A stretch of DNA of 61,606 bases from Elusimicrobiota bacterium (GTDB taxonomy: Bacteria; Elusimicrobiota; Elusimicrobia; UBA1565; UBA9628). Made by a program: the position numbers and the translations under genes. How positions within the stretch are numbered: the stretch's first letter is position 1; each line of letters begins with the position of its first letter. Positions 1-61,606 of this stretch are shown here, in pieces. The notes beneath the pieces are model-generated. The model was not told the origin of the DNA, did no database searches, and was given only the letters and a program-made list of their open reading frames with translations. Location: NCBI GenBank assembly GCA_027327915.1, contig DAHVWT010000002.1, positions 1-61,606 of the forward strand, in the 5' to 3' direction.

Positions 1-2
1 TC

Positions 3-767
3 AACAATACCATCAAGCGACGGCTCAACTGCCTGCGCCGTATCCTCGGCTACGCGAAGCGCAACGGCCTCATTAAAGACATCCTCGTCCTACCCATCAA
101 GGGCCTGCCGTCCGGCGACAGAAACAAAATTTGGCTCCGCCTGCTCCAGATCGATCATCTGCTGCAGCAATGCGCTCTGATCCACCCGATCCTGCCCCTG
201 CTCGTGCTGTTCCTCATTTTGACACGGGCGCGGATCGGAGAGGCACTCGACTTCCGCAAAGGCGATCTGCGCGGCGACAGGCTCTGGCTCCCCACCGAGA
301 AAAAGCGTGTCCCCATGCGCCAAGCCATGCGCGCGCTGGACGTCGCCAAGCTCGGCCCCAGATTCCCCGGGCTGATGCGGCAACTCAAGCCCAACGCCGC
401 CGGGTTTTACTTTTACGCCGAAAGCGACCGCCCCCTATCCTACTCTTATGCCTGCCACCTCTTCGACTTGGCGCGCACGGCAGCCGAGATTCCTCGCGCC
501 CGCATTCATGACCTCAGAAGGACCGGCAACATGCACGCGGCTATCAACGGCAGCACCTTCTGGGAGCTCAAGTCCTTCCTGGGCCAGGAGGACGCGGCCT
601 CGATTCAGTGGTACTTGGACCAGGGCCAACTCTTCGATCCCGCGGAGTCGATCTTCCACGACCCCTCCAAAAACGCGACCACGAACGGCTCTGCCGGACA
701 AAACGGACTCCAAACAGGGCACATTTTGTCGGATAATTCCGTCAGCGGGGCGGGAAAGACCTCATGA
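3..767 (+). CDS. Tyrosine recombinase/integrase, 5'-truncated by the window edge
   Basis: Frame is open from nt 3 (NNTIKRRLNCLRRILGYAKRNGLI...). Box I-like LTRARIGEAL, box II-like RIHDLRRT...LGQ...IQWY with catalytic Tyr. Lies next to a tRNA fragment. Confidence 0.85.
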   Translation, partial: NNTIKRRLNCLRRILGYAKRNGLIKDILVLPIKGLPSGDRNKIWLRLLQIDHLLQQCALIHPILPLLVLFLILTRARIGEALDFRKGDLRGDRLWLPTEKKRVPMRQAMRALDVAKLGPRFPGLMRQLKPNAAGFYFYAESDRPLSYSYACHLFDLARTAAEIPRARIHDLRRTGNMHAAINGSTFWELKSFLGQEDAASIQWYLDQGQLFDPAESIFHDPSKNATTNGSAGQNGLQTGHILSDNSVSGAGKTS

Positions 768-838
768 TCACGAGCGAAAAACTCAGGAATTCGCTAAACT
801 TTACTGACGCTACCTGGAGGGCGTGGGCACCGTGAGCG

Positions 839-888
839 AGCGGTCTGCAAAACCGTTATTCGCGGGTTCGAATCCCGCTCGCACCTCC
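839..888 (+). pseudogene. tRNA-Cys(GCA) 3' half; probable att site of an integrated element
   Basis: Anticodon arm GCGGT-CTGCAAA-ACCGT (840-856), T arm GCGGG-TTCGAAT-CCCGC (862-878), acceptor 3' strand TCGCACC plus U73 discriminator. The matching 5' strand (GGTGCGA/G) and a D arm are absent. Confidence 0.8.
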
Positions 889-979
889 GCTTCAGGATTC
901 TCCCAGGCCTTGGGGCGTCAACGACTTCCGGCCTACCCACCTACCCAGGTGATGAACTCGATTCCACCGAGTAGAGCTT

Positions 980-1681
980 TTATTTCCGTTCAAAAACCAG
1001 GACGTATTGATACGGCAGTTTCGTGTACGGCGGGATTTGCCGGTATCCGGCCTCGATAAATTCGGAGGCGACCTCTCTCTCAAGGAGCTTCATCCCGGGA
1101 GGAGGGCCGACGGGAAGGAGGCCCGGCTTGAAGTCCACGATCGCGACGCGGCCTCCGGGCTTCAAGGCCGACAGGAGCTTGCGCGCGTAGTCGACGCGGC
1201 CCTCGACATGGTGCCAAGCGTCGACGATCAAGACGAGGTCGCAGGAACGCGGCGGCAGCCGCGGCTCCCGCGCGGAGCCCAGCACGGGAACGACGTTCGC
1301 ATACCCTTGCTTATCCGCGCGGTCGCGCAGCCATCGGACCATGTCCGGCTCGACGTCCGTCGCGTAGACGACGCCGCCAGGAGCCACCGCCGAGGCGAGG
1401 CGCACGACGAAGTAGCCCGTCCCGGCGCCGACGTCGGCGACCGCCATCCCGGGCCTGACGCCCAGCGCGGCGAGGAGATCCGCGGGCTTCTGCCAGGCGT
1501 CCCGGTCCGGAGAGTCGAAGGCGGCCGCCCAGCGCGCGGCGTCCGCAAAGCCCTGGTGATGCCCCTGGTGGCCGTGGGCCCCGGGATGGCTGCCGATAGC
1601 CGCGGTCGACACGGCCATGTCCGCCGCCATGCCGACGCGCGCCGCGGATAAAACGAGCGCGGCGGCCGCTTCGATCAACAT
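980..1681 (-). CDS. Class I SAM-dependent methyltransferase, possibly exported
   Basis: VADVGAGTGYF motif I; RDAWQKP motif; hydrophobic N-terminus followed by a His-rich stretch. Confidence 0.85.
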   Translation of the reverse strand: MLIEAAAALVLSAARVGMAADMAVSTAAIGSHPGAHGHQGHHQGFADAARWAAAFDSPDRDAWQKPADLLAALGVRPGMAVADVGAGTGYFVVRLASAVAPGGVVYATDVEPDMVRWLRDRADKQGYANVVPVLGSAREPRLPPRSCDLVLIVDAWHHVEGRVDYARKLLSALKPGGRVAIVDFKPGLLPVGPPPGMKLLEREVASEFIEAGYRQIPPYTKLPYQYVLVFERK

Positions 1682-1702
1682 CCCCGTTCGACGCCTCGGC
1701 GG

Positions 1703-3013
1703 CTAGCGACGGCTCAGGGGACGGCTCGCGCCGCCGCGAAGCGGCGCTTGGGGCGGCGAATCGGATGACGGCGTTAGGTCATCGGCGGTGGCGGGCTTCC
1801 CCTTCGAGTAGAGAGCGTCGAAGTCGGACTGGAATGCCGCGATCGTCTTGGGGTCCGTCTCGTAGACCGCGTTCTCGAAGTTGCTGAAGGCGGCGCCGTT
1901 CGTGTAGTTATAAGAACCCGTCTCCAGCATCTGGCCGTCGAAGATGCCGAACTTGTCGTGCATGACGCCGTTGCCGCTGATGCCGGAGAGGATTTTCACC
2001 TTGATGCCCGCGTCCAGGAGGGTTTTCCCGACCGAATAGGACGCCTCCGATTTGTCGAGGAGAAAGCGAACGGCGACGCCGCGGTTTTCGGCCTCGACCA
2101 GCGCCTCGGCAACGGGCTTGGAGGTGAAGGCAAACATGGCGATGTCGATCGTCGATTGCGAGGCTTTGATCAAGTCCACGAGCCGGTAGGTCGTCGCTCC
2201 CTTGGGCGAGAAGGTCGCGGCCGGATACTTCTGCCCCTTGAAGTAGCGCACGGAGGCATAGCCCGACGGCGGCTTGCCCAGGTCCGGCGATGAGATGCCG
2301 TGCGCGGCTTCCTGGATCGTGCTGGCCGACGACCACATCCAATTCCAGTAGCCGGCGAACGACTTCACCAAGCCGGGGTCGCCGCGGAAGATGACATTGT
2401 TGTAATCCGCCGTGTTGGAGTTCTCGCTCCAGTTCATCGAGCCGGTCTCAAGGAGGCGGCCGTCGAAAACGGCGAACTTGTTGTGCTGGATGCCGTAAGT
2501 GTTGAACCCCCGGATGACGCGGACGTCGACGCCGGCCTTGATGAGAGCCTGCAAGGGGCCCTCCCGGACGCCGGCATCGTGATTGGGGAACGCATAGGAG
2601 TAGTCCATGAGAATCTGGACGTTCACGCCGCGCTGGTGCGCCGCGATGAACGCCCGGGCGACATTGTCGAGATCGAGCTCGTAGAGGGCCGCCTGGATCG
2701 AGCTTCGGGCGCCGTCAATCGTCCGCGCGATGACGGACGAAATGTCGGTGCCGGTCCCGGTGAAATAATTCGCCGTCCCCCCGGGGACGGAGGCGGCGCG
2801 CGGGGCGGCGGCCGCGGCACGCCGCAGGCCCTGAGCCGTGCCGAAACGGACGGCCCCCGAGGCCATCCCGTTGAGCGTCCGGACATCGGCCATCCCCGGC
2901 CATGAGATGTCTCCGGCCGGAGATGAAAGTGGCGCCGACAGCGTCAGCGACACGACGAACGCCAGACTTCCCAACGCGCCTGGACGGCGCTTATAAGATT
3001 TCATAACTCCCAC
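1703..3013 (-). CDS. Secreted phospholipase D/Nuc-like protein with two PLD domains
   Basis: Two HKD motifs (QHNKFAVFD...GSMNWS and MHDKFGIFD...GSYNYT); signal-peptide-like N-terminus. Confidence 0.9.
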   Translation of the reverse strand: MGVMKSYKRRPGALGSLAFVVSLTLSAPLSSPAGDISWPGMADVRTLNGMASGAVRFGTAQGLRRAAAAAPRAASVPGGTANYFTGTGTDISSVIARTIDGARSSIQAALYELDLDNVARAFIAAHQRGVNVQILMDYSYAFPNHDAGVREGPLQALIKAGVDVRVIRGFNTYGIQHNKFAVFDGRLLETGSMNWSENSNTADYNNVIFRGDPGLVKSFAGYWNWMWSSASTIQEAAHGISSPDLGKPPSGYASVRYFKGQKYPAATFSPKGATTYRLVDLIKASQSTIDIAMFAFTSKPVAEALVEAENRGVAVRFLLDKSEASYSVGKTLLDAGIKVKILSGISGNGVMHDKFGIFDGQMLETGSYNYTNGAAFSNFENAVYETDPKTIAAFQSDFDALYSKGKPATADDLTPSSDSPPQAPLRGGASRPLSRR

Positions 3014-3095
3014 GAGAATACTAGAATCTTCCCGCTAGACCAAGGGCCAAAAGGCTAGACATCGCTGGGACCAAAGGGCCCAGAATCTCTTTGTT

Positions 3096-4727
3096 ATGGA
3101 ATCACTCTCTCGACGTCACCCCTCCTTCCTCTATATAGGCATCGCGGCCTTGGGATTGCTGGTTTTCTCCGGCTTGGGGACCGCCTTCATACGCGCCTCC
3201 GGCCCGACCTACGACGAGCCTGTCCACCTTGCCGCCGGCTACACCGACATCGTCGACGGCCGCTACAGGCTCAACGCGCGCGACCATCCGCCCTTCGGGG
3301 AGATGTGGGCATCCTTGCCCCTCCTGGGAATGCGCCTCCGAAGCTTTCGGCAAAGCGCCGATTGGCTGCGGGGGCGCGACCAATATAATTACGCCGACCT
3401 CTTCCTTTATCGCAACGATATCCCCGCCGACCAGCTGCTCAATACGGCTCGGACGTGGAGCCTGATCACCTGGGGAGCCCTGCTGGCGCTGGGGCTGGCG
3501 GAGTGGTCGTCAAGGCTTTGGGGGGCTTCCGGAGCGGCCTGGGCCATGCTCTTTTTCGCCTTCTCCCCCCCTCTCATCTCAAACGCTTCCTTGGTCACGA
3601 CGGATATGCCCGCGGCGGCGCTTTATTTCGCGACTTTTTGGGTTCTCTCCCGGCGCCCGAGGAAGACGGCCGTCTGGGCGGCCGCCGGGGCCGCGATGGG
3701 CCTGGCTCTGGCGTCCAAATTCTCGATGCCCGTCCTTCCCCTGGCGGTCCTTGTCTGCCTCTTGAGCGAGCGCAAGCTGCGAGCGGAGAGTCCTTCCCGG
3801 CGTTCCTGGCTCCTGATGGGCGCCGTCGCTCTTTTCATCGTCGCCGCGGTCTATCGTTTCCGTTACCTGCCGCTTTACTTCGACGGCCTCGCGGCGACCT
3901 CGCGCCGCATCAACGAAGGCCGCAGCTCCTTCCTCTGGGGGAGCTACTCGACGACGGGAAGCCTCCTCTATTTTCCCCTGGCCCTTCTCATCAAGACCCC
4001 GCTTCCGGCCTTGGCCTTCGCCGCGCTGGGCCTGGCGCTTTGGCTTGGCGCGCCCGACGCCGAGGGCCTTTGGCGCGTCTTTCCGGCGTTCGCCTATTTC
4101 ATTCCCGCTCTCTTCTCCAAAACCCAGATCGGCTATCGCCACATCCTCCCCGTCTACCCTTTCCTCGTCCTCTGGGCCGCTCACGGCGGGACGTGGCTCT
4201 GGAGGCGCGCCCGGCCCTGGCGCGCGGCCGCGGCGGCGATGGCGGTCTGGCTCATCATCGGGGTCTTGCGCGTGTCCCCCTACCAACTGGCCTACTTCAA
4301 CGAGCTGGCGGGAGGGCCGGCGGGAGGATACCGATTCCTGGCCGACTCCAATCTCGATTGGGGGCAGGACCTCAAAGCCCTGGCGGCGGAACTCCGCCGC
4401 CTCGGGAATCCTCCCGTTCTTTTGGCCTATTTCGGCGTCGGCGACCCAAGCTACTACGGCATCCACTATCTTCCTATGGGAGTCGTCACGAATGTCGATT
4501 CCTCCCGCCGTCGCGGCGACACGCCCCTCGACTATCCCTGGCGCTACGTCGCCGTGAGCGAGACGAATCTCCAGGGGGTCTACTATGTGGACAAGAAGGC
4601 CTTCTCCTGGCTCAAGGACTTAAAGCCCATCGCTCGCCCCGGATGGTCCATGTTCCTCTACGACCTCAAGGGGCGCCCCGAGGCGCAGAAAAAGCTTGCC
4701 GCCATGCTGGGCTTGCGGAGACGCTGA
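3096..4727 (+). CDS. GT-C fold membrane glycosyltransferase (GT39/ArnT-like)
   Basis: TYDEPVH, DHPP, TTD, ASKFS and DSNLDWGQ motifs; many transmembrane segments. Confidence 0.8.
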   Translation: MESLSRRHPSFLYIGIAALGLLVFSGLGTAFIRASGPTYDEPVHLAAGYTDIVDGRYRLNARDHPPFGEMWASLPLLGMRLRSFRQSADWLRGRDQYNYADLFLYRNDIPADQLLNTARTWSLITWGALLALGLAEWSSRLWGASGAAWAMLFFAFSPPLISNASLVTTDMPAAALYFATFWVLSRRPRKTAVWAAAGAAMGLALASKFSMPVLPLAVLVCLLSERKLRAESPSRRSWLLMGAVALFIVAAVYRFRYLPLYFDGLAATSRRINEGRSSFLWGSYSTTGSLLYFPLALLIKTPLPALAFAALGLALWLGAPDAEGLWRVFPAFAYFIPALFSKTQIGYRHILPVYPFLVLWAAHGGTWLWRRARPWRAAAAAMAVWLIIGVLRVSPYQLAYFNELAGGPAGGYRFLADSNLDWGQDLKALAAELRRLGNPPVLLAYFGVGDPSYYGIHYLPMGVVTNVDSSRRRGDTPLDYPWRYVAVSETNLQGVYYVDKKAFSWLKDLKPIARPGWSMFLYDLKGRPEAQKKLAAMLGLRRR

Positions 4728-4728
4728 C

Positions 4729-7700
4729 ATGATCGCCGCCCAAGACCCCGTCATCGACCCGTTGCGCCGCCAACTGCGCTCGCGGATCGACCGGTGGGCC
4801 CGCGAGCTCGCGTGGGCCCGATTGCTCGACGGAGGCGCGCGTCTCGCCGCTGACGTTGTGATCGCGCTCGCCCTGATCGCGCTCGCCGCGCGCCTTCTTC
4901 CCATGCCTCCCTGGGCGCGCTGGGGCGTTTTCCTCGCCGGCCTGGCGGGCCTTGGGACAGGCGCCCGTCGCCTTCTCCTTAAGCCGTGGCTTGCCTCGAA
5001 CTCCTCCGCCGCCATCACCTTGGCCGAGGAGGCCTACCCCGACCTACGGGAATACCTGAGGAGCGCTTGGGACCTCGCCCAAAAGACGCCGCCGCGCTCG
5101 TCCAGCGACCTCCGCGGCCTCCACATCGGCCAGACTGTCGAGGCCCTTTCGGTGCTCCCTCATCGCCCCCTGGCTCCCCTTGGCTTGCGGCTTCCGACGC
5201 GGCGGTCCCTTCTGGCGGCCGCGCCGGCCCTGTTGGCCCTCGCCCGCCTCGCGCCGGGAATCTCCTGGCGGACCCTCCTGTGCCCCTGGACGGCGCCAAG
5301 CCTCGAAGCGATCCTAGCGATTCGGCCCGGTGACGTCGTCGTCAACGAGGGGGGCTCGGCCCGCGTTTCGGCGTCATGGAAGCGAAGTTCTCCCATCGCG
5401 CAGGACGAGGCCGGCCTCGGGCTGTGGGTCCGCGACGGAGGAACCTGGCGGCGCCGCGATTGGTCCGCGAAACGGCCGGGCGAGCTTGCTCGTGATTTTT
5501 CATCCATCTCGCGCCCTTTCGATTACGAACTTCGCTGGCAAGGAATCGCAAGCCGCCGCTATGCGATACTCTTGGCCGCGCCGCCGCGCTTCAAATCCGT
5601 GTCCGTCGCCGTCGTCCGCCGCGGCCGCACGGCCGAGCGCCCGCTCGAGGCGGGGGAAACTCTCGTGGCGGCGAAGGGGAGCGCCTTGCGCTTCGTGGGG
5701 CTTCCGGACGGCGACATCTCGTCGGCGGAGCTTGCCGTTTCGGGAGAACCAGCCCCCTTGAGGATGCGGCGCGCCGGCGGGGCCTTCAAGGCCGAGATCC
5801 GCGCCCTTCGGGATGAAACCTTCTCCTTCCGCCTCCGCTCTCCCGACGGCCGGCGCAATCCCGACCCCCTCCAGTACGCCCTCAAAGTCGTCGCGGATCA
5901 TCCCCCCTCCATCGAGCTCCTCTGGCCCGATCGGCCTCTCGCCGCCCAGCCCGGCGCCAAGATCCAGATCCTTTACCGCGCCGCGGATGATTTCGGCCTC
6001 CGCGATATAGCGCTTCTCATCGAGGCGCCCGGACGGACTCGCGAAACGCGCCCCATCACCCTATTTAAGGAGGAGAAGTTGAGCGTCCTGGACGAATATT
6101 CCTGGGACCTGAAGGGGCTCCCCGCGGGAGAGATCGGCTTCCAGCTCGAGGCGGTCGACGACGCCGGGCAGAAAAGCCTCTCGTCGAAGGGCCTGCTCCG
6201 GGTCGTCGATTTCGCGGCGCGCCATGAGCGCTCGACGGCCCTTCTCAAGGAAGCCGCCGGCCGCGTGGAGACCCTCTCCCAAGCGGCTTCGCGGGCCGCC
6301 AGAGACTTCGAAAGCAACAAGACGCCGTCCGCTCGGATCGACGAAACCAAATTCCTCCAAAGCTACGACGGGGCGGAGGAGGCGATGAAGGCTCTGTCCC
6401 GCGCCTTGCTTTCGGATCCCTACGCCCGCCCCGAATTCCGGGAGCAGGCTCAATCCCTCGCCGCCCAATTTTCCTCCCTCCACTCCGACGCGGCGGCGGC
6501 CTCGGCGGCGGGCGCGGCCGGGAATTTCAATGCGGCGCGGGACACCCTGGAGCCGGTCCAAGGACTCGCGAACAAGACCCTGGCCGCTCTCCAGGCCGCG
6601 CAGAACGCCGAAAGCTTGGACCAATGGAGGGAAGGCCTAAAAAATATCCAAGACACATCCCGCGCGCTCGCGGACGAGATCGCTCGCCTGGGCGCCTCTG
6701 AGAAGACGTCTCGCGGGACGCCCGAATCACGCGCCCGCCTCGACGAGATTCTCGCGCGGCTGCGCCGGGAAATGGCGGCTCTCGCTGCAACCATCTCAAA
6801 ACTACCCCAGGCCACCGCGGCCTCGGCGGCGGGAAACAGCGTCCAGCCCCTTCCTCTCCGCGAGGCCCTGCGGGGCTTCTCGGATCTCGAGAAGGCTCTC
6901 GCCGCCGGGGATCTCTCTCGTGCCGAGGCGCTCGCCAAGCGGCTGTCCCAAAGCCTCGCGGAGATCGACAAAACGCTCGCTCGGGCTTCTCCTATCGGAG
7001 GCTCCAGCGGATGGGCGGAACAGGAAAAAGCCCGGCTGGCCGCCGTCGAGGCCTCATGGTCGGCGGCCGAACGGGCCCAGGAGAAGGCGGTCGCCGCGGC
7101 GCAGGGGCCGTCCCAGTCCAGGCTTTCCCAGCTCGTCAAAGCGGAGGGCGATCTCCTCAAGGACCTCGCCGCAAGGCAAGGCCTGATCGTCTCCTCGGCG
7201 GAGGCTCGCGGCCCCTGGATGCCCCCGGCTCCCCTCCTGCGGATGCGCGGGGTGCTCGCGGAACTTCAAAGCGGGCACATCGACCGCGCCCCCGCCTTCC
7301 TCTCCGGCGCGATCCAGGAATTGCGCTACCTTGGGGCCGTGAGGGCGTCTTCGCGCAAGGACTTCGGATGGTACGCGGGCGAAGAGGAGAAGATCGCCAA
7401 GGCTCTCGACCTGGGCCCCTCCCTCCCTCCCGAGAAGGCCAATCCGGGAACCGAGGAAGCCAAGCGCCAAGGAGGCCAATCGGGCGCCAAGATGGGCGAA
7501 CTGATGAGCGGCCTTCAAGCCCTCGACGCCTCCTCCGGCGGCGCCTTCGTGCGGTCCCTCGAAGGCGCTCGGCGCGCCAACGACGAGGAGAAAAGATCCT
7601 TAAAGGCCCTCTCAAGGCCCGATTCCCGCTCGGCGCTCGATCACGCGGCGTCTTCCCTGGCCGAGCTTCAACGCGCCAAGCGCGGCTTCGACAAGGCGGC

Positions 7701-7941
7701 TGAACGCGAGCTCTCATTTCTCAAGCGGGTCGCGCCGGGGCCGATGCCGGGGGCCTCCGGCGGGGTTTTCATGCTGGGAGGGAACTCGGGCGTCTATGAA
7801 GGCCCCGTGCGTCTTCCCTCGGTCGACGAATACCAGCCTCCCAAGGAGCTCCGTCAGGAACTCGAGGAGTCCATGAAAGAAAAGCGCCCGGCCCTCTACG
7901 ACAGCCTCATCAAATCCTACTTCCGCCGCATCTCCGAATGA
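4729..7941 (+). CDS. Large membrane-anchored Ig-like/coiled-coil protein (DUF4175-like)
   Basis: N-terminal TM helices, DHPPSI...AADDFGL motif, long helical region, C-terminal YDSLIKSYFRRI. ATG lies 1 nt after the upstream stop. Confidence 0.65.
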   Translation: MIAAQDPVIDPLRRQLRSRIDRWARELAWARLLDGGARLAADVVIALALIALAARLLPMPPWARWGVFLAGLAGLGTGARRLLLKPWLASNSSAAITLAEEAYPDLREYLRSAWDLAQKTPPRSSSDLRGLHIGQTVEALSVLPHRPLAPLGLRLPTRRSLLAAAPALLALARLAPGISWRTLLCPWTAPSLEAILAIRPGDVVVNEGGSARVSASWKRSSPIAQDEAGLGLWVRDGGTWRRRDWSAKRPGELARDFSSISRPFDYELRWQGIASRRYAILLAAPPRFKSVSVAVVRRGRTAERPLEAGETLVAAKGSALRFVGLPDGDISSAELAVSGEPAPLRMRRAGGAFKAEIRALRDETFSFRLRSPDGRRNPDPLQYALKVVADHPPSIELLWPDRPLAAQPGAKIQILYRAADDFGLRDIALLIEAPGRTRETRPITLFKEEKLSVLDEYSWDLKGLPAGEIGFQLEAVDDAGQKSLSSKGLLRVVDFAARHERSTALLKEAAGRVETLSQAASRAARDFESNKTPSARIDETKFLQSYDGAEEAMKALSRALLSDPYARPEFREQAQSLAAQFSSLHSDAAAASAAGAAGNFNAARDTLEPVQGLANKTLAALQAAQNAESLDQWREGLKNIQDTSRALADEIARLGASEKTSRGTPESRARLDEILARLRREMAALAATISKLPQATAASAAGNSVQPLPLREALRGFSDLEKALAAGDLSRAEALAKRLSQSLAEIDKTLARASPIGGSSGWAEQEKARLAAVEASWSAAERAQEKAVAAAQGPSQSRLSQLVKAEGDLLKDLAARQGLIVSSAEARGPWMPPAPLLRMRGVLAELQSGHIDRAPAFLSGAIQELRYLGAVRASSRKDFGWYAGEEEKIAKALDLGPSLPPEKANPGTEEAKRQGGQSGAKMGELMSGLQALDASSGGAFVRSLEGARRANDEEKRSLKALSRPDSRSALDHAASSLAELQRAKRGFDKAAERELSFLKRVAPGPMPGASGGVFMLGGNSGVYEGPVRLPSVDEYQPPKELRQELEESMKEKRPALYDSLIKSYFRRISE

Positions 7942-9047
7942 TCCCCCGCATCCCCTCTCAAGCCCGCCCCTTGCTCCGCCGCGTCGCGGGGAAAGCCGGG
8001 GATCTCGGGCTCCCCCTCTTCGCGGTCGGCGGCTGCGTGCGCGACTGGCTTCTGGGACGACCGACGCTGGACGTCGACCTCGTCGTCGAAGGCGACCCCG
8101 GGCCTCTGGCCGAATGGGCGGCCGGGGCTTTTGGGGCGCGGGCCGAATCCTTCGGGCAGTTCGGGACTTGGCGGCTCCTCAAGGCCGGCTGGCGGCTCGA
8201 TTTCGCCCGGGCGAGGCGCGAGGAATACCCCAAGCCCGCCGCGTTGCCGCTCGTCGCCCCCGCGCCGATCGCGGAGGACCTCCTGCGCCGGGACTTCACG
8301 ATCAACGCCCTGGCGCTCCCGCTAGGCCCCCGAAACGAGGGAGAGCTTCTCGACCCGGCCGCGGGCTTGGCGGACTTGCGCGGACGCGTCCTGCGGGCCC
8401 TGCACGCGGAGAGCTTCCGCGACGATCCGACGAGAGTCTTCCGGGCGGCGCGCTTCGTTTCACGGCTCAAGCTCAAACCCGCCCCGGGGCTGTGGACCAT
8501 GGCCCGGGAAAGCCTGCGCCAGGGATGCCCCGGCCTCCTCTCCCGAGCCCGGCTGCTTCACGAGCTCTGGCGCATCCTTGAGGAAAAAGACCCGGAACGA
8601 CCCTTAAAAATCCTGGCGCGGCTGGGATACCTCGACGTGGTTTATCAAGGACTCAAGCCGCCGCCGGCCGCGCTGCACGCCCCGGGGGAGCGCCTGGGCG
8701 CCATGGCCTTGAGATTGGGGCCGCGCGGCAAGGATTGCCTGGCATCGCTTCCTCTCGACAAGTCCTTGGCGCTCGAGCTCCGCGAGACCTTGGAGGTCGC
8801 CTGCCATCGGCGCAGTCCCAGAAGGGCGCTTCCCCGGCCCAGCCTCGCGATCTTACGGACGGCTTTCCCCCGGCTGCCACGGGCGGCCCTGCGCCCCCTC
8901 TTCATCGACGGCGAGGATCTGCGCGCGCTCGGGATGGCTCCCGGCAAGGCCTTCGGCGAAGCCCTCGACGACGCGGCCAGGGCTCAATGGCGGGGACTCA
9001 TCCGTTCCCGTGCCGAAGCGCTTCGCTGGCTTAAGAACCGGCTTTAA
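7938..9047 (+). CDS. cca: tRNA nucleotidyltransferase (CCA/A-adding, class II)
   Basis: VGGCVRD...DVDL, EDLLRRDFTINA and SFRDDPTRVFRAARF motifs. Confidence 0.85.
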   Translation: MIPRIPSQARPLLRRVAGKAGDLGLPLFAVGGCVRDWLLGRPTLDVDLVVEGDPGPLAEWAAGAFGARAESFGQFGTWRLLKAGWRLDFARARREEYPKPAALPLVAPAPIAEDLLRRDFTINALALPLGPRNEGELLDPAAGLADLRGRVLRALHAESFRDDPTRVFRAARFVSRLKLKPAPGLWTMARESLRQGCPGLLSRARLLHELWRILEEKDPERPLKILARLGYLDVVYQGLKPPPAALHAPGERLGAMALRLGPRGKDCLASLPLDKSLALELRETLEVACHRRSPRRALPRPSLAILRTAFPRLPRAALRPLFIDGEDLRALGMAPGKAFGEALDDAARAQWRGLIRSRAEALRWLKNRL

Positions 9048-11218
9048 GGTTTGGCGCCGGCGACGGCCCGTCCCGAGACGATCATGTCCCCCACGATCTC
9101 GACGCCCTCCTCGAGATCAAGGTCCGGCGTTTCGGCGGCTCCGGTGCTGACCGCGACCGACGCCGCGGCGGAGGACACGGCGGGCGGCGCCGTGGCGCCC
9201 GAGATCTCCTCGAGCGTCACTTCTTTCGATTCCAGGAACGGCGATTGATGGCGGGCCAGCACCGCGTCGCGGTGCTTCTGCCAGGCTTCTTCTTCTTTTT
9301 TCTCCTGGAGACGCTTCGCCCAGACCAGAGACACCCTTTTTTCTTCCTTTGTTTTGCGGTAGCGCCGCATCTCTTGGCGGACGAGGGCGAAGCCGTTCGA
9401 GGCGGCGATCCTTTTCTCGCTTTTCCGCCTCAGATCGGGCAGCTCCGCGGCGACGTCACCGGCAGGGTGGAAGGGCAATGGAGCGATCTGATCGAAGGGC
9501 AGGGCGTAGGGAAGCGAGGCTTCCGTGAAATCCATCAAATCCTCGACCGAGGGCAGCTGGATGTCCGGAATCACGCCTTTGAGTTGGGTCGAGTGCCCCG
9601 TGATGCGGTAAAACTTCTGGATCGTCAGCTTAAGCGCCCCCGCCTTCCGTCCGGCCTCCCCCGTCAAATAGCGGCTCAATTCAAGAACAGCCTGGACCGT
9701 TCCCTTGCCGAAAGTGTCCTTGTCCCCGACGATCACCGCCCGATCGTAATCCTGAAGGGCCGCGGCCAGGATTTCCGACGCGGAGGCCGAGGCGCGGTTG
9801 GTCAGGACGACCAGCGGCCCTTGATAAAGAGGGGCCGTCTCGGGCGTGCCCAGGACGCGGACGTCCCCTTCCTCGTCGCGGACCTGCACGGCGGGCCCCT
9901 TGGGAACGAACAGCCCCGCCATGGAGATCGATTCCGAAAGAGAGCCGCCGCCGTTGTTGCGCACGTCGAGCACCACGCCGTCCACGCCCTTGCTCTCGAT
10001 ATATCGCAGGAGCTTCATGACGTCCCGTGCGGAGCTCTTGGGCCTGAACGCGGTCTGCATGTCGAGATAGAAGGAGGGCAGCGAGATGATGCCCACCGCG
10101 GCTTTCTCCCCGGACGCGAGGCCGATCCTCACGATACGCGCTTTCGCCTCGCGGTCCAACAAGTTAATCTTGTCGCGCACGATCGTCACGATCCGTCTGT
10201 GGGTCGGATCGGCGGCGAGCGCGGGGATCACCTTGAGACGCACCAGGGTGCCCTTCGGCCCGCGAATGAGCTCGACGACATGGTCGAGGCGCATCCCGAC
10301 GACGCTGACGAAGGGTTCGTTGCCCTGAGCCACGGCTTCGATCTTGTCGTTGGGTTTGAGGCGGTGGCTTTTCTCGGCCGGCCCGCCCGGGACCAAGCGC
10401 ACGATCTTCGCGTAGCCATCCTCGGAGGAGAGAACCGCCCCGATGCCGAAGAGGGAGAGCCCCATCTCGATGTTGAAAGTCTCTCGCCGGGGCGGCCCCA
10501 TATAGTCCGAATGAGGGTCGTAGGAGTGGGTGAGGGCCAGGAGGTACTCCTCAAGAACGTCCGAGCTTTCGAACTCCTCATAGCCCTTCAGAAGCCGATC
10601 GTATCGCTTCTCGACGTCGGAGGCGGCGGCTTCGGGCTTGGTCTTGTTGAGCCGTTCGGCGATGAGATCGTATTTAACCCGGCGGCGCCACAAGTCCTCC
10701 GCCGCGGCCACGCTCGCGGGCCTGGGGATGTCGTGGCGATCGAGAATGATCGACTCGGGGACCGTGAAGTTGGTCTGAGTATGCGCGTAGCGGCGGACCC
10801 AGGCGTCAAGATCCCGCAGCCGCCCGAGGAAAACCTTGAAAATCTCGTAGGCCGGGGAAAGATCGCCGTCCTTGAGGCGCCGGCCGAGCGTCCGGCCGAA
10901 ACGCGCCTTGAAGCGCCGGACGTCGGGCTCGATGAAGATCATGTGGTTGTAATCCAGGGAATCGAGATAATTCTTCAGCATGCGCTCCGACGTGGCGGCG
11001 TCGATCGGATGGCGGTCGTAATGCTTGGTCTCGAGCAGCCTTGCCGTCACCTGGGCGATGGCGGGGCCGAAGCGGGTCGGCTCGAGCGGCGCCGAGACCG
11101 CCGTGGCGGGCGCGGCCGCCGCGGCAGGAGCGGCGGGCGCCGCTCCCAGGAAGCGGGCGCACGGAAGGAGGAGAACTAAAGCGAGGGCGGCGACGGCAAG
11201 GCTCCGTGACGCGATCAT
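9044..11218 (-). CDS. prc: Carboxy-terminal processing protease (S41A, Prc/Tsp)
   Basis: DPHSDY, GIGAVL PDZ loop, LDVRNNGGGSL, SASASEI, TFGKGTVQ. Start is ATG 11218 (GTG 11263 is an alternative). Confidence 0.92.
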   Translation of the reverse strand: MIASRSLAVAALALVLLLPCARFLGAAPAAPAAAAAPATAVSAPLEPTRFGPAIAQVTARLLETKHYDRHPIDAATSERMLKNYLDSLDYNHMIFIEPDVRRFKARFGRTLGRRLKDGDLSPAYEIFKVFLGRLRDLDAWVRRYAHTQTNFTVPESIILDRHDIPRPASVAAAEDLWRRRVKYDLIAERLNKTKPEAAASDVEKRYDRLLKGYEEFESSDVLEEYLLALTHSYDPHSDYMGPPRRETFNIEMGLSLFGIGAVLSSEDGYAKIVRLVPGGPAEKSHRLKPNDKIEAVAQGNEPFVSVVGMRLDHVVELIRGPKGTLVRLKVIPALAADPTHRRIVTIVRDKINLLDREAKARIVRIGLASGEKAAVGIISLPSFYLDMQTAFRPKSSARDVMKLLRYIESKGVDGVVLDVRNNGGGSLSESISMAGLFVPKGPAVQVRDEEGDVRVLGTPETAPLYQGPLVVLTNRASASASEILAAALQDYDRAVIVGDKDTFGKGTVQAVLELSRYLTGEAGRKAGALKLTIQKFYRITGHSTQLKGVIPDIQLPSVEDLMDFTEASLPYALPFDQIAPLPFHPAGDVAAELPDLRRKSEKRIAASNGFALVRQEMRRYRKTKEEKRVSLVWAKRLQEKKEEEAWQKHRDAVLARHQSPFLESKEVTLEEISGATAPPAVSSAAASVAVSTGAAETPDLDLEEGVEIVGDMIVSGRAVAGAKP

Positions 11219-11259
11219 AAGCGCATTGAGAGGACCGAGCCTCCCCTGGGACGGGGGCT

Positions 11260-11787
11260 TCACGATTCGGGCTTCGCTTCGGATTTCGGCGATTCGGCCA
11301 GGAACGCCTTCATCGCCTTGAGGCACTCGACGGCCCTCGGCGCCTCGCCGTAGGGGATGCGGACTCCCTTTTTGGACCAGCCCTTGTAATTGGCGTCTTC
11401 GACCCACTCCCGCAGGTCGATGCCGATGGAATCCCTAAACCGCGCCACGCGCAGCACGAGTTCGACTCCGGCCCTGCGGGTGTAGCGCGCAAGCTCTTTT
11501 TCCGAGGCGGCGGCGCCGTCCGGGGGCAGGGCTTCGATGGCCTTCATCATCCCGGCGACAATCTCGGCGGTCAGCGTCACGCCCGCCTTCGTCGGCCCGG
11601 TATATTCGCCGCTCTTAAGAAAAGTCCGTATCGAGACATAGGGATGCCCCCGGTAGACATCCGCGTAGAAGACTAGTTCCGTGGTGGGAGAGACCGGAAT
11701 CCTGCCAAATTCCTTGACCGGCTTGAAGGCCGGGTTGCCGGCCTTCTCTGGCTTTTCATCGGGCATAAGTCGAGGGGAAAGCTTCAA
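11260..11787 (-). CDS. Protein with two tandem PC4/YdbC-like ssDNA-binding domains
   Basis: Two repeats: YRGHPYVSIRTF...GPTKAGVTL and FRDSIGIDLREW...GWSKKGVRI, both resembling PC4 DIRE[YW]...P-KKGISL. Start is TTG 11787 or ATG 11766. Confidence 0.7.
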   Translation of the reverse strand: MKLSPRLMPDEKPEKAGNPAFKPVKEFGRIPVSPTTELVFYADVYRGHPYVSIRTFLKSGEYTGPTKAGVTLTAEIVAGMMKAIEALPPDGAAASEKELARYTRRAGVELVLRVARFRDSIGIDLREWVEDANYKGWSKKGVRIPYGEAPRAVECLKAMKAFLAESPKSEAKPES

Positions 11788-11870
11788 CTCAAGTATACCG
11801 AAGTCAGAGCGCTAAGTCGAATATCCATCATCCATCTCGCCGTCTATATCTGTAGTAATATAGTGTCCTC

Positions 11871-12764
11871 ATGGAGAAAACATCGACCTTCGACCCCAAG
11901 GCTTTCGACCAGATGTCCGCGGGCATTTGGAACGAAGCCGCGCAACACTACGACCAACTCAGCCGGCTCCTCTTTGGAGCCGTCACCGACGAATTTATCC
12001 GATTCTCCGGCATCCGGCCGGGAGAAAAGGTCCTGGATATCGCCTGCGGCCCCGGCGCCGCGAGCCTCCGCGCCGCCGCGGCCGTTGGGCCCCGGGGGAC
12101 GGTCGACGCCGTCGATTTCGCGGAGAAAATGATCTCCATCGCCTCGACCCGGCCGCGTCGGGACGATTCGGCGCCGATCGTTTGGCGGCGCATGGACGCC
12201 CAGCGTCTGGAATTCCCCGGCGGCTCCTTCGACGCCGTGATCTGCCAGCTGGGCCTCATGCTCTTCGCCCGGCCGAAGCTCGCTCTAGGCGAAATGGCGC
12301 GGGTCGCCAAGCCCGGCGGGCGAGTCTCCTGTCTCGTCCAAGGGGAAGCGGCCAAGATGCTGTTCACGAGCCTTCTTAACAAGACCATGGTCAAGCATGT
12401 CCCCGAGCTCAAGATCCCGGGCGCCCCCACGATCTACGACTTCGGCCCGCCGGGAGTCCTGGAGGACGCTCTTTCCCAGGCGGGCCTCGCGCGCGTCGAG
12501 TCCCGGCGGCTGTCGGGCAAATTCCATTTCGAGTCCCCGCAAGCCTATTGGGAGACGATGGCTTCCGGAGCGGGCCGCACGGGCGTCTTGATCCAAAGCC
12601 TCGAACCGGCCAAGCGGCAGGCTCTTAAAGAGGAAGTGCTGGCCAAGTCCGCGGCTTTCGTGACGCCGGATGGATTTGAAATCCCCTACGAGTTCGTGAT
12701 GGCCAGGGGCCTGAAGAAGTCTAACGCCGCCGCTGGGAAAGCATCCGGCGCACCGTCCGCTTGA
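11871..12764 (+). CDS. Class I SAM-dependent methyltransferase (UbiE-like)
   Basis: VLDIACGPG, DAQRLEFPGGSFDAVIC, EMARVAKPGG. Confidence 0.88.
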   Translation: MEKTSTFDPKAFDQMSAGIWNEAAQHYDQLSRLLFGAVTDEFIRFSGIRPGEKVLDIACGPGAASLRAAAAVGPRGTVDAVDFAEKMISIASTRPRRDDSAPIVWRRMDAQRLEFPGGSFDAVICQLGLMLFARPKLALGEMARVAKPGGRVSCLVQGEAAKMLFTSLLNKTMVKHVPELKIPGAPTIYDFGPPGVLEDALSQAGLARVESRRLSGKFHFESPQAYWETMASGAGRTGVLIQSLEPAKRQALKEEVLAKSAAFVTPDGFEIPYEFVMARGLKKSNAAAGKASGAPSA

Positions 12765-14886
12765 GATCCTCCAAATCGAAGGGCTTGGCGAGGCAAGCCG
12801 CCTCCGTTTTCCGCAGGAACTCCAGAACACGCGGGTTGAGGATATCCCCGGTGATGAAGAGAAACTTCGAGGCCCATCCGGGATCGCGCTCGATCAGGGC
12901 GGCGTAAAGGTCGGGCCCCTTGGTCTTTTCCATCTCGAAGTCGCTGATGATAAGGTCGTAAGGCCTTTCGATCGCGATCCCCAGGGCCTCGGGCGGATCG
13001 ACGACGTCCGCCACGTCCCCCTCGTCGCGCAGGAATCTCGCGATGATCTGGGCGATATCCGTCTCGTCTTCGACCACGAGGACCCGGCAGCCGGGGACAG
13101 GCGGCAAGATCTCCATCTCGCCGGCCGCGGGCTTCAAGGCCGCCAGGTCTTCCGGCGCCGAGCGCGGCAGGAAAAGGCGGAACGAGGCTCCTCCCTTCTC
13201 GAGATTTGAAAAGCCGATCGACCCGCCGTGCTCCTCGGCGATCTGCCGGCAGATCGAGAGTCCGAGCCCCGTCCCCCGCCCCGGCTCTTTCGTCGTGAAA
13301 AATGGCTCGAACAAGCTCCCCTGGACGGCCTCCGGGACCCCGGTGCCGTTGTCCTCAACCAGGATTTCCGTCCTCTCTCCGTTCTGACGGGTGCGCACGG
13401 CGAGGCGCTTGCCTTCCCGACGAGGCGGCGCCGTTTCCATGGCGTCGCAGGCGTTGTTGATTAAATTGACCAGGACCTGCACGATCTGCTGGAAATCCGC
13501 GACGATCTCGCCCATGGGGGAGGCAAGGTCGAGGTCCACGGCGACATCCTCGGTCTTCTTGAGGCGATATTCGAGGAGTTCCACGGCCGCTCGGACGGCG
13601 ACGTTCACGTCCACGCGCGACTTCTCGCCGCCGCCGCGGCGAACGAAGAAGAGGAGGTTTTCCACGGCCTTGCGGCAACGCAAGGCGCTGTGCTGGACGC
13701 GGCGCAGGTCCTCGCGCAGCGATTCCGGCGGATTCTGGGTGAAGATGATTTGAGCGTACCCGCAGACGGCCGCCAGGGGATTATTGAGTTCGTGGGCGAC
13801 GCTCGATATCAGCTGCCCGACCGCGGAGAGCTTCTCCGATTGGATGAGTTGGGCCTGCAGGAGGGTCCTGCGCTTCCGGTTGTCCTCGAGGTTTCTCGCC
13901 ATCTCGTTGAAGGCCCCGGCGAGCGCTCCCATCTCCCCCCCGTCGGCAAAGGCGACGCGATAATCGAGCTTGCCCTTCCCGATCTCCCGCGCGGCCTCGG
14001 CGAGAGCGGCAAGGGGGCGGGTGTTGGAATAACAAAACAGCAGGATCGCCAGGACCACGATGGCGGCGGCGGCGCAGCCGATGGCGATTCCGAAGTCGCG
14101 AACGTGCTCGAGCGGGCGCAGGAACTCGGCCCGCGGCGCCATGGCCATGACCGTCCATGGCATCGCTTTCAAAGGAACGGACGCCGTGAGCGCCGGCCGC
14201 CCGGTCTCGCTTGGCGGAGCGGGGAACGCCTGGCGCGCCATCTGGATCCAGGCCTGCCCTCCCTTTCCCAGCCGGCTCGCCTTCAAGAGCGCCGAGATGG
14301 GGCCCAGGTCGTAGGCCAGCGCGAGCACGCCCTCGAAATCCCTCGCCTCGTCGCGAAGCGGCGCCGCGAAATAGAGGGCGACGCGCCCGTCTTTCAGGAG
14401 TTCCGGCGGAGAAACCCACGCGGCGCCGGACGGCAAACGGCGCGCCGCGACGAAGAAACCAGCCGAGCGCAGCGCCTCCCCGGGAGGCAAGGCTCTCCCA
14501 TCCTCGATATGGCAGACGGCGCGGCCGCGAGCATCCGCGAAAATAATGGCGTCGTAGACGGCGGAGCGCCGCGATAATCGCAGCAGCGACGCCTCCAGCT
14601 CCCGGCGGTAGGACTCGGCCTCGGCCTTCAGGGCGTAGTCCTCGCTCTGGTGGTAATCGGAGATAAGCGGCGAGTCCGACAGGGTCAGGAGCTCGTTGCG
14701 GCGCTCGCGGAGCAGGCCGTCGATGGCGGTCGCCGTGAGCTCCGTACGGTTGTGGATTTCCTGGTTGACCCCCGCCAGGATTCGGCGGCGGCTTAAATAA
14801 TACTGCGCGCCGACGACCACGACGATGCCCGCGATCACCACGGGAACGATGGCAAGAATGAGCCGCCAGCGCAGAGTCTTGGGCAC
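12721..14886 (-). CDS. Hybrid sensor histidine kinase (TM-Cache-like-TM-HAMP-HisKA-HATPase-REC)
   Basis: SVAHELNNPL H-box, QVLVNLINNACDA, DNGTG, FEPFFTTK, GTGLGL, C-terminal receiver (VVEDE...ISDFEM...KPF). GTG start 2 nt after the cupin stop. Confidence 0.92.
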   Translation of the reverse strand: MPKTLRWRLILAIVPVVIAGIVVVVGAQYYLSRRRILAGVNQEIHNRTELTATAIDGLLRERRNELLTLSDSPLISDYHQSEDYALKAEAESYRRELEASLLRLSRRSAVYDAIIFADARGRAVCHIEDGRALPPGEALRSAGFFVAARRLPSGAAWVSPPELLKDGRVALYFAAPLRDEARDFEGVLALAYDLGPISALLKASRLGKGGQAWIQMARQAFPAPPSETGRPALTASVPLKAMPWTVMAMAPRAEFLRPLEHVRDFGIAIGCAAAAIVVLAILLFCYSNTRPLAALAEAAREIGKGKLDYRVAFADGGEMGALAGAFNEMARNLEDNRKRRTLLQAQLIQSEKLSAVGQLISSVAHELNNPLAAVCGYAQIIFTQNPPESLREDLRRVQHSALRCRKAVENLLFFVRRGGGEKSRVDVNVAVRAAVELLEYRLKKTEDVAVDLDLASPMGEIVADFQQIVQVLVNLINNACDAMETAPPRREGKRLAVRTRQNGERTEILVEDNGTGVPEAVQGSLFEPFFTTKEPGRGTGLGLSICRQIAEEHGGSIGFSNLEKGGASFRLFLPRSAPEDLAALKPAAGEMEILPPVPGCRVLVVEDETDIAQIIARFLRDEGDVADVVDPPEALGIAIERPYDLIISDFEMEKTKGPDLYAALIERDPGWASKFLFITGDILNPRVLEFLRKTEAACLAKPFDLEDLKRTVRRMLSQRRR

Positions 14887-14888
14887 GA

Positions 14889-15260
14889 CTAGCGCCTGAT
14901 ATCCGGCTTGCGAAGATCGAGGGCGGGAACGAAAACGGACATGACCTCGCAACCCGATTGGCCCGCCCGGAATTCGTGCGCGGCTCCAGGCGCGAGATGC
15001 GCGTATTCCCCCTTTCGCATCCGCCGGGGCCGGCCGTTGATGACGGCGAGCAAGGTTCCTTTCGTGACGAGAAAAAATTCCGAGGTACGCGCATGCCAAA
15101 TGGCCGGATGGCTCGCTCGCGGCTTCATCGCGATCCTAAAAATTGAAAAACTCCTGCGCCCGGTTTCCGCGGCCACGCTGTCGACCCACAGCGTGCCGAT
15201 GGGCCGGGCGCTCCCCCTCCCCCAACGGCCAAAGCGCGCGGACGCCGGCTTCGGCTTCAT
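14889..15260 (-). CDS. Cupin domain protein
   Basis: WH...EFFLVTKG and GEYAHLAPGAAHEF cupin motifs; ATGA overlap with the upstream gene. Confidence 0.8.
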   Translation of the reverse strand: MKPKPASARFGRWGRGSARPIGTLWVDSVAAETGRRSFSIFRIAMKPRASHPAIWHARTSEFFLVTKGTLLAVINGRPRRMRKGEYAHLAPGAAHEFRAGQSGCEVMSVFVPALDLRKPDIRR

Positions 15261-16828
15261 TCGAAGGAGCTCCGATAAAAGTAGGGCATGCCGGTTTTGT
15301 AGGGAACGAAATGGACATCCTTGGCCACGCCGTAAGTCTTGATACGCTGATACGTAAACAGGCTCAAGGCTTGGTCGTGGACATAGCGATCCAGCTCCTG
15401 GCCGGCCCGGTCCTGATTCGACGGATCGAGCGTCGAAGTCATTTTCGCCATCAAACGGTCGAAGACGGCGCCCTTATGGATGCTGTAGGGGGAGTGGGAT
15501 GATAAAAAAATGAACTGAATGAAGAAGGAATGCGACAGGGGGTCCGGGCAGCCCCCAAAGGTGAAATCCCAGCCGCCCCGCTGAATATCGCGGATGACGG
15601 TGGCATCCGTCGTTTCCGTCGTCACGAGGCGGATGCCAACCCGCTCCAATTGGCGGGCGATGATCCGCAGGGTCCTCTCCCCTTGAACCTTGACGACTCC
15701 CTTGAGCGTCAGCCCTCGCGGGTAGCCCGCTTCCCGAAGGAGCCTTCGGGCCTTGGCGGGGTCATAGGGGTAGGGCGTCAAAGCCGGGTCGTGGCCGATC
15801 TCCCCCTCCATTGTCAAGGAAGGCAACTCCGAGCCGTTGCCGAGCAGGTCATACCGGATCAGATCGGCTCGATTGATCGCGTAGTTGATCGCGCGCCGCA
15901 CTCGGACGTCGGAAAGGGCGCTCGAACTCACGTTGACGCTGCCCGCGACGGTGTAGAAAACCGCCTTCTTCACGATCTTGGCGCGGCCGCTTTTCATCAC
16001 CGCCATGGTTGCCGTCCCGGGGAGCTCCGTGACAATATCCACCTGCCCGTCCAAAAGACCGGCGACTTGCTTGGCCGTTGGAAGAAATAAAAACGTGAGC
16101 CCATCGAATTTGGGGAAACCCTTGAGCCAATAGTCCCCGTTGGCCGCGAGGTGGATGGCCTTGCCCGGCTCCCAGGAGACGAATCGGAAGGCCCCGGTCC
16201 CGACGGGATGCCGGCCGAAATAGTCGCGCCCCTTCTCGGCCAAATAACGCGGCGGCAAGATCGGGACGAGCCCCGCCAAACGGTGGAGGAGGATGCCGTC
16301 CGGGTATTTCGTCTTGATGCGGACCGTCAGTGGGTCGACGGTTTCGGCGCCCGCGATCGAGTCGAGCATCCCCGCGCCGGGGAAAGCCGATCGGGGATCG
16401 ATGAATTTTTCGACCGTGGCGCGGACGGCCTGCGCGTCAAAAGGCTCCCCATCGTGGAATCGGACCCCGCGGCGCAGCTTGAATTCCAACGTTTTGTCAT
16501 CGACCCACCGCCAGCTCGTCGCCAGGTCGGGCTCCAGGCGCCCGTCGGGACCAAAGCGGACCAGGCTGTCGAAGATCTGCTGGACGATCGTATAGTACTT
16601 CTCGGAAAATTCCTTGAGCGGGTCAAGGCTGGCCGGCTCGACGACGTCGTCGGATATTCTGAGAATGCGTCGCGAAACCGCGGGAGAAGACGCAAGCGCG
16701 ACGGCCGGGAATAAGACGAGAAGGCTAAGGCTTGCGGCCGACGACGGCCGACGAGGGATAGATCGTATCGAGCGCGACGCGCTTATGGCGGATCTCCCGG
16801 AGTCCAAACCGCCGCATCCAGCGGACAT
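15257..16828 (-). CDS. Family 5 (DppA/OppA-like) extracellular solute-binding protein; start uncertain
   Basis: SLDP, IFDSLV, PDLATSW, FKLRRGVRFHDGEPF, PVGTGAF, DVRVRRAINYAINR. Confidence 0.9.
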   Translation of the reverse strand: MSAGCGGLDSGRSAISASRSIRSIPRRPSSAASLSLLVLFPAVALASSPAVSRRILRISDDVVEPASLDPLKEFSEKYYTIVQQIFDSLVRFGPDGRLEPDLATSWRWVDDKTLEFKLRRGVRFHDGEPFDAQAVRATVEKFIDPRSAFPGAGMLDSIAGAETVDPLTVRIKTKYPDGILLHRLAGLVPILPPRYLAEKGRDYFGRHPVGTGAFRFVSWEPGKAIHLAANGDYWLKGFPKFDGLTFLFLPTAKQVAGLLDGQVDIVTELPGTATMAVMKSGRAKIVKKAVFYTVAGSVNVSSSALSDVRVRRAINYAINRADLIRYDLLGNGSELPSLTMEGEIGHDPALTPYPYDPAKARRLLREAGYPRGLTLKGVVKVQGERTLRIIARQLERVGIRLVTTETTDATVIRDIQRGGWDFTFGGCPDPLSHSFFIQFIFLSSHSPYSIHKGAVFDRLMAKMTSTLDPSNQDRAGQELDRYVHDQALSLFTYQRIKTYGVAKDVHFVPYKTGMPYFYRSSFE

Positions 16829-17741
16829 AGTCCTCTAGAGTATAGACGTTTCCGCGTCCGGTGAAAACAAGGAGATGGACCGCCAGCATGGCGACGAATT
16901 TCGAGTCGCGTCCGCCCGGGTCGCGGACGTAGTCGTGAATCACGAGCCGCCCGCCGGGCTTGAGCGCCCGCACCGTTTTTTCAACGAGCCGTTCGTTGTT
17001 GGCGGAGCTCTCCATGTGCGTGACGTTCGACAGGAGAGCCAAGTCGTAGGCTTCCCGCCCCAGATCGTCGCGCAGAAAATCGGCGGGCTTGAACCGGAAA
17101 CGGCGCGCCCGCGGATGCGCCTTGAGGATCCTCCGAGCGACGCGGATCGTCTTGGGATAATCGAGCAGCGTCGCCTCGATCGTGGGCTCGCGCTCCACCA
17201 GGGCCCGGCTGTAGACGCCGGGGCCGCAGCCCACGTCGAGCATCCGCCCGACGCCTTTCAGGTCGAGCTGGGAGGCCAGGTCCCGCGCTGGAGTCCAGGC
17301 GACGTCGCCCATCGCCCTGACGTAGTCCGGCGTGAAGCTCTTCTTCGCAATCCAATCGACGAGAGCGCGCCGCGGACGCCCCCGGCGAAGGACTCCCTTC
17401 AAGTCCGACCACGCCTCCCACATCCTGTTCTGGTATCTCATGTTGGCGCCCCGGTAATGAGGGCTCGTGGAGACGAGCAGCTTCCTTGAAAGCGGGGTGT
17501 TGGCGTAATGGCCGCCTTGTTTATCGAGGAAACCGAGCGCCGACACCGCGTCCAGCACGATCCCGACGGCCCTCGCATCCAGCTTCAGGGCGCGGCCCAG
17601 GGCGCTGGCGCTCGTCCGTCCACGATCGATCCAACTGAAAAGGTCGTAGTCCAGGGCGACCAGGAGCGGCTTGGAGTCGCGGTAGGCGAGGGCGGCGTCG
17701 AGAAGCCTGTTGTGCTCCTCAACGAGCGCGACGCGGCTCAT
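16725..17741 (-). CDS. O-methyltransferase with N-terminal dimerisation domain (CrtF/ASMT-like)
   Basis: N-terminal wHTH-like region ending YANTP; LDVGCGPG; ADFL; LSNVTH; LKPGGRLVIHD. Confidence 0.88.
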   Translation of the reverse strand: MSRVALVEEHNRLLDAALAYRDSKPLLVALDYDLFSWIDRGRTSASALGRALKLDARAVGIVLDAVSALGFLDKQGGHYANTPLSRKLLVSTSPHYRGANMRYQNRMWEAWSDLKGVLRRGRPRRALVDWIAKKSFTPDYVRAMGDVAWTPARDLASQLDLKGVGRMLDVGCGPGVYSRALVEREPTIEATLLDYPKTIRVARRILKAHPRARRFRFKPADFLRDDLGREAYDLALLSNVTHMESSANNERLVEKTVRALKPGGRLVIHDYVRDPGGRDSKFVAMLAVHLLVFTGRGNVYTLEDYVRWMRRFGLREIRHKRVALDTIYPSSAVVGRKP

Positions 17742-19489
17742 GCGGCAGCCGGAATCCCCGCGAGAGCGCGCCCGACGTTCGCGACCCGCGCCCCCATCGG
17801 CGGGACCTCGTGGAGATCGGCGGCGACATCGAGGACGCAGGGCCCGCCGCCGCGGAAGGCCTCCCGCAGGGCGCCCGCCATCTCGCCGGGGCGGTCGACT
17901 CGAAACGCCGCGGCTCCCATCGCCCGGGCGATGTCGACGATGTTCAGCCTTCCAGCAAACATCGAGCTTTTGAATTTGCCGCCATAGAGCATCCGCTCGC
18001 CGTGGTAAATCATGCCGTGGCCGCCGTTGTTGACGACGATCCAGACGACGGGCACGCGGTGTTCGACCGCCGTGTGAATTTCCATGCCGTTCATGGCGAA
18101 GGCGGCGTCCCCCACCAGCGCGGCGACGACGCGGCCCGGGGCCGAGAGCTTGCCGCCGATGCTCGCGGCGACCGCGAAGCCCATCCCCGCCAACCCCATA
18201 TTGACGAAGAAGGAATTCTCCCGCAAGACGGGGAAATGGGCCCCGGCCCAGGTCCGGATCGTCCCATTGTCGACAAAGAGAGCCGCGTCCCGCGGAAGGG
18301 CCCGGCGAAGCTCCCCGAGGATACGCCGGGCTCCCAAGGGCCCCAACCCAGCCGTGTCCTCCGAATCGTCCGTCGGGAGCTTCGCCGGGCGGATGAATTC
18401 ATGGCGCCGCGGCTTGAATTCCAGCGGGTTTTCCCGCAAGACCCGTTCCATCTCGAACCGGAGCTCCGTCAAGACGGCCCCCGCGTCGCCGGCAAGCCCG
18501 ACCGCGACGGGAAAGTTCCTTCCGATCGCGCCAGGATCGATGTCGATTTGGAGGAGCGCCTTTTTCCTGCCGAGCCGGGCGTCCCAACCGCAGCTGGACG
18601 CCTCGCCGAGGCTCGTTCCCGCGACCAAGACGACGTCCGCCTCGTCCAGGAGATAGTCCCGGGCCAAGTCCGAGCCCGAATAGCCGAAGACGCCGAGAGA
18701 AAGAGGGTGATCCTCGGCGAGCGCCCCCTTGGCCTTGAACGTCGTCGCGACGGGGATGCCGAAGCTCTCGGCGAGCCCCCTTAAGGGATCCCACGCCTGG
18801 GCGAGGTTGACGCCATGGCCCGCGAGCAGCGCCGGTCGGTTCGCGGACAGGAGCCACGATGCGGCTTCCTTGACGGAGAGCCGGTCGAAGGTTCGGGCGC
18901 GCGAGCCGCGCTTTTCCGGGGGAAACATGTCCCGCTCGACCATCTGCGTCATGACGTCGCAAGGAAGATTGACGTGGACGGGGCCGGGCCGTCCGCTCGT
19001 CATCAGGCGCAAGGCCTTGCGGATGACGGGGCCCGTCGCCTCGGGATGATGGATCATCGTGCTCCACTTCGTGACGGGGCGATAGATCTCGACGACATCA
19101 ACGGCCTCGGGACTCGATTCTTGGAAGGCTCCCTTGCCAAAATGCCGGGTCGGGACCTGCGCCGTCAGGACGAGCACGGGACTGTGGTCGGCGTAAGCCA
19201 CCGCGACGCCCGTCAGGGCGTTCGTCGCGCCCGGTCCGGCCGTCGTGCAGCAGACGCCGATGCCGCCGGAGATCCTCGCATAGCCGTCCGCCATGAACGC
19301 CGCCCCTTCCTCGTGCTTGGCGAGAATCGGCGCGATGACGCCGCGCTCGTAGAGGGCGTCGTAAAGGCCGATGACGGGTCCCCCGGGAATGCCGAAGATA
19401 TGACGGACGCCCTCCCGTTCCAAATGTTCGAGAAGCCCATGGACGGCGGGAACGGCGCCGCGATTCCGCTCCGCCGCGTTCGTCATCAA
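17738..19489 (-). CDS. Thiamine-diphosphate-dependent enzyme (acetolactate synthase-like)
   Basis: FGIPGG, KHEEGAAFMADGYAR, TAGPGATN, RPGPVHVNLP, GDAAF...NNGG ThDP motif. No ilvN or ilvC nearby. Confidence 0.92.
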   Translation of the reverse strand: MMTNAAERNRGAVPAVHGLLEHLEREGVRHIFGIPGGPVIGLYDALYERGVIAPILAKHEEGAAFMADGYARISGGIGVCCTTAGPGATNALTGVAVAYADHSPVLVLTAQVPTRHFGKGAFQESSPEAVDVVEIYRPVTKWSTMIHHPEATGPVIRKALRLMTSGRPGPVHVNLPCDVMTQMVERDMFPPEKRGSRARTFDRLSVKEAASWLLSANRPALLAGHGVNLAQAWDPLRGLAESFGIPVATTFKAKGALAEDHPLSLGVFGYSGSDLARDYLLDEADVVLVAGTSLGEASSCGWDARLGRKKALLQIDIDPGAIGRNFPVAVGLAGDAGAVLTELRFEMERVLRENPLEFKPRRHEFIRPAKLPTDDSEDTAGLGPLGARRILGELRRALPRDAALFVDNGTIRTWAGAHFPVLRENSFFVNMGLAGMGFAVAASIGGKLSAPGRVVAALVGDAAFAMNGMEIHTAVEHRVPVVWIVVNNGGHGMIYHGERMLYGGKFKSSMFAGRLNIVDIARAMGAAAFRVDRPGEMAGALREAFRGGGPCVLDVAADLHEVPPMGARVANVGRALAGIPAAA

Positions 19490-19501
19490 TGGCTCTAAAG
19501 G

Positions 19502-20098
19502 CTACGGCGCATCCGGAGCCGCCGCCAACGTCACGCCAAGAAGCCGCGCGGCCTTGGCCAGCAACTGCCCGACATCGAAGGGCTTGCGGAAAAACGCGTC
19601 GATGTGATGCTCGTCGAGCTTGTGCTCGTTGATCGGGACCTTCTTGCCGGTCAGGGCGATGATCCGCACGTATCGAGTTTCGGGGCGCGTCTTGAGAATC
19701 TGGCAGACCTGGAAGCCGTCCATCTTGGGCATCACGACGTCGAGGACGACGAGATCGGGCGGGGACTGGCCGATCTTGATGAGGGCGTCGATCCCGGAGC
19801 TGCTGGCCTCGACATCGAAAACCTCGGCATGCATGCGGAATATCTTTTCCAGCATCCGCGCCATCTCGGGCTCGTCATCGACGATGAGGACCCGGCGCCT
19901 CCCGGCCCGCAGTTCCGCCGGGATAGGCATTTGGAACTGCTTTAAAAAGCGGATCAACTCCTCCCGGGCGACGCGGCGGTGCCCGCCGGGCGTTACATGG
20001 GCCCTGAGCTTTCCCTCGTTGATCCAATGAAGGACGCTCGAAGGGTAGACGTCGCAAAATTTCGCGATCTCATGGGTCGTATAGGTTTTGAAACTCAT
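19502..20098 (-). CDS. Response regulator with N-terminal excisionase/MerR-like HTH
   Basis: TTHEIAKFCDV...WINEGKL...TPGGHRR HTH; receiver LIVDDE...LDVVMP...LTG...KPF. Confidence 0.9.
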   Translation of the reverse strand: MSFKTYTTHEIAKFCDVYPSSVLHWINEGKLRAHVTPGGHRRVAREELIRFLKQFQMPIPAELRAGRRRVLIVDDEPEMARMLEKIFRMHAEVFDVEASSSGIDALIKIGQSPPDLVVLDVVMPKMDGFQVCQILKTRPETRYVRIIALTGKKVPINEHKLDEHHIDAFFRKPFDVGQLLAKAARLLGVTLAAAPDAP

Positions 20099-20164
20099 CG
20101 AGTTACTGAATTTTTACCGTCTATTGATTGCTTTATCCGTATACGGCGTTTACTTTGTTTAGGC

Positions 20165-20194
20165 AATTTACCATGTTCTCGACTTTGCCGTCAA
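20165..20194 (-). promoter_or_regulatory. Putative sigma70 promoter of the signalling operon
   Basis: TTGACG-18 nt-TAAATT with TG extension on the minus strand, in an AT-rich intergenic region. Confidence 0.55.
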
Positions 20195-20230
20195 CGCTCG
20201 CATTGGCGTCACGGGCATCTGGGAAGCTTC

Positions 20231-21064
20231 ATGCGACGGTTATTGATCATCGATGATGACGACGACTTCTCCGACTACCTGGGCCGCTGCCTGGGCATTT
20301 TCGGCTTTCGGACCGCGAGGGCGGAGAATGGCCGGTCCGGCGTCAAGCTTGCCAAGGCCTTTCATCCCAACCTCATCCTCCTCGATTGGATCCTTAAAAG
20401 CGGCTTTTCCTCCAGCGATGTCTTAAAGACGCTCAAATCCGACGACGCCAGCCGCGGCATTCCGGTCGTCATGATATCGGGCATCAAGGAGAGCCCCGAG
20501 GACGCCGAGGCGGCGCGACGCTTTGGCGCGGAGATATTCCTGACCAAGCTCGATATCACGAACAACCCCGAGTCGCTCCTACGACATCTCAGATGTCTTC
20601 TGGCGGGGCCGATATCGCAATTCCCCGGAACCATTCTTCTCATCGACGACGACGACGCCTTCCAGGAGGCGGCGCGCGCGGCCGCCTCGGAGCTATGCTG
20701 CGATCTCCGCGTGGCCCGCGGCGGCGACGAGGGACTGCGGATGGCCTCGAAATTCAGGCCCTCCCTGATCATCCTCAATCTCCAGCTTCCCGATTTCAAC
20801 GGCTTGATCCTCGCCCAGCTTCTTCGGAGCGGTGGCGCGACCCGCGGCGTCCCCATGATCGTGACCGCCGGCGGCTCGGACGCCGAGGAGCTGCTTGGCC
20901 GGGCAAGCGAACTCCAGGCGCGGGCCTTCCTTAAAGACACCGACGCGTACCGGGAGATACGATCCGAAATCGCCGCGGCCCTGGCCTCAGCCTCGGTCCA
21001 GGCGCCCGCCAAGGAGATGAGAAGGACCGGCCCTTGCGGCAAGAAGGGGCGGAGCGTGTTTTAA
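20231..21064 (+). CDS. Double receiver-domain response regulator
   Basis: REC1 LIIDDD...LLDW...ISG...TK; REC2 LLIDDD...ILNLQLP (phosphoacceptor D replaced by N). Confidence 0.85.
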   Translation: MRRLLIIDDDDDFSDYLGRCLGIFGFRTARAENGRSGVKLAKAFHPNLILLDWILKSGFSSSDVLKTLKSDDASRGIPVVMISGIKESPEDAEAARRFGAEIFLTKLDITNNPESLLRHLRCLLAGPISQFPGTILLIDDDDAFQEAARAAASELCCDLRVARGGDEGLRMASKFRPSLIILNLQLPDFNGLILAQLLRSGGATRGVPMIVTAGGSDAEELLGRASELQARAFLKDTDAYREIRSEIAAALASASVQAPAKEMRRTGPCGKKGRSVF

Positions 21065-21279
21065 GCCGAAAAGAGGCGCCCGAGCCAGCGCCGGAACGCC
21101 GCCGCGAGCCCCGAAGGAGGCGGCGCCAGTATCTCGCGCGCCTGGGCGCGGAACTCGGTCTCGGGGCCGCGGAGATTGGGTTTCGCTCCGGCGCCGGCGT
21201 CCGGGAGTCTCTCCAGAGGGTTCAATCCGATCGTCTTGGGCTTGAATCGGGACTTTCGGCCGCGCCTCTGCTTGCTCAC
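21061..21279 (-). CDS. Small hypothetical protein, putative ParA partner
   Basis: GTGA overlap with the parA stop; basic N-terminus, KTIGLNPL motif, amphipathic C-terminus. Confidence 0.6.
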   Translation of the reverse strand: MSKQRRGRKSRFKPKTIGLNPLERLPDAGAGAKPNLRGPETEFRAQAREILAPPPSGLAAAFRRWLGRLFSA

Positions 21280-22040
21280 GAGATTTTCTCCATGAACTCC
21301 CGCGCCAGGGCCCGGTAGTCCTCGGCGCCGGGGCTCGACGGCGCGTAAAGAGTGACCGGCTTGGCAAAGGAAGGGCTCTCGGCGAGCTTCACGTTCTCGT
21401 GTATCTGCGTCGAATAGAGCAAGGGCCCGAATTTATCCTTGAGAATCCGGACCACCTCCATTGAATGAAGCGTCCGCCGGTCGACCCGGCAGGCGAGGAC
21501 GCCGCAAACCGAGAGGCCCGGATTCAGCCTCTCCCTGACGACCGCGACGGTCTCCATCAACGAAACCACGCCCGAAAGCGCCATGACATGGGCCTCGACA
21601 GGGATGAGCACATGGGAAGCGGCGCTCAAGGCGTTCAAGGTCAGGAGCCCCAGGGTGGGCGGACAATCAACGAAGAAATAATCCCAGCGGCCCGCGGGGA
21701 GGTCCGCCACCTTTTTTTTGAGGATGGCCTCCCCCCCGATCTCCCCCGCGAGAGACTTCTCCGCCTTCGATAGCGACAGGGCGGCCGGTATGATTTCGAG
21801 GCCCGCGACGGCGGTCTCGCGCACCAGATCCGGGAAAGCCGCCGCGCCCGCGAGAGCCTGCGCCAACCCGGGCCTTCCGTCCTCCGAAGCGATCCCCAGC
21901 CACAGGGAGGCGCCCGCGGCCGGATCGAAGTCGAGGACGAGAACGCGCTTTCCCGCCTCCGCCAAAGCGGCGCCAAGGTTGACCGCTGTCGTGGTCTTGC
22001 CGCTTCCCCCCTTATGGTTGAGGACGGCGACCCGTTTCAT
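21276..22040 (-). CDS. parA: ParA/Soj family ATPase (orphan)
   Basis: KGGSGKTTT deviant Walker A, DFDP, DCPP, ENVKLAESPS. Confidence 0.93.
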   Translation of the reverse strand: MKRVAVLNHKGGSGKTTTAVNLGAALAEAGKRVLVLDFDPAAGASLWLGIASEDGRPGLAQALAGAAAFPDLVRETAVAGLEIIPAALSLSKAEKSLAGEIGGEAILKKKVADLPAGRWDYFFVDCPPTLGLLTLNALSAASHVLIPVEAHVMALSGVVSLMETVAVVRERLNPGLSVCGVLACRVDRRTLHSMEVVRILKDKFGPLLYSTQIHENVKLAESPSFAKPVTLYAPSSPGAEDYRALAREFMEKIS

Positions 22041-22053
22041 GGGCTATGGCGGC

Positions 22054-22839
22054 CTAGGGGCAGTTCCGGTTCTCAGCGCGCCATTTCTCGGTGGAGTAGC
22101 CGACCGTCCAGGCGCCGTACATGGGGTTCGGAAGGACGAAATAACGGGGGTCCCACGCGCCGTCGCGAATGATGCGGTCCCTGGCCGAGCGCGCCTCGCC
22201 GCCGTGCAGCGATTTGAAATCAAGCGCCTGGTCGCCGAAGAGCGCCACGATCATCATCGGCCCTGCCGCCTTGCAACGCGGGTCGATCGCGCGCTCGACG
22301 CACTCTTGCCGCCTTTTTTGCTTGGAGTCATCCGGGGTGTCCTGGCCGATCAAAAGGTCCCCTTTCCCCCAAAGGCCGGCTCTCCGCAGGTTCATCCTCG
22401 TCCTCTCCAGCATCGCGGGCCTTCGGTCTGTGATGAAAACGACATGGGCGCCCGGCAGGCCTCGGACGCCGTCCAGGAACCGCTTGGCGCCGGGAACCGG
22501 GTCAAGGAAGTGGCTTTGATTCCACTTGATCCAACGGCACTCATTGAAGGCGCGCCCCCCCTCCGCGACGCGGAAAGGCGCCGTCGTCAGGACGGTATCG
22601 TCGATATCAAGCACCACGCACCAGTTCTTGAGCCCGGGATTTTTTTTCACGAACTCTCGGACGTAGCGAAGCCCCGACCGGTAGACCTCGGAGCAGACGG
22701 CCGCATATTCCAGGGAATCGCGATCCCAGGCGACCGCCGTCGCGTCGGGAGGAGCCGTCCGGGCGGCGGCGGGAGCCTCCGCGGCCCCGGAAGCGGAACC
22801 CAACCCCAAAACCAGAGCGAGCGCCAAACGGCGGGACAC
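22054..22839 (-). CDS. HAD-family acid phosphatase/5'-nucleotidase (e(P4)-like)
   Basis: LDIDDT, PVPGA, GDQALDF, LPNPMYGAW; signal peptide. Confidence 0.85.
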   Translation of the reverse strand: MSRRLALALVLGLGSASGAAEAPAAARTAPPDATAVAWDRDSLEYAAVCSEVYRSGLRYVREFVKKNPGLKNWCVVLDIDDTVLTTAPFRVAEGGRAFNECRWIKWNQSHFLDPVPGAKRFLDGVRGLPGAHVVFITDRRPAMLERTRMNLRRAGLWGKGDLLIGQDTPDDSKQKRRQECVERAIDPRCKAAGPMMIVALFGDQALDFKSLHGGEARSARDRIIRDGAWDPRYFVLPNPMYGAWTVGYSTEKWRAENRNCP

Positions 22840-22840
22840 T

Positions 22841-23524
22841 TTACTTGACGATTCGCGCGGCCTTGATATAGTCGAGCTTGGGGAAGTTCTTCTTCAGGTA
22901 GGCGTTCCCCTGCGCCACGATCTGCCCCTGATTGGGACCCACGCCCTGAGGGGGGCCGTCGCCATAGCCGCTAAAGAGGCTTCGCACCGTGTCCATGCCG
23001 TTGCCGATGACTTCGCCCAGGGGGACGAACCCCATGCGGTCGAGCATCGGGTTATCGGCCAGATTGATGAAGAGCTGGGTCGTGCGGGTGCCGGGCCCCG
23101 CGGTCGCGAAAACGATCGTGCCGCGCTTATTGGAATGGCCGGTCGACGGATCGTCCTGGATGCGCGCCTGCCGCCAGGCGGCGTTGACCTGGGGAGAACC
23201 ATTCAGGCCGAACTGGACGACGAAGCCGGGGACCACGCGAAAAAACGCGTCGCCGTCAAAGAAGCCGTCCTTGACCAAGTTGTAGACCCGATCGACTCCC
23301 AGAGGCGCCCAGTCGCGGTGGAAGTCCACCGTGAACGTGCCGTTCGTCGTCTTGAAGGCGACCTTGAACTCCTTGGGCGCCTGCCGGACGGACTTCGACG
23401 GCTCAAGCAAGAGAGCCGCCTTTCCGGCCTTGCCGGAGGAGGCGGCTTGCGCCGGCGAGAGCCCGCCCCACAGCAAGGCGCCCGCGGCGATCACGACGGT
23501 TGCCGACATATCGTTGATGGCCAT
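22841..23524 (-). CDS. Cyclophilin-type peptidyl-prolyl isomerase, exported
   Basis: WAPLG, FFRVVPGFVVQFG, RTTQLFINL. Confidence 0.92.
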   Translation of the reverse strand: MAINDMSATVVIAAGALLWGGLSPAQAASSGKAGKAALLLEPSKSVRQAPKEFKVAFKTTNGTFTVDFHRDWAPLGVDRVYNLVKDGFFDGDAFFRVVPGFVVQFGLNGSPQVNAAWRQARIQDDPSTGHSNKRGTIVFATAGPGTRTTQLFINLADNPMLDRMGFVPLGEVIGNGMDTVRSLFSGYGDGPPQGVGPNQGQIVAQGNAYLKKNFPKLDYIKAARIVK

Positions 23525-23574
23525 GGCGCCATCGTAGCATGCTGCCGTGGCCCCACGCCAGGCACCAACCTCCT

Positions 23575-23607
23575 AAACTTGACTAAAACACTCAGGTATC
23601 GTAAACT
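23575..23607 (+). promoter_or_regulatory. suf promoter with overlapping Rrf2/IscR-like operator
   Basis: TTGACT-17 nt-TAAACT; 25-bp imperfect palindrome AAACTTGACTAAAACACTCAGGTAT resembling IscR type-1 sites. Confidence 0.65.
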
Positions 23608-23654
23608 AGAGTTGTCGTCGGTTATCTTTTTTCGTCTGTAAAAAAGGAGCCTCC

Positions 23655-24419
23655 ATGCCAGCTCTACTGGAGATCGAGAATCTGCATGTCGCCGTCAAGG
23701 GCCGCCCCATTTTGAAAGGGGTTTCCCTCAAGATTCAAAAGGGCGAAATCCACGCCCTCATGGGCCCCAACGGATCCGGGAAAAGCACCCTCTCCTACGC
23801 CGTCATGGGCCATCCCCGCTACGAGGTGACGGACGGCAAAATCCTCATCGAGGGAAGGGATATCACGGCGCTCCCCCCCTTCGAGCGGGCCCGGCTCGGG
23901 ATTTTTCTCGGATTCCAGTATCCGATGTCGCTTCCGGGCGTCAGCGTCGCCAATTTCATCCGCACGGCGATGAAGTCCGTCAAGGGGGCCGAGGCGGGCA
24001 TCCGAGACTTTCGCAAGACCTTGCGCGAGAAGATGTCGCTCCTCGAGATGGACGAGAAATTCGCCACCCGCTACGTCAACGACGGCTTCTCGGGCGGCGA
24101 GAAAAAGCGGCTCGAGATCCTTCAAATGGCCTGCCTCGCCCCCAAGCTCGCGGTCCTCGACGAGACGGATTCGGGCCTCGACATCGACGCCCTGCGCGTG
24201 GTCGCCTCCGGCATCATGAAGACCGCCGGACCGGAGAACGGCATCCTCCTCGTCACCCATTACCAGCGCATTCTCGACTACGTCAAGCCCCACTTCGTCC
24301 ACGTGTTCAAGGACGGCCGCATCGCGGAGTCCGGGGGTCCCGAGATGGCGCTCGAACTGGAGAAGAAAGGCTACGCCTGGCTCGAGGAAAAGGCCGTGGC
24401 CGCGGAGGCGGCCTCATGA
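23655..24419 (+). CDS. sufC: Fe-S cluster assembly ATPase SufC
   Basis: [29 protein letters not shown]; Shine-Dalgarno AAGGAG. Confidence 0.97.
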
Positions 24420-25831
24420 ACCCGTCGACCCAGGCCGCCGCCGGCATCAAGACCGGCTACCAATATGGCTTCCACGACGAGGAAAAGCTCGTCTTCAAGA
24501 GCCGAAAGGGCCTTGACGAGCGTGTCGTCGAGCAAATCTCGCATATGAAGGAAGAGCCTTCCTGGATGCGGGATAAGCGCTTGGAAGCCTACCGGATTTT
24601 CAAGTCGAAGCCCATGCCCGCCTGGGGCGACACCGAGTTCCTAAACGCCATCGACTTCGACGACATCTACTACTACCTCAAGCCCACCGAGAAGATCGAG
24701 GGCCGCTGGGAGGACGTGCCGGAGTCGATCAAGAACACCTTCGAGAAGATCGGCATCCCCGAGGCCGAGCGCAAGTTCCTCGCGGGCGTCACGGCCCAGT
24801 ACGACTCCGAGGCGGTGTACCACCGCATCAACGAGGAGTTGAAGAAGCAGGGCGTGATCTTCACCGACATGGACACGGCGCTCAAGGAATACCCGGACGT
24901 CGTCAAGCGCTATTTCGGCACCATCATCCCCTCGTCGGACAACAAGTTCGCGGCCTTGAACACCGCCGTCTGGTCCGGCGGCTCTTTCGTCTACGTCCCC
25001 AAGGGAGCCCAGGTGGCGATGCCCCTCCAGGCCTATTTCCGCATCAACGCCCAGAAGGCGGGGCAGTTCGAGCGCACGCTCATCATCGCCGAGGAAGGCT
25101 CTAAAGTGCACTACATCGAGGGGTGCACCGCGCCGACCTACGCGGCGGACTCCCTCCACTCGGCCGTCGTCGAGCTCATCGCCATGCCGGGCTCGCACAT
25201 CCGCTACACCACGATTCAGAACTTGTCGAACAACGTCTACAACCTCGTGACGAAGCGCGCGATCGCCCGGGAAGACGCGATCGTCGAGTGGGTGGACGGC
25301 AATCTGGGCTCCAAGCTCACCATGAAATACCCCGCGGTTTACCTCGTGGGCAAGGGCGCCCGCGGCGACATCCTCTCCTGCGCCCTCGCGGGGGAGGGCC
25401 AGCATCAGGACGCCGGCGCCAAGCTCATCTTCGCCGCGCCCCACACTTCGGGGACGATCATATCAAAGTCCATATCGAAGGACGGCGGGCGGGCCAGCTA
25501 CAGGGGCCTCGTCAAGGTCCATCCCCAGGCCCACGACGTCAAGGTCAACGTCCGCTGCGACGCCCTGCTGCTCGACGAGATGTCGCGCTCGGACACCTAC
25601 CCCACCATGGAGATCGATTCAAAGCGCGTCCGCGTCGAGCACGAGGCGTCCGTTTCCAAGATCGGCGAGGAACAGCTTTTCTACCTGATGAGCCGGGGCT
25701 TGAAGGAGCAGGAAGCCGTGACCATGATCGTCAACGGCTTCTTCGACCAGTTCGCCCGGGAGCTCCCTCTCGAGTACTCGGTCGAGCTCAACAGGCTCAT
25801 CCAGCTCGAAATGGAGGGCTCGGTCGGATGA
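24416..25831 (+). CDS. sufB: Fe-S cluster assembly protein SufB
   Basis: [39 protein letters not shown]. Confidence 0.97.
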
Positions 25832-27087
25832 GCCCCCTCTCCAGCCAAGGCGTCAGCGATCCGGCAGTGGCCAACGACCGGCCGCCCCACGATCGCCATG
25901 CGTCCGCCGCGCTTCCATCGCGAGACGAGTCCTGGAACGCCTATCTTTCGGCGTCGACGCCGCTGCCGAGCTCCCCGGAGTGGCGCCGAACGGATTACTC
26001 CGCCCTGGGGCTCGATCGCCTCGACGACTCGGGCCGCCGCCCGGACCCGGACGAATCCGAACTCTCCATCGTCGCGCCGCCGGAGGTTTCCATCCTCTCC
26101 CTGGAAGCCGCCCTGAGCGACGCGCGGTTCGCGGCGCAGGCGCGGCGCGTCCTCGAAGCCGACCCGGTCGGCTCCTACGCGAAAATCGAATCCCTCAGCC
26201 GGGCGCTGGCGGCCAAGGACATGCTCGTCTTCATCCCGCGCGCCGCCGCCGACTCCGAGACGGTGGTGCGGATCACGGCGCGCTCCTCGGACGGCTTTGC
26301 CTTTCCGCGCTTCTCGATCTTCGCGGCCCCGGAGAGCCGCGCGATCGTCCTCGAAGAGCATGTCGGAGCGCCCTCCGACGGGCCTTCGGCGTCCCGGACG
26401 CCCACCGTCGTCTCTTTCTCGAGCCTTTTCCTGGGCGCGGGAGCCGGCGTCAAGCATTTCTATCTCCAGGACCTGCCCATGGCCTCGCGGGCGTTTTGGC
26501 GGCAGACGGTCGAGATCGAGTCCCGTGCCACTCTGGCGCACGCTTCGCTTCTCCTTGGTGGCGCCCTCCACAAAAGCGACCTGGCGGTCCGGTTGCGCGG
26601 AACCGGCGCCGGAGCCTCGCTGTGGGGGGCGCTCATGGGTTCGGGGACGCAGAAGTTCGACTTCCATTCGCGCCAAATCCACGACGCCCCCAAGACGCAG
26701 AGCCGCCTCCTTTTTAACGCCGCGCTCAAGGACTGCGCCCGCGCCGTCTACACGGGTCTCATCCGCATCGAGAAGAAGGCCGGCGACTCGGACGCCTACC
26801 AGGAAAACCACAACCTCCTGCTGTCTGATTCGGCGCGCTCGGATACGACGCCTCTTCTCGAGATCCTCACCGACTCCGTCCGCTGCAAGCACGGGGCGAC
26901 GGCGGGAGCTCCGGATCCCGAGGAGCTCTTCTACGTCGAAAGCCGCGGGCTCTCGCCCCAGGAGGCGGAGGAAACCCTGGTCATGGGGTTTTTCTCCCCT
27001 CTCCTGGGCCAGATCCACTCTTCGGAACTCGCCGGCCGCCTCGAGGACCGCGTCGCGCAAAAGTTGCGGGAGGGAGCCTTCCCATGA
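25828..27087 (+). CDS. sufD: Fe-S cluster assembly protein SufD
   Basis: EWRRTD, NLLLS, PLLEI..D.VRCKHGAT, LFYVESRG; ATGA overlap with sufB. Confidence 0.92.
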   Translation: MSPLSSQGVSDPAVANDRPPHDRHASAALPSRDESWNAYLSASTPLPSSPEWRRTDYSALGLDRLDDSGRRPDPDESELSIVAPPEVSILSLEAALSDARFAAQARRVLEADPVGSYAKIESLSRALAAKDMLVFIPRAAADSETVVRITARSSDGFAFPRFSIFAAPESRAIVLEEHVGAPSDGPSASRTPTVVSFSSLFLGAGAGVKHFYLQDLPMASRAFWRQTVEIESRATLAHASLLLGGALHKSDLAVRLRGTGAGASLWGALMGSGTQKFDFHSRQIHDAPKTQSRLLFNAALKDCARAVYTGLIRIEKKAGDSDAYQENHNLLLSDSARSDTTPLLEILTDSVRCKHGATAGAPDPEELFYVESRGLSPQEAEETLVMGFFSPLLGQIHSSELAGRLEDRVAQKLREGAFP

Positions 27088-27398
27088 CGCTCGTCAAGGC
27101 CGCCAAGCTCTCCGACATCCCACCCGGCGGACGCGCGATCGTCCTCGTCGGGGAGACGCGGGTGATCCTTTTCAATACCGCGGGCAAGCTCTACGCCGTC
27201 GAGGACGTCTGCTCCCACGACGAGGGCTCCCTCGACAACGGCCCCCTCGAGGATTTCGATGTCGAATGCCCCCGCCACGGGGCCCGCTTCGACATCCGCA
27301 CGGGCGAGGCCACGCGCATGCCCGCCATCGCGCCCATCAGGACCTTCCTCGTCAAGGTAGAGGGCGACGACGTGCTCCTCGAGACAAACCATGATTGA
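27084..27398 (+). CDS. Rieske [2Fe-2S] ferredoxin
   Basis: CSH...CPRHG Rieske motif. Confidence 0.93.
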   Translation: MTLVKAAKLSDIPPGGRAIVLVGETRVILFNTAGKLYAVEDVCSHDEGSLDNGPLEDFDVECPRHGARFDIRTGEATRMPAIAPIRTFLVKVEGDDVLLETNHD

Positions 27399-28632
27399 TC
27401 CCGCCAAAATCCGCAAGGACTTCCCCATCCTCTCGCGCCGGGTCAGGGGCAAGCCCCTCGTCTACCTCGACAACGCCGCCACGACGCAGAAGCCTCGCGC
27501 CGTGATCGAGTCTCTGGTGTCTTTCTACGAGCGCCACAACGCCAACGTCCACCGCGGCGTCCACGAACTCTCCGAGGAGGCGACGAACCTCGTCGAGACG
27601 ACTCGCGCCAAAGTCGCCGCCCTCATCGGCGCGAAACATTCCCACTGCGTCATCTTCACGCGAAACACGACCGAGTCAATCAACCTCGTCGCCCACGCCT
27701 GGGGCCGCAAATTTCTCAAGGAGGGCGACGAGATCCTCCTGACCGAGCTCGAGCACCACTCCAATCTGGTCCCCTGGCAGATGATCGCCCAGGAGAAGGG
27801 CGTGAAGCTGCGCTTCATCCCGGTCGCCCACGACGGCACGCTGGACGTGGACTCGGCGCGGCGGTTGCTCTCCCCGAGGACCAAGCTCATCGCCTTCTCC
27901 GCCCTCTCCAACGCCCTGGGGTCGGTCAGCCCCATCGAGAAGATCCTCGCGATGGCGCGCTCGATCGGCGCGACAACCCTGATCGACGCCGCCCAGTGGG
28001 CCCCGCACCGCCCCATCGACGTCCGGGCCTGGGGCTGCGACTTCCTCGCCTTCTCGGCCCACAAGATGCTGGGGCCGACGGGGATCGGCGTCCTCTACGG
28101 CAAGGAGGAGATCCTCGATGCGATGAATCCTTTTCTCGGCGGCGGCGACATGATCAGGCAAGTCTTCCTCGACCACTCGACCTATAACGTCCTGCCCTAT
28201 AAATTCGAAGCCGGCACCCCGAACATCGCCGACGCCGCCGCCTTCGATGCCGCGATCGACTACCTCCAGGGCGTCGGTTTCGACGAGATCGAGCGCCACG
28301 AGCGGGCCTTGCTCGGCCGGGCGCTTTCCGTCCTGGGTTCGATGTCCGAGGTCGAGATATACGGACCGAAGGATCTCGATCGCCAAGCCTGCCTCGTCTC
28401 CTTCAACATCGCGGGACTCCACCCCCACGACGCGAGCACGGCCATCGACCTGGAGGGCATCGCCGTGCGCGCCGGGCATCATTGCTGCCAGCCCCTGATG
28501 GCCAAGCTCAAGATCCCGGGCACCGTGCGCGCGAGTTTTTATCTCTATAACACCCTGGAGGAGGTTGACCGGCTCGCCGTAGCCGTCTCAAAGGCCGCGC
28601 GGTTCTTCAAAAAAGAAGAGGCGATCGCCTAA
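27391..28632 (+). CDS. sufS: Cysteine desulfurase SufS
   Basis: YLDNAATTQKP, SAHKM (PLP lysine), RAGHHC. Confidence 0.97.
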   Translation: MIDPAKIRKDFPILSRRVRGKPLVYLDNAATTQKPRAVIESLVSFYERHNANVHRGVHELSEEATNLVETTRAKVAALIGAKHSHCVIFTRNTTESINLVAHAWGRKFLKEGDEILLTELEHHSNLVPWQMIAQEKGVKLRFIPVAHDGTLDVDSARRLLSPRTKLIAFSALSNALGSVSPIEKILAMARSIGATTLIDAAQWAPHRPIDVRAWGCDFLAFSAHKMLGPTGIGVLYGKEEILDAMNPFLGGGDMIRQVFLDHSTYNVLPYKFEAGTPNIADAAAFDAAIDYLQGVGFDEIERHERALLGRALSVLGSMSEVEIYGPKDLDRQACLVSFNIAGLHPHDASTAIDLEGIAVRAGHHCCQPLMAKLKIPGTVRASFYLYNTLEEVDRLAVAVSKAARFFKKEEAIA

Positions 28633-28640
28633 GATTTCCC

Positions 28641-29138
28641 ATGGCCGAAGGCGACTCGGAGCTTCAGGACCTCTACCGGGACGTGCTCCTCGACTATTTC
28701 AAGAGCGCGACGCACAAGGGAGAGATCGCGGAGGCTGATATCCACTCCCACGGCGTCAATCCCGTGTGCGGCGACGAGATCAAGATCTCGGCGTCCTTGA
28801 CGAAGGACGGCGGCCAGGAAAGCCGGCGCCTGGCCCGGCTCCGCTACACGGGCCACGGCTGCGTGATCAGCCAGGCCTCCTCGGCCATGATGGCCGAGGC
28901 CTTGGAAGGCCTGAGCGTCGCCGAGGCGCGCGAGCTCGCAGGGGCCTTCAAGTCCATGATGCTGCGGGAAACCACGCCAGAAGCCCTTCCCGAGCGGCTG
29001 GGCGAGGCGCGGGCCTTCGAAGGGGTTCGCAAGTACCCGATGCGGGTCAAATGCGCGACTCTCGCCTGGAACACTCTCATCGAGGGCCTCAGAGCGCCCC
29101 CCGCCAGCGCGGCCTCGACGGAATTCAAGGAAAAATAG
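28641..29138 (+). CDS. sufU: SufU-type sulfur-transfer/scaffold protein
   Basis: NPVCGD, GCVISQAS, RVKCATLAW. Confidence 0.93.
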   Translation: MAEGDSELQDLYRDVLLDYFKSATHKGEIAEADIHSHGVNPVCGDEIKISASLTKDGGQESRRLARLRYTGHGCVISQASSAMMAEALEGLSVAEARELAGAFKSMMLRETTPEALPERLGEARAFEGVRKYPMRVKCATLAWNTLIEGLRAPPASAASTEFKEK

Positions 29139-29140
29139 CC

Positions 29141-29461
29141 ATGCCGACTTTCAAGGAAATCGGAGAAGTATTAAAGCCGGTCGCGGACCCGGAGATCCAC
29201 ATCAGCATCGTGGACCTGGGGCTCGTCTACGGCGCGGAGGTCAAAGCGGGCGCGGCGGAGGGCGGCGACGCCATCAAGGTGGTGATGAGCCTTACCTCGC
29301 CCGCCTGCCCCTACGGCCCGATGCTGCTCGCCTCGGTCCATCAAGCCGTGGCGAAGCTCCCCGGGGTCAAGGACGTGGACGTGGACCTCGCCTTCGACCC
29401 TCTCTGGGATCCGCGAACGATGGCCTCGGAGGAGGCCAAGGACCAGCTGGGGATCTATTGA
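29141..29461 (+). CDS. sufT: DUF59/SufT protein
   Basis: DPEI..SIVDLGLVY, LTSPACP, DPLW. Confidence 0.9.
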   Translation: MPTFKEIGEVLKPVADPEIHISIVDLGLVYGAEVKAGAAEGGDAIKVVMSLTSPACPYGPMLLASVHQAVAKLPGVKDVDVDLAFDPLWDPRTMASEEAKDQLGIY

Positions 29462-29928
29462 TGAAGATCACGAGCTCGTTGGAATACGGCATGCGGCTCA
29501 TGGCCGCGATCGCCAAGGAGGACGGGGACGCCCCCCTCTCGGCCGAAAAGCTCTCGCGAGAGGAGAACATCCCCCTTGACTATACGAATCAGATTCTCTG
29601 GAAGCTTAAGAGCGCGGGCGTGATCTCGAGCCGCCGCGGCTCCGGCGGGGGATACTCCCTCGCGAGGCCGCCCCACGAAATCACCATGGACCGCGTCGTG
29701 ATAGCCCTCGAGGGCTCGATTTTCGAGGACGTCTGCTCGAAATACGCGGACGCCCCGCGCGAATGCCACCACCAGTCTGGATGCTCGTTGTCCCCCCTTT
29801 GGCGGCGTCTGGGCACTCTCCTCGCCGAATTTTTCTCGAGCACCACGCTCGAAGACCTCATCCGCAGGGAACCCGCGACCGCGCGCGTCGAATTCATTCC
29901 GCCCGGCCGGCCCTTGCCGATGCGTTAA
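29461..29928 (+). CDS. Rrf2 family regulator (IscR-like, three Cys)
   Basis: SRRGSGGGYSL motif; C...C.....C cluster ligands. Confidence 0.92.
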   Translation: MKITSSLEYGMRLMAAIAKEDGDAPLSAEKLSREENIPLDYTNQILWKLKSAGVISSRRGSGGGYSLARPPHEITMDRVVIALEGSIFEDVCSKYADAPRECHHQSGCSLSPLWRRLGTLLAEFFSSTTLEDLIRREPATARVEFIPPGRPLPMR

Positions 29929-29938
29929 GGAGCCCTCC

Positions 29939-30214
29939 ATGGAAAACCAGACGAATCCCGTCCAGCCCAGCCAGTCCGCCCCCGCCTCTCTCAAGGACCG
30001 CGTGGAATCGGCCCTCGCCCGGATCCGGCCCTATATCCAATCCGACGGCGGCGACATCACCCTCGTCGCGATCCGCGAGGAGACCGGGACCGTCGAGGTC
30101 GCGCTCCACGGCGCTTGCGGCTCCTGCCCGAGCTCGATGGCGACCCTCAAAGGCGGCGTCGAGCGCGCCGTGTGCCAGGCCGTCCCGGAAATCAAGGAAG
30201 TCGTCACCGTTTAA
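29939..30214 (+). CDS. Nfu/NifU C-terminal domain protein
   Basis: IRPYIQSDGGDI, GACGSCPSS..TLK. Confidence 0.93.
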   Translation: MENQTNPVQPSQSAPASLKDRVESALARIRPYIQSDGGDITLVAIREETGTVEVALHGACGSCPSSMATLKGGVERAVCQAVPEIKEVVTV

Positions 30215-30239
30215 GCCGCGGGATTCGCGAGGCGGGCCC

Positions 30240-31064
30240 TTGCGCCGATTCGACTGCCATACCCATTCCCGCCACTCGGACGGCACCCTTTCTCCAAGGG
30301 AAGTCGTCAAGCGCGCCGAGGCGTCGAAACTTGAACTCCTGATCCTCACGGATCACGATACGATCGCGGGCCTTGAGGAAGCGGCGGCCGCGGCGACGGC
30401 GGCGAAAATCCATTTTTCCCTCGGCATCGAGATCAACTCCAACTATCCCGAAGGCCAGGTCCACTTTCTGGGCTACGGGATTCGCGCCCAGGATCCCTCC
30501 TTTCTCGCGGCCCTGGCGCGCTTGCGCGGCCGACGCCGGGAGCGCGCCGACGCCATCCTGCGCCGCCTGCGGGAGTTGGGCCTCCCGCTCTCCCCGGAGG
30601 AGCTCCCTTCCTCTCCCGACCTGCCTCTCGGAAGGCCTCATGTGGCGGACCTGATGCGTCGCAAGGGGATCGTGCGCACGCGCTCGGAGGCTTTCGAGAA
30701 ATATCTGTCCCGAGGCCGCCCCGGATTCGCGGAGCCCCTGGGCCCGACCCCCGAGGAAGCGATCGCTCTCATCCGAGACGCCGGGGGGTTCCCAAGCCTC
30801 GCTCATCCCAAAACGGCCAAAACGGCCCTCAAGCACCTTTCCGAGTGGGTGCGGGCGGGTCTCGAAGGCGTCGAGGCCTACTACGCCGCCTTTTCGGAGG
30901 AGGAGCGGAAGCATTGGGCGGGCGTCGCGGCCGAGTTCAACCTCCTCTCGACCGGCGGCTCCGACTTCCACGGCCCCGGGACGGGGCGGGACCGCCCGCT
31001 TGGCGTCGAGGTTCCGGAATCGGTCTTCGACCGCTTCTCCGAGCGCCTGGCTCGCTGTGGCTAG
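30240..31064 (+). CDS. PHP domain phosphoesterase (TrpH/YciV-like)
   Basis: DCHTHSRHSDG, TDHDT, GRPH, AHP, TGGSDFHG; TTG start. Confidence 0.9.
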   Translation: MRRFDCHTHSRHSDGTLSPREVVKRAEASKLELLILTDHDTIAGLEEAAAAATAAKIHFSLGIEINSNYPEGQVHFLGYGIRAQDPSFLAALARLRGRRRERADAILRRLRELGLPLSPEELPSSPDLPLGRPHVADLMRRKGIVRTRSEAFEKYLSRGRPGFAEPLGPTPEEAIALIRDAGGFPSLAHPKTAKTALKHLSEWVRAGLEGVEAYYAAFSEEERKHWAGVAAEFNLLSTGGSDFHGPGTGRDRPLGVEVPESVFDRFSERLARCG

Positions 31065-31794
31065 CCCTTTTTTAATCGTCGCCCATCGAGGCGCGAGCGC
31101 CTTGGCCCCGGAAAATACCCTCGCGAGCTTCCGCCGGGCCCTCGATATGGGCGCCAAGGCGGTTGAGCTCGACGTGCACCAGAGCCGCGACGGAGAGCTT
31201 CTCGTGATCCACGACGAGAACTTAAAGCGCACCTGCGGCCTCGACGCCCTCGTCAAGGACCTTGACGCCTCGCGCATTCGCAGCCTGGACGCCGGTTCCT
31301 GGTTCGGCCCCCAGTTCGCCGGAGAACGGGTTCCCACGCTGCGCGAGACTCTCGAGCTGCTCCTCGGCCGGGCCTCCGTCCATCTCGAGCTCAAGCAGGG
31401 GTCGCGCTATTATCCGGGGATCGAGGCGCGCGCGGTGGCTCTCCTCAAGAAGATGGACGGGATGAGAGACAGCGTCCTATCGAGTTTCGACCATCAAGCC
31501 CTTTTTGAGGTGCGAAGAGTTGATTTTTCGGCGCGGATCGGCTATCTATTAGGTCGCGCGTCAACGATAAGAGCCTTGAAAGACACGAAAGATTTGAGAG
31601 CGGAAAGCCTCCATCTCAGCCTCCGGCAGACGACCGCCGCGCGCGTGCGCTCCGCTCACGAGCATGGACTCCGCGTCCTGACCTACACCGTTGTCTCGTC
31701 CGCGCAAGGCCGACGCCTGCGATCCCTGGGCGTCGACGGCGTCTTTGCGAATGATCCAGGCCTTCTCCAGGACCAACGCCATGCCCCCCTCTAA
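31057..31794 (+). CDS. Glycerophosphodiester phosphodiesterase
   Basis: AHRGAS..APENTL, ELDV, IHD, ELK, SSFD. Confidence 0.92.
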   Translation: MASPFLIVAHRGASALAPENTLASFRRALDMGAKAVELDVHQSRDGELLVIHDENLKRTCGLDALVKDLDASRIRSLDAGSWFGPQFAGERVPTLRETLELLLGRASVHLELKQGSRYYPGIEARAVALLKKMDGMRDSVLSSFDHQALFEVRRVDFSARIGYLLGRASTIRALKDTKDLRAESLHLSLRQTTAARVRSAHEHGLRVLTYTVVSSAQGRRLRSLGVDGVFANDPGLLQDQRHAPL

Positions 31795-32956
31795 GACCAA
31801 AAATCAAGTCTGGACCGGAGCCGTCGGGACCGATCTTCCCGTCGATGGCCCGCCGGCGGGATGGAGCCAGAAGGCGCTAGCGAACGTTCTGCGCAAGCCC
31901 GGACCGATCTCGAAAACCGCCGGAGCGGTGGACTTGGCGCTGTTCGCCGCGGCGGAATGGGCGCCACCGCATGCCGAGGCCGCCCGAGGACGACTCGTCC
32001 TCGACCTGGCAGCCAGCGCACGCCAGTCGGAGGGACCGGGATGGCGAAACCTCGCCGAATCCGCGGTGACCGCCAAGCATGTCTGGGACGTGCACGCCCT
32101 GACCCGGGAGCCGTTGTTAAAGGAGATCGGAACCGAGCTCATGGAGCATCTCCTGCGCAACGAGCATGCCTGGCTGGGCGATGCCGCGCCGCGGACGGAA
32201 GCCGTCCTCGCCTTGGCCTTCCTGCGCGCCAACGCCTGCTGCCCGCGGCCCGCCTACTCGGCGGCGGCGGACCGTATGCTTTCCCGCCTGACGGCCGGGA
32301 TTTCTCCGGACACCTCTAACGGCGGAGCCGCCCGTTCCCCGTCTCTCGCGGAAAACGCCTGGAAGATCCTCGCCCTGACGGAGTCCTTCCTGAGCTCCGG
32401 CCACGCGCCCCATCGCGAGGCCGCGGAGAAGCTTCTGCGGGAGCTTTTTCAGGAGCTTTGGGACCGGGAACGCGGCGGCTTCATGGACGCCTCCGCAGCC
32501 GCGGGAAGCGCCCGGCTCGTCCTCTACGAGAACGCTGTCGCCCTCGAGGGCGCCTGGCGGCTCTCCGAGCTCAAAGGAAACAAGCACTACTCCGATTGGG
32601 CCGTCTGGGGCATCAAGGGCCTCTGGTCGAAGCTCGCCTCGACGCGGGAGGCCCGTCTTGCCCGGGTCTGGGAGCTCTTGAGCCGCGGCCGCATGGATTT
32701 TGAGCTCGTGGCCAAGCCCGAGGACCGTGCGCCGCTGCTCGCGGCCCTCAACCGACACTATCTCCCCAGAAAAATCATCTCCTTCGTCCATCCCGACGAC
32801 CAGGACTACCTGCAGGCCCACAAGCTGCTCCCTTGCGACAAGCCGACGCTCTTTGCCTGCAGGGATCTGCGCCCCGTGGCCCGGTCGGATGCCCCGGAGT
32901 CCGTCGCGGCCATGGTCGAGACGTTGCAAAAAGCCTATCGCGATGACCCTCGTTGA
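31781..32956 (+). CDS. Hypothetical protein resembling a degenerate YyaL/SPATA20 (alpha/alpha)6 C-terminal region
   Basis: LWDRERGGF, LYENA and C-terminal PTLFAC segments; overlaps both neighbours. Confidence 0.5.
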   Translation: MPPSKTKNQVWTGAVGTDLPVDGPPAGWSQKALANVLRKPGPISKTAGAVDLALFAAAEWAPPHAEAARGRLVLDLAASARQSEGPGWRNLAESAVTAKHVWDVHALTREPLLKEIGTELMEHLLRNEHAWLGDAAPRTEAVLALAFLRANACCPRPAYSAAADRMLSRLTAGISPDTSNGGAARSPSLAENAWKILALTESFLSSGHAPHREAAEKLLRELFQELWDRERGGFMDASAAAGSARLVLYENAVALEGAWRLSELKGNKHYSDWAVWGIKGLWSKLASTREARLARVWELLSRGRMDFELVAKPEDRAPLLAALNRHYLPRKIISFVHPDDQDYLQAHKLLPCDKPTLFACRDLRPVARSDAPESVAAMVETLQKAYRDDPR

Positions 32957-33308
32957 GACGCTGCGTTCCGGCAAGTGCAAGCCTTGCTCCGGAGGCACGC
33001 CTCCCCTCAGCGGCGCGACGGTTCGGGAATGCCTCGCGGCCCTGCCGTCGTGGCGACTCTCCGATGACGGCAAAAGCATCCTCCGGGATCTTCTCATGAA
33101 GGACTTTTCGAGCGCCGTCGATCTCATCGTCCGGATCAAGAACGTCGCCGAGGCGGAGGACCATCATCCGGACCTGCATCTCACGGGCTACCGCCGGCTA
33201 ACCGTCGAGCTTTCGACTCACGCCATCGGGGGACTGTCGGAAAACGATTTCATCCTCGCCGCCAAAATCGAAGCCCTTCCCAAGAGCCTCAAAGAAAGCA
33301 ATCGATAG
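32943..33308 (+). CDS. phhB: Pterin-4a-carbinolamine dehydratase
   Basis: CKPC, AEAEDHHPDL, THAIGGLSENDFILAAKI. Confidence 0.93.
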   Translation: MTLVETLRSGKCKPCSGGTPPLSGATVRECLAALPSWRLSDDGKSILRDLLMKDFSSAVDLIVRIKNVAEAEDHHPDLHLTGYRRLTVELSTHAIGGLSENDFILAAKIEALPKSLKESNR

Positions 33309-33363
33309 CCACGGAAGGCCTCCCGCAGCGTTCCATTGTCTTCCGTGGCCTTCCGTAGCTTTC
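33291..33363. repeat. Decamer-built palindromic repeat, copy 1
   Basis: Units such as ACGGAAGGCC followed by inverted units TTCCGTGGCC/TTCCGTAGCT with 10-nt periodicity. Confidence 0.7.
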
Positions 33364-33451
33364 AACGCTTCCTATTAAAATCGCTATCTTTTTGTAACAA
33401 TCCGGCTGGTAAGCTTCGGCTATTGCGCCGTTAGGCCGTCGTCCAGCAACC

Positions 33452-36400
33452 ATGCGCGGATTGACAAAGGCTTTTCTCGTTTGCGCCGTGCCAGGGCTTC
33501 TGTTCGCCCTATCCCCCGGCGCCTGGGCCATCAATGCCGCCAACGCGACGGCGACCCTCCTTCCCGACGAGAATATCCTCGTCACCGGCGGCAGCTCGAC
33601 GATTGCCAGCCCGGGAATACTCAATACGGCGACCCTGATCGACACCGCCAGGGGATCTTTCGTGACCCTCACGAACGGCATGAGTGTCGCCAGGGCGTCG
33701 CACACGGCGACGCTGCTCCCTAATGGAGATGTCCTGATCGCCGGAGGGGCCTGCAACGCGGGCGCGACGGGCTGCTCCTCCGTCAACGGAAACGTGACCG
33801 CCGCCGCCGAGATTTACAATCCCGTAGGACGATGCTGGTATGCCCCGAGCGCAAGCGGCGGACCCGTCCCCGCCATGTCGGAACCCCGCTATGACCACAC
33901 GGCGACCCTTCTTTCAAGCGGCACCGTCCTCATTTGCGGCGGGCAGGATAACGCTACCCCCACGGAGAATGTCTGGTCGACGTGCGAGATTTTCACGCCC
34001 TCCGCTTCTCTCCCGCTTCCGGCCAACGACACCTCCTGCACAGCGACAAGCATCGGAAGCTTCGGCTCCCCCTTCAGCATGACGGCCACCAACGGCCGCA
34101 CGGGCCATACCGCGACCCTTCTCTCCGACGGCCGCGTCTTCATCGCGGGCGGCTATAACCCGAACGACTCTTACCTCCAAACAACCGAAATCTTCGACCC
34201 GAACGCCGCGCCCCCCAACTACTTCACCGCGGCCAGCGGCCTCGACATCCCGAGAGCCTATCATACGGCCACGCTGCTGGGAGACGATCAAGTCTTGGTC
34301 GCGGGGGGCAGGGCCACCGAGAACGTCCAGACCGCCGGCCCCGGCGGCTATCTCTCGGGAGCGGAGATCTGTCCTCCCGATGGTTCCTGCACCCCGGCGG
34401 CGCCCCTGAACGAGCGCAAAGCCTACCATACGGCCACGTTGATGGCGGGAGGCGAAGCGATCATCTTTGGAGGACTCGGGAACATCACGACAACCTATGT
34501 TTCCGCCTCCGGCGCCCTTCAGACCGGTTCCACCGTCACCTTCAACTCCCCCTGCGCCATGCCCAGCGCGTGCACCAACTTCCCCATGGCCCCGGACACT
34601 CCGGAACAGATACTCAGCTACAATTTGAATTTCTCCCAGTTGAGCGCGACTCTCGGCGTGCCGGCTACGGGAAGGATCGTCGACGGCTACGTTCTTTTCT
34701 CATCCGCGAGCATCTCCTTCGCGAGCGGCACCGTCGTTTTCGGATTCCAGGGGACGAACCCTCCAGGATCGGACGGCGGCCAAGGCACGAGCTGCGCCAA
34801 TCTTCAAGGCGCCGGCGTCTGCCTCGCTGGCGTGCCGGTCACTTGCAACGCCTCCGGCGTCTGCGGCCAAATCGTTCTCAATAACATCTCCATCAGCGCG
34901 ATGAGCGACACCACGATGAGCGGCACTTCGGTTTGCAGCGCCGGCGGATGCGGGACCATCTACCTTTCGACAACGCCGGTCGGAGTCGATCCCAAAGGCG
35001 TCGGCGGAGCCGTGCCTGCTTATATTGATTTGGCCGGACAAACCTACTCGGTCACCATCGCGACGATCGTGATCAACTCCATGGTCTTCGGCGATCAGGA
35101 GCAATACTCGCCATCCGCCAATACCTGGAGCCTTGCCCAACGGTTCGCCGAATCCTACAGCCATGCCGCCGTGCTGCGCCCGGACAACACGATCGCCATC
35201 GAGGGCGGGCTGACCTGTTCCGGCGCGCTGGGGATCCCCCCCTGCGGCCCCTCGGACCAGAACGCCGACATCGACAATATGCCGTTCAATTTCGGCCATT
35301 GGCAGGGCGGGCCGACACTGACGACGCAGCGCGCCAATCACACGAGCACGCTGCTGCCGTCCGGAAACATCCTGACGGCCGGAGGCCAAAACGACGCGGG
35401 GATGCTGGGCACGGCCGAAATCCTCAACACGGCCAACAATACCGTGAGCGCGACGGGCTCGTTGAACTACCCGCGTTCCCTTCATACCGCGGCTCTTCTC
35501 GTCAACGGCAACGTCCTCGTGGCCGGAGGCCAGACCGTCATCGGCGGCTCGACCCAAACCACCAGCACCGCCGAAGTCTACTACCCCGCGATGGGCTCCT
35601 GGGGCGTGACGGGAAGCATGAACCAGGCGCGCCAGAACCACGCCATGGTCCAGCTCGCGGACGGCCGGGTGCTGGCGGCCGGAGGCGACCAACTCGACGG
35701 GAGCTATCTTGACTCCGCGGAAATCTATACCTCGACGACCGGCACGTGGTCGACAGCCGACCCGATGCCCTACAGCGCCGCGAATCTCTCGCTGACGCTG
35801 CTTCGTAACGGAAACGTCCTGGCGGTGGGCGGTCTCGGCGCCGGCGGAGCGGTGGGCAACGCCTCGATTTACATCCCGGCGTCCAACACTTGGAGCACCA
35901 CGACCAAGCCCCTGCCCGGCGGCCTCAAGCTCTTCAACCACCGCGCGACGCTCCTCGCCGACGGGCGGGTCCTCGTCTCGGGCGGCAACAACGGCGGCGG
36001 AGAAAGCACGACCTCCCTGATCTACGATCCGAATTCCAACACATGGACCACGGCGGGGGCCTTGGTTTACCCGCGCTTCGGCCATACGGCCCTGGCTCTG
36101 CCGGACGGCGACGTCTGGGTGATCGGCGGCGCGCAGGGATCGGGAGTCCTTCAATCCTTCGAGCGATTCGATACGCTTCTTCAGTCGTGGAGCACGTCGA
36201 CGTATATGCTGTCGCAGGCGAGGGCCTACGAGACGGCGATTTTGGCGCCGAACGGCTATGTCTATGCGATCGGAGGGTCGGGCGGCGGCTCCACCTACCT
36301 CAACTCCACGGAGATGGCCTATTTCTCCGAATCTCCCGATGCCTCGACTCCCGGCGCCCCTCCCAGCCAGCGCCAGCCCTCCATCACAAGCTCGGACGCC

Positions 36401-37798
36401 ACCCCCTTTCTTCCCGGCAACTCGTTTACGCTCAACGGGACTCATTTCCATGGCGTGACCGAGGCCTCAAGCGGCGGCGGGGGAGGCGCCAATTCCTTCT
36501 TCTACGGGCCGAGGCTCGTGATCCAGTCCTTGGGCGGCTCCGACGGCGCCGGGTCCCAAGGCGGAAGCGACTTCACAATCGACCTCTCAAGCGAGATTTA
36601 CTACGGCCTCAATTACGGCCCCACCACGACCGCAGCCTGGAGCTTGAGCGACAGCTCGCTCACGGCGGTCATGGGCACCGCCTATAATCCAGCGCAATCC
36701 GCGAACACCGTCCTGCCCTTGGGCTGGTACCAGATACGCGCCGGGGCCAACGCCCAATTCTCGTCCGGATACATCATCCAGGCGGGCCCCGCCAAGCCGA
36801 CGGCCACGCCCCTCAACATTTCGGGATCGGCGCTGACCGCGACGGCCATCCAATGGACCTGGAACCCCGTCTCCCCTCCCAACCCCGCCACTCCCATCGA
36901 CGGCTACGACGTCTACGACTCCTCGACGGGAGTCTGGCTCTCGACGGTCGCCGTCAGCGCCTCCCCGAGCTATTTGCAGACGAACGCCTTCCCGGGGAGC
37001 GCCAACTCAATTGAGATCGCGGCCTACACTCTCTCGGGCGACGGGCCCTTGGCGAACTCCCCCTCCGTCATCACGCCGACCGCCACCTTCACCTGCAGCG
37101 CGGGGCCGGGCCAAGTCTGCGGCATCATTCTTCCCCAGGAATCGAGCAACTTCACCGGGACCTTGGGCAATGGGCGGCTCGTCCAGCTCACGGCGCCGGC
37201 AGGGGCCTTCTCCACCTCCTATTCTTCGATCAGCGTCGTCGCCTCGGTCCCCAGCCCCGCCCCCAGCTGCGCCAATGGGACCGCCGTCGTGGTCCAATTG
37301 CAATCCACCTTCCCCGCCAACAACATCCAACCCATCGGCGAACTTCAACTCGTGTTGTCGTACCTGACGGGGGACTTGAGCGCTCCTCCAAGCCAGTACC
37401 TGCTCATGCGCGTCGACTCGTCGAACCAATGCCATCCCGTTCCGACCACCATCAACGCCTCCGAGAACATCGTGACCGCGACGATCGACCAACTGGCGAC
37501 CTACCAACTGGCCCAGGCCACGCCGGCATCGACGCTTGGCCCGGTGCAGATCTACCCCAACCCCTTCTATCCCGCGCGCGCTCCGGCCATGACCTTCGCC
37601 AATCTGCCCTCCGGAGCGCGCCTGCGGCTCTTCACCACGCGCGGCATCTTGATTTTGGACGTCAACGCGGGCACGACGGGCACCTATCTTTGGAATGGCA
37701 ACAACGCCTCGGGCCAATCGGTCGCGAGCGGGCTTTACCTCGCCGTCATCGAGTCGAACGGCTCCCAACAAATCCATAAGGTGGTCATCCTGCGGTGA
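33452..37798 (+). CDS. Large secreted kelch-repeat protein with FN3-like and T9SS-CTD/FlgD-Ig-like C-terminus
   Basis: Signal peptide; 14 H-T-A-T-L-L-x-x-G-x-V-L-x-x-GG-type repeats; C-terminal IYPNPF...WNGNNASGQSVASGLY...KVVILR. Confidence 0.88.
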   Translation: MRGLTKAFLVCAVPGLLFALSPGAWAINAANATATLLPDENILVTGGSSTIASPGILNTATLIDTARGSFVTLTNGMSVARASHTATLLPNGDVLIAGGACNAGATGCSSVNGNVTAAAEIYNPVGRCWYAPSASGGPVPAMSEPRYDHTATLLSSGTVLICGGQDNATPTENVWSTCEIFTPSASLPLPANDTSCTATSIGSFGSPFSMTATNGRTGHTATLLSDGRVFIAGGYNPNDSYLQTTEIFDPNAAPPNYFTAASGLDIPRAYHTATLLGDDQVLVAGGRATENVQTAGPGGYLSGAEICPPDGSCTPAAPLNERKAYHTATLMAGGEAIIFGGLGNITTTYVSASGALQTGSTVTFNSPCAMPSACTNFPMAPDTPEQILSYNLNFSQLSATLGVPATGRIVDGYVLFSSASISFASGTVVFGFQGTNPPGSDGGQGTSCANLQGAGVCLAGVPVTCNASGVCGQIVLNNISISAMSDTTMSGTSVCSAGGCGTIYLSTTPVGVDPKGVGGAVPAYIDLAGQTYSVTIATIVINSMVFGDQEQYSPSANTWSLAQRFAESYSHAAVLRPDNTIAIEGGLTCSGALGIPPCGPSDQNADIDNMPFNFGHWQGGPTLTTQRANHTSTLLPSGNILTAGGQNDAGMLGTAEILNTANNTVSATGSLNYPRSLHTAALLVNGNVLVAGGQTVIGGSTQTTSTAEVYYPAMGSWGVTGSMNQARQNHAMVQLADGRVLAAGGDQLDGSYLDSAEIYTSTTGTWSTADPMPYSAANLSLTLLRNGNVLAVGGLGAGGAVGNASIYIPASNTWSTTTKPLPGGLKLFNHRATLLADGRVLVSGGNNGGGESTTSLIYDPNSNTWTTAGALVYPRFGHTALALPDGDVWVIGGAQGSGVLQSFERFDTLLQSWSTSTYMLSQARAYETAILAPNGYVYAIGGSGGGSTYLNSTEMAYFSESPDASTPGAPPSQRQPSITSSDATPFLPGNSFTLNGTHFHGVTEASSGGGGGANSFFYGPRLVIQSLGGSDGAGSQGGSDFTIDLSSEIYYGLNYGPTTTAAWSLSDSSLTAVMGTAYNPAQSANTVLPLGWYQIRAGANAQFSSGYIIQAGPAKPTATPLNISGSALTATAIQWTWNPVSPPNPATPIDGYDVYDSSTGVWLSTVAVSASPSYLQTNAFPGSANSIEIAAYTLSGDGPLANSPSVITPTATFTCSAGPGQVCGIILPQESSNFTGTLGNGRLVQLTAPAGAFSTSYSSISVVASVPSPAPSCANGTAVVVQLQSTFPANNIQPIGELQLVLSYLTGDLSAPPSQYLLMRVDSSNQCHPVPTTINASENIVTATIDQLATYQLAQATPASTLGPVQIYPNPFYPARAPAMTFANLPSGARLRLFTTRGILILDVNAGTTGTYLWNGNNASGQSVASGLYLAVIESNGSQQIHKVVILR

Positions 37799-38838
37799 AG
37801 CCGCGAGGAACCCCCCCGCCTTCATCTTCCTCGATCGGGGAGGAAAGTCCAGGGGCGAGCAAATACCTCCTCTGCCTCGTGGCGCTCTTGAGCCTCGGGC
37901 CCCCGGCCGCAGCGGGGCTTTTCAACACGGCCAGCGTCGGAACGACCTCCGACGATTTTCTTCTTATGGACGTCGGCGCGAGGGGCATCGCCATGGGCGG
38001 CGCGTACACGGCGGTCACCGACGACTCGAACTCGATCTATTGGAACCCCGCCGGGTTGGCGCTGATCCCGCGCGCCTCGGGAAGCTTCATGTACGGCAGC
38101 CAGGTCGCGGACATCAGCTATCAGACGGCCAACTACGCCCAGAGGATCAGCGACTTCGACGTCATCGCCGGAGGCGTTCGCTACCAGAACCTAGGCTCCG
38201 TCCAGCAGACGGACATCAACAACAACTCGCTGGGCACCTTCAATCCCAACAACCTCGTGGCCGAGTTCGGCTGGGGCTCGGACATCTACGACATGTCCTC
38301 CGGAGACATGTCCGTCGATTTGGGCGCCTCCCTCCGCTACATCCATTCCGACTACCTCCAGACCGCCTCCGGCTACGGCGCCGACATCGGCGCCATGGCG
38401 CGCTTCGAACGCGGGCTATTCCCCTATACCCTGGCCGTGACCGCGCAAAACATCGGCTCCGGCCCCAAATTCGTCCAAACCCAAGAGCCCCTCCCCTACC
38501 GGACACAGTTGGGCGCCGCGGCAAGGCCCTGGCGGCCGCTGCTTCTCTCCTGCGACGTCGTGCTGCCGACCTACGACTCCACCTATGCCGCGGCGGGCGC
38601 CGAATACACAGCCGACTTCGACAGCAACCTCTCCGGCGCTCTCCGGGCAGGCTTCAATACCGAGACGCTCTCGAGCCTGGGGGTTCTGTCGGCCGTCAGC
38701 GCCGGCCTCGGGATCAAATTCAAGAGCTTCTCGATCGACTACGCCTTCGTGCCGATGGGGGTGCTGGGAACCGAAAGCTTCGTCAGCTTGACCTTCAACC
38801 TTCCCAAGAAACCGTCGCAGGCCTTCTCCATGCCATGA
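37795..38838 (+). CDS. PorV/PorQ-like (FadL-related) outer-membrane beta-barrel
   Basis: FLLMDVGARGIAMGGAYTAVTDDSNSIYWNPAGL motif; C-terminal IDYAFVPMG. Confidence 0.85.
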   Translation: MKPRGTPPPSSSSIGEESPGASKYLLCLVALLSLGPPAAAGLFNTASVGTTSDDFLLMDVGARGIAMGGAYTAVTDDSNSIYWNPAGLALIPRASGSFMYGSQVADISYQTANYAQRISDFDVIAGGVRYQNLGSVQQTDINNNSLGTFNPNNLVAEFGWGSDIYDMSSGDMSVDLGASLRYIHSDYLQTASGYGADIGAMARFERGLFPYTLAVTAQNIGSGPKFVQTQEPLPYRTQLGAAARPWRPLLLSCDVVLPTYDSTYAAAGAEYTADFDSNLSGALRAGFNTETLSSLGVLSAVSAGLGIKFKSFSIDYAFVPMGVLGTESFVSLTFNLPKKPSQAFSMP

Positions 38839-39848
38839 TCCCGCCCGAGGACACGTCGCCCCATCTTGCGCCCGATGAAATCGCCCGCTGGCGAGCGGCC
38901 TTCCAGCGCATCGAAGGAGGCTTCGAGCGCTTCTACGAGGAAGCCCAGGCCCGGATCGCCGACCTCAAGCGCCGCGAGACCTTATGGGACGAGAAGCTCG
39001 AGTCGCTCCTAAGGACGCTGGAGCGGGAACGCGCGTCCTGGCTTCGCGCCCTGGAGGATGAGCGCGGACGGCTTCAAGCCGAGTACGCCAAGGCCCGCCT
39101 CGCCGAGGAAAAAGACCTCGGGCGGCGATTCCAGCGGATCGAGGAGCGAATCGAGTCCATGGCTCCCCCCGCGGAGCGAATTCTGGAGAAGCTCGCGGAG
39201 CTTGGCTCGAAATGGGAGCAGGCGCTCGAGGCCATGCGCCCCCCTTGGGCCAAGGATGCGGCTATCGCCGCACTCGAGGCCGAGCGCGCGGAACTCATGA
39301 AGGCTTTGACGGACAGAGAGGCCGCCTTCCAGAGCTACATGTCCCAGCGCCGCGGCTTTGAAAAGGCCCTGGGCGATCGGCTATTCGAGCTCGAACGTCG
39401 CCTCGACGCCGAGAGGCAAAAAGGCATCACCGCCTCCCTGTCGGCCTCGGAAGAAGAAGCCCGACGCAAAACCCTCGAGGAACGCATCGGCGTCGCCGAA
39501 AAGGCGCTCGCTGATCGCGAGGCTGTCGCCCGGGAAAAGGCCGACCGGGACCAGACCCTCCTGGCTCGCCTGCGGGAGGAATTGGAGGCGACGCGACGGG
39601 AACTCGAGGAGGCCCGCAAGGCCTTGCGGGAGGAAAGCGCGACACGCGCCAGGGACGAGGAAGCCGTCGCGACGCTTACCGTGGAGCTTCAAAAAGCCTC
39701 CGCGACGGCCGCCGCGGCCAATCAGGAAAAGGAAGAAACCGTCGCGAGATTCGCCCCTTGGGCCGAGGAAAAGAAAAAACTCCAGGCCGCGCTCGCGGAG
39801 AAAGACGCTCTGCTGAAGCTTTTTGAGGCCTACTTCAAGGAACGCTAG
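38835..39848 (+). CDS. Coiled-coil hypothetical protein
   Basis: E/R/A/L-rich heptad pattern; ATGA overlap with the upstream gene. Confidence 0.7.
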   Translation: MIPPEDTSPHLAPDEIARWRAAFQRIEGGFERFYEEAQARIADLKRRETLWDEKLESLLRTLERERASWLRALEDERGRLQAEYAKARLAEEKDLGRRFQRIEERIESMAPPAERILEKLAELGSKWEQALEAMRPPWAKDAAIAALEAERAELMKALTDREAAFQSYMSQRRGFEKALGDRLFELERRLDAERQKGITASLSASEEEARRKTLEERIGVAEKALADREAVAREKADRDQTLLARLREELEATRRELEEARKALREESATRARDEEAVATLTVELQKASATAAAANQEKEETVARFAPWAEEKKKLQAALAEKDALLKLFEAYFKER

Positions 39849-40273
39849 CCGACCTCGGCGCAGGAGTTGGGGGTTTCCCAAAGCCGAACGCAGAGAACCG
39901 GGAGCTTGCGGCGGCGGGCTTGGCCGAGGATGATCCGCGCGATATTCTCCGCCGTGGGGTTGCCCTTCATCGTGACGACCGGATCCCCCATTTTCCTCAG
40001 GACCGCGACCAGCGGGTCCTTCTCGTTGAGCAGCATTTTATGGTCCAAGGCCTCGTCCACCCATCCCTGGATCTTCGACTTGATCTCCTCGAAGTCCATC
40101 ACCATGCCGAGCCGGTCAAGCCGCGATCGTCCGACCGTCACCTCGACAAGACCGTTGTGGCCGTGCGGGAAGCGGCATTTCCCGGCGTAACCCAGAAGCC
40201 GGTGACCGTAGCAAAAGCGGATCAGGCGTGTCGCGCGATAAACGGTTTCCCTAGGCAATGAGCCTCCCTCCAT
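39845..40273 (-). CDS. queD: 6-carboxy/6-pyruvoyl-tetrahydropterin synthase (QueD/PTPS)
   Basis: GHRL, CRFPHGHN, LDH, PTAENIA, WETP. Confidence 0.88.
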   Translation of the reverse strand: MEGGSLPRETVYRATRLIRFCYGHRLLGYAGKCRFPHGHNGLVEVTVGRSRLDRLGMVMDFEEIKSKIQGWVDEALDHKMLLNEKDPLVAVLRKMGDPVVTMKGNPTAENIARIILGQARRRKLPVLCVRLWETPNSCAEVG

Positions 40274-40988
40274 CGACTGTCAGAGCGGCGCCGGTCGAGA
40301 AATCGGCCGATTCAAGGAAAAAGGCCACGGCCTTGGCGACCTCCTCGGGGCTTCCAAGGCGCTTGAGCAAGGTCGCCGCCTGGACGGCCCGCCTCTGGCC
40401 CGCGGACATGGATTCGGGAAGCAGCACCGGCCCCGGCAAGACGGCGTTGACCAAGACCTCGGGCGCCAGCTCCTTGGCGAGCGCCGCATTGAGGCACAAG
40501 AGCCCCGCCTTCGAGACGCAGTAAGGCATGAAGCTCGCGTAGGGCCTCAAAGCCGACCAGTCGACGATGTTGACGATCCTTCCCCGGGAGCGGCGCAGAT
40601 GGGGCGCCGCCGCCTGGGCGAGAAAGAAGGGAGCCCTCACGTTGGCGTTCATGTGATCGTCCCAATCCTTCAGGGTCGCTGTTTCAAAAGGGGTTTTGAC
40701 ATACAGGGAGGCGTTGTTGACGAGGGCCCAAAGCCCGCCCATCTCCCGCGCCGCGCGGGCGACCATGCGCTTGATTTCGGGAACATCCCGCAAATCCGCC
40801 CGGAAAACTTCCGCCCGGACGCCGCTGGATCGCCTCAGCTGCGCCGCCAAGGCCAAGGACTCGCGGCGGGAGCGATTGAAATGGAGCGCCAGGTTCATCC
40901 CCCGGCGCGCCAAGGCTTCGGCGATCGAGCGGCCGACCCGCCGCGCCGCCCCGGTGACGAGGGCTGTTTTCCCGGAGAGATCGGCCAT
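40251..40988 (-). CDS. Pteridine reductase-like SDR (FolM/PTR1)
   Basis: TGAARRVG, NNAS, IVD, YCVSK, ELAPEVLVNA. Confidence 0.85.
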   Translation of the reverse strand: MADLSGKTALVTGAARRVGRSIAEALARRGMNLALHFNRSRRESLALAAQLRRSSGVRAEVFRADLRDVPEIKRMVARAAREMGGLWALVNNASLYVKTPFETATLKDWDDHMNANVRAPFFLAQAAAPHLRRSRGRIVNIVDWSALRPYASFMPYCVSKAGLLCLNAALAKELAPEVLVNAVLPGPVLLPESMSAGQRRAVQAATLLKRLGSPEEVAKAVAFFLESADFSTGAALTVDGGRLIA

Positions 40989-41021
40989 GGTTTTTCGAGT
41001 ATACTATTATGTCTAAACGCC

Positions 41022-42440
41022 ATGCGGCTGTCCCTGCGCTACATCCTCTGGTTCGCGATCCTCCTGATCGGCGCCGCAGGACTCCTCGGCCATCTCTTCG
41101 GGAAGTTCCGGAACCAGGCCGTTCTCCAGGCCCAGCGCTCCGCGGACCTGACCGCCAAGACCGTCGCCACCCTTGTCGAGGCCGCGGCGCGCCGCGGCCG
41201 CGCCCGGGACCTTTCCTTGGAGTTCGCGGGGCTCGTCCGCCAAGCCGGCGTCGCGGCGATCGTGGTCAAGGACAGCCGGGGACGGACGATTGCCTTCCGG
41301 GCCGACTCGAAGTCTCTTGCGCGCAGGAAGCCCCATCCCGGCGTTCCCCTCTCGGCCGTCCGCGACGGCATCTACGACGTCCAAATCCCCGTCTCCTTGG
41401 GCGGCCTCGGGAAGGGCGCGGCGCTCGTGAGCCTGCGCACCCGCGGCCTGGAGTCCGAACTCGGGGAAAGCTCCCATTACGCCATCGAGTTCGGGACGGC
41501 GGCCGTCCTCTCGATCGTCCTGCTCGCGTGGTTTTTAGGCGAGGAATTCGGCCTGCGGCTGCGGCTCGTCATTCCGCATATCGAGAAAATCGCCGACGAT
41601 CCGCTGACCTTCAAACCCTTCTTGGAGCGCGGCGGCGCCGACGAGCTGTCCCGGCTCGAGCGCGCCGTCAACCGCATGGGGTCCGAGCTCAAGGAGGACA
41701 AAATCCGCATCATGAACCTCGAAGCCGAAAAAGAGGAGCTCTCGGCGATGCTGGTTCACGACCTCAAGACCCCGCTCACCGTCCTTTGCTCCGGAGTGGA
41801 CCTCTTGAAGGAGCAATGGGACGCCAACCACGTCGTCCCCGCGGGCCTTGAGCGGCGCCGCGGCGGCCAGAACCCCCGGCCCCGCACCTTCGAGCTCATG
41901 GAGCAGTCAAGCGCGAGGCTCTTGCGGATGGTCGAGGACATCCTCCAACTCGCGAAGCTTTCGGAGCTGGGGGACTTCTCCCAGCGCGAGAAAGTGGACT
42001 TCGCCGAAATGGCGCGTGGTTGCGCCAAGGACTTCGGCCTCGTCACCCGCCGCCGAGGCCAGAAGCTCGAGTTGGATATCCCCGACGACGACGCCTACCG
42101 CGTTTCCGGCGATTCGACGCTTTTGCGGCGGGTCCTCGACAACCTGCTCCATAACGCCGTCGAGCACACCCCGGAAAGCGGGACCATCCGCCTAGCTCTG
42201 CGCCGCGAAAACGGGAGCCTTCGGGCGTCGATCTCGGACACCGGTCCCGGAATCCCCGAGGAGGCGCGCGCCGACGTTTTCCGGAAGTTCTACCAGAAGG
42301 AGGTCAAGCGGCACGTGGGGAACGTCGGCCTGGGCCTCGCGCTCTGCCAGAAGGTAGTCGAGAAGCACGGCGGGACGATCGGCGTCACCGGGGCCGAGCC
42401 TCGCGGCGCCTGCTTCTACTTCTTCCTGCCCGTCGCGTAA
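41022..42440 (+). CDS. Membrane sensor histidine kinase (orphan)
   Basis: VHDLKTPL, NLLHNA, DTGPGI, GLGL; two TM segments. Confidence 0.92.
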   Translation: MRLSLRYILWFAILLIGAAGLLGHLFGKFRNQAVLQAQRSADLTAKTVATLVEAAARRGRARDLSLEFAGLVRQAGVAAIVVKDSRGRTIAFRADSKSLARRKPHPGVPLSAVRDGIYDVQIPVSLGGLGKGAALVSLRTRGLESELGESSHYAIEFGTAAVLSIVLLAWFLGEEFGLRLRLVIPHIEKIADDPLTFKPFLERGGADELSRLERAVNRMGSELKEDKIRIMNLEAEKEELSAMLVHDLKTPLTVLCSGVDLLKEQWDANHVVPAGLERRRGGQNPRPRTFELMEQSSARLLRMVEDILQLAKLSELGDFSQREKVDFAEMARGCAKDFGLVTRRRGQKLELDIPDDDAYRVSGDSTLLRRVLDNLLHNAVEHTPESGTIRLALRRENGSLRASISDTGPGIPEEARADVFRKFYQKEVKRHVGNVGLGLALCQKVVEKHGGTIGVTGAEPRGACFYFFLPVA

Positions 42441-42997
42441 CGCCGCATCAACGCCCGCACGAGCCTCAAAGGAAGCCCGATCACGTTGTCCCGGTCCCCG
42501 GCGACCCGCGTGATAAAGGGGTCTTTCCTGTCTTGGATGGCATATCCGCCGGCCTTGTCCCCGTGCTTGCCGGCCAGGCGAGCCAGATCGCCTTCCGAGA
42601 GCCTCCGCGCGTAGACCGCCGAGGCCGCGGCGCCCGACAAGACGCTACGGCCCCCATTCCACGCGAGAGCCGTGCCGGTGTAGACCCAGTGCTTGCGGCC
42701 GTTTAGAAATCTCAAGATCCGCAAGGAATCCGCGTCGTCCTTCGGCTTCACGATGACGCGCCCCGCCCGCCAAACGATCGTGTCGGCGCCGAGCACCAAG
42801 GCGCCGGGCCGTTTCCTGGCCACCGCGACGGCCTTCTTCCTCGCCAGCGCGACGACAAGCCGCCTGGGGTCTTTTTCCCGCAGATTTTCCGCCACCCCGC
42901 TCGGGATGATCCGGAACGGGACGCCGAGCTTCCGAAGAAGGACTCTTCGCTGGGGAGAAGCCGAGGCGAGGATCAGCGGGTGCTTTGGGCGATCCAT
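42416..42997 (-). CDS. maf: Maf-like nucleotide pyrophosphatase
   Basis: ILASASPQR, GADT, DKAGGYAIQ, NVIGLP. Confidence 0.93.
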   Translation of the reverse strand: MDRPKHPLILASASPQRRVLLRKLGVPFRIIPSGVAENLREKDPRRLVVALARKKAVAVARKRPGALVLGADTIVWRAGRVIVKPKDDADSLRILRFLNGRKHWVYTGTALAWNGGRSVLSGAAASAVYARRLSEGDLARLAGKHGDKAGGYAIQDRKDPFITRVAGDRDNVIGLPLRLVRALMRRYATGRKK

Positions 42998-43296
42998 GCG
43001 AGATAGGACGCATCGCCGCCGACGACGGGGAGCGCGATGATCTCCGGAAGCTCGTAGGGATGATTCTTCTTGACCGCGGCCGCCAGCCGTCCCAAGAGAC
43101 CGGAACGCGTCTTGATGAGGAGGAGAACCTCTCGATCGCGGCAAGCCTTCCCCTTCCACGCATAATGGGAGATGATGCCGGGAACGCAATTGACGCAGGC
43201 CGCGAGCTTATCCGCCACCAGAAGCCGGGCCAGTTTTCCGGCCGTGCGCATGTCGGGGGCCGTCACGAGGACGACATGAACGACGGCGCCCGGCAT
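42973..43296 (-). CDS. cutA: Divalent-cation tolerance protein CutA
   Basis: LAACVN, SHYAWKG, E..LLIKT, HPYELPEI. Confidence 0.93.
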   Translation of the reverse strand: MPGAVVHVVLVTAPDMRTAGKLARLLVADKLAACVNCVPGIISHYAWKGKACRDREVLLLIKTRSGLLGRLAAAVKKNHPYELPEIIALPVVGGDASYLAWIAQSTR

Positions 43297-44798
43297 CAAC
43301 GGTAAGTCAGGGAGCCGCAGACGTGAATCTTAAGCATGTTGGAGGCGCGGTGCTTGGCCGTGCCTCCAGCCGAGATGAGGACGGTCTGCCCCTTGCGAAG
43401 ATACCCCTTCTTAAGCATCAGACGCTCCCCGATATGGAGCATGTCGTCGGTCGACTCCCCGAGAGGGCAAAGGATGGGGCGCACGCCCCAATAGAGGGCC
43501 AATTGATGGAGAGTGGACTTCAGAGGCGTCAAGGCGTAGATGGGGGCGCGCGGGCGGTACTTGGACATCACTTTCGCCGACCAGCCGGTCAGCGTGTAAA
43601 CCGCGATCGCGGAGGCCCCCGTCACGTCGCAGGCGTCCGTGGCGGCGCGCGCGAGGGCGTTGGCGAAGCCGGTCTTTTGGGTGTCCTTAAGCCCCGTGGG
43701 GACGTGCGTGAGCCCGAGCCGGGAGGCCTCGGCGCGGCGAATGATGTCGGCCATCATGGAGACGGCCTCAACCGGGTATTGGCCCACGGCGGACTCCCCG
43801 GAGAGCATGACCACGTCCGCGCCGTCGAAGACCGCGTTGGCGACGTCCGAGGCCTCGGCGCGGGTCGGCGTTGGATGCGAAATCATCGATTCGAGCATCT
43901 GGGTCGCCACGATCGACAGCTTGCCCGCCGCGTTGGCCTTGCGCACGAGCAGCTTCTGGAGAGCCGGGACCTCGGCCGGAGAGAGCTCGACGGCGAGGTC
44001 GCCGCGGGCCACCATGATGCCGTCCGCCTCATCGAGAATGGCGTCGATGTTCTTGACCGCGAGGGGATGCTCGATCTTCGCGATCACCTTCATGGGGGAC
44101 CGGGCCTTGCGCAGAACCTCCCTGGCCAACCGGATATCGTCCGGCGTCCGCACGAAGGAGAGCGCCACGTGGCCGATGCCGAGCTTGATGCCCATCTTGA
44201 AATCGGCCATGTCTTTCTCCGTGATGGCCGGAAGATCGATGTCGGCTCCGGGGCAATTGATGCCTTTGTGGTCCTTGAGAAACCCCCCCATGACGACCTG
44301 GCAGTCGACGTGCTTTTTGGCGACGTCGACGACCGAAAGGACGATCGTCCCGTCATCCAAGAGGATGCGGGAGCCCCTGGTGACAACGCGGGGCAGGTGC
44401 TTGAAGTCGGTGGGAACGAGACCCTCCCCGCCCAGGACGTCCTCGGTCGTCACGCGCACGGGGGCTCCCTTCTTGAGGGCGACGCCGCCGCCGGAGAGCC
44501 GCCCCACGCGAAGACGGGGCCCCTGGAGGTCCATGACGATCGCGCAGACGGCGTCGCACTGGGCCGCGGCGCGGCGGATGGTTTGGACGGTTTTGGCGAG
44601 CTCCGCCATGGAGGCATGCGAGCAGTTGAGGCGGAAGGCGTTCGCGCCGGCCTTGAGGAGCGCCACCAAGGTCTCGATGCTTGAGCTTGAGGGCCCCAGG
44701 GTGGCGAGTATCTTCGCCATCTTGGGGAGCGCGCGCTCCGGGGCGGCGCCGGCGGCCGCCGCCGGAAGGTCGGCGATTTCGGCCAGCGCGTCCGTCAA
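43296..44798 (-). CDS. pyk: Pyruvate kinase
   Basis: KILATLGP, DLQGP, IAKIE, MVARGDL, ATQMLESM, PTRAE. Start is TTG 44798 (coupled) or ATG 44720. Confidence 0.96.
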   Translation of the reverse strand: MTDALAEIADLPAAAAGAAPERALPKMAKILATLGPSSSSIETLVALLKAGANAFRLNCSHASMAELAKTVQTIRRAAAQCDAVCAIVMDLQGPRLRVGRLSGGGVALKKGAPVRVTTEDVLGGEGLVPTDFKHLPRVVTRGSRILLDDGTIVLSVVDVAKKHVDCQVVMGGFLKDHKGINCPGADIDLPAITEKDMADFKMGIKLGIGHVALSFVRTPDDIRLAREVLRKARSPMKVIAKIEHPLAVKNIDAILDEADGIMVARGDLAVELSPAEVPALQKLLVRKANAAGKLSIVATQMLESMISHPTPTRAEASDVANAVFDGADVVMLSGESAVGQYPVEAVSMMADIIRRAEASRLGLTHVPTGLKDTQKTGFANALARAATDACDVTGASAIAVYTLTGWSAKVMSKYRPRAPIYALTPLKSTLHQLALYWGVRPILCPLGESTDDMLHIGERLMLKKGYLRKGQTVLISAGGTAKHRASNMLKIHVCGSLTYR

Positions 44799-46282
44799 GA
44801 GAGCCGCGCCCCCGACAAGGCCCCGCCCGCCGCGACGGCGGACGCGCGATGGCCATTGACGCGGCTCAAACGCGGACCTCCCGCCGCCTCGGCCACGGCG
44901 CGAGCGACCGCGGGACAAACCGCCTCATCAAAGATCGAAGGGATGATCGAACGGGGCCCCAAGGACGCGGGAGGCACGGCCTCCGCGATGGCCTTCGCGG
45001 CGGCGATGAGCATCTCGTTGGTAATCCTCCGGGAGCGGGCCTCCATGGCGCCCTTGAACACGCCGGGAAACGCGAGGGCGTTATTGATCTGATTGGGGTA
45101 GTCGGAGCGACCCGTCGCGACCACGCGAGCGAAAGGCACCTGCTCCGGCATGACCTCGGGGGTGGGATTCGCCATCGCGAAAACAACCGAGTTCCGGGCC
45201 ATGCGCTTGAGCGCCTCCGGCGTCACGGAACCGGGCGCCGAGAGCCCCAAGAACACGTCCGCGCCCTTCAAGGCGGCGCCGATCGTCCCCTTGAGGCGCC
45301 CGGGATTGGTCCATTGAGCGAGCCATTCCTTGGCGGGATTCATGCGCTCCCCGCGGCCCTCGTAAATCGCGCCCCCCCGGTCGCAGACGATGATGTCTCC
45401 GGCCCCGGCCTTCGCCAAAAGCCGGCTGACGCCCACGGCGGCGGCGCCGGCGCCGGAGACGACGATGCGGACGCCCGCCAAGCGCTTGCCGACGAGCCGC
45501 AGCGCGTTCAGGAGCCCCGCCAAGACCACGACGGCCGTTCCGTGCTGGTCGTCGTGCATCACGGGGATCTCAAGACGTTTCCTCAGCTCGCGCTCGATCT
45601 CGAAGCAGCGAGGCGCCGAGATGTCCTCGAGGTTGACCCCGCCAAAAGCCGGGGCGATCCGCTCGACCGTCTCGACAATCTCACCCGCATCCTGGGTTTT
45701 GAGGCAGATGGGAAAGGCATTGATCCCCGCGAAAGCCTTGAAAAGGACGGCTTTGCCCTCCATGACGGGAAGAGCGGCCTCCGGCCCCAGGTTGCCCAGG
45801 CCCAGAACGGCGGAGCCGTCCGTCACGACCGCGACGGTGTTGCCCTTGATGGTGTAGTCCCAGACGGCCTCCGGTCGCTCGTGAATCGCCGTGGACACCC
45901 GGCCGACACCCGGGGTATAGATCATCGAGAGTTCCTCGCGGGTGTGAATGGGCCTCGTCGGCTGGACCTCGATCTTGCCGCCGCGATGCAGGAGGAAGGT
46001 CTGATCCAGGACGGAAACGACTTCGGCGAAGGAAAGGCGGCGTATGGCTTTAAGCACTTTCCCAGCCTGAGCCTCGCTCGCGGCATTGACCACGATATCG
46101 CGAAGCAGGGTTTGGTCGTTCGAGCTGACGAGCGCGATCGTTCCCAGGGACCCCCCCGCCTTGCCGATCACGGAGGTGAGCTTGCCCAGCATGCCCGGCC
46201 GGTCGACGATCCTCACCCGAAGGATCAGGCTGAACTGCGAGCTCGGTTTAAAGGAGGAAGCCGCTTCGGGGGGTTTACCCAT
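44795..46282 (-). CDS. NAD(P)-dependent malic enzyme with N-terminal ACT domain
   Basis: DRPGMLG ACT region; YTPGV, VMEGK, NLEDI, HDDQHGT, GAGAA, NQINN. Confidence 0.95.
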   Translation of the reverse strand: MGKPPEAASSFKPSSQFSLILRVRIVDRPGMLGKLTSVIGKAGGSLGTIALVSSNDQTLLRDIVVNAASEAQAGKVLKAIRRLSFAEVVSVLDQTFLLHRGGKIEVQPTRPIHTREELSMIYTPGVGRVSTAIHERPEAVWDYTIKGNTVAVVTDGSAVLGLGNLGPEAALPVMEGKAVLFKAFAGINAFPICLKTQDAGEIVETVERIAPAFGGVNLEDISAPRCFEIERELRKRLEIPVMHDDQHGTAVVVLAGLLNALRLVGKRLAGVRIVVSGAGAAAVGVSRLLAKAGAGDIIVCDRGGAIYEGRGERMNPAKEWLAQWTNPGRLKGTIGAALKGADVFLGLSAPGSVTPEALKRMARNSVVFAMANPTPEVMPEQVPFARVVATGRSDYPNQINNALAFPGVFKGAMEARSRRITNEMLIAAAKAIAEAVPPASLGPRSIIPSIFDEAVCPAVARAVAEAAGGPRLSRVNGHRASAVAAGGALSGARLS

Positions 46283-46301
46283 GTACCACTATAAAGGGAA
46301 C

Positions 46302-46341
46302 AAAAAACCCGCAGCCTGTTTCAAGCTCGGCCGCGGGTTTT
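46302..46341 (-). terminator. Rho-independent terminator
   Basis: Hairpin CCCGCGGCC...GGCTGCGGG followed by T6 on the minus strand, after the DUF167 gene. Confidence 0.75.
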
Positions 46342-46358
46342 GATTCCCTTTGATTCGC

Positions 46359-46622
46359 TTAAGGGATGGATTCCATCACGCGCTTGAGCTGCTCTTCGGT
46401 CTTGCCGGTGATCTCGATCGTCTTTTCACGGCCGTTGGCGCCTCGAAGAATCATCACTTTTCGCGTCGGAACCTGGAAAAACTCGGCCAGATAGCCTTTC
46501 AGGACGTCGTTGGCCTTTTGATTGACGCTTGAGGCCGCCACCCGTACCCGGAGCACGCTCCCGATGCGGCTGATGACCTCGTTTTCAAAGGCGTTCGGAA
46601 TCACACGGACTTTAACGATCAT
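46359..46622 (-). CDS. DUF167/YggU family protein
   Basis: VRVIPNA, KAN, LAEFF, G...REK. Confidence 0.85.
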   Translation of the reverse strand: MIVKVRVIPNAFENEVISRIGSVLRVRVAASSVNQKANDVLKGYLAEFFQVPTRKVMILRGANGREKTIEITGKTEEQLKRVMESIP

Positions 46623-46762
46623 GCTATCCCCCTATGTTGAGAATCAAGGCTAGAAAGACGAATAAAACGAGTTTTTGAGTCTTGGGAGGTACGTTCAAAC
46701 ATCGTAAATCTATTTTATCATAAAAATAAGAGTTTTAAACGCGCAAAAAGCAGAGATAAAGC

Positions 46763-49700
46763 CTATTCCGCCGGCTTGGCCGGTCTGATCCAGCGCGCGC
46801 AAGCGACGGCGGAGGCGGGCAGAACCACCAAGGTCAGCAAGGTCGACAGGAGCATGCCTCCGATGACGGCGATCGCGAGAGGCCGGAGAAGCTCGGAGCC
46901 CGTGCCCCACCCGGTGGCGATCGGCACCAGTCCTAGGATCGTCATGCTGGCGGTCATCAGGATCGGGCGCACGCGCTTAAGCGCCGCCTGGGCCGCCGCC
47001 TCCTTGACGTCCATCCCCGCGGCCAAACCGGCGTTCATGTAATCGAGCATCAGGATGCCGTTGCGCACGACGATGCCGATCAGCATCATCGCGCCGATCA
47101 TCGAGGAGATATTGATCGATTGCCCGCCGATCCAAAGGCTCGCGAAGGCGCCGACCCCGGCCAGAGGCACGGCCGAGAGGATCAAGAGGGTCTGGATGAC
47201 GGAACGGAACTCAAACCACAGGATCACGGCCACGATGATCACGGCCAACAGGAGCACGACGCCCATGTTCCCCAGCATCTCGGTCTCGGACTTGTATTTG
47301 CCGGTAAAAGTCCACGTATAGCCGGTCGGAAGCTTCAGGTCGGCCACCGCCTTCTCAAGGTCCGCGGCGACGTCCCGCACGTTTCGGTTTTCGATGTTGG
47401 CCGAAACCATCACCTCGCGCTGCAGGTGCTCGTGGTAGATCTTGCTGGGGACCTCGCCGTAGCCGATCTCCGCGACCTGCTCGAGAGGGACGGCGTCCCC
47501 GACCACCGAGCGCAAGGGGAGGTCCCCCATGGCGCCGGCGTTGAATTGTCCGTTGGGCGAGACGAGGTGAAGCACGACGCCGACGGACTTGAAAACAAGT
47601 CTCACCGCCGTGGCCGTCAGGCCTTGCGACGAGGCCCTGAGGGCGTCGAAAACGGAACGGACCGGAATCCCCAGCCTTCCCGCGGTCGCCTTGTCGATAT
47701 TCACGGTCACGGCCGGGAGGGGCTTGTCGTCGGGCGGGGTGACATCGATAAGCCCCTTGATATGCTGCATCCGGGCCAGCAGGCCCGCCGAGAAGCGGTG
47801 CAGCTGATCCAGATCGGCGCCGAAAAACGCGACCCCGATGTCGAAGGGGGTGGAGCCCATCGCGTCGTTGATCTTGTCCTCCAAGGGCATCAGATACTCG
47901 ACACGGACATCGGTGAGATCGCGGCTCTTTCGCCGCAAGAGCGAGATGAAGGACTCGATCGGCATGGGTCGCCGGCTCTTGGGCAGGAGCTTGACCGTTA
48001 CGTCGCTGTGATTGACGCCGTCGACATCGAGGGTCCCCGCGGCGTGTCCGGTGTGCCTCGCGACCGTGACGACTCCCGGCATTTGCGCCAGCCACTTCTC
48101 AAAAAGGACGCCCACGCGCTTGGTCTCCGCCAGGGAGGTGCCCGGCGGCATGGCGGTGGCGAGGAGAACCGCGCCTTCGTCGAGCGAAGGAAGGAACTCG
48201 AGATTGAGGTGCTTGAAGGCGAAGGCCGTCAGGACGACGACGGCCATGGCCGCGCCGATGACGGCGTAGGGCCGGCGCAAAGCGAAGCCCAAGGGCCTGC
48301 CGTAGACGCGGTTGACCCATGTCTCTCTTTCCTTTAGTAAGTGGGTTTGCGCGAGCCATTGGTCAACCAGCAAGGGAATAACACTCAGAGCCACCACGAG
48401 CGACGCCAACAGCGCGAATGTGACGGTTAAGCCGATCGGGGCGAAAAGACGCCCCGCGAAGCCGGCGATGAAGACCATGGGAAGAAAGATGCCGATATTG
48501 GTCAACGTCGAAACGACGACGGGCCTGACCACCTCGCCGGCGGCGCCGACGATCGCGTCCCGGGCGGAGAGCCCCGATCCCTCCCGCCGGGCCGAGAGCC
48601 AGCGGAAGATGTTTTCGAGGACGACCACGGCGTCGTCCACGATAATGCCGGTGCCGACGGCGAGCCCCCCCAACGACATGATATTGAGCCCCACCTTGAA
48701 GAGGCGCATGAGCCCCAACGCCGCGACGATCGATATCGGAATGCTCGTGATCGCGGCAAGGGTCGTCTTCCAGTTGCGCAGGAACAGCGCCAGAACGATG
48801 ACCACCAGGATACCGCCCACGTAAACGGCCTCTTTGACGCTCCCGATCGAAGCGCCAACGAGCTGTGCCTGGTCGTAATAGTTATGGATGGTGTAGCCCG
48901 ACGGCAGGCTCTTGACGAAATCACGGATGGTCCTGTCCACGCCCGCGGCGACCGACAGGGTGTCGTAGCGGGGCTGCTTGAAGATGTTGATGAGGACGGC
49001 GGGCTTGCCTTTCTCCGAGGAATCGTCCCTGGGGATTTGGTAGGCGTCGGCGACCTTCCCGATGTCCTTGACGCGGATGGGGTAACCCTGCTTGACCGCG
49101 ACCACGAGATTTTCCAGCTCCGCGACGTCCGCGAACTGCCCATTGGCGGTGATGGTGAACTCCTGGGGGCCGGAGTTGACGATCCCGGGCGAGGCGAGGA
49201 TGTTGTTTTCGGCCAAGGCCGTCTTGATGTCGTCGAGGAATACCCCGTTTTCGATCATGAGCACGGGGTTGGGATAGACCGCGAATTCCCTGACTTGTCC
49301 GCCGGATACGACGACCCGATAAACTCCGAGCACGCCCTGGAGGCGGGGCTTGAGGTCGTACTCGGCCAAATCCCGCAGGGCCACGGGGTCCGTCCCCCCC
49401 TGCAGCGCGTAGCTTTCGATGAGGCCCAAGGTCGCCGAGAGGCTCTCGACGGAAACGTCGACGTCCCCTGGGATCTGACCGGTCGTCCGGTAGAGGGCCT
49501 GCGTGAGGAGCTGCCTCGCCGACAGCATGTCGGTCCCCCATTGGAAGTAGGCCGAGATGTTGGCGATGCCGGTGGCGACGACCGAGCGCACCCGATAAAC
49601 CCCCAGAACGCCGCTGAGGGCGTTTTCAATGGGAAGAGCCACTTGGCGCTCCATCTCCAGGGAGGGAAAGGCGGGCGCCTGGGCGACGACGCTCAAGACC

Positions 49701-49834
49701 GGGAACTCAAGCGTTGGAAACAAGTCAACCCGGAAGGCTTTGGACGCGGCGAGGCAGGCCGCGACAACGCAGGCGAGCGTCACGGCGACGACGACCGGCT
49801 GGCGCAGCAGGGCCCTTAAATACTTCTCGAACAT
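46763..49834 (-). CDS. RND efflux permease (CusA/CzcA-like)
   Basis: About 1020 aa; GIIVDDAVVVLENI, RVRPILMT, PLAIAVIGG. Confidence 0.95.
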   Translation of the reverse strand: MFEKYLRALLRQPVVVAVTLACVVAACLAASKAFRVDLFPTLEFPVLSVVAQAPAFPSLEMERQVALPIENALSGVLGVYRVRSVVATGIANISAYFQWGTDMLSARQLLTQALYRTTGQIPGDVDVSVESLSATLGLIESYALQGGTDPVALRDLAEYDLKPRLQGVLGVYRVVVSGGQVREFAVYPNPVLMIENGVFLDDIKTALAENNILASPGIVNSGPQEFTITANGQFADVAELENLVVAVKQGYPIRVKDIGKVADAYQIPRDDSSEKGKPAVLINIFKQPRYDTLSVAAGVDRTIRDFVKSLPSGYTIHNYYDQAQLVGASIGSVKEAVYVGGILVVIVLALFLRNWKTTLAAITSIPISIVAALGLMRLFKVGLNIMSLGGLAVGTGIIVDDAVVVLENIFRWLSARREGSGLSARDAIVGAAGEVVRPVVVSTLTNIGIFLPMVFIAGFAGRLFAPIGLTVTFALLASLVVALSVIPLLVDQWLAQTHLLKERETWVNRVYGRPLGFALRRPYAVIGAAMAVVVLTAFAFKHLNLEFLPSLDEGAVLLATAMPPGTSLAETKRVGVLFEKWLAQMPGVVTVARHTGHAAGTLDVDGVNHSDVTVKLLPKSRRPMPIESFISLLRRKSRDLTDVRVEYLMPLEDKINDAMGSTPFDIGVAFFGADLDQLHRFSAGLLARMQHIKGLIDVTPPDDKPLPAVTVNIDKATAGRLGIPVRSVFDALRASSQGLTATAVRLVFKSVGVVLHLVSPNGQFNAGAMGDLPLRSVVGDAVPLEQVAEIGYGEVPSKIYHEHLQREVMVSANIENRNVRDVAADLEKAVADLKLPTGYTWTFTGKYKSETEMLGNMGVVLLLAVIIVAVILWFEFRSVIQTLLILSAVPLAGVGAFASLWIGGQSINISSMIGAMMLIGIVVRNGILMLDYMNAGLAAGMDVKEAAAQAALKRVRPILMTASMTILGLVPIATGWGTGSELLRPLAIAVIGGMLLSTLLTLVVLPASAVACARWIRPAKPAE

Positions 49835-50490
49835 CAGTCGCCCCCCGCGTTGGCGAAGCCGGGATAAAGGAAGCCCAAGGCTCCTCGGATGACGACCCGC
49901 TCGCCGGGCTTGATCCCGCTCTTAATCGCGGCCCGATCCCAAGAATACTCGCTGACGACGACCGGCGCCGCCTCATACTGTCGATCGCCGCCCTTGCCGG
50001 TGGCGCGCACCACCACGGAGGAGCCGTTAAGAATAAGCACGGCGGCGCTCGGGACCGACAAAACGCTGCGGGATTTGATCGTAATCTCCGCGTAGATGAA
50101 GCTCCACGCCACGAAGCCGTTGATGGTTTTGGGCTTAAGCCGCACGATCGACTGCCCTGTCGCCTTGTTGACGTCGCGGAGAATCTGGTGAACGACGCAG
50201 ACAACGGGCTGGCCGCCTGGAAGCTGCCACGCCACGGCGCGCTGGCCGATCTTGACGCGAGGGGCGTCCATCTTGCCGACGTTCACCGAGATCTCGAGGT
50301 TCCCCGCCTCATCGATGTCGGCCACGCCGTAGGCGGGAACCGTTTCGTCCATCTTGGCATACTTGGCTTCGGCCAGCACGGGAGGGTCCGAGAGCTCGGG
50401 AGCCTTCCCCGTGTTCCCGCCCGAGCCGGCGCACCCGGCGGTTGCCGCGAGCGCGAGAAGGAGGAGCGACGACCCCATTCTATTCGTCAT
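49834..50490 (-). CDS. Short RND periplasmic adaptor (lipoprotein)
   Basis: Lipobox ATAGC; VPSAAV, GIKPGERVV; located between tolC and the RND permease. Confidence 0.8.
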   Translation of the reverse strand: MTNRMGSSLLLLALAATAGCAGSGGNTGKAPELSDPPVLAEAKYAKMDETVPAYGVADIDEAGNLEISVNVGKMDAPRVKIGQRAVAWQLPGGQPVVCVVHQILRDVNKATGQSIVRLKPKTINGFVAWSFIYAEITIKSRSVLSVPSAAVLILNGSSVVVRATGKGGDRQYEAAPVVVSEYSWDRAAIKSGIKPGERVVIRGALGFLYPGFANAGGD

Positions 50491-51872
50491 CGCGCGGCTC
50501 CGTAATCGACCACATCCTGTCCGATAAGCCTCTCGATCGTGGCCACGTCCGTCAGGTAGGAATAATAATCGGTCCTCTCGGTGATGAGAGTCTGCATCCA
50601 AAACGAGACCGCCCCCGCCGCCTCCAGGATCGTGGTCGCCTCCCTTTGATACCGGTCGATCGAGGTGTCGGCCGCAAGCCTGGCGACCGAAAAGAGATGG
50701 CGCCGCCTCTCGTCATCGCTTCGATGCGCGGCGGCGCGTATTCGGGCGGAGACGTAAGCCTGGCGCAGGGATTGATACTGGGTCTTGTAGTTCATCTGGG
50801 CGATGGCCAGGTCCTTCTGCCTCTGGGCGATCCGCGCGTTGATCTCGCCCCAGTTAAAGAGCTGTTGGGTGATGTTGAGATCCACCTGTCCCCCGCGTCC
50901 CCAGGAGGGAGCGAATGCCTGCATGAAATTCTTATAGCGCCAGGGCTCGATGCCGCCGTAGCCGTAGTCGAGACCGACGCTCATCTGGGGAAGCCACTCC
51001 GCCCGCTGGGCGCGCAGCGCCCATGTCGCGGCCCGCACCTGGGCTCGCAGGGACTCGAGGCTCGGATTCTTGAGAACGTCCTCGTCGGGAGGGACGGCCG
51101 GAAGCGACTTGATGGGCCCGAGCAGGATCTCGTCTCCCCCCGCCTTCCCGACGATCAAGGCCAGAAGCTCCCGGGCGCCGCGCATCCCGGCTCGCGTGAG
51201 GTCGCGATTCAGCTTGAGATCCGAAAGTTGCGTCCTGACGTTGAGAAGGTCGAATGGCGGCGCCCGTCCGACCGTATATCGCGGAAGGACGCTGAGTTGG
51301 AGACGGTAAAGCTGCTTTTCCACGCGGTTCATCATCGCGATCGAGTCCGAACTCTGGAGAATCGAGAAGTAGAGCGTCTTGACCAGGAGCTCCACGTCGA
51401 GCTTGCTGGCGATCCGGCCCGCCACGGCGGCATCGAGCTCCTTGCGGCGCTGGGTCCCGGTTTTCCAGAGCGCGTCGAAGGGGTTGATATCTTGTTGCAA
51501 GTGGATAAAATCGTAGTTGGTCGCCACGTTCTGGATGGAGGCGTCATTGGATTGCTGGTTTGCGGCGTAAGCCCAGAGATGCGGCAGGCGCTTGGCCGTC
51601 CATTCCTTGAGGGCCTTTTGGGCCTTTTCCGCCTGGAGGATGCCGATGATTCTTTGCGGCGAGAACCGCAGCGCGAGACGGAGGCAGTCCGACAGGCTCA
51701 AGGACTGCGCCGGCGAAGGCGGCGGCGCCGGCGCGGTCAGCTCCTGATCCGACGAGGAAGCCGGCGGGGTCTTCGAGGCCGCGGGAAAATGGGAAGGCGA
51801 TGAAGCCGCCGCGAAGGCGAGGCGAGGCATGAGGATCGCGGCGGCGCAGAGCGCGAGGAATCGGTCTCGCAT
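50487..51872 (-). CDS. TolC family outer-membrane channel
   Basis: Signal peptide; LSLSDCLRLALRFSP; duplicated OEP pattern (LPHL/LPQM, LFNWG). Confidence 0.88.
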   Translation of the reverse strand: MRDRFLALCAAAILMPRLAFAAASSPSHFPAASKTPPASSSDQELTAPAPPPSPAQSLSLSDCLRLALRFSPQRIIGILQAEKAQKALKEWTAKRLPHLWAYAANQQSNDASIQNVATNYDFIHLQQDINPFDALWKTGTQRRKELDAAVAGRIASKLDVELLVKTLYFSILQSSDSIAMMNRVEKQLYRLQLSVLPRYTVGRAPPFDLLNVRTQLSDLKLNRDLTRAGMRGARELLALIVGKAGGDEILLGPIKSLPAVPPDEDVLKNPSLESLRAQVRAATWALRAQRAEWLPQMSVGLDYGYGGIEPWRYKNFMQAFAPSWGRGGQVDLNITQQLFNWGEINARIAQRQKDLAIAQMNYKTQYQSLRQAYVSARIRAAAHRSDDERRRHLFSVARLAADTSIDRYQREATTILEAAGAVSFWMQTLITERTDYYSYLTDVATIERLIGQDVVDYGAAR

Positions 51873-51980
51873 CCGATTTATATTACCAATGTTCCGTTTC
51901 AACCGCCAAATTCGCGCGCCTCCTCGGATCCCGGCCTTCGCCGCCTGTCGGCAAGAAGGCCGGGATGACGTATAGAAATG

Positions 51981-52013
51981 AGGGCCCCCGCCCTTCCAGG
52001 CGGGGGCCCTTTT
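51981..52013. terminator. Hairpin terminator downstream of groEL
   Basis: Perfect 12-bp stem AGGGCCCCCGCC/GGCGGGGGCCCT with a 6-nt loop. Confidence 0.8.
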
Positions 52014-52050
52014 CGTCGTCGGCGGCCAAGCCGCCGTTAAGCCTGCGCGA

Positions 52051-54016
<1,966 letters not shown>

Positions 54017-54080
54017 TCTGTTTCCTCCTCCGCTTTCGATTTCCGTCTTTAATTAGAAGGCTGGCTGTTTCCTTTCATTT

Positions 54081-54156
54081 CTGGCACTCCAGCCTTGACA
54101 GCGCTCATTTTATCACAGCCCCCCCAAAACTGTCAACTGGCCAACGCGAGTGCTAA
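54081..54156 (-). promoter_or_regulatory. groES promoter with degenerate CIRCE (HrcA) sites
   Basis: TTGACA-18 nt-TAAAAT (54136-54107). Degenerate CIRCE CTGGCACTC-N9-CAGCGCTCA (54081-54107) and a perfect half-site GAGTGCTAA (54148-54156). Confidence 0.75.
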
Positions 54157-54231
54157 CAAAGAATCATGGTGAATACCGGCGCCTGGCACCATGGCTTGTC
54201 TGACCTCGAACAGTTTAACTACAATCCCAAG

Positions 54232-55122
54232 GTGCCCAAGCCTCAGGCCGCCGCCCAAGCCCTAACCCTCCCTTTCCTTTTAGGCCTCGGCGCCTGCGTG
54301 GGGCTTCCACCCGCGGGCGGCCCGAATCACGGAGCGACATCCACCGCGGACGCCCAAGCTCCCGGCGCGACCGCCCCGACGGCGGCCCACGCCGCCAAGA
54401 CGCCCGTCGACCCCCAGATCCTCCAAACCCTGCTCCAGCTCTTCGACAACCAGGACACGTTTCAGGTCAGTCTGAGCGGCGCCGCCGGCACGCCGGAAGG
54501 AGACCTCGCCACGGTCGGCTCCCCCCAGGGCTTCGCCCTGAGAAACTATTACTTCCACCTGGGCATCCCGTTGGCGAGAGCCTTCTCGTTCGACGACTCC
54601 GATCCGATGATCCAGAAGAAGCTCAAGACCGCGGCCTATTACGACCAGAACTCCCAGACGCGCTCCGCGGCGATGATCCTGCTGGCCCAGCGTCAAGACA
54701 TCAACGACAAACCCGTGTTCGACCAGGCCCTTCAATTCTTCGACCACTCCGTGCGCTTCGGCGCCATGGAGGCCTTGGCCGTGTGGGGGCACCCGTCGAC
54801 GGCGATCCACATGCTCAACTCCTACAGGAAGCAGGAAAATATCCCGATCCTCAAGATTTACGCCGCGACGATGATGGCGAGGCTCGGGAGCGATCGAGGC
54901 CTCGCCGCCCTGCGCGACAGCCTGCAAAACAACGGCAGCTGGGTCGTCCAGGCGATGGCGGCCCGGGCGCTCGGCAATTACGGCTCGGCCCAGGACTACG
55001 ACACCATGATCTCCCTCATCAGCCAGGCGAGCCAGAATGATTTTCTCCTGGCGGAATACTGCGTGGCCGCGCTCAAGCTCTTCCCTAAAAAATCCGCCGC
55101 GACGGCGCAGCAGCCGCTATGA
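54232..55122 (+). CDS. HEAT-repeat putative lipoprotein
   Basis: Lipobox LGAC; repeats VRFGAMEAL, KIYAATMM, WVVQAMAARALG. GTG lies 6 nt after TACAAT (ATG 54166 is an alternative start). Confidence 0.75.
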   Translation: MPKPQAAAQALTLPFLLGLGACVGLPPAGGPNHGATSTADAQAPGATAPTAAHAAKTPVDPQILQTLLQLFDNQDTFQVSLSGAAGTPEGDLATVGSPQGFALRNYYFHLGIPLARAFSFDDSDPMIQKKLKTAAYYDQNSQTRSAAMILLAQRQDINDKPVFDQALQFFDHSVRFGAMEALAVWGHPSTAIHMLNSYRKQENIPILKIYAATMMARLGSDRGLAALRDSLQNNGSWVVQAMAARALGNYGSAQDYDTMISLISQASQNDFLLAEYCVAALKLFPKKSAATAQQPL

Positions 55123-56048
55123 TCGAAAGCTGCGAAAAGCAAAAGAAGGCCACGGAAGGCCACGGAAGGCTACGAACCTCTTTGCCATCTTCTCGCATTT
55201 CGCGGTTTTCCGTTGCCCTCCGTTGCCTTCTTTTGCTTTCCGTTGCCTTCTGCGGCCTTCCGCCGCGCGCGGCGGCACAGGGCGCCGCGCCGCCGCAGCC
55301 CGTCTACGAGCTCGCCCCCCTCGTCATCACCGCTCCCCGTCTCAAGTTGCCGCCCCAGGCCGTCCTCAACCCCAATATCGACGCCGACCTTCTCGAGTTG
55401 CTCCAGAACCACGCCTCCGAGCGTCCGACCGGCGCCAATGCCCTCGATCCATCCCTCCAGGACCTCGCGTCGCTGACGACGATCGACGGGTATAACTTGC
55501 AGACCCGCTACACCCAGTTGGGATTCCTATTGACCGAGGGCCTCGCGGGAGCCAAGCGCCTGGATCTCCAGGCGGCCCTTCAAAACACCGCCCAATCGGC
55601 GACAAACCCGCAGATCCAAGCCTCCGCCATCGTCGCCCTGGCCTATACGAAAGACCCCCAATTCCTCGGTATTTTTCAGCAGGCGCTCAACCCGAACTCG
55701 AATTTGACGGCGCGATTCGCGGCCATCGAGGCCCTCACCCTCCTGGGAGGAGATGTCGCCCACCAAGCCGTATTCAATGCCGCCCAATCGGACCCCGAGC
55801 TCATCCTTCAGATTTACGCGGCGAACGCCCTGGCGAATTTCGGGGATGCCACCACTGGGAAAACCATCCTTTTGAGCCATTATCAGGACCCGGATTGGCT
55901 GGTCCGGGCGATGGCGACCCATTACTTGGGACTCATCGGCGATCAAAACACCTACCAACTCCTTTTCCTCCAGCTTCAGACGGAAACCCAGCCCGTGGTC
56001 CTCGCCGAGCTATGCTCGGCGCTGATACGGTTAAGAAACACCCAATAA
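55119..56048 (+). CDS. HEAT-repeat exported protein, paralog of the upstream gene
   Basis: ARFAAIEAL, QIYAANAL, WLVRAMATHYLG repeats; signal peptide. Confidence 0.78.
   Translation: MIESCEKQKKATEGHGRLRTSLPSSRISRFSVALRCLLLLSVAFCGLPPRAAAQGAAPPQPVYELAPLVITAPRLKLPPQAVLNPNIDADLLELLQNHASERPTGANALDPSLQDLASLTTIDGYNLQTRYTQLGFLLTEGLAGAKRLDLQAALQNTAQSATNPQIQASAIVALAYTKDPQFLGIFQQALNPNSNLTARFAAIEALTLLGGDVAHQAVFNAAQSDPELILQIYAANALANFGDATTGKTILLSHYQDPDWLVRAMATHYLGLIGDQNTYQLLFLQLQTETQPVVLAELCSALIRLRNTQ
55121..55264. repeat. Decamer-built palindromic repeat, copy 2
   Basis: About five units like CACGGAAGGC (55121-55174), a spacer, then about six inverted units like CGTTGCCTTC (55201-55264). Confidence 0.85.
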
Positions 56049-56055
56049 GCCCCTA

Positions 56056-56658
56056 ATGAACGTCCCCTTGGTCTCAGCCATGGCGTATTCCGGCGGCGAT
56101 TGGGTCATCTATCTATTGCTCGCGTGCTCCATTCTCGCCGTCGCGGTTATCGTCGAACGTGGAATCGTCGTTTATCGCGAAAATAAGGCTCTCGGAAGGC
56201 TCGCCGCCGCTTTGGACTCGGGCTCCGCGGACTTGAAAGCGATCGATAAGGCGGCGCAAGTCGGCGACGGAGCGGCCCTGCGCGTCGCCCGGGCGGCGTT
56301 CTCGGCAGGCCGCGCTCGCGGAGAGATCGACGAGGTCCTCAACGAGGCCGCGAATCGCGAGCGGCCGGGCCTTGAAAAGCGTCTGCTGATTCTGGGGACT
56401 CTCGGCAACAACGCCCCCTTCATCGGCCTCCTGGGCACCGTTCTGGGCGTCATCAAGGCCTTCCACGATCTCGCCATCACCTCGGCCGGGCCCGAGGTCG
56501 TCATGTCGGGGCTCTCGCAGGCCCTGGTCGCGACCGCGACGGGGCTCTTCGTCGCCATTCCCTGCGTTATCGCCTTCAACTTCTTCCAGAAAAAGACGCG
56601 GGATCTGCTCTCCGAGACCGACACCCTTTGCCGCTCGGCCCTGCGCCGGCCCGCATAG
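56056..56658 (+). CDS. exbB: MotA/TolQ/ExbB proton channel protein
   Basis: GTLGNNAPFIGLLGTV, ALVATATGLFVAIP. Confidence 0.9.
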   Translation: MNVPLVSAMAYSGGDWVIYLLLACSILAVAVIVERGIVVYRENKALGRLAAALDSGSADLKAIDKAAQVGDGAALRVARAAFSAGRARGEIDEVLNEAANRERPGLEKRLLILGTLGNNAPFIGLLGTVLGVIKAFHDLAITSAGPEVVMSGLSQALVATATGLFVAIPCVIAFNFFQKKTRDLLSETDTLCRSALRRPA

Positions 56659-56664
56659 CCGTCC

Positions 56665-57066
56665 GTGGCCGCCTCCTCCGGCAACGAAGCCTCCATCACG
56701 GGGATCAACGTCACGCCGCTCGTCGACATCCTGCTCGTCGTCCTCATCATCTTCATGACCACGGCCCCCCTCATCCACCGCCGGGCGATCAAGGTGGCTC
56801 TCCCGCAAGCGGCTCACTCGAGCCGCGAGGCGCCCCAGGCGATCAACCTCGTCGTGGACGCCGCGGGCGACGTCCTTTATCATGGCAGAAGAATCGGGCC
56901 GGCGGCGCTCTCAAGCTTTCTCTCGATCCAGGCCAAAAGCGCCCCGGGACAACGCGTATCTCTTTCCGCGGACAAGGGCGCGCACTACGGCGATGTGATC
57001 CGGGCGCTCGACGCGATCCGCGGGGCCGGGCTCAGCCGCGTCGGGCTCGAGGTCTCGCCTCCTTAA
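56665..57066 (+). CDS. exbD: ExbD/TolR family protein
   Basis: INVTPLVDILLVVLIIFM with the conserved Asp; ADKGAHYG. Confidence 0.92.
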   Translation: MAASSGNEASITGINVTPLVDILLVVLIIFMTTAPLIHRRAIKVALPQAAHSSREAPQAINLVVDAAGDVLYHGRRIGPAALSSFLSIQAKSAPGQRVSLSADKGAHYGDVIRALDAIRGAGLSRVGLEVSPP

Positions 57067-57080
57067 AAGAAGACAGGAAG

Positions 57081-57968
57081 GTGACAGCAGCGGGTTGTCT
57101 TGACTGGCGCGGCTTCTCCCGCCGCGAACGGCTTTTTCTTTCCTGTCTGGCAGGCTCCATCGTCTTGCATGCCGCGCTTCTCTTCATGCCGTGGCCCCAG
57201 CGTGCGGCGCCCAAGCCGATGGAGGTCGACCTGACCCTGCCCTCGGTTCCCGGGCCCGGCGTCGGCGGCATGCGCGGTCCCGGCAAAAAACCCAACATCC
57301 CGCTGGGCGTTCCCGAGGCGCCAAAGCCCGCTCCCGCCCCCCCGGCGGCCAAAGCGCCCATCCCCGCGCCTCGGGCGGCCCCGGCGAAAGCGGCGGCGCC
57401 CGTGCCGCCGGCCGTTCCTCACCCGCCGGCGCCGGCTCTCCATACCGCTCCTCCCACTGTCCCGGCGGCCCCGGCCTCCACCCCTCAAAAAGCGCCCCCC
57501 CACGCATTGCCGGCTCCGACCCCGTCGGCGCCCGCCCCGGCGAAAAGCCTCCTGTCCGGCAGCCCCGCCGCGGGCGTCGCGAGCCCCGTCTCGGGATCGG
57601 CGCGGAGCTCCAAGGCCCCGGGACTGGGGATGCCTTTCGGGAAAGGCTCCGGTCTCCCGGGCGGGGGCGGCGGTCCCATCATCATCCCCCCGCGCCTCCT
57701 TAACGCCGACGAGATTCTGGCCGCCCTGCGCCGCTACTACCCGGAAATCGAGCGGCGGCAAGGGAAAGAAGGAACCGTCAATCTCTATCTCCATATCGGC
57801 GCCGACGGGCTCATCCATGACATCGATATCGCGAGGACCGCCGGCCCTTATTTTGACGCCGCGGCCGAGAAAGTGGCGCGGCTCATGCGCTTCGCCCCCG
57901 CCGAAAACGCCGTTGGCCCCGTCCCCGTCAAGATCGCGCAGCCCTTCGTCTTTAAGCTGACGGATTAG
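57081..57968 (+). CDS. tonB: TonB family energy transducer
   Basis: TM SIVLH motif, long Pro/Ala linker, C-terminal YPE...EGTV...G..FD.AA...FAPA. Confidence 0.88.
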   Translation: MTAAGCLDWRGFSRRERLFLSCLAGSIVLHAALLFMPWPQRAAPKPMEVDLTLPSVPGPGVGGMRGPGKKPNIPLGVPEAPKPAPAPPAAKAPIPAPRAAPAKAAAPVPPAVPHPPAPALHTAPPTVPAAPASTPQKAPPHALPAPTPSAPAPAKSLLSGSPAAGVASPVSGSARSSKAPGLGMPFGKGSGLPGGGGGPIIIPPRLLNADEILAALRRYYPEIERRQGKEGTVNLYLHIGADGLIHDIDIARTAGPYFDAAAEKVARLMRFAPAENAVGPVPVKIAQPFVFKLTD

Positions 57969-57991
57969 ACGACGAGGGCCTGCGCGATGCC

Positions 57992-59128
57992 CTACGAGCC
58001 CTTGAGCATCCGCGAAAGCTCCTCTCCATAGCGGAGGCGCTTGGCGGGGCTCAGGGCGGAGAGGCAGTCGGCCTCCCCCCGCGCGACGCGGGAGGCGAGC
58101 TCCCGAAGGACGGAGCCCGAGAGCACCGCGGCCGGATCGAGGCCCTCCGCCTCGGCGCGGGTTTTGCGCCAAAGCTTGAGGTCTCCCAGGAGCTTGCGCT
58201 CCCTTGCGCTCATGCGCTCCGAGGGCTCCCGTTCGGGCCTGGCGGGAGCCGGCAGGTGCCTGGCGTTATGGACGATCTCGAGGATTTTCCCCGAATAGCG
58301 CTGACGCAGGTATTCCGAGAAGCCCGGGACTTTCGCGAGCTCCTCTTTCGTGCGAGGAGCGGCGACCGCGATTTTGAGCAAAAGATGATCCGGCATGATC
58401 CGGAAGCTCGCCCGGTCGCGCCGCTCGGCCTCCCGCTCCCGAAAAAGATAGAGATCCCTTAGAATGGGAAAGGCCGCGTCGGGGGCCGCGGAGCGGCCGC
58501 GGATGTCCCACCATCCCTCCGGGTCAAAGCCTCGAGACTGGGGGCCCGTCTCGGTCAGATCCTGGAAGGCTTCCCGGGCCTCCTCGAGGCGGCCCGCCTG
58601 TGCGAGCTTCGCCTCCAGGTTTTCGGAGAGCCTGAGGAGATAGTGCGTGTCCATTTGGGCGTATCGGACCTGCTCGGCCGACAGCGGCCGACATCCCCAG
58701 TCCGCCTTCTGGAATTTCTTCGAGAGCTTGACCGAGAAATGCGCCTCGATGAGCTTGGCGAGGCCCAGTTCCTTGAAGCCCAGGAGCCTTCCCGCGATCA
58801 TCGTGTCGAAGAGATTGACGAACTCGAAGCCGTAGTCGCGCTTCAAGCACATGACGTCGTATTCTCCCGCGTGAAAGACCTTCTCGATCGACGCGTCGGC
58901 GAGGAGCGGGCGCAGGGGCTCGAGATCCTTGACCGCCAAGGGATCGACGATGTAGTCGCGATCGATGGTCGAGATCTGGATCAGGCAGACCCGCTCTCTC
59001 CAGGCGTAGAAGCCGTTCGACTCCGTGTCGATCGCGAGCCTGGGGGAAGAACGGAAATCCTCCGCGGCCTCCCTCAGCTCCGCCTCCGTCGTGATGAAGA
59101 TCGGAGGCAGGACGGCGGCGGTTGTCAT
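57992..59128 (-). CDS. rnd: Ribonuclease D-like 3'-5' exonuclease with HRDC domains
   Basis: AIDTE, CLIQIS, KVFHA, FDT, DW..RPL, YAQMDT. Confidence 0.9.
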   Translation of the reverse strand: MTTAAVLPPIFITTEAELREAAEDFRSSPRLAIDTESNGFYAWRERVCLIQISTIDRDYIVDPLAVKDLEPLRPLLADASIEKVFHAGEYDVMCLKRDYGFEFVNLFDTMIAGRLLGFKELGLAKLIEAHFSVKLSKKFQKADWGCRPLSAEQVRYAQMDTHYLLRLSENLEAKLAQAGRLEEAREAFQDLTETGPQSRGFDPEGWWDIRGRSAAPDAAFPILRDLYLFREREAERRDRASFRIMPDHLLLKIAVAAPRTKEELAKVPGFSEYLRQRYSGKILEIVHNARHLPAPARPEREPSERMSARERKLLGDLKLWRKTRAEAEGLDPAAVLSGSVLRELASRVARGEADCLSALSPAKRLRYGEELSRMLKGS

Positions 59129-59212
59129 GCGGCTGCCCTCTAAGGATGCGTCTTCGCGAATAGCCAACGTCCATAGTTTATATAATTTGGACATCGGCCT
59201 CGCCGTCTTTTC

Positions 59213-61606
<2,394 letters not shown>

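Follow-up and report, generated by a model that had tools for sequence, protein, structure and literature searches.

A conserved ThDP enzyme, binding protein and sensor kinase cassette in Elusimicrobiota: a possible system for making and sensing a metabolite

Introduction

Could a single compact gene cluster in an Elusimicrobiota genome both make a small molecule and sense it? The question is raised by a stretch of 61,606 nucleotides (the window, meaning the whole stretch of DNA analysed) in which six closely packed genes on the minus strand and one divergent gene place a ThDP enzyme and putative tailoring enzymes next to a binding protein and two-component signalling proteins. The original prediction was of a quorum-sensing-like circuit, making a methylated acyloin-derived signal and perceiving it through its own binding protein and kinase. 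Here, we examine the identity of the enzyme, the conservation of the cluster and its sensing side, and weigh this reading against its alternatives.

Organization of the cluster

The first gene of the operon (19502–20098, minus strand) encodes a response regulator with an N-terminal HTH_17 DNA-binding domain of the MerR/excisionase type and a C-terminal receiver (Response_reg). It is followed on the same strand by a BbmA-type ThDP enzyme of the acetohydroxyacid synthase (AHAS) superfamily with all three domains, TPP_enzyme_N, M and C (17738–19489), a small-molecule O-methyltransferase-type enzyme (OMT; 16725–17741; Methyltransf_2 and Dimerisation), a family-5 solute-binding protein (SBP; 15257–16828; SBP_bac_5, E = 2.9e-72), a small cupin of 123 aa (14889–15260; Cupin_2, E = 8.1e-11) and a hybrid sensor histidine kinase (12721–14886). 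The kinase runs from a transmembrane segment through a periplasmic dCache_1 domain to a second transmembrane segment and then HAMP, HisKA, HATPase_c and receiver domains; its orthologs are mostly about 1030 aa long, with extra GAF and PAS domains. Every domain call of the original prediction holds in Pfam.

The junctions are tight. ATGA overlaps join the ThDP enzyme stop to the OMT start and the SBP stop to the cupin start, and the SBP gene reaches 104 or 83 nt into that of the OMT, depending on whether it starts at ATG 16828 or TTG 16807. From the regulator stop it is 12 nt to TTG 19489 or 15 nt to ATG 19486, the two candidate starts of the ThDP enzyme. The kinase likely starts at GTG 14886, 2 nt past the cupin stop; the first start codon of its reading frame, TTG 15099, would overlap the cupin.

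The 132 nt between the ORF ends at 20099–20230, presumed to hold a promoter and operator, separate the operon from a plus-strand gene (20231–21064) with two Response_reg stretches. The region contains a 10-nt palindrome at 20137–20146. In a same-genus locus the region is 81% identical and keeps 8 of these 10 bases. The double receiver described earlier is real, but among the loci examined it was found in the same genus only: in one of the 41 compared (L014) and in one further locus (L142). Many other loci carry instead a divergent gene of ~120 aa that falls in a receiver-containing (two-component) sequence cluster. Domain scans of the window and neighbour genes showed no Hpt domain that might connect the regulator with the hybrid kinase, a point against a signalling circuit.

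Identity of the ThDP enzyme

The top NCBIfam names for the enzyme are those of the acetolactate synthase large subunit, and it is the sole TIGR00118 match in the genome, but it misses all curated cut-offs (TIGR00118, 390.3 and 389.9 bits against 538.35). It shares with biosynthetic AHAS (IlvB, IlvI or IlvG with IlvN or IlvH) the three-domain ThDP fold, the HEEG region of the catalytic Glu and the GDA...NN motif, and differs in its sub-cut-off score, its want of a small subunit and of ilvC/ilvD, and its clade. The absence of ilvN and ilvC, first remarked on for the cluster, extends to the whole genome (90.81% complete) and to ilvD, and neither TIGR00118 (ilvB) nor ilvC scores above cut-off in any of 41 relatives. 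In the tree, a clade of 62 rows (SH-aLRT 99) contains the window enzyme and leaves E. coli IlvI outside. The separation from true IlvB on which the original prediction depended is borne out by score, gene content and tree, and on this evidence the enzyme is not the AHAS of branched-chain amino-acid synthesis.

The best solved match is BbmA (pdb:8X3X; E = 2.9e-160, 538 bits over residues 12–569), likewise a full-length ThDP enzyme, about 50% identical as judged by eye and sharing an NNGGHG..HxGE stretch. Other solved relatives score lower, among them CsmA (pdb:8X3Z; 289 bits), E. coli AHAS I (271 bits) and benzaldehyde lyase (131 bits). Residues H59, E60, G460, D461, N487 and Gly497 are invariant in the ThDP enzyme alignment, and Gly497 aligns with BbmA G484, the residue altered in one of the three BbmA entries (8XOD, G484F; the others are 8X3X and 8X3Y). 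Its motifs and nearest structures lead us to predict that the enzyme is a carboligase-type relative.

BbmA went unmentioned in the original prediction. A search found no relevant literature on its source organism, reaction or gene context, and short-motif look-ups found no copy of it among the collected loci and proteins.

Conservation of the cassette

Conservation was assessed in 41 Elusimicrobiota loci around ThDP enzyme orthologs and, separately, in 41 related genomes. Around the orthologs, the SBP recurs in 39/41 loci, the HTH-REC regulator in 36/41 and the kinase in 30/41, with SBP and kinase together in 30/41, whereas each of the four flanking genes taken as a control recurs in 1/41; the linkage of the cassette is therefore far above chance. 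These four core genes stay together through at least four gene orders. ThDP enzyme and SBP orthologs share exactly the same 25 of the 41 related genomes, always on the same contig; the two genes are linked and co-inherited, as is looked for in an autoinducer circuit. On the other side of the balance, none of the 41 genomes was found to have the receptor without the synthase, which speaks against the signalling reading. Joint conservation elsewhere, a point on which the original prediction had staked itself, is found across a class of Elusimicrobiota and, in a reduced form of ThDP enzyme, SBP and dCache kinase, at three loci on Rokubacteria-type contigs. Exceptions include two loci (L131 and L135) that have ThDP enzyme and SBP but, over the 9 kb around them, nothing that matches the kinase or the HTH-REC regulator, and one (L133) that is without the SBP.

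The OMT and the cupin are optional accessories, present in 21/41 and 20/41 loci. A methylated product does not hold up as a general feature of the cassette, and a ‘methylated acyloin’ would fit the variant of the window's genus rather than the whole family. The best solved relatives of the OMT are MfnG, RedM and a DsyB-type MTHB methyltransferase; those of the cupin are quercetin 2,3-dioxygenases, and its His/Glu/His triad (H56, E61 and H95) is unchanged in all 16 orthologs aligned. Some loci add a second OMT, class I methyltransferases, an SDR, a Trp_halogenase-type enzyme or a B12 radical-SAM enzyme, which would give the accessory genes a biosynthetic flavour. Outer-membrane channels also lie within some cassettes. 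Three (L021, L129 and L135) have a Phenol_MetA_deg channel; a TonB-dependent receptor occurs in L033, the only one among the Elusimicrobiota neighbours scanned, and in Desulfobulbales-type loci.

In one same-genus genome (G002), the sensor genes are 70–85% identical to those of the window but the ThDP enzyme is only 48% and the OMT 42% identical, indicating that a synthase module has been exchanged beneath an unchanged receptor, a poor fit to a strictly co-evolving pair of signal and receptor.

The sensing side

The SBP begins with a signal-like hydrophobic segment and falls under every NCBIfam equivalog cut-off, its best score being to GsiB (148.4 against 594). The solved relatives nearest in sequence bind peptides, glutathione, opines or nickel, and the solved matches include AibA (pdb:6OFQ), a family-5 binder of AI-2. 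AibA feeds a chemoreceptor, not a kinase. A domain scan of the neighbouring genes found no permease gene in the cluster, as the original prediction had stated; its parallel claim for ATPases needs amending, since an ABC ATPase gene lies at 23655–24419, next to a SufBD gene; it belongs to the Suf system rather than an importer. With neither an adjoining permease nor an equivalog match, the SBP does not have the marks of an Opp, Dpp or Nik importer component. Another contig of the genome (C82) does, however, hold two permease genes together with two of the SBP_bac_5 type in an Opp/Dpp-like set, and the SBP of the cassette could in principle work with it, which counts against the signalling reading.

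The cassette thus pairs its SBP gene, free of permease and ATPase genes, with that of a kinase whose sensor domain is periplasmic. This is the layout of LuxP/LuxQ and TorT/TorS, in which a transporter-less periplasmic binding protein is encoded next to a membrane sensor or acts together with one. Unlike the window SBP, which is of family 5, LuxP and TorT come from different families of binding proteins, and LuxS, the signal synthase, is unlinked. Docking of the SBP on the dCache domain of the kinase gave ipSAE values of 0.60, 0.61 and 0.60, whereas the best of three controls scored 0.00; partner pLDDT was 87 and contact agreement between runs at least 95%. The pass mark was reached by 58/80 solved complexes and 2/110 mismatched pairs, but at scores of 0.60 or below just 7/80 solved complexes pass and both passing mismatches fall there too, so that the calibration grades the result as weak support for docking; the runs used unpaired alignments, and the score may lean on solved SBP–sensor complexes.

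A possible make-and-sense circuit

We tentatively favour, at somewhat under an even chance, the reading in which the SBP and kinase of the cassette sense an acyloin-type metabolite, perhaps an aromatic one, that the cell itself makes. The cytoplasmic BbmA-type enzyme would couple two 2-oxo acids, at least one of them probably bulky or aromatic, to an acyloin or an alpha-hydroxy-beta-keto acid, which in the window's genus would be tailored by the OMT and the metal-dependent cupin. The product would leave the cell and be captured in the periplasm by the family-5 SBP, for which no transporter genes adjoin, and the loaded SBP would dock on the dCache domain of the hybrid kinase. Kinase output would then alter phosphorylation of the HTH_17-REC regulator, which would act on the 132-nt divergent promoter and hence on its own operon. 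The geometry, namely the signal-like N-terminus of the SBP, the dCache domain between two transmembrane segments and the outer-membrane channels of some loci, points to the periplasm and the outside.

CqsA/CqsS and LqsA/LqsS are clustered pairs of a synthase and a sensor kinase gene that use a small signal of acyloin type; CqsA and LqsA are PLP enzymes, and their kinases bind the signal in a membrane domain. Here, by contrast, the candidate synthase uses ThDP, sensing would fall to a periplasmic SBP and a dCache kinase, and none of ten ORFs scanned across 9044–22040 matched any PLP-enzyme family. ScyA (scytonemin) and CybE (cyanobacterin), to which the window enzyme is likened by description rather than by sequence, resemble AHAS and join aromatic 2-oxo acids; their gene clusters also contain methyltransferases or halogenases. 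To our knowledge, no in-operon binding protein has been described for those clusters.

The broader proposal is a new class of chemical communication, in which ThDP carboligases act as autoinducer synthases read by a transporter-less SBP and a dCache hybrid kinase across a class of uncultured Elusimicrobiota, with swappable tailoring enzymes diversifying the system. Beyond this phylum, the same enzyme clade would be tied to different signalling machinery: to kinases in Rokubacteria, Desulfobulbales and Myxococcota, and to STAS/SpoIIE partner-switching modules elsewhere. As a whole, we consider the proposal possible but on balance doubtful.

Alternative explanations

The strongest alternative is an ordinary secondary-metabolite cluster that makes a pigment, an antibiotic or a protectant and is controlled by the two-component system next to it. 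Its SBP and kinase would respond to something from outside, for example peptides, a metal complex or a compound released by plants or microbes, and not to the product of the cluster. Biosynthetic clusters with adjoining two-component regulators are common, that for scytonemin being an example. The variable tailoring genes resemble those of a biosynthetic gene cluster family, the exchange in G002 spared the sensors, and the ligands of the solved SBP relatives are of the right kind. The SBP gene, however, sits inside the operon amid the biosynthetic genes, pairs one-to-one with the ThDP enzyme in 25/25 genomes and keeps its linkage through rearrangements, which is tighter than expected of a generic environmental sensor; we hold this alternative to be unlikely, if a serious one.

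A less probable account is sensor-controlled uptake and detoxification or catabolism of an exogenous aromatic compound, captured by channel and SBP, reported by the kinase and transformed by a ThDP lyase or decarboxylase together with the methyltransferase, a cupin dioxygenase and an SDR. The Phenol_MetA_deg channels in three loci, the TonB-dependent receptor in one, the quercetin dioxygenase likeness of the cupin and the SDRs of some loci all suit it. Yet the cassette has no inner-membrane transporter, carboligases (AHAS and glyoxylate carboligase) score well above decarboxylase and lyase types such as benzaldehyde lyase as relatives of the enzyme, the halogenase and B12 radical-SAM genes suggest anabolic tailoring, and the genes scanned beside the cassette include no more degradation genes, in genomes that are small.

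More improbable still is a metallophore system, in which a ThDP-derived chelator re-enters through an outer-membrane receptor, is bound by a NikA/CntA-like family-5 protein and is sensed as its metal complex by the kinase. Nickel and metallophore binders do occur among family-5 relatives, TonB-dependent receptors are present in L033 and the Desulfobulbales-type loci, and the same DNA turns up again in metagenomes from mine drainage and tailings; against this, there is no inner-membrane importer, the SBP scores far under the NikA (128.8 against 393) and CntA (76.9 against 800) cut-offs, and among the scanned Elusimicrobiota neighbours the receptor is confined to one cassette. We know of no ThDP-made metallophore. 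That the enzyme is simply the organism's AHAS for valine, leucine and isoleucine, as its NCBIfam names and its standing as the genome's only TIGR00118-like gene might suggest, is largely refuted by the missed cut-offs, the missing ilv genes and the tree.

Significance

The Elusimicrobiota are almost wholly uncultured, and we are aware of no signalling chemistry for them. If the make-and-sense reading is true, ThDP carboligases would join the short list of autoinducer synthases, and the receptor arrangement, in which a dCache kinase takes its input from a family-5 binding protein, would be new as well. The cassette is compact, and its four core genes lend themselves to study in E. coli with no need to culture the host. 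The BbmA enzyme family, otherwise visible here as crystal structures only, gains a biological context. Even without a signalling role, enzyme and SBP share precisely one set of genomes and so form a conserved module, as yet unexplained, that deserves labels other than ‘acetolactate synthase’ and ‘peptide ABC transporter substrate-binding protein’.

Gene content and layout

The genome to which the window belongs is a 1.99-Mb metagenome-assembled genome, 90.81% complete, and public records label close homologs of the window's proteins Elusimicrobia or Elusimicrobiota. Pfam analysis agrees with the gene content first read from the sequence. Six genes on the minus strand (12721-20098) encode a regulator with HTH_17 and receiver domains (HTH-REC), a three-domain ThDP enzyme, an O-methyltransferase (OMT; Methyltransf_2 with a dimerization domain), a family-5 binding protein (SBP; SBP_bac_5), a Cupin_2 protein and a dCache_1-HAMP-HisKA-HATPase_c-receiver hybrid kinase. 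Divergent from this cassette, on the plus strand, lies a gene for two receiver domains (REC-REC; 20231-21064). The junctions look operon-like, with two ATGA stop/start overlaps, 2 nt between the cupin stop and the probable kinase start (GTG at 14886) and 12 to 15 nt ahead of the ThDP gene. Only the SBP ORF departs from this pattern, sharing 83 or 104 nt with that of the methyltransferase.

The kinase dCache domain lies between two hydrophobic segments and the N-terminus of the SBP is signal-like, so both sensing parts should face the periplasm. Most orthologs of the kinase are ~1030 residues long with extra GAF and PAS domains; the window encodes a shorter version. The cupin is probably a metalloenzyme, since its His-Glu-His triad is kept in 16/16 aligned sequences. 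In the translation of REC-REC, inspected by eye, Asn occupies the expected phospho-accepting Asp position of the second receiver, which may be a pseudo-receiver.

The divergent promoter region contains one weak inverted repeat and, in AT-richer intergenic sequence, a perfect 10-nt palindrome (20137-20146) with 8/10 bases kept in the same-genus locus; with this single close relative for comparison, no claim for an operator is possible. On the far side of the cassette, a 175-aa ORF with a PC4 (transcriptional coactivator p15) domain (11260-11787, minus strand; E 1.4e-12) sits between genes for a Tsp protease and a UbiE-type methyltransferase. At 23655-25831 on the plus strand, an ABC ATPase gene and the SufBD gene after it open a Suf operon for iron-sulfur assembly; the ATPase does not serve the cassette SBP as a transporter. 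Of the sampled words of 12721-21064, half or more were present in each of 12 public DNA runs from seven studies, labelled mine drainage, mine tailings, sediment or plain metagenomes (one unlabelled); the assembly may come from two of the 12, and the public sequencing runs matching this interval included no RNA run.

Conservation across Elusimicrobiota

Orthologs of the ThDP enzyme (E <= 5.1e-130) occur in 25 of the 41 genomes of the same order, and a contig end in another carries a fragment. Across the phylum they were found in 28/301 sampled genomes, all within one class, with 0/88 and 0/89 in two large families. SBP orthologs (E <= 1e-60) occupy exactly the same 25/41 genomes, on the same contigs, a co-occurrence without exception among genomes that, being related, are not independent.

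The original prediction had proposed looking for the gene set elsewhere, and its members do recur together. The window's proteins were mapped by tblastn onto 41 Elusimicrobiota loci around ThDP genes, presence being a match within 9 kb; four of these loci (L034-L037) may share genomes with the main sample, and kin are not independent. Counts were taken from tblastn because crude ORF calling had missed overlapping genes, including the window's own cupin and the OMT of locus L017. The SBP was present in 39 loci, HTH-REC in 36, the sensor part of the kinase in 30 and its core likewise in 30, the OMT in 21 and the cupin in 20. Many of the misses fall at contig ends; real exceptions, with ~9 kb of flank on each side, are L133 (no SBP) and L131 and L135 (neither kinase nor regulator). 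Four control neighbours (ParA, the Tsp protease, the UbiE-type methyltransferase and REC-REC) were each found in one locus of the 41, that of the same genus. Conservation covers the cassette but not its flanks.

The commonest order is regulator-ThDP-(OMT)-SBP-...-kinase. Others are regulator-kinase-ThDP-SBP (L134), ThDP-SBP-...-regulator-kinase (L136, L137), ThDP-SBP-regulator up to a contig end (L138) and ThDP-OMT-regulator-SBP-cupin-kinase (L142), and in L025 and L026 the regulator is on the opposite strand. Through these different orders the four core genes, for regulator, ThDP enzyme, SBP and kinase, stay together.

Accessory genes vary between loci and lie between SBP and kinase or beside them. 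They include a second OMT in some loci, a class I methyltransferase (L019, L028, L030, L137), an SDR (L021, L023, L137), a Trp_halogenase-type flavoenzyme (L025, L033), a B12-binding radical-SAM enzyme (L026), a TonB-dependent receptor (L033) and a Phenol_MetA_deg outer-membrane channel (L021, L129, L135). In the same-genus genome G002, identity to the window is 85% for the regulator, 77% for the SBP, 70% for the kinase and 62% for the cupin, against 48% for the ThDP enzyme and 42% for the methyltransferase, both at a different operon position. There (L142, contig G002:C271, 1814-9374) the much less similar ThDP enzyme and OMT lie before the regulator gene; identity and position point to a joint exchange of the two enzyme genes. 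Genome families are intermixed on the ThDP tree, which points to transfer within the class.

The ThDP enzyme

The best NCBIfam names for the ThDP enzyme are acetolactate synthase, yet it falls under every curated cut-off, scoring 390 bits against 538 required for TIGR00118, the family of the biosynthetic AHAS large subunit (IlvB/IlvI). It is the only TIGR00118-like gene in its genome, where, at 90.81% completeness, ilvC, ilvN and ilvD were not found. The TIGR00118 cut-off is passed by none of the 41 genomes of the order, and the same is true of ilvC; all 14 control genomes pass in these searches. The absence of ilvN and ilvC originally noted for the cassette holds for the genome as assembled and, for ilvC at the curated cut-off, for its relatives. 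With both cut-offs at 0/41 (the window's genome and 40 relatives), the order appears unable to make branched-chain amino acids.

None of ten scanned homologs passes TIGR00118, so E. coli IlvI was taken as the reference. A maximum-likelihood tree of 78 ThDP proteins, built by a quick method with IlvI as root and with ScyA and CybE left out, puts the window's enzyme in a 62-row clade (SH-aLRT 99) to which neither IlvI nor the PRK08322-type enzymes belong; this is the separation from IlvB on which the original prediction depended. Among solved proteins the nearest is BbmA (PDB 8X3X; E 2.9e-160, 538 bits, residues 12-569), with CsmA at 289 bits and E. coli AHAS I at 271 bits. Gly497, invariant among 13 aligned orthologs, aligns with the BbmA residue changed in entry 8XOD (BbmA G484F), and the enzyme has Gly where AHAS I carries Gln. 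The BbmA stretch NNGGHG(L/M)VHLGE is also present in one Elusimicrobiota subgroup. Literature searches of limited coverage and motif look-ups returned nothing relevant on the role or source organism of BbmA, or on CsmA. A homolog search seeded with an ortholog of the f6 type gave, among 120 listed, only the names 'thiamine pyrophosphate-binding protein' and 'acetolactate synthase', and in the ESM Atlas the enzyme matches generic ThDP clusters only.

Relatives outside the phylum

In other phyla, the best 80 of at least 600 stretches were considered, retrieved with search patterns favouring non-IlvB relatives, so they are no census. Among the matches listed, relatives at 40 to 47% identity stand in several signalling contexts. 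In two contigs of Rokubacteria and an unclassified one, the ThDP relative comes before an SBP_bac_5 gene and a gene for a dCache-HAMP-GAF hybrid kinase, and in four Myxococcota contigs a kinase of ~600 residues precedes it. The Desulfobulbales-type and Pseudomonadota loci L045, L047, L049 and L052 carry TonB-dependent receptors, a sulfotransferase, an SDR, a condensation-like protein, two sensor kinases and two periplasmic binding proteins (ABC_sub_bind and Phosphonate-bd). Pfam, run on representatives of L045 and L047 (both Desulfobulbales-type), places sCache and PAS kinases after the ThDP relative; for L049 and L052, ORF clustering points to a like gene set and arrangement. A ~285-aa protein without a Pfam match (cluster c6) adjoins the related enzyme in six Myxococcota and Desulfobulbales-type loci (L042, L045, L047, L048, L052, L056).

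A further group among the matches listed is flanked by STAS, SpoIIE and RsbW-like genes and is without the Gly497 motif; these enzymes may do something else. A STAS-domain gene lies ahead of the related enzyme in L040, L050, L051 and L055, one of them a Methanomicrobiales contig, and SpoIIE-type phosphatase and RsbW-like kinase genes are near it in L040 and L050, a partner-switching context.

A proposed make-and-sense circuit and its alternatives

We tentatively read the cassette as a circuit that makes and senses its own molecule, and put this a little short of an even chance. The ThDP enzyme would condense 2-oxo acids. Its Gly in place of the Gln of AHAS I, the solved relatives of the OMTs (the best include MfnG and hydroxyindole O-methyltransferase) and the halogenases hint that one partner is aromatic. 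Tailoring enzymes would complete the molecule, which would pass from outside into the periplasm, helped in some lineages by dedicated outer-membrane channels, and load the SBP. The SBP would then act on the dCache domain of the kinase, and HTH-REC would close the loop at the divergent promoter.

When the SBP was docked in silico on residues 32-262 of the kinase, ipSAE values were 0.60, 0.61 and 0.60 against 0.00 for three controls, which the method itself grades as weak support; the alignments were unpaired and the model possibly remembers solved SBP-sensor complexes. The partner had a pLDDT of 87, and contacts agreed to at least 95% from run to run. In the calibration 58/80 solved complexes and 2/110 mismatches reached the pass mark; of these passing cases, scores at or below 0.60 account for only seven of the 80 solved complexes and for both mismatches. 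The quorum-sensing-like circuit originally proposed, in which synthase, receptor and two-component system are encoded together, is borne out in part: its parts list and their conservation are computed, and we infer every step of the flow.

The swap of the enzyme module in G002 favours another reading, a secondary-metabolite cluster under the control of sensors that respond to some external cue. We consider it unlikely; an SBP that is located inside the operon and co-occurs so strictly with the ThDP enzyme speaks against it. Uptake with detoxification or catabolism of an aromatic compound, to which the outer-membrane channels, the cupin and the SDR would be suited, we consider improbable: an inner-membrane transporter is missing, the ThDP enzyme has its affinity with carboligases, and halogenase and radical-SAM genes fit poorly. 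A metallophore variant is very improbable, and AHAS function, rejected on the cut-offs, the absent ilvN, ilvC and ilvD, the 0/41 relatives and the tree, is scarcely credible.

Relation to known systems

CqsA/CqsS is a clustered synthase-sensor system, and LuxP/LuxQ and TorT/TorS are binding-protein-dependent kinases. The cassette is laid out like both, with a putative synthase clustered with a sensor kinase and with a binding protein that may serve that kinase. Its enzyme is ThDP-dependent whereas that of the CAI-1/LAI-1 family is a PLP enzyme, which places the cassette outside that family. By curated cut-offs the SBP does not qualify as a component of the Opp, Dpp or Nik importers, nor does the ThDP enzyme as an IlvB. 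A literature search of limited coverage found no published description of a ThDP/acyloin quorum-sensing circuit, only unrelated papers being matched; the publication behind BbmA may already describe part of this system. To our knowledge, no signalling chemistry has been described in Elusimicrobiota. A self-contained small-molecule sensing circuit would be of a kind already known; what would be new here is the enzyme class and its pairing with the receptor.
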